Source of the DNA: Neodothiora populina
Lineage: Eukaryota
Direction of reading: 5' to 3'
Assembly (NCBI RefSeq): GCF_041146345.1
Contig: NW_027191415.1
Location: forward strand, 992,001-1,056,000
DNA length: 64,000 bases
Every line of letters starts with the position of its first letter. Positions within the stretch are counted from its first letter, which is position 1. Of the stretch, positions 1 through 64,000 are shown in pieces. The notes under the pieces were generated by a model that was not told the origin of the DNA, searched no databases, and saw nothing but the letters and a program-made list of their open reading frames with translations. Position numbers and translations under genes: made by a program.

Positions 1-1169
1 CCTCAAGCCACTCTGGTTTCACATTGTCGTCCACCAATGCCTTGACCTCCTTTTGCACTTCTCCACTCTCATCTTCGTAGCCTGCAACGATCCTTCGTGC
101 ATGATACATGACTGCGGCATTTGCCACTTCGAAGGACGACGCAACAGCCACGATGACACGAGCGGTGCCCTCTTTCTCCCTGTCATTGCGACCCCGAATT
201 ATGACGTTCCCATGGCCATCGTGAGTAAAGACGGTGAGTACATCATCCAGTCCACTAACAGCAAGACATACCACGTGTGCACCATCGTTACGAAGGAAGG
301 AAGCAAGAACGGCGTCCTTGTCGGGATCAAACCGGGTTTTGCCTTGGCGGGGTGCTAACCATGGGCTCCAAAGTCGGACGAGCGAGAACCAGCGCGTGTA
401 GTCCCTCGGCAGACCCAGTCTGTAATTGCTATAGCCCGAGTCTTGACCTTTTGCAGAGTTGACACGAGCGGTGATAGAATACAGCTTGGTCTGTGGAGTA
501 TCTGCAGATTCTCTGTGGATGGTAAGATCTGTACTCATTCCTTGAAAGAGACCTGTGAAATCGAGGTCTTCATGTTCACGCTGGAAGAAGATCGTGCCAT
601 CAGCAGTGCCACTGTGATCATTCACCCATTTCCAACCGCTCTGGCCACCAGTCTGGAATTTGATAGTGAAAGAAACTGGAAATGGTCCTGTAGATTGACG
701 AGACAGATCCCCAGTGAACCAGGCGTGCGCAGCCTGACGAGAGTTGACAAGAACCTGCAGGGTCAGCAGGATAATTGAGCTGTATCAAAGGGGTCAAGAC
801 CTACTGTATCTTTGAGATCATCTGTGCGTCTCAAGGGTAAGTCGACCCATTCATGTCGACCTTGATCGTGCCAGACAGTGACTTTGACATCGCGATCATC
901 GACTATAGTTGATCGTAAATCAGCTTATGGGCCATGGTGGTATTATGTATATTCTTCGGAATTTGGGCACCAACAACATGATGAGGATGGGTATGAGATA
1001 TATCTACGTACCAGAGGTTGAATTGGTCTCAAGTAGGACGGAGAAGCGGATCTGCTATGCTCAGTACGAAGAGAGGTCAAGAGCTTAGCTGGACACATAC
1101 GGAATCTTGACCTATCGCCACAGTCTTGGTTCGCCCGATTGGCGGCACACATGTGATGTTTGCGAACAT
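1..1169 (-). CDS. Raffinose synthase/Sip1-like glycoside hydrolase family 36 protein (5' part; continues past the left edge)
   Basis: The main reading frame is missing from the ORF track because it has no stop in the window. Manual minus-strand translation gives MFANITCVPPIGR (ATG 1169), an intron starting GTATGT, and later RWFSLVRLWSPWLAPRQGK...DAVLASFLRNDGAHVVCLAVSGLDDVLTVF...VAVASSFEVANAAVMYHARRIV...KPEWLE. These match recalled motifs of fungal Sip1/raffinose synthase proteins. Confidence 0.8.
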
Positions 1170-2202
1170 ATCAAGGTCAGCACTTTGCTGTGATGACAGA
1201 ATCTTCTCAGGAATGGTGTCAGATAATGCAGGATAGACTCGCTGGCCAGAGTTCAGATCACAGTACCCGAAGGTGATACCCTTCTGCTTCTGTTTGGGCA
1301 TAGCATTAAAGATTGTACATGAGTGACGACACGAGAAGAGCTAGATTAGGACAGTGGTATAGGAATGATCTCGGATAGTAGATAATGGACGTACACCGTA
1401 CTGTGCACGTTTGCTAATGTTCAAGGTAAGGTAAGGTACGGTAAGATGAGCTACTCAGGTGTTTCGACTGGCGGAGATGTCGTCATGAACTAACACCTTA
1501 AGTCCGCTTTGGTTAATGATTTCCCCAGACGTGCAGTGCTCGTTTGTCAAAGGTGATTTCAAGCATAAGAACCTAGATGTGGAAAGGCTATACAAGTCTG
1601 GGCTCCACTTTTGAACACCAGAATAGAGACTTTCGAGGTCAATGGACTTTGAAACATTGACATGGTTGATAGAAATCGACAATACACAGAAATACGGTCG
1701 CTGGATTCGTCAAGCTCATTTCTGGGTCAATTGATAGACATGCTACCGGAACACAGCAATGAAGGTCTGGCACAGGTCGGCCAACACAACAGCGTTACAG
1801 TGCGTAAACGGGCATGGTGGAGTTGCAGAGTGCTAGTAAGGTACGGACTTTTGTGTTCTATCGGTCAAAGACAAGATGATTCAAGTAAGGTATGCTGTAT
1901 AAGATATATCAAAGTGCCAAGTGATGTAGTGGGGGAAAGGGCTCCGAGGCTGCCCCACGTCGGGTCGCGGGATTCTGGCGTCAGGTCAATAAAGCAGGAA
2001 GGGACGACTGAAAGTTGGCAATTGCATTTTTGTTGCTAATCACCTGAGGTATCTACATCGTCGCTGTGCACAAGCTAGCCATAGCGACTATTCACCTCGC
2101 CTTTGTACACAGTACATATCACCCAAAGACTGTCCTCTAGCGACGACAGAGTGCAGTCTCTACAGGACCCCGTCACACCGACCAAACCCAATCTTGCCAG
2201 AG

Positions 2203-4058
2203 ATGCCTCAGGAGGAGTCCAAGCCTGTCGATCAGGCCGCAGAGCAAGAGGCAGTGCAGCAGGCTGTCTCGGAGCTGAAGATCAGCGAAGAAGCAGGCGC
2301 ACAAGCTGAGGAGCACAAAGAGTCATCGGAAGACGAAGCAGGAGAGGCAGAAGCCTCGACCGGCAACGACGCTACAAAGGGCAAGAAGAAGTCGAAGAAG
2401 TCGAAGAAGCAGAAGCTCAAGAACGCGCTGTCCACTGTGACTCCAGGCTCGAGTGCTGCTCCTGTCTCTGCATCCGAGCCTTTGCCTGCAAAGGCGATCA
2501 ATGCGCTCAGCGACAGCCAGATCTCCGCCCTCGTCGCTCAGAACCCGGCATTGGCGCAACAAATCCTCAGCAGCGGCAGCGGCACTGACCAGCAAAAGCT
2601 GCGCGATGCTTTCAAGAACATCTCTGCGGCCGAACTACTGACGGGTATGAGCAAGGGCAAGAATGCAAAGGACATGGCAAGCTACAAGTTCTGGTCCACC
2701 CAGCCGGTGCCCAAATTCGACGACGATGCAGCCGCCGCCGCTGCAGCCGCAAGTTCGAGTGCTCAGTCAGCCGCCGCTGGAGAAGTAAAGAAGGAAGCCA
2801 AGAAGGAAGGTCCCATCAAAGAGGTGGACATCAACAAGGTGCCCAAGGAGCCATCTCCATTGGTGGCAGGATTTGAATGGAGCGAGGTGGATCTCGAAGA
2901 CCCTCCTCAACTTGACGAAGTACAAGACCTTCTCTGCAACCACTACGTCGAGGATGACGAAGCCATGTTTCGCTTCAACTACCTCAAGGAGACACTGGCC
3001 TGGGCGCTCAAAGCTCCTGGCTGGCGCAAGAGCTGGCACGTGGGTGTTCGCGCTTCCAAGTCCCGCAAGCTTGTCGCCTTCATCTCTGCCATTCCTCTGC
3101 AGCTGCGTGTGCGAGACAACAAGATCAAGGGTTCCGAGGTCAACTTCCTCTGCATCCACAAGAAGCTGCGAGCGAAGCGTCTGGCTCCCGTCTTGATCAT
3201 GGAAATCACCCGCAGATGTAACCTGGAGGGCGTTTTCCAGGCCATCTACACTGCCGGTGTCATATTACCCAAGCCGGTCGCGAGCTGCCGCTACTTCCAT
3301 CGCGCATTGGACTGGGAAAAGCTCTACTCTGTGGGCTTCTCGCCGCTGCCATCAGGCAGCACCAAGCAACGACAGGTCATCAAGTACAGGCTTCCTGACA
3401 GAACAGCGACGCCTGGTCTGCGATTGATGGAGGCCAAAGATGTCGATGCCGTCCACAGTCTGCTCAACCGCTATCTCAAGCGCGTCAAGCTAGCGCAAGA
3501 GTTCAGCAAGGACGAAGTCGCCCATTGGTTTATCGACAACGAGAGCGACCCCAAGAGCGCCAAACGCGTTGTCTGGACCTACGTCGTCGAGGACTCGGCC
3601 AAGAAGATCACCGACTTCTTCAGCTTCTACTGCCTCGAGAGCAGCGTCATCCATGGGGCAGGCAACCACAGCACTATCAGAGCGGCTTACATGTTCTATT
3701 ACGGTACAGAGAGCGCTTTCGTCGAACAAAAGGAGGACAAAGTGTTGAGCGACCGCTTGAATCTGCTCGCCAAGGACGCATTGATTCTCGCAAAACAGGT
3801 ATGTTTTTGCCCCTTCACGAGACTGCGTAGAAGGTACACGATGCTGACCACCAGCCACAGGCTCGATTCGATGTTTTCAACGCTCTGACTCTGCTCGACA
3901 ACCCGCTGTTCCTGGAGAAGCAGCTGTTCGGAGCCGGAGATGGCCAGCTGCACTACTACCTGTTCAACTACCGAACGGCAGATCTTCCGTCCGGTGTGGA
4001 TGCAGGAAACCACGTGGATGCCCGGCAAAGAGGAGGCGTCGGCGTCGTCATGCTTTGA
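2203..4058 (+). CDS. NMT1: Glycylpeptide N-myristoyltransferase
   Basis: Motifs [36 protein letters not shown] and [15 protein letters not shown]. Intron 3799-3860 (GTATGT..GCTGAC..CAG). The C-terminus is GGVGVVML*. Confidence 0.97.
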
Positions 4059-4439
4059 GAGACGAGAAGAGAAAAGCACTGATGGCTGCGAATGCATGCA
4101 TGCATGCACATCATGGCGTCTCTCTTCCACAGATACCTTTATTATAGTGAATAGACCATGCCTCGAGCAGAGCCTCACGATTGACACATCCATCCCCAGC
4201 AGTGATTACCTTATATTGATACATCCATGTCCACGCGTCTCTCCCGATTGGCCACAGGTCACCCGCCCGCAGCGTTGCGGAGTCGGCAAAACCCTGGCTG
4301 AACTTTTTATGTCTCCGCAAAAGACGCAGATGCAGATAGATGGTCAGCGGGAACCAAAAAGTTGTCGTCGAAACCCCCGAGACTCGCCGCAACTTGGGTG
4401 TTCACGAGGCCAATTCCCCAACATCAAGAGTCGACAATC

Positions 4440-6267
4440 ATGAGGGCCTCCAGTGTCGTGGCGAAGACTTCCTTCGGGGCATTACGCAGCAGCAGTAGTA
4501 GTTTCAATGCCGCCTCCTCGCACATTGCCGCTCGCAGACAATACACTGCTGCCGTGGCGCGCCTGGCGACTGTGCCGACGCTGCTGCGGTCTTGCGGTGT
4601 TGCCGCTGCAGGCAAGAAGCAGGCGGCGGTGACATGGCAGCCCAGGAGATACCAGAGTGGTACTGCCGCTGCAGTGTATGTATTGTGTTTCTGTATATGA
4701 ATGTGTTGTAATGGACAGACGGTTCTGACGAGTTTGGTTTCTGTCTACAGGCTCGAACAGGCGATGCAGCAGCCGTCGGAACTCTCTCAGCAGGCTATTG
4801 TCGACAATCTCGATCCGGCGGAGTGGGCGCGTCTCGACAGGGTTAGGAATATTGGTATTGCTGTACGTTTTGAGCAGTTTGTGTTTTTAGTTGTGGCGAC
4901 AGCATGAGAGAGACAAAGAGCTGAAGCGTCGAGACACACAGGCACACATCGACAGTGGCAAGACGACGGCGACGGAGCGCGTCTTGTTCTACACCGGACG
5001 CATCAAGTCCATTCACGAAGTCAGAGGCAAGGACTCGGTCGGTGCGAAGATGGACAGTATGGACTTGGAGCGCGAGAAGGGAATCACCATCCAGTCGGCC
5101 GCCACTTTCTGTGACTGGGTCAGAAAGGACCCGGATACCGGAGAGGACAAGAAATATCACGTCAACTTGATCGATACGCCTGGACATATTGATTTCACCA
5201 TCGAGGTCGAGAGAGCATTGCGCGTTCTGGACGGTGCTGTGATGATTCTATGCGCCGTCAGTGGTGTGCAGTCGCAGACCATCACCGTCGACAGACAGAT
5301 GCGAAGGTACGACGTTCCCAGACTTTCCTTTGTCAACAAGATGGACCGCATGGGGGCCAACCCCTTCAAGGCTGTCGAGCAGATCAACCAGAAACTCAGG
5401 ATCCCTGCTGCCGCCATCCAGGTGCCCATCGGAGCCGAGGATGACTTCAATGGTGTCATCGACATTATCCGGAGAAAGGCCATTTACAATGACGGACCCA
5501 AGGGTGAGATCATCAGGGAGACGGACGAGATCCCAGCAGATCTCCAGAAGCTTGTGGAAGAGCGACGCGCAATGCTCATCGAGACACTCGCCGACGTCGA
5601 CGAGGAGATGGCCGAGATGTTCCTCGACGAGCAGGAGCCTACCGTTCCCCAGATCAAGGCTGCCATCAGAAGAGCGACCATCGCTCGCAAGTTCACGCCC
5701 GTCTTGATGGGCTCAGCACTCGCAGACAAGTCCGTGCAGCCCATGCTCGACGCCGTCGTCGACTATCTCCCCAACCCAGCCGAAGTCCAGAACCTCGCGC
5801 TCGACAAGCGACGACAGGAGGCAGAGGTCAAGCTCGTCCCTTACAACGCCCTGCCCTTCGTCGGCCTGGCCTTCAAGCTCGAAGAGTCCAACTTCGGCCA
5901 ACTCACCTACATCCGTGTCTACCAGGGCAGTCTGCGCAAGGGCGCCTCGGTCTACAACGCCCGCACCGACAAAAAGGTCAAGATCCCGCGTATCGTGCGC
6001 ATGCACTCGAACGAGATGGAGGAAGTCAACGAGATCGGCGCCGGTGAGATCTGCGCCGTCTTCGGCGTCGACTGCGCATCCGGCGACACCTTCACCGACG
6101 GTCAGCTCGGCTACACCATGTCGTCCATGTTCGTCCCGGACCCCGTCATTTCCCTCTCCATCAAGCCCAAGAACACAAAGGACACGCCCAACTTCAGCAA
6201 AGCCATGTCGCGCTTCCAGCGCGAAGACCCGACCTTCCGCGTGCACGTTGACACTGAATCCCAGGAA

Positions 6268-6302
<35 letters not shown>

Positions 6303-7029
6303 CATCTACGTCGAGCGCATGAGGCGAGAATACAAAGTCGACTGCGTCGTCGGCCAGCCGCAGGTCGCCTACCGCGAGACGATCCAATCAAAGGTGCCCT
6401 TCGACCACATCCTGAAAAAGCAAACCGGAGGAGCAGGAGACTACGCGCGAGTGGTCGGCTGGCTCGAACCCACGGGCGCGCTCGGCGAGAACAAGTTCGA
6501 GCAGCAAATCACCGGCGGCACGATTTCAGAGAAGTACCTGCTTGCATGCGACAAGGGGTTCCACGCCTCGTGCGACAAGGGCCCTCTACTAGGCCACCGA
6601 GTCCTCGGCGCGTCGATGGTCATCTTCGACGGCGCAACGCACATGACTGATTCCTCGGAAATGGCCTTCCGCAACGCGACGCAGCAAGCCTTCCGCAAAG
6701 CCTTCATGGCCGCATCCCCCCAGGTCCTCGAACCCCTGATGAAAACCACCATCACCGCCCCCAACGAGTTCCAAGGCAACATCGTAGGCCTGCTGAACAA
6801 GCGCAACGCGACCATCAGCGACACGGAGATCGGGCCCGAGGACTTTACGCTGTACGCCGACTGCTCGCTCAACAGCATGTTTGGCTTCTCGTCGCAGCTG
6901 CGCGCCGCCACGCAGGGCAAAGGCGAGTTCAGCATGGAGTTTTCGCATTATAACCCAGCGCCGATGCAGTTGCAGAAGGAGCTCATTGCTAAGCATGAGA
7001 AGACGCAGGCGGAGAGGAACAAGAAGTAG
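4440..7029 (+). CDS. MEF1: Mitochondrial translation elongation factor G (EF-G1)
   Basis: Arg/Ser/Ala-rich presequence MRASSVVAK. After two introns (~4676-4750 and ~4863-4941) the protein reads [15 protein letters not shown], with [24 protein letters not shown] and EF-G domains III-V. Confidence 0.97.
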
Positions 7030-7830
7030 TTTTTTTTTCACTTCTTCATTGTTGGAAATGCTCTCGCTGGTTGTCGGATGAGGAGTGGTGTATAACAGTA
7101 AAGAAGAACATTCACATGTAACAATAAATTAGACGATTATTCTTTTTCCCCTTCCTCTCAAGAAAAGGAAACAAAACGACAAAAGACGATTAGACGGACA
7201 AAGTATCCGGATGAATCAAGAATAACGGCGAAGGCAACGGAACGGTGAGAAAAGAGCAAAGAGAAAGGGGCAGTAGACCAGCATTTGTCAAGAGACGATC
7301 TTGTTTGTACAGATATCATTTCCTGATTATTCTTTCCAACAGCTGCTTGGTCAGCTGGAAAGTTTTCTAAAAAAAAATCTCAACTTTTATTATCATTTCC
7401 TTAATTGGATTCTTTACCTGTCTCTTGTCTTCTTGATTTGGGTATCTGTCTTGTGAATCGACTGCCTTCGATGGTGATGAGCAGAAAGAGCTCACCGAGA
7501 GGTGAAGAATCTGCACTCTTTTCTCTTGTCTGGGACCGCCTTGTGTGCCTGTTGCAGTATTTGGCCTCAGGACATAGGAGAGGAGCTTTCCTGTGACTAG
7601 CCCTTGATGTAGCCTGTCTTTCGATGGTGGCTGATTATGTAGAGGGCCGGACGCAAAGATGTCATTGTCTCCATATCACAAGTGACAGTTCCGTGGTCTG
7701 GCCGGACGTTCACCGCTAAGTGCTTAGCGGTGCAGGCTAGCTGCTGCAGCTGATATAGGGGCGAATGGAAGGCCGGTCGTAGCTTTTACACGAGCGGAGT
7801 CCGTTCTTGGCTACTCAGAACAGCAGAAGT

Positions 7831-8914
7831 TCAACGAGCCTTCCTGCGTGGACGAGACCTTTGCGCATGTGGAGGCGGAGGCACAGCAACGGCAGGAGAA
7901 GGCAACGGTGCCTTCTGCTGAGGTCTCGCCGGTGCTGCAGGGGTGGTCGACACTTTCCGGGCAGCAGCAGGGGCGCCAGCGATAGAGTTGCGTTGGATCT
8001 GATCCCAGACAAGCGGCCAGACAAAGGGAGCCGGTGTCCTCTGCCAATGACTGGGTGTAGGTCGCGCGAAGAGATAGTAATGCGCCAGTCTCTCCCATGT
8101 CGCGGGTGATTTCTTGCTCTCTGCGCGCGAGGACGGCACGTGTTCGAGGTTGACGAGCATTCGACTTGTGCGCACAGAGCCGAGGTCGGAGAGTTGCATT
8201 GCGCGGGTCCTGGGAAGAGGGAGGAAACCGATCTTTTGTACTTCGAGACGCGTGTCCGCGGGGAGTCGGCGCGCGAAGGTCTGCAGCGATTCGGCGGATC
8301 TGCGTGCCCAGGGCGGTAGTCGGATGAAGACACTGGCCAGGAAAGGGCTGGTCAGGAGAGAGATGAGGATCATGGGGACGGGGCTGGCGAGGAGGACTGG
8401 ATGTCACAATGCGTCAGCCGAGGGTAGATGGTGGATTCCGGAAGGTGCGCGGCATACTGAGCGGTGCCAGCCAAGGAGCTGCGTCTTCGTTGAAGTAGAC
8501 ATTGGGCGCAACCATCAATACTCCAAACCCAAAGAATCCAATACACACGGCTTTGGAGAAGCCTATCCACACCGTCGCCGAGGTGGGAGAGTGGAAGATG
8601 AGTAGCCGTTCGGGATATTTGTTCACTGAATGACATGATTAGCAAAAAGCACTTCGACACTCGACCTGTAGAGACATACAGGCACGACCATTGACTGCGC
8701 GAGGTGTGACCGGAGCACCCTGCGCAGTCTGGGAGGAAAGTACGGTAGGCTTTGGAGCGGATGCATTGCCGGTGCTGGCATGACGAAGGGGGGCTCGACG
8801 GAGAGGGAGACTGGACGTTCTACAAGGCAAAACTCGAGCTAAGACCGAGTGTAGCCTCGTCACGTTTGTGAGAGGGCGAGCAAGGCTCAATGGGCGTAGA
8901 ATCGAGGTTAGCAT
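7831..8914 (-). CDS. Conserved fungal hypothetical protein, probably mitochondrial membrane
   Basis: Three ORF-track pieces join in frame through two GT..AG introns. They give the presequence-like MLTSILRPLSLARP, then YPERLLIFH followed by a hydrophobic segment, then SPFLASVFIRLPPWARRS. Confidence 0.7.
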
Positions 8915-10307
8915 CTCGTCATGTTACTTGGGACATCGGTCATCGAGTAGCAATAAAACAAGATAGCTTTAAACCCGTGAACGGAGAAACAGAGCAGGGT
9001 CCAGAGGCGAGCTAGAGTGAACCACTTTACAGCAGAAGGACAGGGTCGCCTCCCGGTCGTACACACTACATTGCTTGTGCTCAGCGCTAACATTCCTGGT
9101 GGACTATTGTGGCATATTTCGTATATTTGGCATATTCACACCGAGTACCTGTGACAATCTGTCATAGAATATACGATGTTCGGATAGGTACATAAATGAC
9201 TCACAAGATGAACAAAGCATGAGTTCTTCTACGGGAGACTCTTATCCGCAGCGACGAGTTGATGGGGTTCTTCGGGGATAACGATCGACATGGTTTGGCG
9301 GTCTCCGGGAGCGGGGCGACCGGTGGGGTAAATACCTTGTACAGTAGCATCACTGTACGAAAGGTGTTCTTGTCACGTACTGCATCATAGAACCATGAAT
9401 CGTCATGTAATACACTGGAGCTGTGAAGAGATAGGTTCTAAACAAGGAAGCCAAGAATGTATAGATCTCGCACAGATTGAATTTAAGAAAGCAAGGAGGG
9501 ATCGGTCGAAGACCAAGTTTTATCTATCAGTCCCTCAGTAGTGCTGGCCGCAGCGAATGAGAGAAAGCGCGATGGAATCAATGAGGTCGAATCACCATAA
9601 TATCAGTGGACAGGTGGACAGACTGCGATGCAATCTATCTATAGGTCAATGAGCTTATATAGGAATCTGCTTCTTCCAAGACGTCTGTCCGATTGATGCG
9701 CAGTCTGCTTTGCATGACAAGTCCTTCAAAGGCCAATCTGGTTATTCAAACTCGACTCGATCGGCATTGTCCCCGTCCTCGCTTAGACGGTATCCAACTC
9801 CGTTCTCGCCGCGACGACAATCTATTGGGTGACAGGCCGAGGCAAAGACACCAGCTTACCCAGTATTACATGCATCTCTGACTTTTATCTCCGTATCATT
9901 TTATACAGTACAGTACAATATAACCAAGATATATCCGCTGTAGTACATCGACAGCCACCCGGAAACATGGAGGCTTAAGCTTCCTCCTCCACTCTGAACA
10001 TAATCACCACCTACTAGACAAAAACAAACTCCGGGCGATAAGCTCTGGCACTCCATGAAACGATGCGGAGTTCTTATCCGCACACATGTTGATCTCACTT
10101 TCGCTTTCTGCCCCGACGGTCGTCATCATGATGGGGAAGAGGGGTATGGCGCAGAGTGACGGGATATAGTATGCGTGCGGGCTGCTTATACCTGCCATTG
10201 CTTCGACTTCTGATCTTGTGCATTGTAAACTGTAGCAAAGCCGAGTAAGCCATCCACTGCGCGAATTGAGTGAAAAGAAGACCCAACCCCCACGACAACC
10301 AGCAAGA

Positions 10308-11413
10308 ATGTCCGGCATCCAAGCCCAACTCGCCGCGGGCGCCGTCCCAAACCACGTCTCAAACGTCTGTCCCGCGGGCACCAAACTCTGGGTCCTCGAG
10401 TGTGGCTGGCTAGAATGCGACGAAGGCTTCGTGGTGCGAGGCGGCAACACATCACTCGCATCCACCGCAGACAATACGTTCCAGAACAAGCGGCGCCAGC
10501 TGCCCGTCTACTGCTGTCTGATCGAACACCCGCATGAAGGCCTGATCCTCTGGGAGACCGGGTGCGGGAAGAATTACCCTGAGGTCTGGGGCCCGCAGGT
10601 CCATGATGTGTTTGCGCGCGTGCGGTACGAGGAGAAGCATGAGCTTAGGAATGCGGTCGCTGCTACTGGACATAAGCTCGAGGACGTCAAGAAGATCATT
10701 ATTGGTCATTTGCATCTTGATCATGCTGGGGGGTTGGACGAGTTTCTGGACAGAAAAGACGTCGAGATTTGGGTCCACGATACGGAGCTGAGATCGGCGT
10801 TTTGGAGTGTGGCTACTGGTGCTGATGTCGGAGTGTATTTGGAGCACTACTTGAAACTCGGATTGTAAGAGTATCAAAAGAGGAAAGAAGCAAATTGGGT
10901 TTGCTGACTTCTGACTGTGCAGGAACTGGAAGACATTCGACGACCGATCCATGGACTTTTGTCAAGGAATTACTCTGCATCATTTCCCTGGACATACCGA
11001 GTATGTCGCTTTAACAATGACCTCACTGTGCAAGACATATAAGCTAACGCATTGTCCAGTGGTCTCATTGGTATGCAAATCAATTTGCCTGACAGCGGCA
11101 CTTTCTTCTTCATCTCTGATCACTGCCATGTCATCGAAAACGTAAGTCGATCTACCTTGTGTCTTATGAAGCTGCACCCGCTAACATTTTCACTAGTGGA
11201 GAGGTAAATTGGTCACTGATTCATAGTCCTGGCAGAACTAACCTGATCGCAGATGGAATCCCCCAGGGATGGTTGGCTAGAGATCATCCGGCTTGGTTTA
11301 GAAGCACCCAGCGGCTGAAGCATCTCGAACGTCTCACAAAGGGACAAGTGATTCCCGGTCACGATGAAGAGACCTTTTTGAAACTGCAAAAGGACAAGGA
11401 CGTGTACACGTAG
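10308..11413 (+). CDS. Metallo-beta-lactamase-fold hydrolase, N-acyl-homoserine-lactonase (AiiA/AttM)-like
   Basis: HLHLDHAGGL (HxHxDH) motif, LWETG, PGHT, SDHCH and IPGHD. Four introns, including two that flank a 7-nt microexon at 11197-11203. Confidence 0.88.
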
Positions 11414-11584
11414 CGATGCCGGCACGAGAAGAGGTTTGTGTGTTTTCATGCTGTACTTTTGACCCCTAAGTAAGGCGGTGATGACCTGATCTTGGTAATT
11501 TTGGCGAGGTAATGGCTCAATATGGTTTTCATGTCAATAGGCTCAGCCTTGTTCTTCCTCTTGCATTGAAAAAGTTCAATATGT

Positions 11585-12553
11585 TCATCTCTGTCCGGCC
11601 AATCTTCTTGCCTGGACCTCGCCCAGAGCGCGGCTTCCACTGAGGAATGCGACCACGGCGAAGACAGCCACAGCAGGTAGGGTCTGAAACAGGTTCCAGG
11701 TGCTGTAGTAAAGGAAGAAGACGCCCTCCAGGCCTGCGATGCTGCCGAAGAACAAAGTGTGCGAGACTGGATCCGCGCTCATGGCTTTGCCGAGGTGGTT
11801 CAGGTTGGCGCCGAGCATGAGCCAGACTCCGAGAAGAACAGGTAGAGTGGCAGCAATGGCAAGAACAAAGAATGATGAGATGATCTTGGGTGGCGACACT
11901 GGATCGGCGCGGAAGATGTGGTTGATCTCTGCCTTCTTTCCATATCGGACAGGTGCTTCGGGCGCAATGATGGGCGCCGCTTGGTCAGCAGCCACGGTGA
12001 CTTCAAAGGCTTTGCTTGAGTAGGGAGTTGAAGAGCCGAAAGACGCGAGAGTCAGCTTGGCCTCGAGAGGGAGGCCTGCGGTCAGGAGCTGGATAGGGAG
12101 GTCTCTCTGGGTCTGTACACGTCAGTCCGTCTGTTTTGCCCATTGTCTCACAGGTGTCCGTACCACTTCAACTTTGCCCTTTCCACTCTCTTTGACAATA
12201 AAGGGAAAGGACTCCTCGAGGCCTGTCTTGGGCTCGCGAATGGAGAGGAAGGCCTGGTGGGGTCGCTTGGGCGTTCCTCCCTCGGTGCTGGTCAAAATGA
12301 CCTTGATCGTGTCGGCCGGGCCAAGAGTGACATCCTTTGCCAATGCCTTTCCAACGGATAACCTGTAGCCATGTCAATGGACGGCTTCCTGCTCGATCTT
12401 GATATACCCTTACTTCTCTTTGAATGCACCTGCTACTCCAGCGCCCTTGGTGGAGATGCTCACTGTCGCATCCTCGAAGGTCCAATCTGCAGCGGCAGCC
12501 AGACTGGCTCCGAGCGACAAGAGTGGCAACACAATGGAACTTGGGAACTTCAT
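11585..12553 (-). CDS. SWP1: Oligosaccharyltransferase subunit ribophorin II/Swp1
   Basis: Signal peptide MKFPSSIVLPLLSLGASLAAA, KRPHQAFL, RYGKKAEINHIFRADP, three C-terminal TM helices and GSRALGEVQARRLAGQR. Two introns. Confidence 0.9.
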
Positions 12554-13324
12554 ATTTGTGAGCGACGCGAGTTCGCTGGTTGTCAGGAACTCTGTAAGTA
12601 CTTGGTCTATCAACACTCAGCAGGTGACGACGCTCCAAGAAGCTACCTGTCATGCTCGACTTCGCTTATGTTTCCCCATTTGGCTCCTGCTCCTCCAACG
12701 CTAGCAAACGCTACTACTGTATATTCCACCGTGGCCAAGGGACCGCAATACCGTATAGTGCAAGAATCATGCTGGCGGTCATTCAAACAGCTGTTGCGCC
12801 GTGGTAGGAATCATGACATTATGGGTACACCTGATATGCTTGTTGTCTGGAAGGAGCCTGCGCTGGCAGTGACGCTGCAGTTGATTAAGAGGAAGGAGGA
12901 AAGCAGGTGACTTCCCTGCCACTACATGCACCTGTCGTGAAGAGTTACTACGAGGAAGTTGCTTGCCTGATATAGATAATATATGAAGGACACAATCCAT
13001 TGCATTTCGTCAGCATTTCCAAAAAGAGCACTCTGTATCATCTTTCCGTTTGATCCTGCAAATCCAAGATACCATCTGTAACACCTGAGCAATAGGCTTG
13101 CAGAGAAAGGACCTTTTCATGTGACATCCAAGGCTTAAAGTTTGACAAAGACCCCACGAAAGACTGCCACCGCCGACATAGACACGCCGGGACGGGCAAG
13201 AATATCGTCGCAATATTTTAGGTCGTCGCCCTTGTCTCACGGCCACTCCGGACATCTCAGCACTGCCTCATATAGACGTCACCCAGTACATACCTTGGTG
13301 TGCCGGTGTGCCTGGTTGCCTAGT

Positions 13325-14904
13325 ATGCGCTTGAGAAATTCGGGAAAAGGTCCCGCTGCTTCCCCTACCGGAGCCAGTAGCGACAATAACAATGGCGTGG
13401 AAATCGAGCACGACACTATCAAAGAGCCCAGTCGCAAGCGGATCAAGCTCAAATTTTCAGCCCCGAGTCCGAGTATGGCAGACTGTCATCTGACGCCAAT
13501 GATTGACCGTCCTAAAAGACAATCGGCAGGTCGCGTGAAATATGCCGATGGTATGACTGAGCAAGAATCATTAACAGATGAGATACTGTCGACCAAATCT
13601 CCAAAGTCGTCATCGACCAGATTGACCTCATCTTCACCTATGAGGCTCCCAGACCCACCCAAATCAATAATCGCTCCAGGGTTGAGTGCAGGGCCCTTGA
13701 CCAACCCCTTGGTGAAAACTACAACTACACCCGCTCGAATTCGACTTTCTGTGTCTGCTTCATGGGCTTCCCGTAATTCTTCATCTAATCCAGGAAACTC
13801 CACACCTTCGCGGAACGTCATGTCAAATCCGTCAGACAACCCCAAGGGATCTAGAATAACATTGAAAGGCCCCCGAAAGGTAGACTCTAGAGAGGTCATC
13901 GTGTCCAAGCTCCAAGCAGCTTGTCATGCTCTCAACGAACTCGGCATAGACGCAGGACCCCCTTCAAGCGATCTACCATCTTTGGAAACTACGCAGGGTG
14001 AGCGATGGATGTTTTGTACGAGTACGAAGCATGACTGACTGAGCTGATTCTCATAGGGTTAGAAGTTGACAGTCTTCTTTCTGCAGCTGCTGGGTCGAGC
14101 CCAAAAGCAGCGAATGGTGTCTCATCGTCTTTGATCGGTGAAGTTGATGAGCAGGTAATCGTCGTACTTGGTCATGCCATTGACGTTCTCGCAACGGCAA
14201 TGGCAAGCTCTGGAGAAGTTATGAGAGAGCAGCCTGCCATAACAGCACTTCAGGGGCTGTTGACTGGTGGCGCTCTGGATGTCAACTGTCTCATGTCTCC
14301 CGAACGAATCCATCTGAGGTGGCAGCTTTACAAGCAATTGCAGAACCTGTTGAAGATGCCCGACTACTTCGTTCGGGGAACCAATCACTTTCAATCATCA
14401 CAATCTCATCCTGAGCATGGCCTTGAGAGAGATCACTACTCACCTTCAAGGGCACGCCCTGTGTCACCTCACCAATTCATGCATCACCGTGAGATTGCCG
14501 CACAGCATCAGCATCAGAACGAGATTCCCATGACATCTCACGCCCATGGACCTTCAACGCAAGGTGTTCCACCGCATCAGTTCTTATTCCGGGAGAAGAG
14601 TCACTCGGCTGGAGTCCTGCCTTTACCACGCAGCGGCCAAAATATGACCCTCAACTTTAACCACTCTCACATGCGTCACATTGTATCGGAGATGCCGTTT
14701 GTAATGGCGCCGCCGCCATTACCCCAACTCACTATGGGAGCAGGCCTTGTCGGTGAGCCAGTCAATGGTTCATTCCCTATTGCAATTATCGTACCGGCAG
14801 TCTCCGAGGCAGAGGGCATGCCGCCGAGTAGAAGCGGTGCACGTCATGGTCATGTACCTGTCAAACAGCGTCCCATACACGAATACCCTGGTGCTGGAGA
14901 ATAG
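13325..14904 (+). CDS. Hypothetical low-complexity (Ser/Pro/His-rich) protein, possibly nuclear
   Basis: Two long ORFs (13325-14038 and 14131-14904) appear joined by an intron at ~13998-14057 (GTGAGC..CTGAT..TAG). Basic NLS-like KRIKLK. No recognisable domain. Confidence 0.55.
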
Positions 14905-15894
14905 TACTCTTCACTTCCACAACAACACCACATGTCCCCTTGGACGCACCCACATCTTTACATGCACTTTGTGGGTTCTCTGGAGCGTTTTCCACCATCT
15001 TCGAAGCAAGTCTACAGAGCTCCTTGGGGCCATGGAGAAGTACAAGGCGTAGCGCAGGCAGAGGATGACAGTGGATGAACCGTCGCGGAGGCCCAGTGCA
15101 AGTCAGAATGAGGCTCCTCTTTCCTAGCGTGGCTCAGGATCACGTATGCTGATGTCTTCTTGTAGAGCTCAATTAATGCTCAATCTATGACTTGTTCTCT
15201 CGATGGCTTGTGTCTGGTACCATCACATTTTCGAGAGGACGGAGCATACGACGTGCAAGCATCATGGAAGTTGGGAAAAGGATTTGGAGGGAAGGAGAGC
15301 ACAGAGGTCTCGGATGATTCAATCACTGTCTGCAGGTGACCTCATGGATTAGTCTCTGCTAGACGCTGTTCATGCTCGAGCGACGGCGTATTCTGGTTTT
15401 CATTTCTTTGTTTTACAGTAGCATCATATCATGTAGCAGATACCACTCGTCGAATACCTACAGAAGCTGATGGCCCGCCCCCAGGTAGGCGCATGAGCAC
15501 CAGCTGGACTAAACACCTACAAACAGTGCGTACATTGTATGCGCCTACCCTCAAGTGCTCACTGATTACCTTGATGATCAACAGAAAGCTACCATAATGT
15601 CTGCACAATTCTGTACCGAAGCTTTGACTTTGGTGATGTAAGGAGACTCAGTCGACGAAAGCGCCGAAGAACCGAAAGAACCGGGGTAGAAGAAACGCGC
15701 CAAGACGTTTTGAGAAGGACGCGCGCACGGGCAAGAGATGGATTGACGGCAACGGTTTGTTTGTAAACAGACCAGACCCTGGACATCTTCTGCTTTTCTA
15801 TTTATCCGTCTATCTTCTTATTATATTTGGTCCAGCGCAACATTGCTATCTCTGCAATGCTTATTGGATACACGACTCGAGAAGCATACTGAAG

Positions 15895-18800
15895 ATGGTT
15901 TCCACTCGATCCATGGCCAACAAGGCTAGCCCGGAGGAGCTAGAAGACACAACATTGAGTCTCAGGAAGAAGCCTGTGCGTCGCGCAACGGCAAAGGCTA
16001 CCACACAATCCACATCATCATCAACAACGAAACAGACACAACAACCACGTGCAGAGTCAAGGTCATCGTCTAATAAAGCATCTGAGTCAAAGCCAGCAAC
16101 ACGAAATACGCGAAAGGCTGTCGAAAGCCATGCAACAACAAACAAAGAGCCCTCGAAGAAACCCACAAGGACGACGAGGAAAGCTGTCGAGCCAATGCAG
16201 CAGGCACAAGCCAAGCCGCAACCTCTGTCTCCTAAGAAGATCACTCAGGTAGCCAAAGCTGAGCCTGCTGTGACGACGCGAGAAATGGATGTCAAGAAGC
16301 CTGTCGCGTCTGTAGCGGGCCGTCCCAAAAGGCCACTCAAGCCGTCAACAGCCTCGACAACCACTTCGCAGCAGAAGAGACCGGCTGCTTCGAAGACGGC
16401 CACGACCCCTGTGGCAAGAAAGGGAAGATCACGCAGGGTGCCTGTCGCCAGTGATGGTGACGAGGTGGATACGATCAGGGTTACGCCGAACAGACATCTA
16501 GACCTTGAGATAGAGGAGACGGAAACCGATCAAGATCATCATGAAGTGAGCGAGGTTCCGGATGCATCAGAGAACAGCGACGAAGAGGAAGAACTTGAAG
16601 TCGGGGCGGAAGCAGAGTCCACGGAACCACACACCGAGGTTCTGGTAGAGCAGGTGGCGGAATGTAGCATCGAGGAGCCTACTGACGAAGAGCAACCGGT
16701 CGCTGCGAATGAGTCAAGCTCCGAAGACGAGATTTGTGGTGCTGCAACGCCTATGCGTCGAGGATGGACTCCGAAAAAGACATCTGCTACACCCACATCC
16801 GTTCCCGCGACTAATGGCCTACAAACTCCAGCTCGCCGATTAATGCTTGGTACACGTGGTCGAACACCACAAACTCAGGGAGTTCCAGCGAGGATGCCTC
16901 AGTCCTCTGCACCGCAAATTCCCATGTCTGTTTCGCGTGCAGCGTCAAGACCAGTGGTGTTTCGTCCGTTGCCTAAACCAGAAGACAACGCGAATACGGT
17001 GAGAAGAAGCCCGTCGAAGCTGTCTCACGTTCCGGAAACAGATGTCGACGAGGACGAAGATCTAAATGAGGGCGAAATTTCGGGTACACACGAAGACAAC
17101 GACCAGACGGAGCTCGAGCCTGAGGACGACTCCGAGGACGAGCTGCAACACGACATCACAGAAATGGACAGCGACAACTCTCTACTGCTCGATGCTCCGA
17201 CAGATGATGCAGAGGAAAAGGACTACGAGGACGACTCTGCGCTTGTTTCCGACGAAGAAGAAGAGGACGAAACTGACATTGACCTTGGCAACGATGACGA
17301 ATCGCTCCCCCAACCTGGATTGAATGACGGACTGCTTCAATCATCCCCCGCCCCTGCCGCACCCGTGAGTGCGATGGATGTAGACGACGATATCACCATG
17401 TCTGATGTGCAATCGTCTCCTCCTCCAACTCCATTAGTCTCAACTACACCACGAGTAGGTGCGGAACCCGAGTCTTCTCCTGCCCCTTCAACGCCAGGAT
17501 CAGTGATAGTGCACCGCGTTGCCGAAGCTGAGACACCGACTCAGGACTTTCCTGCACCTGTTCAAGACGCCTCATTTTCTGGGTACCTGGACCACGTCAC
17601 ACCTCACCCCACTCACCGCGTCTCGTTCAACACTGCAAATGCTCGTATGTTGCAAACACCTCACATGAGGGCTTTCCGAGAGTCTAACGTCCTCGCCGAT
17701 CAAGCTCGTATCTCAGAGGCATCACAAACAGGTGACGCTGCTCCCCGTCTCTCCGACTTTATTGACCCAACTCTTCTATCAAATCACGAAGAGGCGTTTG
17801 ATCTTGCTTGGGAGGCAGACATGCTGGCAGACGTCGCTCCAGGGGACATCTATCCTACCATGGCTGCTCAATCAGCGACGATGACACCTGCAGCAAAGTT
17901 GCCTGGACAAACCAGTATTGCATGGGATGGCGCCACTGACAGTGCTCGTCTCAGTCTTATGGTCGAAAAGCTGGTCATCCAGCCGGCCGACTACATGATC
18001 ACCTCTCCTGGTGGCTATGGAAGCTCTGTTCTGGCAGACAACGTGTCGCAACTGCAATCGCAATCGATCCTACAAGCAGCGGTCAACTCTGCAGATGATG
18101 TTACAATGCGAGACGCAAGTCATCCTGTCACCTCAGGCCTCGTGGAGTTTGCGTCGACGTCCGAGCAGGGAGTTCCTACGAACAAGGAGACCGTCCTCGA
18201 CCAAATTGACGAGCAGGAAGTGCCATACCAAGTGGCGCAAGATGGTTTATACTCCACCCCTACCGTTCCACGTTATGCCCGTGCAACTGTGTCCTCGACG
18301 ACCCGTTCACGTAGCAAGTCGATGACTGTCATGCCTGTTGCTACACCGCAAAGCCTTGGGAGGCGCCCACACACTGCAAATACTGACAGCAAGCCAAGGA
18401 GTAGTGAATCATTCGCCATATACCTGAGTGGAAGTCAGTTCAGATTGACAACATCAACGCCAAGCAAAATTGAAGCGGAGGTTGATTCCAAACCTGTCCG
18501 GACAGTGCGCATCGCTACGCCAAAGTATACGGTAGCGGGGACATCTACACCCAGAGACTCTAGATTACGACCTCGCCATGCTCGTGTCAGTGCTGTCACA
18601 CAAGAACACTCACGAGCGAGTCCTCAGCCAACCACTCCTGAGTCAAGTGTTGCAGGGCCAAAGCCACGCAAGTACACCCCGTCTACGGCAAGCAAATCGC
18701 TACCAAAGACCCCACGAGCAGCCCCTAAGACGCCAATGAAGACACCTCTCAAGGCCCCTGGCGCAACCCCGGCTGCGTTCCCAATGACGCCTCATCCAAG

Positions 18801-19584
18801 CCAGCCTCTTCGAACCGTCACGGCGCTTGTCGAAGTCTTTACCCTCGATGGGTCCTCTGCGTCTGGTCCATTCATTGCACTCTTGCAGCGTCTGGGTGCA
18901 CGAACAACCAAGACATGGAGTGATCGTGTAACCCATGTAATCTTCAAGGATGGCTCGCCGGCGACCCTGCAGAAAGTCAGGCTCTCAAACAAGGAGCATC
19001 ATTCCTCGAATGAAGGGCATGAGATGTTCTGTGTCAACAGCCGCTGGGTGACTGACTGTGACAAGGACGGCAAGAAGATGGATGAGCGAAGCGAAGAGTA
19101 TGCCGTCGACGTCGACGACATCGGCACCAAATCCCAGGCTGCTGGTCGTCACAGGCGTAGAAAGAGCATGGAGCCCGCAGCGCTTCAGAACATCGACGGC
19201 AACGTCATCGCTTCGGAGACCGGCAGCGTGATGAAGTCCAAAAAGGCCAGTATCGGTCGCAAGAGCACGGCTCGGGAGTCGCTTGCCTCGACCTTCTGGG
19301 GCACACCGGGAATCTCTCCCTTGAAGGGTGCGATGCCGACGGCCACGCCATGGAAGGACACTCCACCTTCCGCACGTTTCGAGCAGGAGAACAACGGCGA
19401 CGAGAGCTTCTGGATCGAGAGCGAGGCTCCCACGCCCATCATGCCATCTGCTGGGTATATGAACCGCCAACAAGAGCTCGAGATGCTTCAGCGGACGGCG
19501 CCGGTGAACAGGATGAAGAAATTGAGATTGAAGGACGAGGCTGACGGTCGGAGACTGACGTTCCTCCACCAAGGAAACGAATAA
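15895..19584 (+). CDS. Large disordered protein with a C-terminal BRCT domain (microcephalin-type BRCT)
   Basis: Intronless ~1230-aa ORF from MVSTRSM with acidic and S/T-P-rich tracts. VEVFTLDGSSAS..LQRLGART..WSDRVTHVIFKDG..CVNSRWVTDC is a BRCT signature. Confidence 0.8.
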   Translation: MVSTRSMANKASPEELEDTTLSLRKKPVRRATAKATTQSTSSSTTKQTQQPRAESRSSSNKASESKPATRNTRKAVESHATTNKEPSKKPTRTTRKAVEPMQQAQAKPQPLSPKKITQVAKAEPAVTTREMDVKKPVASVAGRPKRPLKPSTASTTTSQQKRPAASKTATTPVARKGRSRRVPVASDGDEVDTIRVTPNRHLDLEIEETETDQDHHEVSEVPDASENSDEEEELEVGAEAESTEPHTEVLVEQVAECSIEEPTDEEQPVAANESSSEDEICGAATPMRRGWTPKKTSATPTSVPATNGLQTPARRLMLGTRGRTPQTQGVPARMPQSSAPQIPMSVSRAASRPVVFRPLPKPEDNANTVRRSPSKLSHVPETDVDEDEDLNEGEISGTHEDNDQTELEPEDDSEDELQHDITEMDSDNSLLLDAPTDDAEEKDYEDDSALVSDEEEEDETDIDLGNDDESLPQPGLNDGLLQSSPAPAAPVSAMDVDDDITMSDVQSSPPPTPLVSTTPRVGAEPESSPAPSTPGSVIVHRVAEAETPTQDFPAPVQDASFSGYLDHVTPHPTHRVSFNTANARMLQTPHMRAFRESNVLADQARISEASQTGDAAPRLSDFIDPTLLSNHEEAFDLAWEADMLADVAPGDIYPTMAAQSATMTPAAKLPGQTSIAWDGATDSARLSLMVEKLVIQPADYMITSPGGYGSSVLADNVSQLQSQSILQAAVNSADDVTMRDASHPVTSGLVEFASTSEQGVPTNKETVLDQIDEQEVPYQVAQDGLYSTPTVPRYARATVSSTTRSRSKSMTVMPVATPQSLGRRPHTANTDSKPRSSESFAIYLSGSQFRLTTSTPSKIEAEVDSKPVRTVRIATPKYTVAGTSTPRDSRLRPRHARVSAVTQEHSRASPQPTTPESSVAGPKPRKYTPSTASKSLPKTPRAAPKTPMKTPLKAPGATPAAFPMTPHPSQPLRTVTALVEVFTLDGSSASGPFIALLQRLGARTTKTWSDRVTHVIFKDGSPATLQKVRLSNKEHHSSNEGHEMFCVNSRWVTDCDKDGKKMDERSEEYAVDVDDIGTKSQAAGRHRRRKSMEPAALQNIDGNVIASETGSVMKSKKASIGRKSTARESLASTFWGTPGISPLKGAMPTATPWKDTPPSARFEQENNGDESFWIESEAPTPIMPSAGYMNRQQELEMLQRTAPVNRMKKLRLKDEADGRRLTFLHQGNE

Positions 19585-20450
19585 TCTGAAACGGTCGTTG
19601 TTTTGGCTATTGGAGTTTACGGTTGGGGTATTACTGCACCTTGAACCACGGGTCTATGCTTTGGATAGAAGTAGCAGCAGTTTTGGATTGGAGTTTTCGT
19701 TTGCAGTTCATCGCTATCTTTATTCTTCTTGTTCGCGATGATACCATATTTATAACTTTCATCAAGATTCTCCGTTCGCTAAAGATTTAAATTCACTCTC
19801 GTTGTGATACAATCGACTCAAGGACATGGAAGCATTTCTATAGGGATCATTGCGTGGAGGAAAACACATTGCACACATGCTTCGATGCGTGTTCCTTAAC
19901 TTCTGGACGGCATGTGTATCTGAGCACTCATCCTCGCACAGCTGCCGAACAAAAGGGATCCAGGAACCAATAGGTGTATGTACCGATACTGAACCTAGCC
20001 ATAAGCGCATGCATCATCGTTGGATGGGCTGACGAGAAGTACGGAGGTACCATCTCTCGGTTAGGCCTACGAATCCTTAGGGCGACTAGTCAGCCGTCGA
20101 CTTCCGAGATCTCCTTTGATCATACCACCAAGGTAAGATGGCATTGTGTCATGTAGGACAAGAGGGTTGAGTGAACGGTTTATTAGGGTATTCTTCACTT
20201 AAATGGCGGTTCTTGAGCTTTGTAGGCCGTAGGCCCTGAAACTCAATTGATGCCGCTGACGTCTACAACGCTGCTATAGTACAGTGTTCTACAAGTACAT
20301 GATATTCAGTCTCATTCCTTAGGTGGTTGCTCATTCACCGCTCTCACTCTTCTCTTTCACTTGTCCTTGTGTCTGCTGTAGACAGTAAGCCACGCTCTAT
20401 TCCTCCACCACCTAGCAACATCTTCAGCTCCACATGCAAAGAACACAACA

Positions 20451-21004
20451 ATGTCCTTCAAAACCAACACGCCCTTGCACCCCTCCTTCGACAAAGACGT
20501 GCGCGACGCCCATCTAATCTACGACTACGACGCCAGCAACCCAGAGACCGGCGAGCCCGAGAAATGGCGCTACGAGATGTGGTTCGTGTCGCCGGAGCGC
20601 ATCGTCTACGCCATCCACGGCGGTCCTATGGCGGGGCGGTATAACTACCAGACGTGCCAGTTCCAGTGCGTGCGGCCGGGAGAGATCTGGCAGTGTAATT
20701 GGCTCGAGGAGACGGGCACGATTTGCTCGTTGGTGTGGGATATCAAGGAGAAGACCATCACGACGTTGTTGGGGTTCTCCAAGGGCCATTGGGATTATCC
20801 TGGTATGTTTCTTTGCTTCTTTCGCTTCCAATGTCAGAATGGATACGATATACGCCCAACCGGAGATGTGGTTCAAGTCTCCGGCTTTCTCATCGGGACA
20901 CTGGCTGACGCTCCTTCAGAAAAGGCACATGGCGACAAGCGGAACCCGGAAGACTTCAAGCGGGTGACTTGAAGCCCATCGATCTTGAGGCTCCTACTTT
21001 GTAA
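20451..21004 (+). pseudogene. Phenolic acid decarboxylase (PadC/PAD family), apparently disrupted by an internal deletion plus frameshift
   Basis: KWRYEMWF, YAIHGGPMAGR, WQCNWLEETGT and GFSKGHW. Intron 20803-20919. The main frame stops at EDFKRVT* (20972), while a typical C-terminus GDLKPIDLEAPTL* lies in a shifted frame at 20963-21004. Confidence 0.75.
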
Positions 21005-22360
21005 TGTATCAGAGTATATTGACATGAGAACAAGTATCAAATCAATCTCCTCCTTCACGACGACGCCGTAATGGAGGAATAGATATGACGAGGGTATCAA
21101 TTGCAGTCTGTAATATTACCCAGATGAAGTCAAGGAGCTTGACCTTGGAGTTCTTTCTGAAGCATTTCTCTAGTTCCATCAAGGATTCGACCTTACCTAA
21201 TGGAAGGCGATTGCTGGCTCTGGACCCCCGAGTTGCTCTCACAAAAACCACAGTCCATGTTTACCGGCTATCTTGCCTACGAATCGAACGTAGCTACCCA
21301 GGATGCATACCTGTTTTGAGAAGGCTGGATGGATTCAAACCTCCGGCAGACCTGAGGGGGCCGGGACTCGAGTAGTCAGTGTTTATAGTCAAGGATCTTT
21401 GCCTCTTCCCTAGAAAGGGGTAGAGCATCAAATCTCACCACACTACCTCTATACAAGTAGTTATTCAGCAGCCTTTAACAATGTATCAATGTCCAACAGG
21501 TGCTCCACTAAAGCTGCTGACGGTATGCTGCCAGCTCAATACATACAAGTGGTGGTCAAAGATGCCTCGCGTCTACTTGTCCCCGTGGTATCTAGAAGCT
21601 GATGAGACCACTCATTATCAAGACACTCGCTTTTGATCCAAGACCGGCATTCTGGATGCAACATAACCTTCGATGGAACGGTATCAGAGCGCGCGGGGCT
21701 AGCTACCTTGGGCTAGCCTAGTGCTGCCCGCATAGTCGATGCGATGATATCAACGATTGATGCGGAAGGTTGCTAGTGGACCTTCTACGTCACTCCCGTA
21801 CTCTCGCCCAAGTGCGACACATCAGTCATATTACTATCCTTGTGACGATTCACGGAAGCCAGAGGTCGTGCAGCGGAGTCAAGAGCTCGCCTGCTGCATT
21901 GGTTAATGCAGGAAGACAAAAGGACCAATAATTCCGAAAGGGCAGAAATTCTAAAGGATACTCTCACGATCTGACGCAGTGAGCAAGCTTAGAGTCGCCA
22001 TTGGAACATTCGCCTTGCTGATGCTACATATACATAAGGAACAGTTAGGATGAAATGTGGGTGTTTGGAGATGCTTGTCGCGTGGGTATGGGACTGCTTC
22101 TGGTAATACATGACGGAAGTGGGGTCAACCACCATAGTTTTTCAATCGAGGAAGGAGCCGACCGTAGTACTGGCTGATACCAGTACTAAAAAACTCGGAG
22201 AAGAGTCAAAGGATCTCGACCGGACAGATCAAACCCCAAACGCAACTGCGATGCCAGCTGCGATCTGACGACGAACAACACTGTGAGGCTCAAAAGCATT
22301 GTGATGGGACAGCGTCCTGGGAGATATGTTGACTAGAAAAGTTGACGATTCCAGAAAATC

Positions 22361-22442
22361 GGGCGCATGGTCTAGGGGTATGATTCTCCCTTCGCACTTA
22401 TAGAATTGGGAGAGGTCCTGGGTTCAATTCCCAGTGCGTCCA
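22361..22442 (+). tRNA. tRNA-Ala (anticodon CGC) with a 10-nt intron
   Basis: Acceptor stem GGGCGCA/TGCGTCC has the Ala-specific G3:U70 pair. Anticodon stem CTCCC/GGGAG with loop TT-CGC-A, intron 22397-22406, T-loop GGTTCAATTCC, and a short T-run downstream. Confidence 0.92.
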
Positions 22443-22779
22443 TTCCTTTTGCTGATCTGTCTTTGCGCGCATGTCGAAGGGCTATCGCGAGGTTTCATAT
22501 CGTTTTGACGAAGGAGATAGTCTACCTGAGGAAAATGAAGGCAAGTGAGAGCAATAAGGTATGATACAAGTCCCACAAAGGTGCAAGTAAGTGGACATAT
22601 ATGAGGCACAAGCACCTGAGGAATGAGAATCCGCTAATCCACCCCGGATTCATGACGTATCCGTATACAGAAGATAAACTCCAATTCCATCGCACGACAG
22701 CCATCCTATCTGCATGATGCGACCGAGCATACAAACCTGCTGTCCCTTTCCACGACTGGCCGATAGATCACATCTCCAA

Positions 22780-23647
22780 ATGGCTCCCATCCGGCGCTAC
22801 CTCCGCATCACAAAACATTCCGTGCTCGAAGTGCGCATCTATCTCGACAACCCAGCTCTGGCGCAATCATGGCTACTCAACTCTCGCGATCCCGTACTAC
22901 CGCGGATCATCGACTCTATACGACCGCTAGTCCTGCCGAAACTGAGAGAAGAAAACGAGAACTCGAAGCGTAAGAGCGGCAAGAAGAAGAAGGGCGTCAG
23001 AGATGTTGTTGTGCAAGGTTAGTTAGTAGTTGATTGCGCATCACGACGTGGATGGTTGGCCCTCTTACTGAGTCGATTTTGTGTTTATAGATGATTTTGA
23101 AGTCTCCATTTTCTTGACCGAAACATCGACGCATCATGCACTTCTCACGAAACAAAAGACTCTTACGGATAAGCCGCTACTGAAGAGCAATGCCAACAAG
23201 CTCACGAGTTGGGCCAACACGAGTGACAATCCGATTCACGTGGATGACGACAAGCCGCCTCAGATATTACAGGAAGAAGACGCCGAGGAAATCAGTCTCG
23301 ATCAAATCCCTGAAGCGAATGCTTCGCGCAGGAAGCGCGGCAAGAAGGAAGAGTCGATTTTTGTCAATTCAGATGATGAAGATGAGGGGCAAGAAGAGCC
23401 GTCTTCGAAACGCAAGAAAGTCACAGATGCCTCTGATCAAGGTCCTACTGATGACAAAAAGAAGCTGAGCTTCAAGACTGCATATGAGGGTTTCAGTATT
23501 TATGGCCGAATTTTGTGTCTTATCGTCAAGCGCCGCGGGATCAAGAAGCTAGCCACAGATGCGCCTGCTTCGGGAAGTGAGATGCTTGAGAACTGGGTCA
23601 GCACACAGGCTCAGAACGACGGTTTACTTGACGACGACGACCGTTGA
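22780..23647 (+). CDS. Conserved fungal hypothetical protein
   Basis: MAPIRRYLRITKHSVLEVRIYLDNP...LVLPKLREE, an intron at ~23019-23090, then DDFEVSIFLTE...DDKKKLSFKTAYEGFSIYGRILCLIVKRRG. Confidence 0.8.
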
Positions 23648-23685
23648 GGCGAAATAACAGATGCAAGACTTTGAAATATGGACAT

Positions 23686-25200
23686 CTACATATGTCTTGA
23701 TGACTTTGAGACCTTTCCATCCGGTGGAGGAGAGGCACCGTCGTTTATGTCTCCTATCACCACGCCCAGAATCCAGCAATTTATGCCAAAGAAGAGCATG
23801 CTTGCAAGCCAGAGTCCTGGCACAAAGGTCGACTGTCCGAAAAACTCCAGGGACGCAGCTTGCTGGAGCCATACAGCCTGGTTGGATTTTAGATTGGATC
23901 ATTGATTCCAAATTAACAGAAGTTGAAAGACTGACCTGACCGACAACCCACAGACCCAGGGCAAGCCAACCCCGTTTCGGCTGACGGAGTAGGGAAGAAT
24001 CTGGAAGGTAGAAAGGTAGAAACACCATGTACCAGAGGAAATACTGTTATGAAGGAACAATGTCAGCAACAACGGACTACATGGTTGCAAAGTCGAGTGT
24101 GCCTACCTGGCTGGTGCAAACTTTGTTGAAGGTAACAAAAGCAAAAGTCTGAGCCAGCATAGTGCTCGCTAGATCCTTCTTCGCCAGCGCCAGAGGAATT
24201 GCGACGACGGATAGCAAAAGTTGTGGGACAAACGCCAGGGACTCGATGGCAAATCCTTCCGATGGCCCCATAGCAGACTTGAGATGTAGCAGAGTGTTGT
24301 AGACCGAGAAGTTATGGCGGTGATCGATGCGGATGAGGTGGTAGGAGTAGCTGTGTTGCACGAATTCCAGACCGTAGCTGTCGCACCTTGTCAGCCTTCT
24401 CATTTCACAGTGACATATCTCACCAGAACTCACAAATTAAGCATGACAAAATTCAACCCCATGAAAGCAATGAGACTGAACAACGCAAGCTGCACACGCT
24501 TAGGATGCAGAAAGCCTCGAAGCAGCGACGACGAGCCACTACCGCCATCCCCACCATCCCAAGACCCCACGACCCGTCTATCCAACCACCAGAAAATACT
24601 GACAGCGTAAACAAACGGATATATCTTGAAATGCACGCCCAGCCCCAGCAGTAGCCCGGCAGCGACGACCCGCCCATTAAGCACGGCCCACAGCAGCGCA
24701 ACAACAATAACAGCAAGTAGCCCCTCCGAGCTGCCTCGCGTACTAATGTTCGCCACCATGGGATTCAGTAGCCAGATACTCGCATACTTGAGCGCTGGCT
24801 CCCTGCTCATCGGCGCACTCACCCCGCCACCTCTTAAAGTACCCTTCTCAGACCTCAAGGTCAAATAAATCAACCAACCCGTAAGCAAATCCCCCGCGCT
24901 GAAAACCACCTTCCCAAAGTCAAACCACCAGCCCCCAGCCCCTGCCCACGACGTCGGCAGCAGCAGCCACGCGAGCAGAGGCGTGTAGCGATAAGTCTCC
25001 CGAACATACGGGGACTGGCCGCGTGAGACTGCGCGGGCGGCGTCGGTGAAGACTAGGTAGTCTATGTCTGTGTATTTCAAGGGGGAGTGCGTGTCTTGGT
25101 AGCGGCCCCATAGTAGGAGGACTATGCGGAGGGCGGCCGCAGACGTGAAGACTAGGGAAGGGGAAGAGAAGAAGGTGGTAATAAGGGACGTGTTCTTCAT
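23686..25200 (-). CDS. GPI14: GPI mannosyltransferase 1 (PIG-M)
   Basis: KYTDIDYLVFTDAA, RETYRYTPLLAW, NPMVANISTRGSSEG, HFKIYP, DHRHNFS and FNKVCTSQYFLWY. Three introns. Confidence 0.95.
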
Positions 25201-25598
25201 TTTCGGGGATTTCTATTGGTCTCCTGGTTGGAGAGATGGGATTTTTTTGCTTGTGCAGTCGGGTATTTGCTAAAACATTTTTGTTATTGTTTGATTATGC
25301 ATCATGGGGTGGTTTATCTTGTTCGAAGGGGGGCGTCGTTACACTACAAAATACAGGTTGGAGGTGGATCATGTAAAGTCTTGGCATTGGATTTCATGAT
25401 GCACATTAGTGAGACGTGTATTGCATTGTTTTCTACATGAAATGAACGATATCAATTGTAGCAGTGAACGGACAAGTTGCAAGAGAAGAACAGTCGTCGA
25501 AGAGTGATGATCAGCGTCAAGGATTAGGTAGCCAGGACAAGCCCACCATAGTACTAAAGCGGAAGACATCCATAGTATATGCGGCGTCCAGTATAGTT

Positions 25599-26528
25599 TC
25601 AATTCGCAACACCAACTCCCAAACTCATGTTCTGCATAGCAACTTCGTGATTCCTCTTAGCAACAAGCTGAGCATGAGGCATTGTCGGGAAATTGATTAG
25701 CGAAGCATTCAGTGAAGTCGACCCAATCGATGACCTTTGCGAATTGTTGCTCCAAGCACGTTGCAATTTAGGTCTTGCCTGCCAGACACTAGCTACAGCT
25801 CAGAAAACAAGCAGTGAAGAAAGGACCACTTACCCAGTCGCTCCATGATTTCTTGTGTATAGTGGACACCTCAATCGGACCCTCGACCCTTGTCTGGGCC
25901 GAGTACTCAAGGCCTTGATCACCCTTCTTCCAGTTCACAGGGCAACCCTCTCCGTACTCATCTTTGAAAGCAAGTGCGTCTATGACCCTCTGTGTTTCGT
26001 CAACACTTCTCCCAACATCGGCATCGCTGACAGTAATATTACGGATTACGCCCTTGGGATCGATGATGAAGAGAGCACGCTCGGCGGCTCCTTGCTCTTC
26101 GATGAGCACACCATAGTCGCGGCTGATGCTATGACTACTGTCGCTCACGAGAGGGATGTAAACCCCGCCCAAGCCTCCCTCCAGCTCTCCAGAGTTGTTC
26201 CAAGCCTTCAGAGTGAATTGAGAGTGTGAGTCAGTAGATACAAAGACTACAGCGCATGAGCGCGAGTACAGGAATTCCTTCGAGGCGAGCACTGAATGCT
26301 TTGATCTCTGTTGGGCAGGTGAACGACCAGGCTCTTGGGAAAAAGAGGAGAGCAACCCAGTGATTGGCACTAGTGTAGGCTTCCAATGAGACTTCTGTGT
26401 AGGAAGGTCAATTTGATGTTTGGGACATTGTTGATGGCTCTAGTCTTACCTTTAAATCGTCCGTCCATGACTGCAGTAGCAGTAAAATCGGGAGCCGGCT
26501 TACCAACCGCGACAGCATTGCCAATCAT
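25599..26528 (-). CDS. 2-Cys peroxiredoxin (AhpC/TSA family) carrying an apparent 1-nt frameshift
   Basis: VGKPAPDFTATAVMDGRFK, FFPRAWSFTCPTEI (peroxidatic Cys), VSTDS, SRDYGVL, RALFIIDPKG and GEGCPVNWKKG (resolving Cys). Two introns. The frame breaks at ~26279. The start codon is uncertain. Confidence 0.8.
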
Positions 26529-27112
26529 CTTTCGTTCGAGTAATGGTAAATACGGGCCGCCAGCATGCAGTAAGGCGAGATTTTGAGCATGCAGAAAGAT
26601 CAGGATTTACGAAAACCATGATACTTATACCGATACAATTGAGTCTTGACCTTCTTGCCCTCAGCCATCACGCAGGCACGTCATATCATTGCCGTCATGA
26701 TTTCCGTTTGCGGCTTCGCTACTTGTATGCACAATGGATGCCATCGAGCAGATCGTCGACAAACCGGACATACTGCCCACCTACCTTTCTTTTTTCTGGA
26801 CTTTGTATCGCCAGTCGGCTACACCTACTTCTAGAGCTCGGAAAGCAATGTGGCTGGCTATGGGCATGTGAGTTCCTGTCCGCGATCCCTACAACGCATC
26901 TGTATTGTGACTCGGAAGTATGGTCAAGTGGACAAAGAAGTGAGCTGGTGAGGTAAGGTACAAGAGATGAAGCTACCATATCCGTAGTGCCAAGGCCCAA
27001 AAGTCCTGGTCCCTTGCATCCTCCTGCCGAAAGATGGTGGGGTAACATTTCTTTGTTATACGCTCTTCGGCCATTATCAAACAAGATATAATCCCAAGAA
27101 TACAACCCAGAA

Positions 27113-28213
27113 ATGGGCCAGAAGCGACCTCGAGACGAGACAATGGACGACAACAGACCCCAATCAGAAGAAAGGCGAGAGGAGGCGTCCTCGCCCTTCA
27201 TGTCCATGTTTGAACAATTCCGCGCCGAGCTGGACGAGCATCACGATCGAAGAGAGCGAATAATCAAAGCTTCGCGTGATGTGACTGCCGCATCCAAAAA
27301 GATGTGAGATAGGACACCGAAATCATCAATTGGATGCCTGGTTTTCTCATATGCCAGTCTTGCCATGTCGCGAGTAGCTCCCGGCGGCTGACGAACTTTG
27401 GAATTTAGTATCTTCACGTTACAAAGGTATTGAACCACCAAGCACCAAGCAGGTCGAATCACGCATCTCGATTCATCCCATTTCAGGCCAGAGTGAGAGA
27501 GAAACACTGACGACCGATACCGAAAAAGAATCCGCAAACTCGCGCAACCCCTACCGCCCCACGTAGCAAAAGGCAACGAACCCTACCACACGATAATCCG
27601 CGACCGCTACAGCTCCATCTCCAGCGACCTGCAAGGTCTCAACGCCTACCGATACGCGCGCAACATCACGGGCGGAAATCAAGAATGGATGGAAGCGGCG
27701 TCCTTCCAGCACTATCTCGTCACAGGCAGGTTGATCACGTATGACGAGGCACAGCGGCAGTTGGCGGGGTTGGCGGTATCAGGTCAGGGCGGGCTCGTGT
27801 TTCTGAGTGTCGAGGATTATCTGCTGGGTATCTTTGATATGACGGGCGAGTTGATGCGGTTCGCCATCACTACTATGGCCACGGACGGGAAATTACCTGC
27901 TGTTGCTGCTGCGCAGTCTTTGCCAGACCCAGCAGCAGCAGAAGGCGGCGCCATGGAAGTAGATGCCCCAGAGAGCAAAAGAGATGTCTTGACCGATCTG
28001 CGCGCACTGAGAGCGGAACTGGAGGCGCTGGACGTCGGAAAAGGCGGGTCGTTCGCCAGGGACGTCGACAAGAAGATGAACGTCATGCAGACGAGTGTGG
28101 AGAAGGTGGAGAAGGCCCTTTATGGTCTTGTGATCCGTGGCAGGGAAAGACCGAAAGGCTGGATGCCGGATCTTGATTCGGGACCGAGGAGAGAGGTCGA
28201 GGTGGATGCATGA
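27113..28213 (+). CDS. Translin family protein (TRAX-like)
   Basis: FRAELDEHHDRRERIIKASRDVTAASKKIIFTLQR (the last part through an 18-nt exon), GGNQEWMEA, DYLLGIFDMTGELMRFAI and SVEKVEKALY. Confidence 0.88.
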
Positions 28214-28224
28214 TCGGAGTGAGC

Positions 28225-28249
28225 GCTGCTGCTGCTGCTGCTGCTGCTG
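28225..28249 (+). repeat. (GCT)8 trinucleotide microsatellite in the 3' UTR of the translin-family gene
   Basis: Read directly: gctgctgctgctgctgctgctgctg. Confidence 0.9.
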
Positions 28250-28423
28250 GCGACTTTTGAGTTTCACGACGCACCTGTTATCACTTCTTTCCAAGAAAAC
28301 CTCTGGGATTCATTTCAGTCTATCAGACGAAGGAAAAGCTACATAAAAAGCAAAGATATCATATATACACATATTTTTCATCAATTGTCGGGGAGACATG
28401 ACAGCACTGCATATCATCTCCTC

Positions 28424-30095
28424 TTATAGCCACGATCCGAGGTTCACGTGGATGGCCTTCTTGTTGGAGTAGGCCTCGAGACCGGCCTCGCCCAGCTCGC
28501 GTCCGACACCGCTCTGCTTGACACCACCGAAAGGCACGCGGAAGTCCGAGTCGTTGCTGCTGTTGATCCACACCATGCCGGCCTCGATGTTGCGGGCGAC
28601 TCTGTGCGCCTTGGTGATGTCCTGGGTGAAGACGGCGCTGCCCAGACCGTAAGTGGTGTCGTTTGCGCGCTCGACGGCTTCCTCCTCGGTCTTGAAGCTG
28701 GACACGACGACAAAGGGGCCGAAGATCTCCTCGCGGTAGATCTTCATCGAGTCCTTGACGTCGGTGAAGACGGTCGGCGTGACAAAGAAGCCCTTGCCGT
28801 TTGCGTTCTTGTGCGGCTCGCCGCCGTAGAGCAGCGTGGCGCCCTCGGACTTGCCGGACTCGATGTAATGCAGCACGCGGTCGTATTGTGCCTTGGTGAC
28901 CTGAGGACCCTGGAAGGTGTCGTCCTTGAACGGGTCGCCGACGATGCTGGTCGTCTTGACGTGGTCCTTGAACTCGGACACGAACTTGTCGTAGATGCCC
29001 TCTTGCACGAGGATACGCGATGTCGCAGTGCAGATCTGGCCCTGGTTGGACATGATGCCGATGTGGGCCCACTTGACGGCTTGCTCGAGATTGGCATCGT
29101 CGAAGACGAGCAGAGGTGACTTGCCGCCGGTCTCGAGAGTGATGTTCTTTAGTGTCAACGCTGCCATCTTCATAATCTCCTTTCCGGTGGCGGTAGAGCC
29201 GGTGAATGCAACCTTGTGCACGTCAGGGTGCTGTGCGATGGCGGCTCCAGTCACGCGACCGTGGCCGTTGACGATGTTGACAACACCTGGAGGGAAGCCG
29301 GCTTCCTTGACCAAGTTGGCAAAGTACAAAATGCTCAGAGGGGTCTGCTCCGCAGGCTTCAGCACAACAGTGTTGGCGCATGCAAGAGCGGGTCCCAGCT
29401 TCCACGCGGCCATGGCTAAGGGATAGTTCCACGGGATGATTTGACCGCAGACGCCAATAGGCTCACGGATGGTGTAAGCGAGCTTCGCAGGAGTCGTGTC
29501 GATGACCTGGCCGTGGATCTTGTCCGTCCAGCCGGCGTAGTACTTCAATGTGCTGATGACCTCGCTGAGATCCTCGTCGCGTGCGACGGTGAAGGGCTTG
29601 CCGTTGTCCATGGTCTCAATCGTGGCGAGCACGTCTCTGTGCTGCTCGACCAGAGCGGCCAGCTTGTGCATCAAGTCTCCGCGGTCGCTGGATCCCATGT
29701 CTCTCCAGGCGCCCTTTCCTGCAGCCTTTGCGGCGGCCACGGCCTTGTCGACATCCTCGGGCTCGGCAGCTTCGACAGAGCAGATCTCGGATTCGTCTCT
29801 GTGTGGATCTGTCAGACAGCGATTCGATACTGCGGCTTTCAAGCATGACTTACGCTGGGTTGATGCTAGTGACCTTGTCTCCTTTGCTGGACTTTACCCA
29901 TTCATTGTTGATGAACAGACCGGTGGGTTGAGTCCACTTGATCCCATTGGGAGCGGTGATCTCGACGGAAAGGTCAGACATGGCTCGATGTGCAACACTA
30001 AATGCTCTGTGAGATGGGAGTGAGCAACTTTTGGGAGCACTGAAGAATAGAGCTCTAGGGACTGCTACGAATGGACGAAGAAGTGAGGAATACAT
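28424..30095 (-). CDS. NAD(P)+-dependent aldehyde dehydrogenase (ALDH1/2-like)
   Basis: GQIIPWNYP, KPAEQTP, FTGSTATG, LETGGKSP, catalytic NQGQIC and EEIFGP. Intron ~29799-29853. In-frame ATGs at 30095 and 29981. Confidence 0.95.
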
Positions 30096-31868
30096 CAAGG
30101 CCAAACATCAGCGCAGTCCATCCAGGTATATGTAGTAGTGGGGTCAGGACACGCTGAAGGAATATCCGTTGCTAATTCTTGCTGATAAGAGCCCCGCCAT
30201 GAATCCCTCCATAATCTGTCTATTAGATAATGATCGCAGCCTGCTTGATGCTGGTAGACAAGAGTGCCGGCGGGGAATTTGTGACGAGTCACAATGCGAG
30301 CTATCAAGCCTCATGCCGACTTGAAAAACCCCTCATCTTTCCCCGCGCATCTTACCTTGACTCGCTACGATAAGCCGTATGGGGAATGCTGAAGCGAAGC
30401 GCTGTTGCTCGGTCCGCATGTTGCTCGGTCCGCAGAGTGATCTTTGGCCGCAGTGATCTCTGCCAGGTTACCCAGCACATGGGTATGGCGACAACCTCGA
30501 CAGCAGAGCTGACTAATGGGACGGCAGATCTGTTAAGGTCACCCACCTGGATATATTGCCCAGCCATGTCCAATACGAATGTAGGCAACAACGAGGTGCG
30601 TCTCAACCCACTTCATTTACCTCCTTCCCTCCAGTCGATCTTCTCACATGTCTCGGTCGGGTGGAGTGCTGCAGATGCCTGGCTCCCCGTCGTGCAATAC
30701 CCTCGGGTATGGATGTTCGATGTTCCGATGATGGTGAAGAAGCAGATCCGACCTCGCCTGGAGTTGAAGCGCGAGTGTCGAATGACGCCTGATGAAAGAG
30801 GAGTTGCCTGCACGGCTATGTGCCTTTGATTGACCGGGAGACGATGCGACTGCACATCGTGATGACCGGGGATTCTACCTTTACACGGATGGAATCAATT
30901 GGTTCGGGTCGGATCGCGGTGAACCTTTCAATTCTTACATACTGCCAGGAACCTATCTGGACTGGAGGAAAAAATGCTCTGGTTCCTCGATTACCGAAAG
31001 CGGAATCTAGAGGTCATCAGACTTGTTCGAGGAGTGCGGCTCCACGATGATGATACGTCGATGGTTCTCCCACAATTACATGTTCGTAAGACATTGGTAA
31101 GGTACTGTGCTGTGATTCAGACCAGAAAGTCACGGCGATTGCCTTCCAGGTCAAAAAATGTGAAGAATGGTTTGAAGCAGAAGACTGCATTTGAAACACG
31201 TCAAGCAGTTAGACCGACCAACGTAGCTACGACGGGTCGAGGGAGTAGACACTCTGTAATTCACTGCAACGTACAACGCCTCAGAGGATATCTGGCCGTC
31301 AGAGTCAAGGGATGCCTCTTAGGAAGACACAAGGCATCCGACCATGATCGAATAGGACGTTGCGCATTTTAATAGGATGTTGCGTATTCTTGTCCGTTTG
31401 GGTGATGTCTTCGCTGCGCGTTCTGGTGCTTGTACATGTCCTATACAAAGTTACTTCTGGGTCGTTACCTTACTAGTGCTTCTCTGTTCACGCCTGCCTG
31501 CTGTACTGGAGCACTATTATGTACCTGCTCATACTCGAGGTCTTTCACAATTTTGTCTCGACACAATCAACCGACATTGTTCATTCTTCGCTATATGCGA
31601 TACAGTATGGCTCCATCCAGATTCATTCCAGTATGCCCCGCAGCTATTCCCGGCTCTATCTGCCCCACTATTGACTTCCCACCTTTCACAGTCATAGTCA
31701 GTCACAGTCACAGCTAGGTAGCCAAAGTTTGTCGCCGTTCGTGAAACCCTAGCATTGCTGCGTCATGCATGTTGCAACAAACTTCCATCCTCACTAAGCC
31801 ATTTCACTATAACATAAGATCAATTGCGCGCGCAGAAGCGTCTTTTTGCAATCAGTCTCGATTCCAAG

Positions 31869-33311
31869 ATGGCGAACGGAACCATGTCGGACGGTGCTGC
31901 TGATCAAGTCCCAGAGGGCATCTTCTCTCTGCTGGATACCGACTTGTACAAGCTCACGATGCAATGCGCCGTCTTGAAGTACTTCCCAGACGTTGGTAAG
32001 CCCAAGGCACAGGACCCGCACGGCTGTGTGACAGCTTGTTGACCTGAAACAGATGTCGCATACAAGTTCACCAACCGGACGCATGACATGAGACTGAACC
32101 GCGCCGCCTACGACTGGTTGAAGGAGCAGATAGCAAAGTTGGAGAAAGTCAGGCTGTCTCCGGAAGAGTTTGACTTCCTCAAGGCCTCTTGTCCCTACTT
32201 CAGCTCAGAATATCTTGACTTCCTCAAGGATTTCCGCCTCTATCCGAGTGAGCAGGTCAAGTTGACCTTTGAACCCCTGGAACCTACGGACACACTGAGC
32301 CCATCAGACAAGGGAGAAGTTTCATTGTCAGTAAAGGGAAAGTGGTTGCAGACCATACTGTACGAGATCCCGCTTCTCGCCTTGACGTCCGAAGCGTATT
32401 TCAAGTTCTGTGACACGGACTGGGATCACTCTGGACAAAGAGAAAATGCAAAGGAGAAGGGACTGAGATTGCTCGAGGCCGGTTGCGCCTTTTCCGAGTT
32501 TGGAAGCAGAAGGAGGAGGGACTACAAGACACACAATCTGGTCATGCAAGGATTGAACGACGCGAAAACTGAGGGCGCCAAGCGAGGCTATAGAGGCACC
32601 TGGGCTGGAACCAGCAATGTCCATTTCGCCATGAAGTATGGAGTCGCTCCCGTCGGTACAGTGGCTCACGAGTGGTTTATGGGTATCGCCGCCATCACCA
32701 ACGACTACAAGAAGGCCAACGAAACTGCTCTACAATACTGGACCGGCACTTTTGGCAGAGGTGTGCTCAGCATTGCCTTGACCGACACGTTTGGTACACC
32801 GAACTTCCTCGGCGCCTTCAAACAACCAGTGCCACCAGGTAACTCACTGGACCCGTCGCGAGACATGCCCAACCCGAGCTATGCTGAAGCATGGACTGGC
32901 GTTCGACAGGACTCGGGCGATCCGGAAGAGTTCATCAAGAGGATGCGTGCATTTTACGATGGGCAGAACATCGTCACTCCCAAGACCATTGTCTTTTCTG
33001 ATTCGCTGAATGTGGAACGATGCATTGAGTACTTGCATATGACGCAGGCTGCCAAACTCACCCCGAGCTTCGGTGTCGGCACATACTTTACCAATGACTT
33101 CGTCAGGAAGAGCAATGGAGAAAAGAGCGTACCGCTCAACATCGTCATCAAGCTGAGCGAGGCTGCAGGCAGATCATGCATCAAGATCTCGGACAACCTC
33201 GGTAAAAACATGGGTCCCCAAGAGTTGGTTGAGGCAACAAAGAAAGAACTCGGTTATGAGGAAAAGTTCTGGGAAGGTGGCGATGAGACCAAGCGATGGG
33301 ACAAGGCATAG
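31869..33311 (+). CDS. NPT1: Nicotinate phosphoribosyltransferase
   Basis: SLLDTDLYKLTMQ, EFGSRRRR, GTSNV, GTVAHEW, LTDTFGT, GVRQDSGDP and IKISDNLGK. Intron ~31995-32052. Confidence 0.96.
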
Positions 33312-34625
33312 GAGAGGCGACGATAGACAAGAATGCGTGTGGCTCAGACAATGATGAGCACGGCGGAGAGGCTCCGAGATGGCAGTATACCCACTTTGTA
33401 GATCAATGATTTAGACACGGTGATGAATTTAGAAACATTAACAGCACATGACTCCGATCGTTTTTGCTTATCCTCTGTCGCAGTATTGTGTGGGAAGGAT
33501 GATAGTGATGATGCTGATCCTGGATGAAAGCCAGACATATCTGCTGGGCGGCTGGGGCGAAGATGACCTGATGAGGACACCACACCGAGTCACCGTAAGC
33601 GCGCATCTTTCGTGCTGCTTTCGAAAGAATGCAATGTCCATCGTGAGCTACCTTGGTCAGTCCATGACATATCACTGACCTGATCGTGGCGAAATATACT
33701 CACGCTTCAAACTAACGATTTACAGGCAGTCACATATAAAAAGTACAATACGAGCAAATGATGTAACCCACAACACTACGACATCTACGATATCCTAGAA
33801 GAAGAAAAGGCGATCTCTGTAGCGCAGCGTGAAGTAGCTTAGTCCATCTCACCGTACAAGCACCACACAATATCCGTCTGCCTTGCGGCGACTCTACTGT
33901 ATGAAACAAGAATAGAAACAGATGTACCAGGCTGAGCATTTGCGGTTCGCGCTAAGCGATAATGATGCCAGCACCGAGTACAGTGCCTTTACCCTTTTTC
34001 CTGCTCGTAAAAGAGCCAATCCCGAGGCCCCGGAGCTTCTTTGCTGCCGCCTGTGCTGGACTTTGTCTCTTACGGGAAAGGTAGGTTAAGGTTCTACAAG
34101 TTCAGGGGTCTGATAGGGGTTCGAGCGCTTGTGTTCCTGTGTCGTTCGCTGTTGGCTGCTTGCGCTTAGAGTAAGGTACCTCTTAGTCTGGAGAAGAAGG
34201 AGGGCGATGGCGAGGGCGAGAGCGTAGGAGCGAAGGCGAGAGAGCGAAAACAGGGTCAAGGCTCAGGTTGCAGCAGGTGCAGCAGGTGCCGCAGGCGGGC
34301 GTGCACTGACCGGGTTCTGTTTTGAGTTCGCGGCAGGGCTGGATTTAGGTTTAGACGCGCAACGAAACACGACCTCCTTGAATCGTGCCTGTACCTGTTC
34401 CTGTACCTGTCGTACCTGCCTTTTACTGTTTGCTCTTTCCTGCTATTAATGCTATATCCCAATCCTACTTTCTGTTTTTGGTTTTTTTTCTCGTTGTATA
34501 TTGAACATTGTTTTTGCTTAAGAAACATATCATCTCAAAAGTCTTCTTGTCTCTCTGTTGTCGTCTTCGTTCTCATTGCTGGTCAAAGAACATCATCGAC
34601 CCCCTTTTTTTAGCTTGTCGTAAAC

Positions 34626-35660
34626 ATGGCTGTAAGCTCAACATATTCTTGCTGTCGCAGCGCTGGATATTGATTCTTCTCACAGTACAACGGTTATGGC
34701 AACTCGAATCCGTATGCTTCGGACAACTATGATACCCCTCCGACATATCGTATGTCTATCTCTTGCATGTTACCAGGACTCGATGCTAATCATCAAACCT
34801 CAGGCCCTACGGCAGACCTCGAGATGCAACCCATCCAGAACAACAATAACAACCCCTTCGACGACCCATATTCTGAGCGAGGCGCTACCCCAAAAGACCC
34901 CAATGCAATCCTGAACAGCTGCCGTGATGTCGGCAAAGCAATCGACGAACTCGACTCACGACTGACGGACCTGCAGCGCGTGCAGCGCCAATTCACCGCC
35001 GGCACGGGATCAACCAACAAGGAAATCGACGCCATGGGTGCAGACATCATGTCGACATACCGCTCGCTCGCCGACCGCGTCAGGAAGATCAAGTCGCAAC
35101 CAGAGGCACGACAGCCGCGCAACGAACCTCAGGTCAACGCTCTTGACCGCAGGATCCGCAAGGCCATCAACAACTTCCAGACGGTCGAGTCGCAATTCCG
35201 AAGAGAAGTGCAGGAGCAGCAGCGTAGACAATATCTTATTGTCAACCCCGATGCGTCGGAGGAAGAGATCCGCGAGGCCACTGAAGCCGGCGGCGACACT
35301 CAGATCTTCCAGCAGGCTCTGATGAACGCAGACCGACGAGGACAGGCCCAGAGCACTCTGCGCAACGTCCAACAGCGACACGACGCTATCCAGCAGATCG
35401 AGAAGACCATGATGGAGTTGGCACAGCTGTTCCAGGATCTCGATGCCATTGTTGTGCAACAGGAGCCCTTGATCCAGAACATCGAAGAAAAGGCCGAGGA
35501 GACCAACACTCACATGGTCCAAGCCAACGAGCATCTTGGTGTTGCCACAGAGAAGGCGCGCTCTGCCAGGAGAAAGAAGTGGTGGTGTCTGCTTATTTGC
35601 ATTGCAATTCTCGTCATCATTGCTCTGATCATCATCATCTGGTACTTTACCACTCACTGA
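34626..35660 (+). CDS. Plasma-membrane syntaxin (Sso-type Qa-SNARE)
   Basis: Habc region, RRQYLIVNPDA, SNARE motif QRHDAIQQIEKTMMELAQLFQDL, and ARRKKWW followed by a TM anchor. The first coding exon is probably only ATGGCT (34626-34631), with two introns. Confidence 0.92.
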
Positions 35661-36082
35661 GCGACTGAAAACTACAACGTCTTTGGAGGTGAAATTTGTC
35701 TGGATTGTTTATGTTACACTTTCACAGCTGACCCATTTCTCCAGGCTCACTGCACTCATCATTGCATCCGCACCAATCCACTCGCAACACTTGTTACTAT
35801 CCTCATCCTTTTGGGATCTTCTCATTTGTCTTCACTAGCATCGGCATGGCGTTTTTGGATGAAATGAAGGAGAAAGGGGAACAGACACGACTGGCTCGCT
35901 CAACCCTTTTTCTTTACCTTTTTTCTCTTGTTTCCCTTTTCTTTTTTTGTTTCTCATGTCTGCTAATGTACGCCTTCTGTGTGAGGCGTTTTTCTGTTTT
36001 TGAGAAGGAGAGACTTGACTTTGGTAGAAGTCGTAGAGATAGAATGCAATACCAATCAATCCAAATCGAATCACAAAAAAGT

Positions 36083-38224
36083 TCAATCGATCCAGAAGAT
36101 TTCGTCTCCCTCGGTTTCGCTATCATCTTGACTCTGATCCTCGTGTCGACGATCAGCTTCATATCGTTGATGCTCGTCATCGTCGTCGGTGTTCTCTGCG
36201 TCGTCGTTGTGTTGACCATGTCCAGCTAGCTCTTCGTGTCCCTCGGTATCAAGAACCTCGTAGTACTCGTCTTCATCGTCCCATTGTGGATTGTCTGTAC
36301 GGCGTTCTTCGTCGTCCTCCTCGTCAGAACCAGCAGCAGCAGCGGCGGCGGCAGCGGCAGTCTGAACACGACGACTCCCATGACTCAGTGGAGAGTCGAC
36401 GACGACAGCAGACATGACACAACGATGACCAGTTGCCGCGGACAAAGCGAGAGCATCGCGGCGCGCTCTAGCAGAGTCAATAGCAGTACCAGACGACGAC
36501 CACTCAGACCCCAACCCGATACTCACAGCTTTCCTCTGCATTCTCTTCTCAGCAAGCAAGACGGCATCCCCATCGACCCCTCCTCCCGCACCGCCCACGA
36601 CAGGCCCCATTAGACTCCATCTCAGACCAGCCAGGAAGGCGTCTCCGAGAGCACGCAAACAGGCGTCGTCGACGCGCAGGCGCACACCTGCGTCATTGGT
36701 GATGACATAGGCGAAGAAGCCGGCTAGATGAGCCCATCGAGACGGCGAGTCTGCGTCGAGGGTTATATCCCAGCCCTGGACGACGTCGGAGACGAGCTTG
36801 GTGATCATGAGCGCGGGCGTCAAGGCGGTGGCTCCGAAGAGGAGCAGGAGCGAGGCGAGGCCTTCTGTCACGCGGTGGTCGAGAGATACGGGGGCTTGCT
36901 TGAGGTGTTTGCGCAGCTTGGGCAGGCCGACGCGGTTCGTGCCGATGCAGTCTAGTTGCATGGCTGCGGACATGACGGGGCTGGCGGAGACGTGATGCAG
37001 GAGCTCGTCGATGTGCATGTCGCGTAGGATGGCGGAAGGAGGGATCGTGGCCCAGATTAGGCGTTCGCATTTGCCGACGTAGTTCCAGGCGCCTTTGGTG
37101 AAGACGCGTTTGTTGGTCAGCTCTTTGTGGTATGGAGGTGGGTAGTAGGCGGTGCCGAGTTTCTCGGCGTTGATTAAGCTGATGTGTATGTTTCGTTTAC
37201 CTGCTTGCACGCCTTTCAGAGCGAGACGGATGATCCAGAAGAGCTCTGTGGCAGTGCTGACGAATGGCGACGCGACGGGGTTGCGGTTCATGTGGTTCTC
37301 AATCTCCGAGAACAGGACGGGGTCACTGCAATGTGGAGCTTGTGCGATGGGGCTGTTGCAGGTGATATATCGACCAGCTACGAAGCCTTGGGGTCCGTTC
37401 AAGCCTTGATTGGTGGCATCGTAGCATCGAAAAAGAATCGCAGGTAGAGGAGGATGGGCTTCTTGCTCGGTAATGGTCCTATACTGATAGGACTGATCGA
37501 CATGTTGGCCAATCAGACGAGGTCCAACTCGCACGAAGAGCGGTGGGTCGGGCTTCGGGGTCTGAGCCCTGGCAATTGGGATCTGGCTTTGGATGTGTCG
37601 GTCGATGCTCTGGAGAGGCGAATTATGCGACTTTTTGGCAGAACGCGACGGTTGACGAGCAACACTAGGACGACTTGCAATAGTAGTCTTTGGCCTCACT
37701 GGTGTAGGGGGCGATCTGCCTGCTGGTGACGATAGCGACAGTGATGCCAATTGTGGTAGAACTGGGGATCTGGAGCTTGTGATTCTGCGGATGAGGTCAA
37801 CAAGCTCGGCCTTGCTCTCTGGTGGCATGGGAGTCGTAGTCGCTCTCTGCCATGGTTTGGACATGGGGTCTTTCATTCGTTCATGATACTGTGTAGAGAT
37901 CGTGCTCTTGGGCAATCCCCTATGAAACCCTTTTGCTTGCCAATCATCTGCGAAGAAGACGTTGAAGACTGAGGTAGTTTCTGTCCAAGTCAAGCTGTAT
38001 TCCTCGACAAGGACTATCAATGCCTGGCGGTGGACTATATGCCATGAGAATTTGCACTCATCTCTTCTGTCGTCTGCTCTCTCTACACCTCTCATCCTGT
38101 TCAAATTCTTCATTCTCTGCGTACGTGATATGCTGGGCGACACTGGGTTTGATGGGCGGACGTCATGTAAATCAAAATCATACTGCGGAGGCGCATACGA
38201 GATGCGCGATTTGACTCTTGTCAT
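36083..38224 (-). CDS. Hypothetical protein with a helical N-terminal region, a central ADP-ribosyltransferase-like motif set and an acidic tail
   Basis: Intronless ~710-aa ORF from MTRVKSR. The central LFRCYD...SPFVSTAT...ERLIWATIP pattern recurs in a family of uncharacterised fungal proteins. Confidence 0.7.
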   Translation of the reverse strand: MTRVKSRISYAPPQYDFDLHDVRPSNPVSPSISRTQRMKNLNRMRGVERADDRRDECKFSWHIVHRQALIVLVEEYSLTWTETTSVFNVFFADDWQAKGFHRGLPKSTISTQYHERMKDPMSKPWQRATTTPMPPESKAELVDLIRRITSSRSPVLPQLASLSLSSPAGRSPPTPVRPKTTIASRPSVARQPSRSAKKSHNSPLQSIDRHIQSQIPIARAQTPKPDPPLFVRVGPRLIGQHVDQSYQYRTITEQEAHPPLPAILFRCYDATNQGLNGPQGFVAGRYITCNSPIAQAPHCSDPVLFSEIENHMNRNPVASPFVSTATELFWIIRLALKGVQAGKRNIHISLINAEKLGTAYYPPPYHKELTNKRVFTKGAWNYVGKCERLIWATIPPSAILRDMHIDELLHHVSASPVMSAAMQLDCIGTNRVGLPKLRKHLKQAPVSLDHRVTEGLASLLLLFGATALTPALMITKLVSDVVQGWDITLDADSPSRWAHLAGFFAYVITNDAGVRLRVDDACLRALGDAFLAGLRWSLMGPVVGGAGGGVDGDAVLLAEKRMQRKAVSIGLGSEWSSSGTAIDSARARRDALALSAATGHRCVMSAVVVDSPLSHGSRRVQTAAAAAAAAAGSDEEDDEERRTDNPQWDDEDEYYEVLDTEGHEELAGHGQHNDDAENTDDDDEHQRYEADRRHEDQSQDDSETEGDEIFWID

Positions 38225-39308
38225 GGTGAGGAAACAAAGCAAAGAGATATTAAGGAAGAGACGAACTGTAGAGATGGCCAAAGGGGTGGATGTAGCAGAA
38301 ACAGAAGTGGAGTCAGAGACAGGTGAGCAGAGGGTGGCGCCAAGCCAGTCTATATCAATGGATCTGACAAGATCACCATGGAAGAAGTGAGGTCCCTGAA
38401 CCTGTACTACTTCACGTAACTTTCCCACTTACTTTTGCATTCCAGTTCAAGCTGATGGATGCCTCGTTTTGTTGTGATTACGGTAGTCCATTCGCATCGA
38501 AAGTTGCTAGATAGACCAATACCCGCATCGGAGATCATGCGAATCGTTATCTTGAAGCCGTCTCACACCAGCACGCGATGCACTCACTCAAGCCTCATGC
38601 TATGAAAGCATCGGGGGGATGTTCACAAGACGTAAGCTCGCAAGAAGCCCAGCTGCACCTACACTTGAGCCATGCATGTCACAAGACAAACTCCCGCACC
38701 AGAACTAACCCCGGGCAAAGTCGTAGCCGTTTTTGGAGTCTTGAGCCCGTGTTAGAGGTCTTGTGTATGCGCGGGTATCGACCTCATACTGGCTTCTGAG
38801 TGCTCTTCGAGTCGAGGAGGGGTACTCATGGAGGTCCAAGTCTTGTTGTTCTTTCTCCATCCTATGACATGAAGGTATACGACTAGAAGGCTAGCTGGCA
38901 AACTGCAAGACTCAGATGATAGCAGCTAAGTCCATGAGACAAGACCGAGACCGCACGTGTTTTGTCAGATCTGCCTGGCTGAGTCACCTTACCGTTACCG
39001 GAAGTATCTTAGGAGGCTGGGGCTACCCGGCAAGGCTCTTCACACCGCATCGTCTTTGTATCATTGAGGGACATGTAGGAAGCACATTCAACGACTAAGA
39101 CTGAGGGACACAGAGGAATTAAAGGTATGAGTTCCAGTAAGTGTTATTCCAAAGCTCGACCTCGACCTCGGAGTGACGTCGCGCATCAACAGCGCGGCGA
39201 GCCCTAACCGTCCCTTCCATGACCACGCCTCCGCAATCCCTCCTCGAACAATAATTCCACCAAGGTACCTCTCACCTCAAACGACCCCAACTAACTACCT
39301 TGATCACA

Positions 39309-39687
39309 ATGAGCGAGGAATCCATACCCTTCCTCCTCTCGCTAATAAACAAAACCCTCCGAGTCCACACTACCGACACACGAATCTTCGTGGGCTCAAT
39401 GAAATGCACCGACAAGGTATATATATATATGTCCCCACCCTCAACCCCCACCTCTACCTGGCACCCTACATTCATACTCACGAAAAGCAAAGGATCGTAA
39501 CATCATCCTCTCTCTGACGCACGAATACCGCCACCCCCCAGCATCAGCGGTGCAGCAAGCCGCAGCCGCAGCAGTAGCGGCCGCGCACCCTCGACAGACG
39601 AATATCAAAGTCGATATGATTAGACGATTTGTCGGGCTTGTGGTTGTGCCCGGGCAGTATATCACTAAGATTGAGGTCGAGGAATGA
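39309..39687 (+). CDS. LSm-domain protein (Mak31/LSMD1, NatC auxiliary subunit-like)
   Basis: LINKTLRVHTTDTRIFVGSMKCTDK|DRNIILS...RRFVGLVVVPGQYITKIEVEE*, which carries the Sm1 and Sm2 motifs. Intron 39417-39492. Confidence 0.85.
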
Positions 39688-40806
39688 GATGCAGAGATAT
39701 GGGAAGCGGAAGCTACAGAACAGGAATTTTGCAAGACGCTTGCAGGCCATGGGCAGATGGGGACGCATGAAATGGGCATCGGTATTGATGTGGCATCTTG
39801 AATAGAGGTCTTGAGGTGGCAAAGGGAATGAAGACTGCTGCGCGCATTCTCATTCGCGAGAGGGAGGTGAGCTTCTCCAATAGGACCCCTGAGTGCTGCT
39901 GTGGGGCTAGACTATCCCAGAGGGGTTTGGCCGACATGACAGCCTGGCGCGCATTCCGCGTCCTGAGAGCACTTCGATTACGCTGCCTGGACGCCCACCT
40001 GTATGCTGCAGAGGCTATGACTGACGATCTGCGGCGTTGCAGTACGGAAGACAACCTCTAGTACGATACAGCCCTCTGAGCATAATCCGTGGGGAGTACA
40101 GCACGGACCCAATGTCACGATCACAGCTCAGAGCAAGGACCCAGGAGAGCCACCACGCGAACACGCCGGACCATCGGAAGCCCCAAAGTCGATCCAGGAT
40201 ATGCGTAGGTCGGAGACAAAAGGCATAAGCATGCTAGCACAATCTACATCTACAACCCTCGAGACAAGAACGATATCCGCATCGGAGGGAGCAAAGCGAA
40301 GCTTGCATCCGACCAAGAACTGAATTCTCCGCGATGATGTTCATTCTCTTCACCTCCCTACCTCCCTCTCTCTGCCCGTCTCGCCCTCCCCCTAGCCTTT
40401 TACAAAATCAAGGAGACAGCCCAACGCCGCACTCAGGACCTCCCATGCCAGTGCCCGTGTTAGCTTCATGTATGCATCAATTTCTCGCTCCGTTTCTTGT
40501 GCTTTGTTGTTCTCTATCGATCAGGTCAAGCCTTCCTATGCTTGCATCCATCGATGTCAAAGTTAGCTTCTTGAGAGGGGCTGTTCTTGGGCGTGGAGCT
40601 AACTCTCGTTGGACGCTCAATTGCTGTGGCTTGGCTAGGCTGGGAAGTTCGCTCCCTCTTCGCTTGAATGCACGTGATGACGCAGCATTGCCAAATTGCT
40701 GAAAACAAATAGAGTGTGACCAGTCGACCGGGTCTTCGTATTCGTAGTGCGCGTTTTTCTCTTCCTTGGTGTCTAAGTATGTATACAGCCGATGGCTCGC
40801 CACCGA

Positions 40807-43223
40807 TCATAGCTTGACACCCCAGACTCCTCTGCCACCGACAGCGCCCAGCCAATCGCCACCCTGGCCCGTCAGAGCACTCTGTGGTGCCCAGCTGATG
40901 TTGTTGACCTCGTAGTCGCATCGCCAGCTGGCCGATGGTCCCTTTGCTTGCGAGTCCCCGTGTGCGCTGCCACCATTGACGCCTGTGCTATTGCTGGCGT
41001 TCAAGAGGTCCCAGACCAGGACCAGGGAGTCGTCTGCACCACTGGCGAGCATGCCCCGGCGACTGGGGTTCCATTCGATCGAGTTGAGCGCGGCTGCGTG
41101 ACCTCGTAGCTCCAAAAGAGCAGTGCCTGGCTGTCGCGCGTCGAGGATTCGTATGACGTTGGAATCCGCGGCGAAAGTGGCTAGGAGATGCGCATCGTGA
41201 GGCGAAGCAGCCAGTCGAAGAAGTGGTGGCGCAGTCGACAGTGTATGCGAAGGTTTCGTGGGCGAAGTCGGAACTCCGGGAGGTGATACTGTGAGGTGAA
41301 ACGAGTCAGAGCCGAGTCAATTGTCGAGGAACTTTGTTGCACATACCTTTGTCGACCTTCTCGGTCTTGTCCGACGGCTCATAGATGATGGTACTATGCT
41401 CAAGACTCCGCAGATCGAACATCCTCACGCTACCATCTGCGCCGCAACTCACAAACACGTCGATGCTGCCAGCGCAGAAGCGCACGTCGAAGACTTCTTT
41501 GTCGTGCGCAATCAATTGCGTCTTGGCTGTAAGGGTCGGGATATCCCAGATGGTGCAGGTAGTGTCGATACTGGAGGTGATGATAAGCTTGGGGGACAGA
41601 GTGTTCCAGTCTAGAGAAGTCAAAGGAGCAGTGTGCTCAGGCGTCTTGGAATTCGACAAGAGTGCCAAGGGTTGTAGCTTCTGAGCAACAGGGTCGCGCT
41701 GGTTGACGGCTGACGAGCGGTTGATGTTGTTGCTTATGGCTGATTGATGAGACTGCGGCAGGGACCATAGTCGCAAGTGGTCTCCCGACGTGGCTAGGAG
41801 GTCAGTTGACTGTTTGGACGAGGACGGAGGTTCCCACGATATGCGAGTCACGGGGTACGCGCAGGTGGCCTCGGCGACCTTGACAAAGTCGAGAGCATAA
41901 GGTGGAGCGCCAGGGCTCGTGACTTCTTGGGGTACAACCTGAGTGTCGACGATTTGGATCTTGAAAGAACAAGGTTAGCGTGCAATTGCAGTTGTTCATT
42001 GACAAGCATAAGTCTCTCACAAAGTTATGCGGGTCTTCGAGATAACTGGCCACTGCCATTTTGCCACATCCATTCCCGTTGTGTACAGGCCATTTGCACC
42101 AGTCAAAGGCGTAGGTCGCCCACGGAGCTTGGTAATTGCATTTCGTCTGCGACGGGGGGTGGTCGAAGACGTGATTTGTGCTGTAAGAGTCATGGCTATA
42201 ATCTCCCTGGGTTCTAGGTCTGATATCGGAAAGACCTAGGGGAGAATGTGACATTGCCATGTTGGGCGTCTGAGGACTGTATGACTTTATCGGTGTCGTG
42301 GCAGAGAAGGGAATGTACTTTTGGTCCATGCCAGCAGGACTGGATCTCGAGTGACTGTGTGACGAGCCGAGGGTGGGACGGGCAGAAGGGCTGTACTGTT
42401 GAGCATTGGTGTTGAGGGGAGGCATGGTAGGCACTGTCCTGGACGCCGTGTAAGTTGTCGTCGAGGGCGATCTGCTACTCGAAGCGCCTGTGCCTGTAGC
42501 TGTGCCCGCGCCTGCACCACTGCCCGGTTGCAATATACCTGGCACGTTGGAAGAGTTGGACGAAGTGGGTGAAGTAAAACTTTGGCCCTGAGGAGTTGCT
42601 TGTTGCAGGAGAATGTTTGGGCCCGTCCCTGAAGGGTAACCTTCTTCTCGTGGGGCAGTTGACTGTGAATGCGATTGCGACTGAAGCTGAGCCTGAGACT
42701 GTTGTGATGGCGGCGATGCGTAGGGATTCATTCTCTGGTTGTGTCCAAAGTCACTCAGATGCAGCTCACCAGGACTGCGGTCGTAATCGTGGGCCGACTT
42801 CTTTGGCGTCTCGAAGGCTGGCGCATTCTGCGACAAGCCGCCAGACATTGGCGCTGACCGAGAAGGTAGAGTGAATGTGGGTTGTTGTGATGTCGAAAGC
42901 GTGTTCCTGCTGTCGATGGCGAAACCTGGACCTGCTCCTGCTGTTTTTGGTGCTCCTGCTGTTCTGGGAGCTGCTGCTGCTGTCGCTGTTGCAGTTTTGA
43001 GCCCGAACCTGTCAGAGGGAGTGCGTGTATCAACAACAACCTTAAGCTGGTGCTCGTTAAGGGTATGAGTGCTCGATTGCGACAACGCGGGTTGCGGGGA
43101 TGTGTTGGGTCTGACGCCGAGATTGGGCGACGCGATGGCTCCAAGCGTCTGGCCTCCTTGCAAGATACCCGCCGCCGTACTCCTATCCGATGCTGTTTTC
43201 GTGGGTTTCGTCTTAGACGGCAT
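40807..43223 (-). CDS. WD40 protein of the DCAF7/WDR68/AN11 (YPL247C-like) family with a long disordered N-terminus
   Basis: [62 protein letters not shown] and [20 protein letters not shown]. Two introns. The start codon is uncertain. Confidence 0.9.
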
Positions 43224-43700
43224 GTGGTTCGAGACTCGATTCTTTGGTATGAGTGTGTATGTCCCTTGTTCCAGTCTACCGTCACTCAACTTCTCGATTC
43301 TCGATATGCCTCTCTGTCTAGCTGCAGTCCGGTATCAAGAATCTATAATGAGATATGTCGGGTTTGGCTGGAACGTGTATGGTAAACGCCAAGACCAGTT
43401 CGGCACCCGCTTCAGATGGAGAAAGACTATACCTCTAGCAGCTCGAGTGGATGGTTAGGGTATGATGTAGTTCATCTCGACTGGGCTGCTGAAACAAAGA
43501 ACTCTATATCTCGTCACTGTGCAATATCAAGTGTAGATTGATTCGAAATCGAGGGTTCTTTTCTGGAGGCTCACACAGCTTGATCCGCTCAAAGCGACCT
43601 TCTAATCAGGTGATAATACTTTGCTCAAGTCTACCATAAAATCACATCCACCGCCTGATAAGCAGAACATCAAGGATTCGCGAGCACAAATATCTGCGCC

Positions 43701-44891
43701 ATGGCAGACGGTGCTCCTGCGACCTTTCTGTTGCTTCTTCCTCCTCCCTCCACTGTTTCTGTCTCTGCACTCAAGGCCGCTTATGGTGAAACGCTGTCTG
43801 AAGTGCTCAAGGAAGTCGCATCTGCAACACAAGAAACCGTTCGCCCTGCAGTACTGGACATTGCCTTGGCCATTCCTCATCTTGTTGGCAAAGACACAGA
43901 ACCAAGGGCATCTTTGTACGATCGCACGCAAACCATTATTGCTGCTGTCTACAAGCTCGTTTGTGTGCTCGCCACCGCAGACAACATCAATATTGAGGAC
44001 AGCGATGGCGTTGACGCTCGCATTATACCGATAGCTTGGTCACCGGATGCCACTTCAACTGCAAACTCTCCTTTCGGTCCTGTTGTAGATCTGGTGACCC
44101 TAGCAGGAAGTGGTCGTCAATGGCAGTATGCTTTCGGGGTAGAGACTGATGCTGGTGAAGCCTTTGTCCGAGCCTTTGTCGCGGCCAAGCAGCACGCTTC
44201 TCATGGGCACCACAAGCATTCCAACGTGGAAAAGTCAACGGAAGGTTCAGCATCAAAATATGCCGAGTCAAGTTCAGCACATAAAAAACACCACCATACT
44301 GCGGTTGGTGGCACTTTTGACCATCTCCACCTTGGCCACAAATTACTTCTCACCATGACTGCCTTTGCATTGGATGACAGCAATGGTATCATCACGCTTG
44401 GCATCACAGGGGACGAGTTGTTGAAGAACAAGAAACACGCCGAATACTTGGAGTCCTGGTCTCAACGTCAATCCTCGACATATCAATTCTTGAGTGATAT
44501 CATGGACTTCAATGTTCCAGACTCCAGGAGCCCTGTCGTGGAAGAGGTCAAGAATGACGGACCCAATGGGCATGTAGTCACGGTACGATATGGCAATGCA
44601 CTGGAGTTTAGATTCGTCGAGATCGTAGATCCCTTTGGTCCTACCATCACTGACGAGAGTATCACGAATCTTGTTCTGTCTGGAGAGACTCGCTCTGGCG
44701 GCAAGGCCATCAACGAAAAGCGAGCGGAGAAGGGCTGGTCCGAGTTGCAGGTCTTTGAGGTAGACGTGTTAGATCCGACGAGCGATGCTACGGCTACAGA
44801 GATATCAGACCAATCGAGCTACAAGGACAAATTGAGCAGTAGTGCCATTCGGACCAGACTGGCGGAGAAGAAAGCCAGCCCGACAGCATAA
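43701..44891 (+). CDS. CAB4: Phosphopantetheine adenylyltransferase
   Basis: AVGGTFDHLHLGHKLLL (HxGH), GITGDELLKNK, DPFGPTITDE, SGETRSGGKAINEKR and KLSSSAIR. Confidence 0.9.
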   Translation: MADGAPATFLLLLPPPSTVSVSALKAAYGETLSEVLKEVASATQETVRPAVLDIALAIPHLVGKDTEPRASLYDRTQTIIAAVYKLVCVLATADNINIEDSDGVDARIIPIAWSPDATSTANSPFGPVVDLVTLAGSGRQWQYAFGVETDAGEAFVRAFVAAKQHASHGHHKHSNVEKSTEGSASKYAESSSAHKKHHHTAVGGTFDHLHLGHKLLLTMTAFALDDSNGIITLGITGDELLKNKKHAEYLESWSQRQSSTYQFLSDIMDFNVPDSRSPVVEEVKNDGPNGHVVTVRYGNALEFRFVEIVDPFGPTITDESITNLVLSGETRSGGKAINEKRAEKGWSELQVFEVDVLDPTSDATATEISDQSSYKDKLSSSAIRTRLAEKKASPTA

Positions 44892-45625
44892 GGGCTATCC
44901 AAGGATTCTCTTTCACTAATGTGGACTTCTTTCCTTCCCTAAAGCATACCTACCGCGTGAGATATCGGCATGCAAGGTCAGCAGACCGTTGCGTAAATTG
45001 AGCAATGGCGGCCACTCCAGCTCCGAGGCCGACGGAGAATAGTATGCAGCTGAATCGGTATAGACTATATAACAATTGTTGCTAGTCCGAGAAGTCGATG
45101 CTCTTCCTAGATGGAAACTTTGGCTTCCATACCCCAATGTTTGCACTCTGTTTGCTCTTTTTGCTGTACATGTACAGTACATTCCGCCTCGCTTCGACTT
45201 TCCCGCATCTCGTCCATCGTGCATACGCGCCGCTTGGCCTCAGGAGCCTCATCCAATTACCATATTCGTCGTGCTGTACCACCATCTTACTGTACTCATT
45301 CATCTCGTTAAGCGCCCGATGTTGCTCGTCCACCCTGAGCTTGACCAATGAGGCTGACAAGGGTCTGCGTTCCTACTCGGCTTGCCGCCTCACATGTCAG
45401 GAGCTCAAGGTCTAAAGACTTGCTGCTGACATGTTGTCCGTCATGCTTTCTTTGTTACTGTTCCACGAGCTGGTCTACAAGCTCGTGTTCTTGTTTCTGA
45501 CTGAATACACCTTTCACTTCCTGTGTACCGACTATATCGACTCTCTCATTGAATTTGTACAAGTGTACATTACTCTTACTGATTTAGTGCGCAATCAACG
45601 CGCTCAGAGACAAGCTGCTTGAGAT

Positions 45626-47151
45626 ATGCCTCCATTCCCAGGAGAAAACCTACTGTTGACCTTGTGCGTTGAGTGAACAGCACTTTTATCACTGTTTCCA
45701 AGTCTAATTACCTGTAGATTCGTTGACGTTCACTACTTTTTCCAACCCCCGACTTCGAAGCCTGCTCATCATCGCTTCGATAGACGCTCTTATCTTTACC
45801 TCTATCAAGATGTGTCTCAGCGACGAGCGAGGATAGAAATCGCAAACTCAGCAGGAACTCCGGATCAGGACTCATTTGACGGATGTAAGTCAGGTCTTTC
45901 CTAGGTTTGTGTCCGTGTCATGATCTGATCAGGATGCGCACAGATCTCGACTCTGTGGTTGTCAAGTACAAGCATCAGCAGTCTAATTCAGTATCCATCG
46001 GAGTTGATGCTCTCGCATCGAGGTCGACAGCGAGTCTGCCTGGTCAATCGCAGTGGCGTATTCCTGCTTATGACCTCCAAAATGCGCAAAAATACTTGTT
46101 CAAACTGCATGCTCTTGACGTCTACTTCTGGACCGCTAGTGACGCATCTCGATTTCTTGAATGCATGAAACGTCTTCTGCCACAGGACCAGCTAGACTTT
46201 GACGAAGGACCGCTCCCTGTCGAACATCGAGATTCAATGAGTCCAGTCGTGGAGAAATTGGAAAATGCAGCTGTTCACACTTCTCCTCGACCACAACCTG
46301 CCACTTACACATTGCCACAAAGGGTTGCGTCGATTTCTCCTCCACAATCGACGCCCTCTTTCGCTCCTTACAATCCAGCCGCCCCTGCGGCACCAGAGCC
46401 TATAGCTTACAGAGAAAAGACGCCTCCTCCTCCCGATGCTGAGGCTGGCACTGGTCTTGTCGGCGTGGCTAATCACGGCAACAATCCACAATCAGTGGCT
46501 CAGCCTCAGCTATCGCATCATTTGTCTTATCAGCAGACTCCCTCGCAGTCGTCATTCCCGGGGCCCCCTCAGCGAAGTGCTAGTTCGCAGTCTGTGCCCC
46601 CTCCTCCCCAATCAACTTCAAATGTAGCGAACATGGGCGCGCCTTACCAGCACGCCAGATACGAGTTATCAGGGCCGTCCTTTGATCTGTCCGCTCGTAG
46701 TCATAACTCGGTCAATGATCCGACACAGTTTACGCACGTTCAGTATGCCAATCACCCACAGCAAAACTACCTTCAATCACCGTCATTTTCCATACAGTCT
46801 CCGGGATTACCAGGCACCCCGAGCGCTCCTCCGCCATACGGTCAGCTGACTCCATTGCAATCCCCTAATGTGCCGGGCGCAGGGTTCCAGAATGCTGGCT
46901 ATTCTGGTCCTCCCGGTCATCCTGTCGGAGGGTATTCCAGCTACACATACGCTTCTCAGTCACAGCATCCGCAAGCTGGAACCGAGTCATACGGTGTCCA
47001 TGACCAGGTCTATCGACCCACGGAGGAAGAAGCGTCTCATGGAAAAATAAAGAAAGCACAGCCTTTCAAGCCGGGAACGTTCGAGGAGAAGGTGGGAAAA
47101 CTGGAGAAAGGCGTGGGAAGGCTACTTCGAAAAATAGATAACAAGATTTAG
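45626..47151 (+). CDS. Conserved fungal protein with a folded N-terminal domain and a Pro/Gln-rich C-terminus
   Basis: MPPFPGENLLLTL|FVDVHYFF..HHRFDRRSYLYLY..IEIANSAGTPDQDSFDG joins the 45907 ORF through two introns. Also MSPVVEKLENAA, YNPAAPAAPEPIAYREKTPPP and VHDQVYRPTEEEA. Confidence 0.75.
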
Positions 47152-47611
47152 TTTCTGCAGCGGTGAAATGCGTAGTAATGACAACTGTCTTGTTCGAGTC
47201 GTCCTGACAGACTCATCAAGATGACGAGAAATATATATACAAAATCAACTACTTCGCAATACAGTAATGCTGCGTGAGGTGAACTGTCGTTCATGTTCAG
47301 CGTTTGTGGTGTTGCCTATTCTGGATAAATGTCAGGTCAGCCAAGCTGCTAATCGGACCAGTCCGACTCCACACTTCCCTCCCGTCTGCATCCCAACCCG
47401 ACGTCCGACACGCTTCCTATCGCTTGATGTTGTAAGCGATGATCCTGCTCTGTTTCTAAATTCCTCAAAGAGATCGGTCGCAGAGTTTATACAGCGGGAT
47501 ATAAGAGGAGCATACTTCTGATTTTTAGTCGCAAAGTATAATTCAGTGCATTTTCATCAATACTGCAACCTCAACTTTCCAAAGATCTTCACCCATGGTG
47601 GATACACAATC

Positions 47612-48806
47612 ATGGATAGTAAAACGGACGATGTTGTTTTCTTCTACTACCCAGAGTCTGGCTTTCAGCACAGGGTTCATTGGTATGAGTCTTCTGATAC
47701 GATATTAAGGAGACACTGACGGGATCAGGTACTTGAAATTGGCCGAGGTTTCCTATTCAGAATGTGTAGGTAACCCTGTCCTTGCTGCTACCATGTTCTG
47801 TCAACGACATACGAATATCATCCATGACAACTGATTCGATAACTTACGGTCCGAAAGACTACCTTTCGCTATCATGAGCCCTCCACCGAATCACAATTCA
47901 TGCACTGACAATCCCGAACAGCTACAACCAGCATGTATGCCTCGTCCAGATCTGGCAGCATTAGGTGTATCATATCGACGCATCCCGATCCTCAGCATCG
48001 GCAAGCACATCTACTGCGACTCGAACATCATCCTTCGCGTACTTCAGGATGAATTTCCCCTGGAGCATGAATCACTCGACCAAGCAGAACGTGGCATGCA
48101 AGCACTGTTCCGAGCCTGGTCTCTAGAAAGTGGCCTTTTCCGCCACGCCGCCGACTTTATTCCTTTCGAGCATTTTTCTCTTGATTCAGATCCAAATTTC
48201 GTGGCCGACAGAAAAGACTACATGTCTCCTGCGCCTTTCGACCCCTCTGAGATGATCAAAGCGAGGCCGGAGTCCATGACGTATCTACGTTCGGCCTGCG
48301 AGATGCTCGAGACGATGTTCTTGGCTGATGGGCGAAACTGGATACTCGGTAGCAAAAAGGGACCCAGTGTTGTTGATATCGAGGCCGTTTTTCCTTTGTA
48401 TCTCGCATTCCTTGTTTGGGGTGCCCCGAGCGAGGTGATACAGGCTACATGTCCCAAGACGTATGCGTGGATTCTGCGATTTCATCAAGCGGTCACGGAC
48501 GCAAGTGGATCGTCTGCACCGAAACCCAAGTCTTTGACTGGAGAAGAGGTCAAGAAACGGATCCTCGACGAAAGCGCACCAGAGTCAGATGAGACGTATA
48601 TCTCTGCAATGGGCATCGACGAGACGGATTCCACAGGTCTCACGTACGGACAGATGGTAGAGGTGTGGCCTACAGACACGGGATCGAATTCGCGACAAAG
48701 GGGGAAGTTGGTTGGTCTCAGTCCAGACGAGGTCTGCGTACGGAACGAGATGGGAATCTTTGTGCATTTCCCTCGATGGAACTATGGAGTGGAGCCCGTA
48801 GAATGA
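47612..48806 (+). CDS. Glutathione S-transferase-like protein
   Basis: VVFFYYPES..RVHW|YLKLAEVSYSEC|LQPACMPRPDLAALGVSYRRIPILSIGKHIYCDSNIILRVL (GST N-terminal domain). Two 5' introns. Confidence 0.82.
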
Positions 48807-50007
48807 GAGCAATACCTGTATCCTTGTTCTTCTTATTTCGGACAAGCTTGCTGCGAGTCCATCAGTCGTCTCTTCGATCTGAAGAGCATACCGTAAAGCG
48901 ATCCCATCTCGTAAGAAGCAGAGGTCTCAGTCTGGTGTCCGCAAGGCTGTCCACTGTGCCCCCTATTTCGGATACGAAACCTGTGACTACTCAGCTTACG
49001 CTAGCTCAGTCAATCTCACACAAGTCCAGCCAACAAATATCAGCTCGTTCAACCAAGCTCTGCTCACTTAACTCCCGGGTAGTCAGCTCGTGTAACAGCG
49101 ACCCTGTCCTATCAAATCTATGCAATCCCTCACGACTTGCATGTTCAGATGTTCGACCAAATACCGTGTATCCCGGATATGTACTTACTACACCGATTCC
49201 AGTCTACACATCTTCTGTTCTCTCAATCATCCTTTTCAAGTGGTGGCTGAACCCCCCAATCCACTCGCCACACGGCCTCGCTTACCACATGGCCTCGCCC
49301 AAACCCCAGGTACAGGTACAAGTAAGCCTCAATCTCCAGGAGCAAGCCGCGTGTCAATGTACTGCAGCCTATCGCGAGCAACAAAAGCAGCCCCCACTGA
49401 CTTCCTGCTACTAAGTCGTAAGCGCAACTAAAAACTATAACCCTGCGATTAGGTAGCTAGTTGAGGCAGCCGAGGCAGCAATGCATCACAAGTGGCCGCC
49501 CCATTGATCTCTGCCCGATCGATCTTTTCCCCCAGTCTGTCGTCCTCCAATCAATCTGCCGGCATATATATATGTATGTATATGCGGGGGGTTATGCTGC
49601 ATCCAGCCATACACTGCGGCCGGCCGGCTGGCTAGTCATGCTGCAGCAAGTCATACTACTGTCGCTTTCCTTTATCTACGTGTATATACATGTTGTGTAG
49701 TACAGTGTGGCGCATGTAGCTGTGTTTCGTAACAGCCTATCTCTAAGGCAAGCCATGAAGGTGGCCTATATGGGGAGTGGGCTGCGTTGGGTATATTACT
49801 TGCTGGTTGTCAGCTTTTTGTCTACACTCATTCTTTTGCTGATTTTTCCTTTCTCTCTTGGATGATTGTCAAGAGGTATGTAGGAGGAGATTAGGTACTG
49901 TGGACTACCTGATTCTGACCCCTGTCGGGCACTCGAGGACCATCTGAAGGGACGTGCAGTACGACATATTGTTCATCATTCAGTTTGGAATCACTCCATA
50001 TTGCTAC

Positions 50008-52422
50008 GATGAAACAAATCAGTTTCCTCTCCCTCTACCTCCTTGCCCTATGCTCTCTCTTCGCTTCGACTCAAGCAGCTGCTGCCAACAAAGAACCCAG
50101 AAAAGGAAACTTCAATGCCGAAGTGGGACGTTTCCAACTCGGCATTGACGATGATCGTCTCAACACCACTGGCGTGCTGTTCAACCAGACGCTGATGGCG
50201 AAGCTACATAGATTGTCCAACAATGTTCAAGACTACTGGTATTCATATTGCGATGTGCCTCCGGACAACAACACCGAGCATGACGTCTTGCAGCAAAAAA
50301 GCAGGAATATCCTGTACCCGTTAGTGAACACGACGCGTTGGAAACAAACAGATGTGGATGCTCTGATCGGACACTTGAGTAGTGCTGCGGCTACACTGAT
50401 GGATGATTTCTATGATGGCGAGCAGAACAAGACTATCACGGGCTACGACGATTTGGTCAGCTATTACCTTGACGCAATCCAGGACGAATGGAGTGGATAC
50501 GCGAAGTGGCGGTGGGGTTTCCTTTTAGGGGTTGGGAAGACGGTCAGCTGCAGTGCAAAGATAGACACGATCCTCGAAGACAAGCCGGAGTGGGAAAAGC
50601 TGGGCATGAGTACTGCTGCCACTCTGATGGCTCTCGTGCCAACCATCCTTGCTTTTGGCACTTTGTGAGTATCTCTAGTGGGATCGGTGCATATGTGGGC
50701 GACACTAATCTGCACGCAGGTACGTTCCTCGAAGCTCGGAACTGTTCTCGACGAGCTATCTCGTTGGACTGTCTACCTCAATATACAGTCTTGGACTCCC
50801 AGTGGCAAGCGTAAGTCATTGCAAACCCGCGAGTCTGCCACAATGACTGACAACATCATCTAAAGCTCTCGATTGTACGAGACAGGCGGAAAATCGACGT
50901 GTATGCGTTTACACTACGTGCATTATCTGTCATATCGTCACTTGGCCATGGAATTTCCAAGAAAGAGACTGTGAGTGACAAAATGGACAAGCTCAGATCT
51001 TGGACAGCAGTAGAAGACGATGAGACAGGAAATATCAGGTTCTGGGCAGAGAAGAACGCATTTAAGAATATTCGGATCAAGGTCGACGACTGGCAGCAGC
51101 GATGGCATTGGTGGCAGATCCCATCGCTTTTCATTGCCGCCGCACAAGTGGTCATGTTCGTAGTGGCCGTGGCTCCACTATTGCAGGACCTAGGTGTGCC
51201 GAGGTTCATGTTCGACTGCCATACTCCTGGACAAGTAAGTGCTGACCATTGACGACCAAGAAAAAGGCTGACGGAAAGACTCAGTATACCGGCTGGTACT
51301 TGGGGATCAGCGCTACCGTAAATGCAGTAGTACGACTTATTCTTTGGGAATTTGGCGATCACGAGAGAGTGAAAGGTAAGTGGAGTCACATAAGTTCCGA
51401 GTAGAATCTGACTGACGCACTCAGTCTTCTCGCTTTCCGAGTCCGCGAGAAAGGCTCTTCAGGAAATGGTCGACTTCAGTCATCGTCTCGACCTGTCTCT
51501 GGTGGCAAGTCAGGCTCCGCCCTTACATCGTCCACTGTCGGCAAAGACCAGACATGGCTTGATGTCGATCGGTCGCAGCGTAGGGAATCTACTCGGTTGC
51601 TACAAGAGGGGCACAGCGCCAGGCTCTTCACAGGATCTGGACCCGGAACCAGATTCTGTCAGAGCCTCGACAAAGCGACTGGCCCGTGGAATGCGCGACA
51701 AGACCATGTTCGGAGTACGAAATATGGACGCCCTCTTTGCTGGCGGATTCGGTTGGCGTAGTAGACAACCAGCTGGAGGGGCGCGAGGACACAGTACTCG
51801 CTCTTGGTTCACTGTGAATCAGCATCATGCCGGCCGCCGATATCGACCACTCATTGTGCTTGTGCACCTCTCCACCGAAGCGCGGTCTTTATACCGGACA
51901 CTATTCACAGGTTTCATCGAAGCGGTACTTTTGCTCGTCTTGACATTTTTCTTTGCAGCTCAATGGGGCGGCAACCTCATAATCACCTTGATCGCCATGT
52001 GCATCTTGTTGCTCTTTGTCACAGCAGGAAGAGTGTTAGGTTTCATCTACATGCATATCAGTCTTCACGTGTGGGATTTGCATGTCGTCAATTGTGACGA
52101 CGGAGATCAGGTCAAGGGAAGTCTGAGCATCCTCTGCGCTATGAGTGGCGTTCTTGTCAACGTCAATGGGGCATACTACTTTGAAGGAACAAGGGTTGAC
52201 CACTCGGTCGAGTTTGACAGCTTCAAGAAGCGTTGGGACAGAGGAGAATTGGACCGTGATGATGTTGACGACGAAGATAGTCCGAGGACGGACGGCTTCT
52301 CCAACAAAGGCCAGAGTCCTGGTTCAGCAGAAGTGGGCAAGAACGGAAGCAATGGCAGGGAGGTGCAGCTTCGGGATCTTTCCAGAGAGGCGCTAGTCGG
52401 AGCACACGCGGAGGAGGCGTGA
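50008..52422 (+). CDS. Hypothetical multi-pass membrane protein with a signal peptide
   Basis: Signal peptide MKQISFLSLYLLALCSLFASTQA. Four canonical introns join the exons in frame, and several hydrophobic segments are present. Confidence 0.7.
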
Positions 52423-52876
52423 GCGATGAGCAGGATGTCATCTTGTAGTAGATATTTGCTTCACTGTCGCTGGTTGTTGACTTATGCAGTGGGAGTAAGG
52501 CTGTCCTCTCGTCATATACCGTGTTCGAATAGTTGTGGCATGTGACAAGAGGTACTTGTACTTCACAGCTTTAGCGGTGGGAGCTCGCTTGGGGTCACCC
52601 ACTTCCACGCCGGCCGGTGCGGGTGCGGATGCAGCTTGGGGAGATTGTTCAGATTTAGATCAGATCAGATTACAATCAAGTCGCGCGTCACAGCTGAAGT
52701 CCGAGCTCAAACTAGACTCCGCCAACTTCAACGCCGGCAAGAGACACACAACAACGTCCCTCTCGAGTTGCCAAACTGAACTGTTCTTCCACAGAAATAA
52801 TAATAATCCCTCCCCTTCGACTCGACTCGACGCGACCGCGACTCTTAAATCTCTACATAAACAGAAGTCCATATTC

Positions 52877-53467
52877 ATGATGTCCGGCGAAGCTTGGCTG
52901 TACCTCATAGCGGTGTTGATAAATGCCATCAACCTGTTTCTTCAAGTCTTCTTCACCATCATGTACAGCGATCTGGAATGGTAAGAAATTCATTGCGCCC
53001 GTCCGAACGCCACGTCGTGTGTCTTTTGGGATCTATGCAGTGTATCGCAATATCTATTGTATCTATCCTGCAGCTGACACGAACCCCCCTCCAGCGACTA
53101 CATCAACCCCATCGACCTCTGCAACCGTCTCAACACCTACATCGTCCCTGAAGCTGCCGTCCACGCCCTGCTGACCTTCCTCTTCCTCATCAACGGATAC
53201 TACATTGCCATTCTTCTGAACCTCCCCCTTTTGTTCTGGAATGCCAAGAAGATCTACGAGAACCAACACTTGCTCGACGCGACGGAGATTTTCCGAAAGC
53301 TGAACGTGCACAAGAAGGTGCGTTGCGGCCCGATTTGTTTGTCGTAGAGCTATACACTGATACACAGGTCACAGGAGTCTTTCATCAAGCTCGGCTTCCA
53401 CCTCGTCATGTTCTTCTTCTACCTGTACAGCATGATTGTCGCCCTTATCCGCGACGAGTCGCACTAG
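52877..53467 (+). CDS. ERV14: Cornichon family ER cargo receptor
   Basis: [47 protein letters not shown]...[33 protein letters not shown]. Two introns. Confidence 0.95.
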
Positions 53468-54106
53468 GAGAGCTTTGATCTTCGACGCGCATAAGCTGGC
53501 GACCGTCATCGAAGAGTCGACAGACTTGTTTGCGCATGGCGTGCGAGTCCCTACCCTCCTCTGCCCGGAATCTGTGACAGGCATATGACTGATGAAGGAT
53601 ACAAGAAAGCGTGTTCATGTCTTTTGGCGAAGAGGTATGCACATATTTGGGTCGATAGTCCAGAGTTATTACGACAGCCTTGGTGTATTAGACACCCTGA
53701 AGACGAGACGATAGAGTTGGAGCTGTGGTCGAGTGTGTGGAAGCGAATTCATGTCGCCCGTTCCAGACCTTGTGGGCGGTCTGGAGGAGAGCAAGTGTCA
53801 AATGATGCTCACGCGGTTAACGAAAAGATACCTTTCCTTTGGGGCCCTTGCGTTGCGGACTTCTTTCCAAGCACTTAATCGTATATTATTCTACAAAGCA
53901 TCTTGTTCGGTGATAAGACTTATGTATTGTCGTCGGCCTCGAACATGAACATGATTGATTTGTGAATTCAATGGAGGCCAGGGTCACGTGGGATTTCCTC
54001 GGCGAACCTTCCTATCTCGAAGCTCGGTACAAGATTCCCATAAACTCCCCCATCAACTTACATTAATTCAGTCCCCATTCTACTTCCACATACACATACA
54101 CACGCC

Positions 54107-55540
54107 ATGGCATTACAACTACGAGACCAGTCCAAGACCAGCACCAAAGGCAAAGTGCCGACCGGATTCGCCGACGAGATCGTCATCAGCGACGCCTCAT
54201 TCCGCCAGGCCCACCGAGCCGTCGAAGCGAACCACGAGCCGCCATCCAAAAAGCGCAAGCGCGAAGGCAAAGGCGACAGCAGCGTAGTCTACGGCGCAGG
54301 CGCATACAAAGGACCATGGGCGAAGTACGAAGAAGAGCGGCCGGACGCAGGCAACGACAGTGATGGATCAGACGTTGAGATAGAAGAAGTCAGCGAGTAC
54401 GAGGAGGACGAGATTGCGCCGAACCCTGTCGCTGCGCCGAGTAAGAAGGGCACGAGTTATGAGGACTTCGGAAACGATAAGGAGACGACGGTGTTTCATG
54501 GTAGTCAGCAGTATGATTACCAGGGCAGGACGTATATGCATGTCCCGCAGGACCTGGATATCGATCTCAAGGGCGATCTGTCGGAGTTGAAGAACTATGC
54601 ACCAAAGAAACTACTGCATACGTGGAAGGACCACACCAAGCCCATCACGCAACTTCGTTTCTTTCCTGATGCAGGACATTTGTTGTTGTCGGCCTCGGCG
54701 GACAGCAAGGTCAAGATATGGGACGTCTACCATCAGCGCGAACTCCTACGCACGTATTCTGGCCACACCAAGTCTGTGGCGGACATATCTTTCAACTACG
54801 ACGGCACGCGCTTCGTTTCTGGCTCCTACGACCGTCAAATGAAGCTCTGGGATACAGAAACGGGAGTGTGCATCTCGCGGTACAGCACCGGAGCCACGCC
54901 GCACGTGATACGCTTCCAGCCTGCTGTATCACAAGCGCACGAGTTCCTTGCGGGTATGAACGACAAGAAGATTGTCCAATTCGACACCCGCACGAATCCC
55001 GCGTCAAACGATGTCGACTTGTCCAAACCCATCCAAGAATACGACCACCATCTGGGCCCCGTCAACACCATCACTTTCTGCGATGAGAACCGTCGCTTCA
55101 TCACAACTTCAGACGACAAGTCCCTCAGAGCCTGGGAATACGGCATCCCAGTCCCCATCAAGTTCATCGCCGAGCCATACATGTTCCCCATGGTGCGCAG
55201 CTCACCTCACCCGAGCGGCAAGTACGTGGCGTTCCAGAGCTCAGACAACCAAATCGTCGTGTACGCATCCACGGAGCGTTTCCGACAGAACCGAAAGAAG
55301 AGTTTCCGCGGCCACAACAACGCCGGCTACGCCATCGATGTGGCCGTGTCGCCTGACGGAGGTATGGTCATGAGTGGCGACAGCGGCGGTTACGTGTGCT
55401 TTTGGGACTGGAAGACGTGTAAGATGTGGCATAAAATCAAAGCTGCAGAGGGCGCCGTCGTCGCTAGTCAATGGCATCCTAGGGAGAGCAGTAAAGTCGT
55501 CACTGGTGCTTTGGACGGTCTCATCAAATACTGGGATTAA
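54107..55540 (+). CDS. PRP17: Pre-mRNA splicing factor Prp17/Cdc40 (WD40)
   Basis: YDYQGRTYMHVP, GHLLLSAS, QEYDHHLGPVNTI, TSDDKSLRAWEY and FRGHNNAGY. The protein ends LIKYWD. Confidence 0.95.
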   Translation: MALQLRDQSKTSTKGKVPTGFADEIVISDASFRQAHRAVEANHEPPSKKRKREGKGDSSVVYGAGAYKGPWAKYEEERPDAGNDSDGSDVEIEEVSEYEEDEIAPNPVAAPSKKGTSYEDFGNDKETTVFHGSQQYDYQGRTYMHVPQDLDIDLKGDLSELKNYAPKKLLHTWKDHTKPITQLRFFPDAGHLLLSASADSKVKIWDVYHQRELLRTYSGHTKSVADISFNYDGTRFVSGSYDRQMKLWDTETGVCISRYSTGATPHVIRFQPAVSQAHEFLAGMNDKKIVQFDTRTNPASNDVDLSKPIQEYDHHLGPVNTITFCDENRRFITTSDDKSLRAWEYGIPVPIKFIAEPYMFPMVRSSPHPSGKYVAFQSSDNQIVVYASTERFRQNRKKSFRGHNNAGYAIDVAVSPDGGMVMSGDSGGYVCFWDWKTCKMWHKIKAAEGAVVASQWHPRESSKVVTGALDGLIKYWD

Positions 55541-55958
55541 TCGCAGACTATCAATTCATGTGTACGACAGAACGAAATGATAATAAACGCAAACATATGC
55601 ATCAAAGAGACTCCCATCACGCTCAGAATTAACGCCAGATACTAGGAACAACCTGTGAACTGCCTCGGTCGTCATGCCATGAAACGTAAAACATCGACTG
55701 TCCGTGCTTGTCCTCCTCCTTCCCAAATCAAAATTTCCAGTCTCAGAATATCCGCATGTGGAAGACGTGACTCGCACGCCGCCGTGGCGCCGCACAGTGC
55801 GCTCCTTCCTCATCCAAGCATCTGGCCAGCATCCCCGATCGAGTTCTTTTTCCCCACCGCGGCTCGAATCTCTTCTTCGTCGACCACACTCAGTGCTCCA
55901 AGTTGATATTGTGCAGCCGCAGTGCTGATTGAGGTGATAAGGTCACCTTGTTCTGCAA

Positions 55959-56687
55959 CTACCTCTTCCCCAATTTGAAAGTCATGGTTTGGTGGCCGTT
56001 CCATCCTTTGTATAACTCGCCTTCTGTGTGTGCTAGGGTGCATAATGCTTGAAGCATCGCTGTAGGCGAAGTACCCTCACCACAACTTCCATCATCGAGT
56101 ACCAACATCGATTCTGCAGCGCTCAGTAACGCATTCCTGCCTTTCTGCCTTATTCTTGTGTTCTCTGACGCAGAAAGAAAGTTCGTCTTCAACAAGCTAT
56201 CGAGACTTTTCACGGCATTTTGGAGCTGTTCCAGTTCGATCTCAAAGTTGTCGGATCGTGTTTGAGCTGGTTCCGAGGGGTCCTCTAGGCTACGACGACG
56301 CGACATATCGATTGTTCTCGAGTCGAGGTTGCTGAAGTGAGATTGATCCTCTTGCGGTTCGCCGCAAGGTGTCATTTCCAAACATAATCCCAGATCTTCT
56401 TCGCGATTGGTAGTGGGGCTTGGAGAATTTGGCAGATCGAGGCTGTTAGATGCATTGTCTCTCGCCGCCTTACATCTCCTGCCCGTGCCATCTTTGGCTT
56501 CTCTACTCCAGTGGTCATGTAATGACCTTATGTTCGCATACCTTTTCCCACAGCCCCACCCCAGGGAAGCTCCTCCACAAGAAACTCGGGATCTGGATCC
56601 CTGATGCACTTCGATTTCATGGCGTCTGCGGACGTCCTGACGCGAGAACGCCCACTTGCAGGTTCCACATCTCAAGGACGCGCCCAT
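55959..56687 (-). CDS. Putative C2H2 zinc-finger protein (5' extent uncertain)
   Basis: CGTCKWAFSRQDVRRRHEIEVH, followed by CGG...GWGCGKRYANIRSLHDHW, a fungal-type second finger. A possible upstream splice acceptor lies at ~56742. Confidence 0.6.
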   Translation of the reverse strand: MGASLRCGTCKWAFSRQDVRRRHEIEVHQGSRSRVSCGGASLGWGCGKRYANIRSLHDHWSREAKDGTGRRCKAARDNASNSLDLPNSPSPTTNREEDLGLCLEMTPCGEPQEDQSHFSNLDSRTIDMSRRRSLEDPSEPAQTRSDNFEIELEQLQNAVKSLDSLLKTNFLSASENTRIRQKGRNALLSAAESMLVLDDGSCGEGTSPTAMLQALCTLAHTEGELYKGWNGHQTMTFKLGKR

Positions 56688-57096
56688 GATCGAGGCAGTG
56701 ATGGAGTCTCCTGGTAAATCAAAGCCAGACGCTTGCCGCCCCCTAGCAAGTGACGGATGATATTCTCAGTGATTTATGCAGGCTTGAAATTTGTATTCAG
56801 AAGAGGATATCAACAAGAACGTGACAATGTTCGATGTTCGTCAAATTCTCGAATTAGAGCCAGGGACTGTCACGGGTGGCCTCAAGCACATTGGCCGAAT
56901 GAAAATCGAATCGCAGTAGACATGCCGGTCAGTTGTGTATATAGAATAGATGCAATATCAATTTCTTGTAATTGTACCAGCAAAGATTCGAGAGAGACGC
57001 TCGAGGAATCCATCTCGCGGTGATCCTGCTCAGATAGAGGTAGATCGTGATTTATAGGCGTAGTGTTGCTGCGATGTAGTTGCCTCATAACGAGTC

Positions 57097-57140
57097 ATCT
57101 GGCGGGATAATCTGGCGGGGTTATCTGGCGGGGTTATCTG
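57097..57140 (+). repeat. 13-bp tandem repeat ATCTGGCGGG(G/A)T(T/A), about 3.4 copies
   Basis: atctggcgggata atctggcggggtt atctggcggggtt atctg. Confidence 0.85.
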
Positions 57141-57948
57141 CCTGGCGACTTTCTGGCAGGCTTTTCTGTTGCACTCTGCCCGGCGACTTTCTGACAGGCT
57201 TCTCTTTCGAGCTGTTCTGGCGGCTGTTCCCATCTCCACCATACATGTACTTGCATGATGTGTAGATGCGTACATGCAGTATCGGGATACAGGACGTCCA
57301 ATAAAGGTCCATCATCATGCAGACGAACACTGTATCAAGACTCTGCACTAAACGGTCCAGGCGGGGGATTAGAAGGAAGATACCGACATCGTGAGGCCTT
57401 TCCCATCCTCTAGTCAGGCATTGTCAGTCCCTCCGATGGTAGTTGGCACAAGTCAAGCGCCACAGACCGAGATTCATTCACCTGCACTACGTAATGGCAT
57501 TTGGGACCTGCGCCCGCCTCACACCAGATCTTCTGGCGTCCGCCTGTACTGATCATACAGCAGGTTCACCTTCTGGTGTGGTCTTCGGAGTGTGGCGTCC
57601 TACTCTAGTGCTGAACCTTCTAGGGTGTCGTTCCTTCTGGTGTATCCCGCCTTCTGGTGTGCTGTTTCTTCAGATATGTCGTCGCTTCTGATTATTCGCT
57701 TCCCCTCTGATGTACCATTTATTCTGAAGTGTCGCCCGTCCTGGTTTGCACGCTGACGGGTTGGTTTCTGGCGGATCACGCAAAATTTGACAGAGTCACT
57801 GGAATTAAAGCAAGTATATATAGACCCCATACTAGTCCCGCAAAATCATGTCTTGTATCCAAACAATCTAGCGGTCCATTTCTAGCAAGCTCTAGAGGGC
57901 CAGACGATATCCGAAACTATCCTAAACCTGCACCTCGTACTTCACTTC

Positions 57949-58107
57949 ATGATGTCCCCGTCAGACATTCTTAACATCATCCTCGGCAGTATCGTAGCTG
58001 CTGACGCCATCATTCGGTTGGGTACGAAAATCGTTCTCATTCGTCACGAAGTGTACTCTGCTCCTAGACAGAGAACCTTGGGGGTAGGGTCTGATATCGC
58101 AGTCTGA
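57949..58107 (+). CDS. Micropeptide family copy 1 (52 aa)
   Basis: MMSPSDILNIILGSIVAADAIIRLGTKIVLIRHEVYSAPRQRTLGVGSDIAV*. TATATATAG at 57815. Paralogous to the ORFs at 59503 and 60712, with mostly synonymous divergence at conserved positions. Confidence 0.7.
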   Translation: MMSPSDILNIILGSIVAADAIIRLGTKIVLIRHEVYSAPRQRTLGVGSDIAV

Positions 58108-59502
58108 GATATCTGGGGTACCCTGGCTGTCTGATATTTGAGTCGGGGCGGTCCAGGTTCATGAAAGTAGAGACAGCTACGAGGGTAAGAGTAATCATCA
58201 AATAGCCCCTCATATACCCATCGCTGACTATTAGCATCTTCAAGCAGGAACAGAGTTAGATCGATTTATACTGGCATCAGCTGCGCTCAAGTACGAAAGG
58301 GCACACTTATGCCACCACGAGTCATTTACGAGTTATGTCGGAGTCATAGGAATGGAGGACCCCGTGTGAGGGCAGGGAAACATGACATCGAGCGCGGTAT
58401 ATAGGAAAGTGAGCGGGCATTGTTGTCGTGAGCTGATGGGGGACATGGTCGAACTTGAGTCTGGAAGATATATTGTAAAGGACTGAGTTATATCATTGCG
58501 CAGATCAGGCGATATAAAGTACACCCACTATGTGACTCGCGAGCCTCACAAAGGTCTCGCATCTCGCCTGAACTTTAGTACGCAAGAAAGTGAATCGTCC
58601 CCCTACCAATATCGGCTTCAAAAAGTGATTAAGAGATATGGTAAAGGCGTTGAATGCTGTGGGCCTACAGTAGTACGCAGATCCCGGTTCTGATTAGATC
58701 GATGAGGTTCATTCGATAATGCTTGTTGTAGAAAGGGTATTTCACGCGGATCATGTGCTTTCACAACACATTCTGGCCAGTGGTATCGGTCGTAACCGGC
58801 TAGAGTTGACACTGAAACCGACGACAAGATCAAGGCTGGCGGCGAGGCACATTTCAGAAGCAAATCTGTATGGACGCAAACACAGTGAACGACTTCATCC
58901 GCATTGAATGAGTGAGAAGTTCCAGTCATGGCGCCTGGAATTTAGCACGACGTGAAGGGGGCGGAGTTGTCGACCATAATTACGGAAGCAATTTGAGCAC
59001 ATCATTGGTAGGAGGCAAAGTTGATGTTGGGGTCGACCACCGTTGCTGCATCGCCACCTCGTGATGGTAATAAGGGCTCAAGGATTAGTGTTCTGTGCAT
59101 TCAAGTCGCTCGGTGTTGGAGCATACTGCATACGACACTCCAGTCCGCAACTAATATCGGCCGATGTTAGACACTTCGCAAGCGGACGGGTAGATCGCCC
59201 TTTGGATTTATATGCGCTATCCCCTCATCCCTGTACGCCACCGGTGGTACCCTGCGAACTCGCCGTAATCCCTGTACGCCAGCTTACTTACGGCTTTTAA
59301 AGGCCGATTATTCTTGTCCGGATACACATTTATTTGGAGGGCCTAGGTAAAGCGATGCGAGATCACATATACAAACACTTCGTTCGTGCCTCCCCATACT
59401 TGCATCACATCTCAACAATTACAGAGCCTAGTGTTCCATCTGTTCAGCTGAAACAGAAGACAAGAGCGTCCTATTGCCTCTACAAAGTCCTCACAATAAA
59501 CC

Positions 59503-59688
59503 ATGTCTCCATCAGTCATCTTGAACACCATAGCCGCTAGCATCATCACCATGGAAGCAATCATTCGACCCGGCTGCGGCATCGCTCGAATCTATCTCGA
59601 CGCACCTACAGCAGGTAGGGCTGTTCAAGATCTGCCATCAAATGCACCACTGTATTTACCTGTCTTCAGTCCAGAAAATCGTCAGTGA
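59503..59688 (+). CDS. Micropeptide family copy 2 (61 aa; stop position changed relative to the other copies)
   Basis: MSPSVILNTIAASIITMEAIIRPGCGIARIYLDAPTAGRAVQ..., with 15 nt differences from copy 3 over the first 112 nt. Confidence 0.6.
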   Translation: MSPSVILNTIAASIITMEAIIRPGCGIARIYLDAPTAGRAVQDLPSNAPLYLPVFSPENRQ

Positions 59689-60711
59689 ATTCTAGAAGAT
59701 AATTCTACATGCAGAGTCGATCACTAATACCTCGTGGCGCGCTTGACAGTATGACCTGCAAACGTAGTCGAGACTAACACTCCGTTCTGTCCATTTTTTA
59801 GCTACCTACAACTCTATGAGCATATTGAGTTCGTGTCAGAAGGTCAAATAGCATCATTCCAGCATCATCATCAGAAAGCGCAAAGTCTACAGAATCATTT
59901 ATAGCATTGCTATCAAGCGTAATCTAATTCAGCCACTGTTATACAGCCTTTATTTGATCAATTGATTAGAAAGTTATCACCGAGTGCACGAGTACTTTCT
60001 GTATCAAATTGTCAAAACACACTACGAACTCTAGTCGCATGGGATCAGTGAGAAACTCGAGTCATGGCGACTAAAGAGTCTTGACACGTCAGGAAGCTGC
60101 TGACGATTGAGCCTGGCTAAGCCACGAGTGGTAGGAGATGTACGCGGAACCGAGTTAAGCTTGTGCCGTCACATTACCACGTGCTAATGGCAGCAATAAA
60201 AGCCCAAGGGTGAGGGTAAAGGTGTCTTGTGGGTTGCTCATGTGTCCATCGCAAAGGTCAGATACTGGGGAGGACTTCGAAGAACCGTAAGCCAGCCTTG
60301 TTCTGTGGAGAGGAATTGCTGCTAGATCGGGTTAGCTTGCGCGCATGGCGGACGCTGAGTGAGCATTCTATTGGTGCGTAGATACAAACTTGCATCATAG
60401 CTGTACGGCGGGATTGTTGCATGAATGCAAGTTGCATATTGCTGCTACGCCACAATTCAGAGGTATCCTTCACCATGTCGCGAGGCGGCATTTGATACAG
60501 AATCGACATTGCTCAAAGGGACAGAAGTGGGCCAACATATGACCACGTTCATATAAGAACAACAGCGTTGCCCGCCCAGTTTTGCATTATACGTCAACAT
60601 ATACAAAGCCTAGTGATTGATCTGTTCATTTGAGACCAAAGTGAAGAAGAACGCGATTACCTTCGAGATACCTCATCTGCTTGACTCAGCCTATCATACG
60701 GAATCTCCACC

Positions 60712-60861
60712 AGGTCCCCCTCCGACATCTTAAACACCATAGCCGCTAGCATCATCGCCCTAGAAGCAATCATAAGACTCGGCTGCGGCATCGCTCGAAC
60801 CTACCGCGACGCACCTACAGCAGCTGCCAGAAGAAACACAGATCCAGATACTGCTGTTTAG
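60712..60861 (+). pseudogene. Micropeptide family copy 3 (49 codons; start codon ATG>AGG)
   Basis: CCACC-AGG followed by SPSDILNTIAASIIALEAIIRLGCGIARTYRDAPTAAARRNTDPDTAV*. There is no in-frame upstream ATG. Confidence 0.6.
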
Positions 60862-61957
60862 ACATTTACCATCAGATATATCACAGTGCCTACTCCATCT
60901 GTGAAACGGTCAGTGTACCTTGTCTGAAACATACCTTAGCTGTACTGTACATGCAGGGTCGATTACTGATTCGTCGTGGCTGAACCAGAAGCATACGTCG
61001 ATAAACGAATCATATCTCTCGGTAACCGGTCAAGCCCTAACTCAGTCCATGTACGGAAAAGGCCAAGCATGGAATCTATCAACAATTACACCCGCCCCAC
61101 CAATGAGACAATTCCCAAGAAATCTCCTACAGTACACGCACATATTCCAGCGCCTCCCTGATATCTGATTGGTCAACTGCTCGGAGAAAACACTTACATC
61201 GCAAGGAACAATGCACGAAAAGGCCCCAATCAAATACAAGCCAAAAGTCAAGTCTATGGGTGAAGTCGGGGAAAGGTAGCTCAGAAAAAGCTTACCTTGC
61301 CTTTGACCACGCTTCCGAACGACGAAACTCCCACCTATCTGCTCGGTCGGGCCGAGGTCCGGGTCGGAAAGGTCCCACACATTATTTGAGCATCGGGGTT
61401 GGTTTTCGTCAGTGGATTAGTGGTCTATTATATATATCCACCTCTGTCTTTCTGTTTTGATTGCTGCTGAGTGGACGCATTTTTCGCTCATGTTTTCGCT
61501 GTTCGACTTGTCTTGATGCTTGTGCTTCGTCTCTGCTGCAGACATGCCTGGAAGAAAAAGATGTCAAGATACCGGCATGAGGGTTTCAACAGCGAGCACC
61601 AGTAGGAACAGAGATCAATTTAATAAAAAATGTTCATCATGATATATTTGGTGGCGATCTAGTCTCTTCTATCGTCCCTTTTTCCCCCTCTACTTCATGA
61701 GACGATTTGCTTCAATAAAGAAAACGCAGATACTACATTAAACCCGGAGCCCCACCAGCGACCCCAGCAACACCTCCGATCTTGGGTACCATTTCTCCGT
61801 GAACCAACTCCCAGCTCATGCCACTCTCGACACTGCCAGGTCTCTGCATGATATCGTTGGTGGAAGTTTCAATAATGGACTCTCCAACAGGAGTGTTGTT
61901 GTTTCTTTCGTAAGACTTCTCTTCGACAACCTCTTCGACTTCGACACCACGAGCATT

Positions 61958-63791
61958 CTAAGCGTGGGGATCAAGGCCGAGGTTCTCCTCAGCAGGCACC
62001 ATGCGGATGGTGTTGGTGTTGCCCATGCCGCCTCTCCATCCTTGCACACAGACGACGGTGTCGCCCTTGGAAAGGATTCCGAGCTTGATGGCGTTGCCAA
62101 TACCCCACTTGAGACGCTTGTCGACATCCTCTTGCCAAGGAGCGGTCTTGAAGTCGGGCTTCTCCTCGTCGTAGTGGAAAGGCCAGACACCACGGTAGAG
62201 GTGGGAGTAGCGGCAAGCATTACCGTTGCGGGAAACCATGATGATGGGGCAAACGGGGCGATACTTGGAGATGAGGCGGGCGGTGCTGCCAGAGGTGGTC
62301 AGGACCAAGATGGCGCCAGCGTTCTGCTCGAGAGAGGCAGAAACGGCGGCCATGGCACAGGTCTCGCTGGTGGCGACAGGGACGGGGGCAAGTCTCCTGA
62401 GCTCATCGAAGGCGTTGACGTAAGGGATGGCGACCTCGGCAAGAAGACAGGTCTCGTGCATCATAGAGACGGCCTCCTTGGGGTAGTTACCCTTGGCGGT
62501 CTCACCGGACAACATGACACAGTCAGCACCGTCGAGGACAGCGTTACCAACGTCAGAAACCTCAGCACGGGTTGGGCGAGGGTTGTAGGTCATGCTCTCA
62601 AGCATCTGGGTGGCGCAAATGGCGGGCTTGCCGGCAAGGTTGCACTTGGTGATCATCATCTTCTGGGCGATGAAGACCTGGGCGGGAGGGATCTCGATAC
62701 CGAGGTCACCACGGGCGACCATGACACCGTCAGTCTCCTTGAGGATGTCGTCAAAGTTGTTGACACCCTGCTGGTTCTCGACCTTGGCGATGATCTGGAT
62801 CTCAGCACCGTCGGGACCAAGGCACTCACGGATGGCCTTGATGTCGTTGCCGGAACGGATGAAAGAAGCAAAGACCATGTTGACCTTGTTCTTGACACCG
62901 AATCTCAGGTCAGCCTTGTCCTTCTCGGAAAGAGGAGGAAGGTCGACGTCAGTTCCGGGAAGGTTGACACCCTTCTTGGAGGAGATCTTGCCGTTGTTGA
63001 TGCAGCGGCACTTGAGGTTCTTGTCGTCGGTGACTTCGAGGACCTCGAATGCGAGGACACCATCATCGACGTAGATGATACGGCCGGGCTGGATGACCTT
63101 GGTGATGTTCTTGTAGTCGACGTACCTGCAGGAGAATGTCAGTAGGAGGCCAACGCACGAAACAGCTTCGAGGAAGGAGCGGGGGAATTGGTGCAGAAAC
63201 GGAAGGTGGGGAATCAAGGACAGGAAAAGAAGAAAGAGCGAAAATGGGCAAGACTAACATGTTCTTGTCGTCGGAAGCAGTGGCATATTGCTCATCAGTG
63301 GTGATGTTGATCTCGGCACCAGCGGCGATGGGGATATCGTCGTTGTTGGTGGTGTTACCGGTACGGATCTCGGGGCCCTTGGTGTCAAGAGCAATGGCAA
63401 TGGGACGACCGGGCTGGGTCCTCTCGGCCTCACGGGCGTTGTCAATGACAGACTGGTGGTACTCGTATGAGCCGTGGGAGAAGTTCATGCGGACAACGTT
63501 AAGACCAGCTACATCGCCCAGGGGATTAGCAAAGAAAGGCCCCCCACCTCACCAAATTCCGACTTACCAGTTCTGAGCATGTTAATCTTCTCAGGGGAGT
63601 TGGTCTTGGGACCTGTAGGAACTCATTAGTACCAATGCGCCGTATTCCGTGCCTGTCAGGGACAACTTACCAATGGTGCAGATAATGGAAGTGCGGCGGA
63701 ACTGCCTCTTTGGCTTGTACTGAGTGGTGAGCTGAGACAGCCATTCTATTCTGGTCCTGCCAGAGTTGAGGTGGGCGAGTGCGTCAGCCAT
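61958..63791 (-). CDS. PYK1: Pyruvate kinase
   Basis: [65 protein letters not shown] and MLSGETAKG. Three introns. Confidence 0.98.
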
Positions 63792-64000
63792 TGTGATGTT
63801 GGACTGTCGTGTATGTGTGGGATGAAGTTGTGTATGCGACAGAGAGGTGAGGTTGCGTAAGGTAAGGTAGGGAGCTTGTCTGTTGAGGAAATATTTCTTA
63901 TTAGCTTTGCAACGTAGTCAGGCCAAAGCTTGACTGCGGGGTTCCAGAGGGCGGCAGCGGCCTGCATTGGGATCTAATCTTTGACTTACCCTGAGAACAA

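Follow-up and report, generated by a model that had tools for sequence, protein, structure and literature searches.

A diverged family of three ~50-codon frames beside a fungal pyruvate kinase gene: past selection on the peptide and one intact copy

The window analysed here, a stretch of DNA of 64 kb, carries long ORFs of a housekeeping character (NMT, EF-G, ribophorin II, PIG-M, translin, aldehyde dehydrogenase, NAPRTase, syntaxin, WD40 and pyruvate kinase), together with a 5-kb gap that has a C2H2-like gene on one side and pyruvate kinase on the other. This gene-poor and otherwise empty-looking gap in an ascomycete-like fungus holds three diverged frames of ~50 codons; ORFs of fewer than 100 codons are routinely omitted from fungal annotations. 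The locus raises the question of whether these frames are, or once were, genes, and what kind of product they would encode. The three copies (c1–c3 in pairwise comparisons) are:

57949..58107, plus strand: copy 1, an ATG-to-stop ORF of 52 codons
59503..59688, plus strand: copy 2, an ATG-to-stop ORF of 61 codons
60712..60861, plus strand: copy 3, a homologous frame of 49 codons that ends D-T-A-V, then TAG

Homology of the three frames is demonstrated by tblastn, with 50% identity over 40 aa for c1-c3 (E 2.3e-7), 49% over 39 aa for c1-c2 (E 1.9e-5) and 68% over 47 aa for c2-c3 (E 5.8e-15); a fourth copy was not found by tblastn in the 64-kb window, where the next best matches have E values of at least 0.03. 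Amongst 102 stop-to-stop frames of at least 35 aa from positions 56800-61950, none gave a Pfam match below E 0.018, no transposase or reverse-transcriptase match was obtained in any frame of this range, and neither an Rfam family nor a tRNA was found at the interval, the single miRNA match (E 0.88) being at chance level. Judged by these Pfam, Rfam and tRNA searches, no other gene appears to account for the interval.

Comparison of copies 1 and 3 over their first 26 codons reveals 5 identical codons, 12 that differ synonymously and 9 replacements. An earlier note on this DNA had given 18 of 26 shared residues, having taken the start of copy 3 as M; the actual count is 17, whilst its figure of 12 residues encoded through differing synonymous codons holds. 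Although 33 of the 78 bases differ, 17 of the 26 residues are the same: random placement of the same 33 base changes retained a mean of 7.8 and a maximum of 15 residues, with 0 of 20000 runs reaching 17. The differences are distributed over codon positions 1/2/3 as 8/7/18. The pN/pS ratio was 0.32–0.39 for c1-c3 (one-sided Fisher p 4e-6 to 9e-6), 0.45–0.49 for c1-c2 (p 0.001–0.003) and 0.24–0.32 for c2-c3 (p 0.008–0.015), values that carry an ascertainment bias, the three-copy family having first been noticed through peptide similarity; since the c2-c3 ratio is still this low, constraint persisted well after the younger duplication. Copy 1 was recovered from copies 2 or 3 by tblastn and not by blastn. 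The proposal that selection acted on the peptide and not on the DNA is thus supported by the tblastn-only detection of copy 1, the distribution over codon positions, the significant pN/pS of all three pairs and a conservation that is higher in the sense than in the antisense frame. Purifying selection evidently acted on the sense frame in the past, a result drawn from three paralogues only, since homologues were not found in the other genomes or protein sets searched.

Codon usage points in the same direction for the conserved part, with log-odds of 0.21, 0.35 and 0.34 for the opening 31 codons of the three copies, compared with means of 0.31 in true genes of the window and -0.09 in 272 small ORFs. 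Scores for the whole ORFs are only moderately coding-like (top 17%, 7% and 2% of small ORFs), and their GC3 is 0.44–0.55 versus 0.66 in the genes of the window. Two of the six frames, the sense and one antisense, are open in all copies. The start position is common to c1 and c3, which also stop at the same aligned codon after D-I-A-V (then TGA) and D-T-A-V, respectively, the shared ending noticed earlier; the length difference between copies 2 and 3 is an in-frame 24-nt (8-codon) deletion in copy 2, and a comparison of unit 1 with units 2/3 in all frames shows no conservation outside the ORF. From the common start and end, the in-frame difference and the conservation of the ORF alone, the whole ORF appears to be ancestral.

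Copy 1 is the only fully intact ORF of the three. It opens with ATG ATG (51 codons counted from the second Met) and keeps start, frame, helix and stop despite synonymous sites that are saturated relative to copies 2 and 3. Copy 2 shows the replacements D5V, A16T and L23P relative to copies 1 and 3, of which L23P is helix-breaking, and reads CAA at the stop position common to copies 1 and 3, resulting in 12 extra codons. In the case of copy 3, the consensus Met start ascribed to it is not borne out: the codon at 60712 is AGG (context CACC), an in-frame TGA lies at 60682, no ATG follows between 60682 and 60712, and there is no Met in the 49 codons. As written, copy 3 is for these reasons not an ORF with a start, and it is absent from the list of ATG-started ORFs; beginning with AGG and lacking any in-frame Met, it is a probable recent pseudogene, and its lineage-specific replacements number only two in 31 codons (M1R and I30T). 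The description of the locus as three micropeptide genes is therefore correct as far as three homologous frames are concerned, but overstated with regard to copy 3, without a start, and copy 2, with L23P, the 8-codon deletion and a lost stop.

As DNA, copies 2 and 3 are 87% identical over 115 nt and are accompanied by diverged flanking blocks. The ORF block of units 2 and 3 is 82–87% identical versus 72–76% for the alignable flanks, a difference that points to constraint on the ORF. Units 2 and 3 form a tandem duplication that repeats at ~1.2 kb (offsets 1136–1242 nt) and whose left edge is marked by the first of these blocks:

58899..58939, plus strand: distal upstream block of unit 2, 76% identical over 41 nt to 60035-60075
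59387..59465, plus strand: leader/promoter-proximal block of unit 2, 72% identical over 79 nt to its unit 3 partner
60569..60647, plus strand: leader/promoter-proximal block of unit 3, the partner of 59387-59465

The TATA-like elements that the earlier note had placed ~135–160 nt upstream of the copies were seen at 134, 136 and 161 nt:

57815..57823, plus strand: TATA-like element of unit 1, TATATATAG, 134 nt upstream of the ATG
59367..59375, plus strand: weak TATA-like element of unit 2, ATATACAAA, 136 nt upstream of the start
60551..60559, plus strand: TATA-like element of unit 3, ATATAAGAA, 161 nt upstream of the copy 3 start position

Between TATA-like element and start, the leaders of units 2 and 3 are ATG-free, and that of unit 1 contains one ATG (57848).

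AlphaFold (AF2), with a model built on the 3-sequence alignment, predicts a single helix for residues 3–36 followed by a disordered tail, with pLDDT values over the first 30 residues of 94/97/92 and of <50 in the tail, and Kyte-Doolittle hydropathy, averaged over the best 19-residue stretch, is 1.84, 1.62 and 1.92. The hydrophobic/amphipathic N-terminal helix proposed earlier is thus borne out by prediction alone, namely AF2 and hydropathy. The helix contains charged residues, and its insertion into a membrane is argued from hydropathy only; conserved within it are an acidic D/E18 and, one helical turn later, R22. In these three sequences, the first 24–31 residues are conserved and the tail is variable, with the D-[I/T]-A-V end shared by copies 1 and 3.

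Pfam-A hmmscan of the three peptides and a PDB profile search each returned nothing at E <= 10, and a word-based search of 5.8 billion clusters (near and longer length classes) yielded no relative. Two matches from a profile search of 1.84 billion representatives were rejected, both being long repeat proteins matched only through a single 17-residue stretch that occurs in them 8 and 6 times; for a profile of 49 positions, 50%-identical relatives are out of reach at E 0.001 in a library of this size, and small ORFs are rarely annotated. In a metagenome scan 0 of 170 pattern matches were confirmed, and no relative of the peptide was present in 80 fungal pyruvate kinase contigs from metagenomes (749 kb); these contigs lack the left-hand neighbours, so none is syntenic, the sole match of the neighbour search being one weak WD-repeat (L074). 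The best ESM Atlas score of copy 1 (0.80) is at chance level and copy 2 gave no usable named match, and a literature search with two peptide motifs gave no match. Within the sets searched, the family appears to have no detected homologue outside a narrow lineage.

The explanation that we prefer, holding it about as firmly as we doubt it, is that of a lineage-restricted family of small protein-coding units, grown in tandem and subject to birth-and-death evolution, with a single-helix product that is probably membrane-associated. The ancestral unit would have comprised ~50 codons, preceded by a TATA-like element of its own and a leader without ATG, and the family would have expanded through tandem duplication and now be undergoing birth and death: copy 1 would be the intact member, copy 3 a member with an almost unchanged peptide that lost its start (ATG to AGG), and copy 2 one that kept its start whilst acquiring L23P, the 8-codon deletion and read-through of the old stop. 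The product would be one long N-terminal helix (residues 3–36), the conserved first ~25 residues of which may be hydrophobic enough for a place in or on a membrane, followed by a probably fast-evolving, disordered and mildly basic tail ending D-[I/T]-A-V. Such a micropeptide could associate with membranes through its single helix, as a signal-anchor or as an in-plane amphipathic helix; the activity would then lie in the conserved helix, leaving the tail free to vary. Transcription, translation, membrane association and any activity of the units are our inference. With a single fully intact copy left out of three, the family may be dying out. Should copy 1 prove to be expressed, it would represent a new single-helix micropeptide family, and the array would be a small natural birth-and-death experiment with one intact, one altered and one start-less copy; if it is not, the locus is an example of a coding signature outliving function. 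For the gap in fungal annotation, the locus indicates that three paralogues alone suffice for a clean coding signature of an unannotated 50-codon frame.

Amongst known systems, orphan small-ORF genes encoding single hydrophobic helices, such as yeast proto-genes and emerging membrane peptides, share with the present frames a length of ~50 codons, one predicted hydrophobic helix, the lack of a detected homologue and an intergenic position between conserved genes, whereas the saturated synonymous sites between paralogues, the purifying selection and the tandem array set the present family apart. Pmp3/UPF0057 proteolipids (PF01679; 52–57 aa, two transmembrane helices) are similar in size and in their hydrophobic N-terminal segment, but the peptides here have no Pfam match, one predicted helix instead of two and a polar, disordered tail.

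Against this preferred reading stands first the possibility, unlikely though deserving serious weight, that all three units are relics of a once-selected small gene or gene fragment that was duplicated and is decaying in every copy, with nothing functional today. The missing start of copy 3, the L23P, D5V and A16T replacements, deletion and lost stop of copy 2, the lack of a relative in the databases searched and a whole-ORF GC3 below that of the window's genes all agree with such a decay, but copy 1 has kept start, frame, helix and stop at saturated synonymous divergence, the c2-c3 pN/pS extends constraint well past the younger duplication, and copy 3 has acquired just M1R and I30T within 31 codons.

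Rather improbable is that the conserved 26–38 codons belong to a longer gene, as its first exons or as duplicated fragments of its 5' end, with the other exons located downstream or at another place in the genome; one candidate would be the HeLo-like/SesA-type domain at the N-terminus of a fungal NLR. STAND N-terminal domains often have a similar small/hydrophobic first helix and a D-A-P motif near residue 33, which is a lead for this possibility and not a test of it. The hydrophobic helix starting directly after the Met agrees with it, as do intron-like signals just past each ORF:

58185..58234, plus strand: intron-like segment of unit 1 (GTAAGA ... GCTGACT ... TAG), 50 nt, beginning 77 nt past the stop, on the basis of consensus signals only
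59681..59749, plus strand: intron-like segment of unit 2 (GTCAGT ... CACTAAT ... CAG), 69 nt, with a donor that overlaps the stop codon
60909..60988, plus strand: intron-like segment of unit 3 (GTCAGT ... TACTGAT ... CAG), 80 nt, beginning 47 nt past the stop

These 3' segments are putative introns. Units 2 and 3 share a branch-site block with 85% identity over 33 nt, and a 12-nt branch-site pattern has 3 matches in the window versus 0.18 expected, which, with the pattern built from these same three sites, shows only its absence elsewhere in the window. A simple small gene would not normally have an intron-like segment past its stop, which counts against our preferred explanation. Enumeration of donor, branch and acceptor sites for a longer spliced gene gave at most 80–106 codons for copies 1 and 2, in models that share nothing between the two copies, and none for copy 3, and this candidate was rejected. 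Against first exons speak further that c1 and c3 stop at the same aligned codon, that unit 1 and units 2/3 share no second conserved coding block, and that the peptides have neither a Pfam nor a PDB profile match at E <= 10, the frames of the interval likewise being without a Pfam match below E 0.018 and none of their matches belonging to a STAND N-terminal family. Of the 99 ORFs of at least 130 aa in the window, none has a NACHT, NB-ARC, HET or HeLo match at E <= 1e-5. The earlier note's suggestion of a likeness to HeLo-like or NLR N-terminal domains hence found no support, neither from Pfam or PDB nor from an NLR-type gene among these 99 long ORFs, and kinship is not demonstrated, because Pfam, PDB, protein-database and metagenome searches gave no relative. 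What is shared with HeLo (PF14479) and with the HeLo-like/SesA domains of fungal NLRs (PMC4986451) is a hydrophobic/amphipathic helix straight after the Met and the fungal setting; a membrane-targeting role of the peptides is conceivable. HeLo is described in that source as a pore-forming N-terminal domain, which counts in favour of this possibility. The domain is a helical bundle of >100 residues, whereas the peptides comprise 49–61 residues with one helix and have no profile match. The setting also differs, as the three-copy locus has no NLR, amyloid motif or partner gene nearby.

The units could be standalone "mini-effector" genes, in which a conserved membrane-inserting helix is joined to a hypervariable tail. 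They would encode either a self-contained pore-forming or toxin-like peptide, with an action like that of the first helix of HeLo-type cell-death domains, or a new ascomycete precursor-peptide family; in either case birth and death would maintain the diversity of the array, next to a core metabolic gene. We regard this as speculative and give it a low probability.

The remaining frame that is open in all three copies runs in the opposite direction:

59412..59582, minus strand: antisense ORF over copy 2, with partners at 57942-58040 and 60657-60791

That these antisense ORFs are the selected frame and the plus-strand ORFs their shadow is very improbable. The antisense frame is open in three of three copies, with copies 2 and 3 both opening M-P-Q-P, and as third codon positions are common to sense and antisense, wobble bias is unable to separate the two; the shared wobble positions, however, are also the reason why the antisense ORFs are open. 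Over the old split between copy 1 and copies 2 and 3, 15 and 17 of 25 residues are conserved in the sense frame versus 11 and 11 of 25 in the antisense frame, which is therefore read as a by-product. Antisense codon scores are -0.05 to 0.09, copy 1 lacks the conserved antisense start and stop, and it is the plus strand that fits the TATA-like elements and intron-like signals.

Still more doubtful is a role as precursors of ribosomally made processed peptides (RiPPs), with a conserved leader, a variable core and a D-[I/T]-A-V follower. Paralogues in tandem with a conserved head, a variable tail and the last four residues kept in copies 1 and 3 agree with this; given three sequences, the pattern of head and tail also fits a structured helix with a disordered tail. 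Against it, the conserved part is itself a predicted structured helix. No candidate processing or modifying enzyme occurs among the housekeeping long ORFs of the window (prolyl oligopeptidase, DUF3328 and methyltransferase are absent from the matches listed for them), and the sequences show neither a signal peptide nor a repeat pattern of the Kex2 type. MSDIN-type genes, the precursor peptide families of mushroom cyclic peptides, likewise comprise small paralogous ORFs in which the N-terminal part is conserved and the part downstream of it varies; unlike these, the present peptides show no sequence likeness past the first residues, have a long helix as their conserved part and lie in an ascomycete-like housekeeping region with no prolyl oligopeptidase gene nearby.

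That the similarity is one of repeated non-coding DNA or of part of a transposon, with ORFs open by chance, is scarcely tenable: units 2 and 3 are indeed a plain tandem DNA duplication with diverged flanks, but copy 1 is detectable as protein and not as DNA, 0 of 20000 simulations match the observed residue identity, no frame has a transposase or reverse-transcriptase match and no terminal repeats were found flanking the units. RIP-like mutation between units 2 and 3 was rejected as well, there being no transition excess (26 transitions and 30 transversions over four blocks).

The array represents an orphan family of micro-ORFs that is unannotated and has one intact member; it lies in a gap of about 5 kb between an ORF with a C2H2-like motif and the end of a pyruvate kinase gene. 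The surroundings are a gene-dense fungal housekeeping region: Pfam matches among the 99 long ORFs of the window include N-myristoyltransferase, EF-G, ribophorin II, PIG-M, translin, aldehyde dehydrogenase, NAPRTase and syntaxin. The earlier note had called the interval apparently empty, which was borne out, as it holds no long ORF, no tRNA, no Pfam match below E 0.018 among 102 stop-to-stop frames of at least 35 aa, and nothing in Rfam better than chance. The ORF on the left side of the gap lacks a Pfam match at E ≤ 1e-5, and its counterpart is absent from all 80 fungal pyruvate kinase loci that we took from metagenomes. The features are as follows:

54044-55537, plus strand: WD40 protein (Pfam)
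55962-56765, minus strand: ORF bordering the gap on the left, its translation showing a C2H2-like motif
57942-58040, minus strand: antisense ORF of copy 1
57949-58107, plus strand: copy 1, ATG-to-stop ORF of 52 codons
58185-58234: putative intron-like segment of unit 1 (consensus signals), 77 nt after the stop
59412-59582, minus strand: antisense ORF of copy 2
59503-59688, plus strand: copy 2, ATG-to-stop ORF of 61 codons
59681-59749: putative intron-like segment of unit 2 (consensus signals), overlapping the stop
60657-60791, minus strand: antisense ORF of copy 3
60712-60861, plus strand: copy 3, related 49-residue peptide with AGG as first codon
60909-60988: putative intron-like segment of unit 3 (consensus signals), 47 nt after the stop
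61961-63548, minus strand: pyruvate kinase (Pfam)

Three small ORFs had been reported here; copies 1 and 2 indeed run from ATG to stop and the frame of copy 3 is related to them, but where copies 1 and 2 carry ATG, copy 3 begins with AGG (CACC context). This frame has an in-frame TGA at 60682, no ATG from there to 60712 and zero Met, and copy 3 is absent from the list of ATG ORFs. The start codon of copy 3 is the single factual error in an observation that is otherwise largely right: the count of 18 identical residues among the first 26 of copies 1 and 3 stands apart from the first codon (17/26), and the common D(I/T)AV end is real, with D-I-A-V-TGA of copy 1 aligning with D-T-A-V-TAG of copy 3. 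At the aligned stop position copy 2 has CAA, and its frame runs 12 codons further. The next best matches in the 64-kb window have E ≥ 0.03, and the window is therefore without a fourth copy.

Pairwise comparison of the three copies (pN/pS from Nei-Gojobori counts; Fisher p one-sided)
Copies 1 and 3: identity 50% over 40 aa, E 2.3e-7; pN/pS 0.32-0.39, p 4e-6 to 9e-6
Copies 1 and 2: identity 49% over 39 aa, E 1.9e-5; pN/pS 0.45-0.49, p 0.001-0.003
Copies 2 and 3: identity 68% over 47 aa, E 5.8e-15; pN/pS 0.24-0.32, p 0.008-0.015

Purifying selection is present in all three pairs, and the proposal that selection acted on the peptide rather than on the DNA, now quantified (pN/pS 0.24-0.49), proved sound. 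Over codons 1-26 of copies 1 and 3, 5 codons are identical, 12 differ synonymously and 9 are replacements, with 33 of 78 bases different (8, 7 and 18 at codon positions 1, 2 and 3). When 33 random changes were placed on the same 78 bases, identical residues averaged 7.8 with a maximum of 15, and the observed 17 was reached in 0 of 20000 trials. Several lines agree that the frame codes, or formerly coded, for a peptide, and past coding selection on the plus-strand frame is highly probable; the three frames are read as a lineage-restricted small-protein family.

Units 2 and 3, each comprising a frame with its flanking elements, form a tandem DNA duplication whose homologous blocks are gap-free at offsets of 1136-1242 nt, the outermost being 58899-58939/60035-60075 and 59700-59740/60942-60982. 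Identity between them is 82-87% in the ORF block and 72-76% in those flanks that can be aligned. The flanks have thus diverged as far as the synonymous sites of the ORF (pS 0.26-0.34), and change at its replacement sites has been restrained. A transition excess was not found between these units, hence there is no sign of RIP. Unit 1 is much older than this split; synonymous change has reached saturation between it and units 2 and 3, and a six-frame comparison with them revealed nothing in common except the ORF. Polarising changes over the first 31 codons with copy 1 as outgroup (one site ambiguous) assigned D5V, A16T and L23P to the copy 2 lineage, and M1R and I30T to that of copy 3, which has therefore preserved its peptide well, the loss of its start being probably recent. 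Copy 2 retains its start, but its conserved helix has acquired a proline, 8 codons are deleted and the stop is lost. Only copy 1 keeps every feature intact. The likeliest rival explanation is that all units are relics only: the damage to copies 2 and 3 is in keeping with it, while the integrity of copy 1 argues against it, and we see even chances that at least copy 1, as a putative gene, works today.

A second rival holds that the conserved codons are an exon or fragment of a longer gene, possibly of STAND type. In its favour, each unit has an intron-like segment, recognised by its GT donor, CTRAY-type branch site and YAG acceptor, and units 2 and 3 agree at 85% over 33 nt in the branch-site block. 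However, the spliced models enumerated from each start did not exceed 80-106 codons in copies 1 and 2, mutually dissimilar, and none was found for copy 3: the possibility raised earlier, that these are first exons of longer spliced genes, yielded no common longer product among the enumerated models. Copies 1 and 3 have start and stop positions in common, the 24-nt length difference between copies 2 and 3 is in-frame, and the tail of copy 1 resembles the longer form in copy 3; these three points indicate a full-length unit of about 50 codons, rather than a first exon alone, that is older than the oldest split. The TATA-like element claimed upstream of each copy is there (134, 136 and 161 nt from copies 1, 2 and 3), and from this element to the start no ATG interrupts the leader in units 2 and 3, that of unit 1 having one, at 57848.

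As to the product, AlphaFold2 with a 3-sequence alignment as input predicted one helix for copy 1, at residues 3-36, with mean pLDDT of 94, 97 and 92 in the first three ten-residue blocks and below 50 from about residue 40 onwards, in the tail. Over 19 residues, Kyte-Doolittle means peak at 1.84, 1.62 and 1.92, around 1.6, the usual mark for membrane segments, and the hydrophobic N-terminal helix proposed in the earlier note is thereby also predicted here. Invariant in the three copies are S2, P3, S4, I6, L7, N8, I10, S13, I14, A19, I20, I21, R22 and G24, with D or E at position 18. The conserved helix would associate with a membrane, as a signal-anchor or in-plane amphipathic helix; the short disordered tail would be free to vary, and the array would turn over via duplication and loss. 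Given expression, we consider this predicted membrane mechanism evenly balanced between right and wrong. A third rival, rated very unlikely, takes the peptides to be precursor peptides.

The three peptides matched no Pfam family and their profile no PDB chain (both at E ≤ 10), and word-based searches of 5.8 billion protein clusters, in near and longer length classes, gave no relative. In metagenomes, 170 matches to the two most conserved peptide patterns came up, and none of them was confirmed. Among 1.84 billion representatives, the profile picked out two proteins, 1040 and 1097 aa long, which were rejected as a repeat-summed artefact: the match is one 17-residue stretch only, repeated 8 and 6 times. 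In a search for the orthologous gap, the 80 pyruvate kinase loci (749 kb in total) included none syntenic on the relevant side, the sole neighbour match being a weak WD-repeat match in one locus (L074); neither tblastn nor an HMM search run without filters on 10180 frames (best E 3.5) revealed a relative in them. As evidence of absence, such negative results are weak: with its 49 positions, the profile cannot recover relatives of 50% identity at E 0.001 from a library as large as the 1.84 billion representatives, and annotation seldom includes small ORFs. PMC4986451 describes HeLo as an N-terminal domain that forms pores, and HeLo-like and sesA domains as frequent N-termini of NLRs; the only feature of these found here is the predicted hydrophobic N-terminal helix. 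Kinship with such helices is unsupported by the profile and relative searches, and the idea therefore stays a resemblance.

The antisense frame was also considered as the coding one, since it is open in all three copies and shares wobble positions, so that third-position bias cannot separate the strands. Across the old split (unit 1 versus units 2 and 3), however, the sense frame keeps 15/25 and 17/25 residues against 11/25 and 11/25 for antisense; the first 31 sense codons have codon-usage log-odds of 0.21, 0.35 and 0.34 (true-gene mean 0.31), compared with -0.05 to 0.09 for the antisense ORFs (mean of 272 small ORFs -0.09), and a conserved start and stop occur in the sense frame only. The plus-strand frame is therefore taken as the selected one. 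That the similarity is a non-coding repeat fits the duplicated units 2 and 3 at best: sensitive blastn gave DNA-level matches for copy 2-copy 3 pairs only and never for copy 1, whose match to the others is strong at the protein level.

Within the gap, the stretch from unit 1 to unit 2 also contains a 107-codon open frame (58621-58941, minus strand). Block 58899-58939, shared with unit 3, overlaps the start region of this frame, but in unit 3 the corresponding frame runs into a stop within a few codons; the single Pfam match of the 107-codon frame (E 0.08) is at chance level. Short tandem repeats are found at 57094-57205, in the stretch from the C2H2-like gene to unit 1, and may belong to the promoter of that gene, which is on the minus strand; they comprise a 13-nt period (TCTGGCGGG-type, three overlapping copies) at 57094-57145 and a 31-nt pair, 90% identical and 38 nt apart, at 57137-57167 and 57175-57205. 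Elsewhere in the window, four open frames have no Pfam family at E ≤ 1e-5: 15637-19581 (plus; 1315 codons, uninterrupted), 41805-43334 (minus; 510), 43662-44888 (plus; 409) and 45889-47148 (plus; 420). The 781-codon frame at 36086-38428 (minus) has DUF7587 as its single Pfam match (E 2.9e-33). Many long fungal contigs that carry pyruvate kinase (L001-L080, up to 549 kb) occur in metagenome collections, those of JGI among them; they are 64-91% identical in protein to the last exon of the window and can serve in synteny checks on other window genes.
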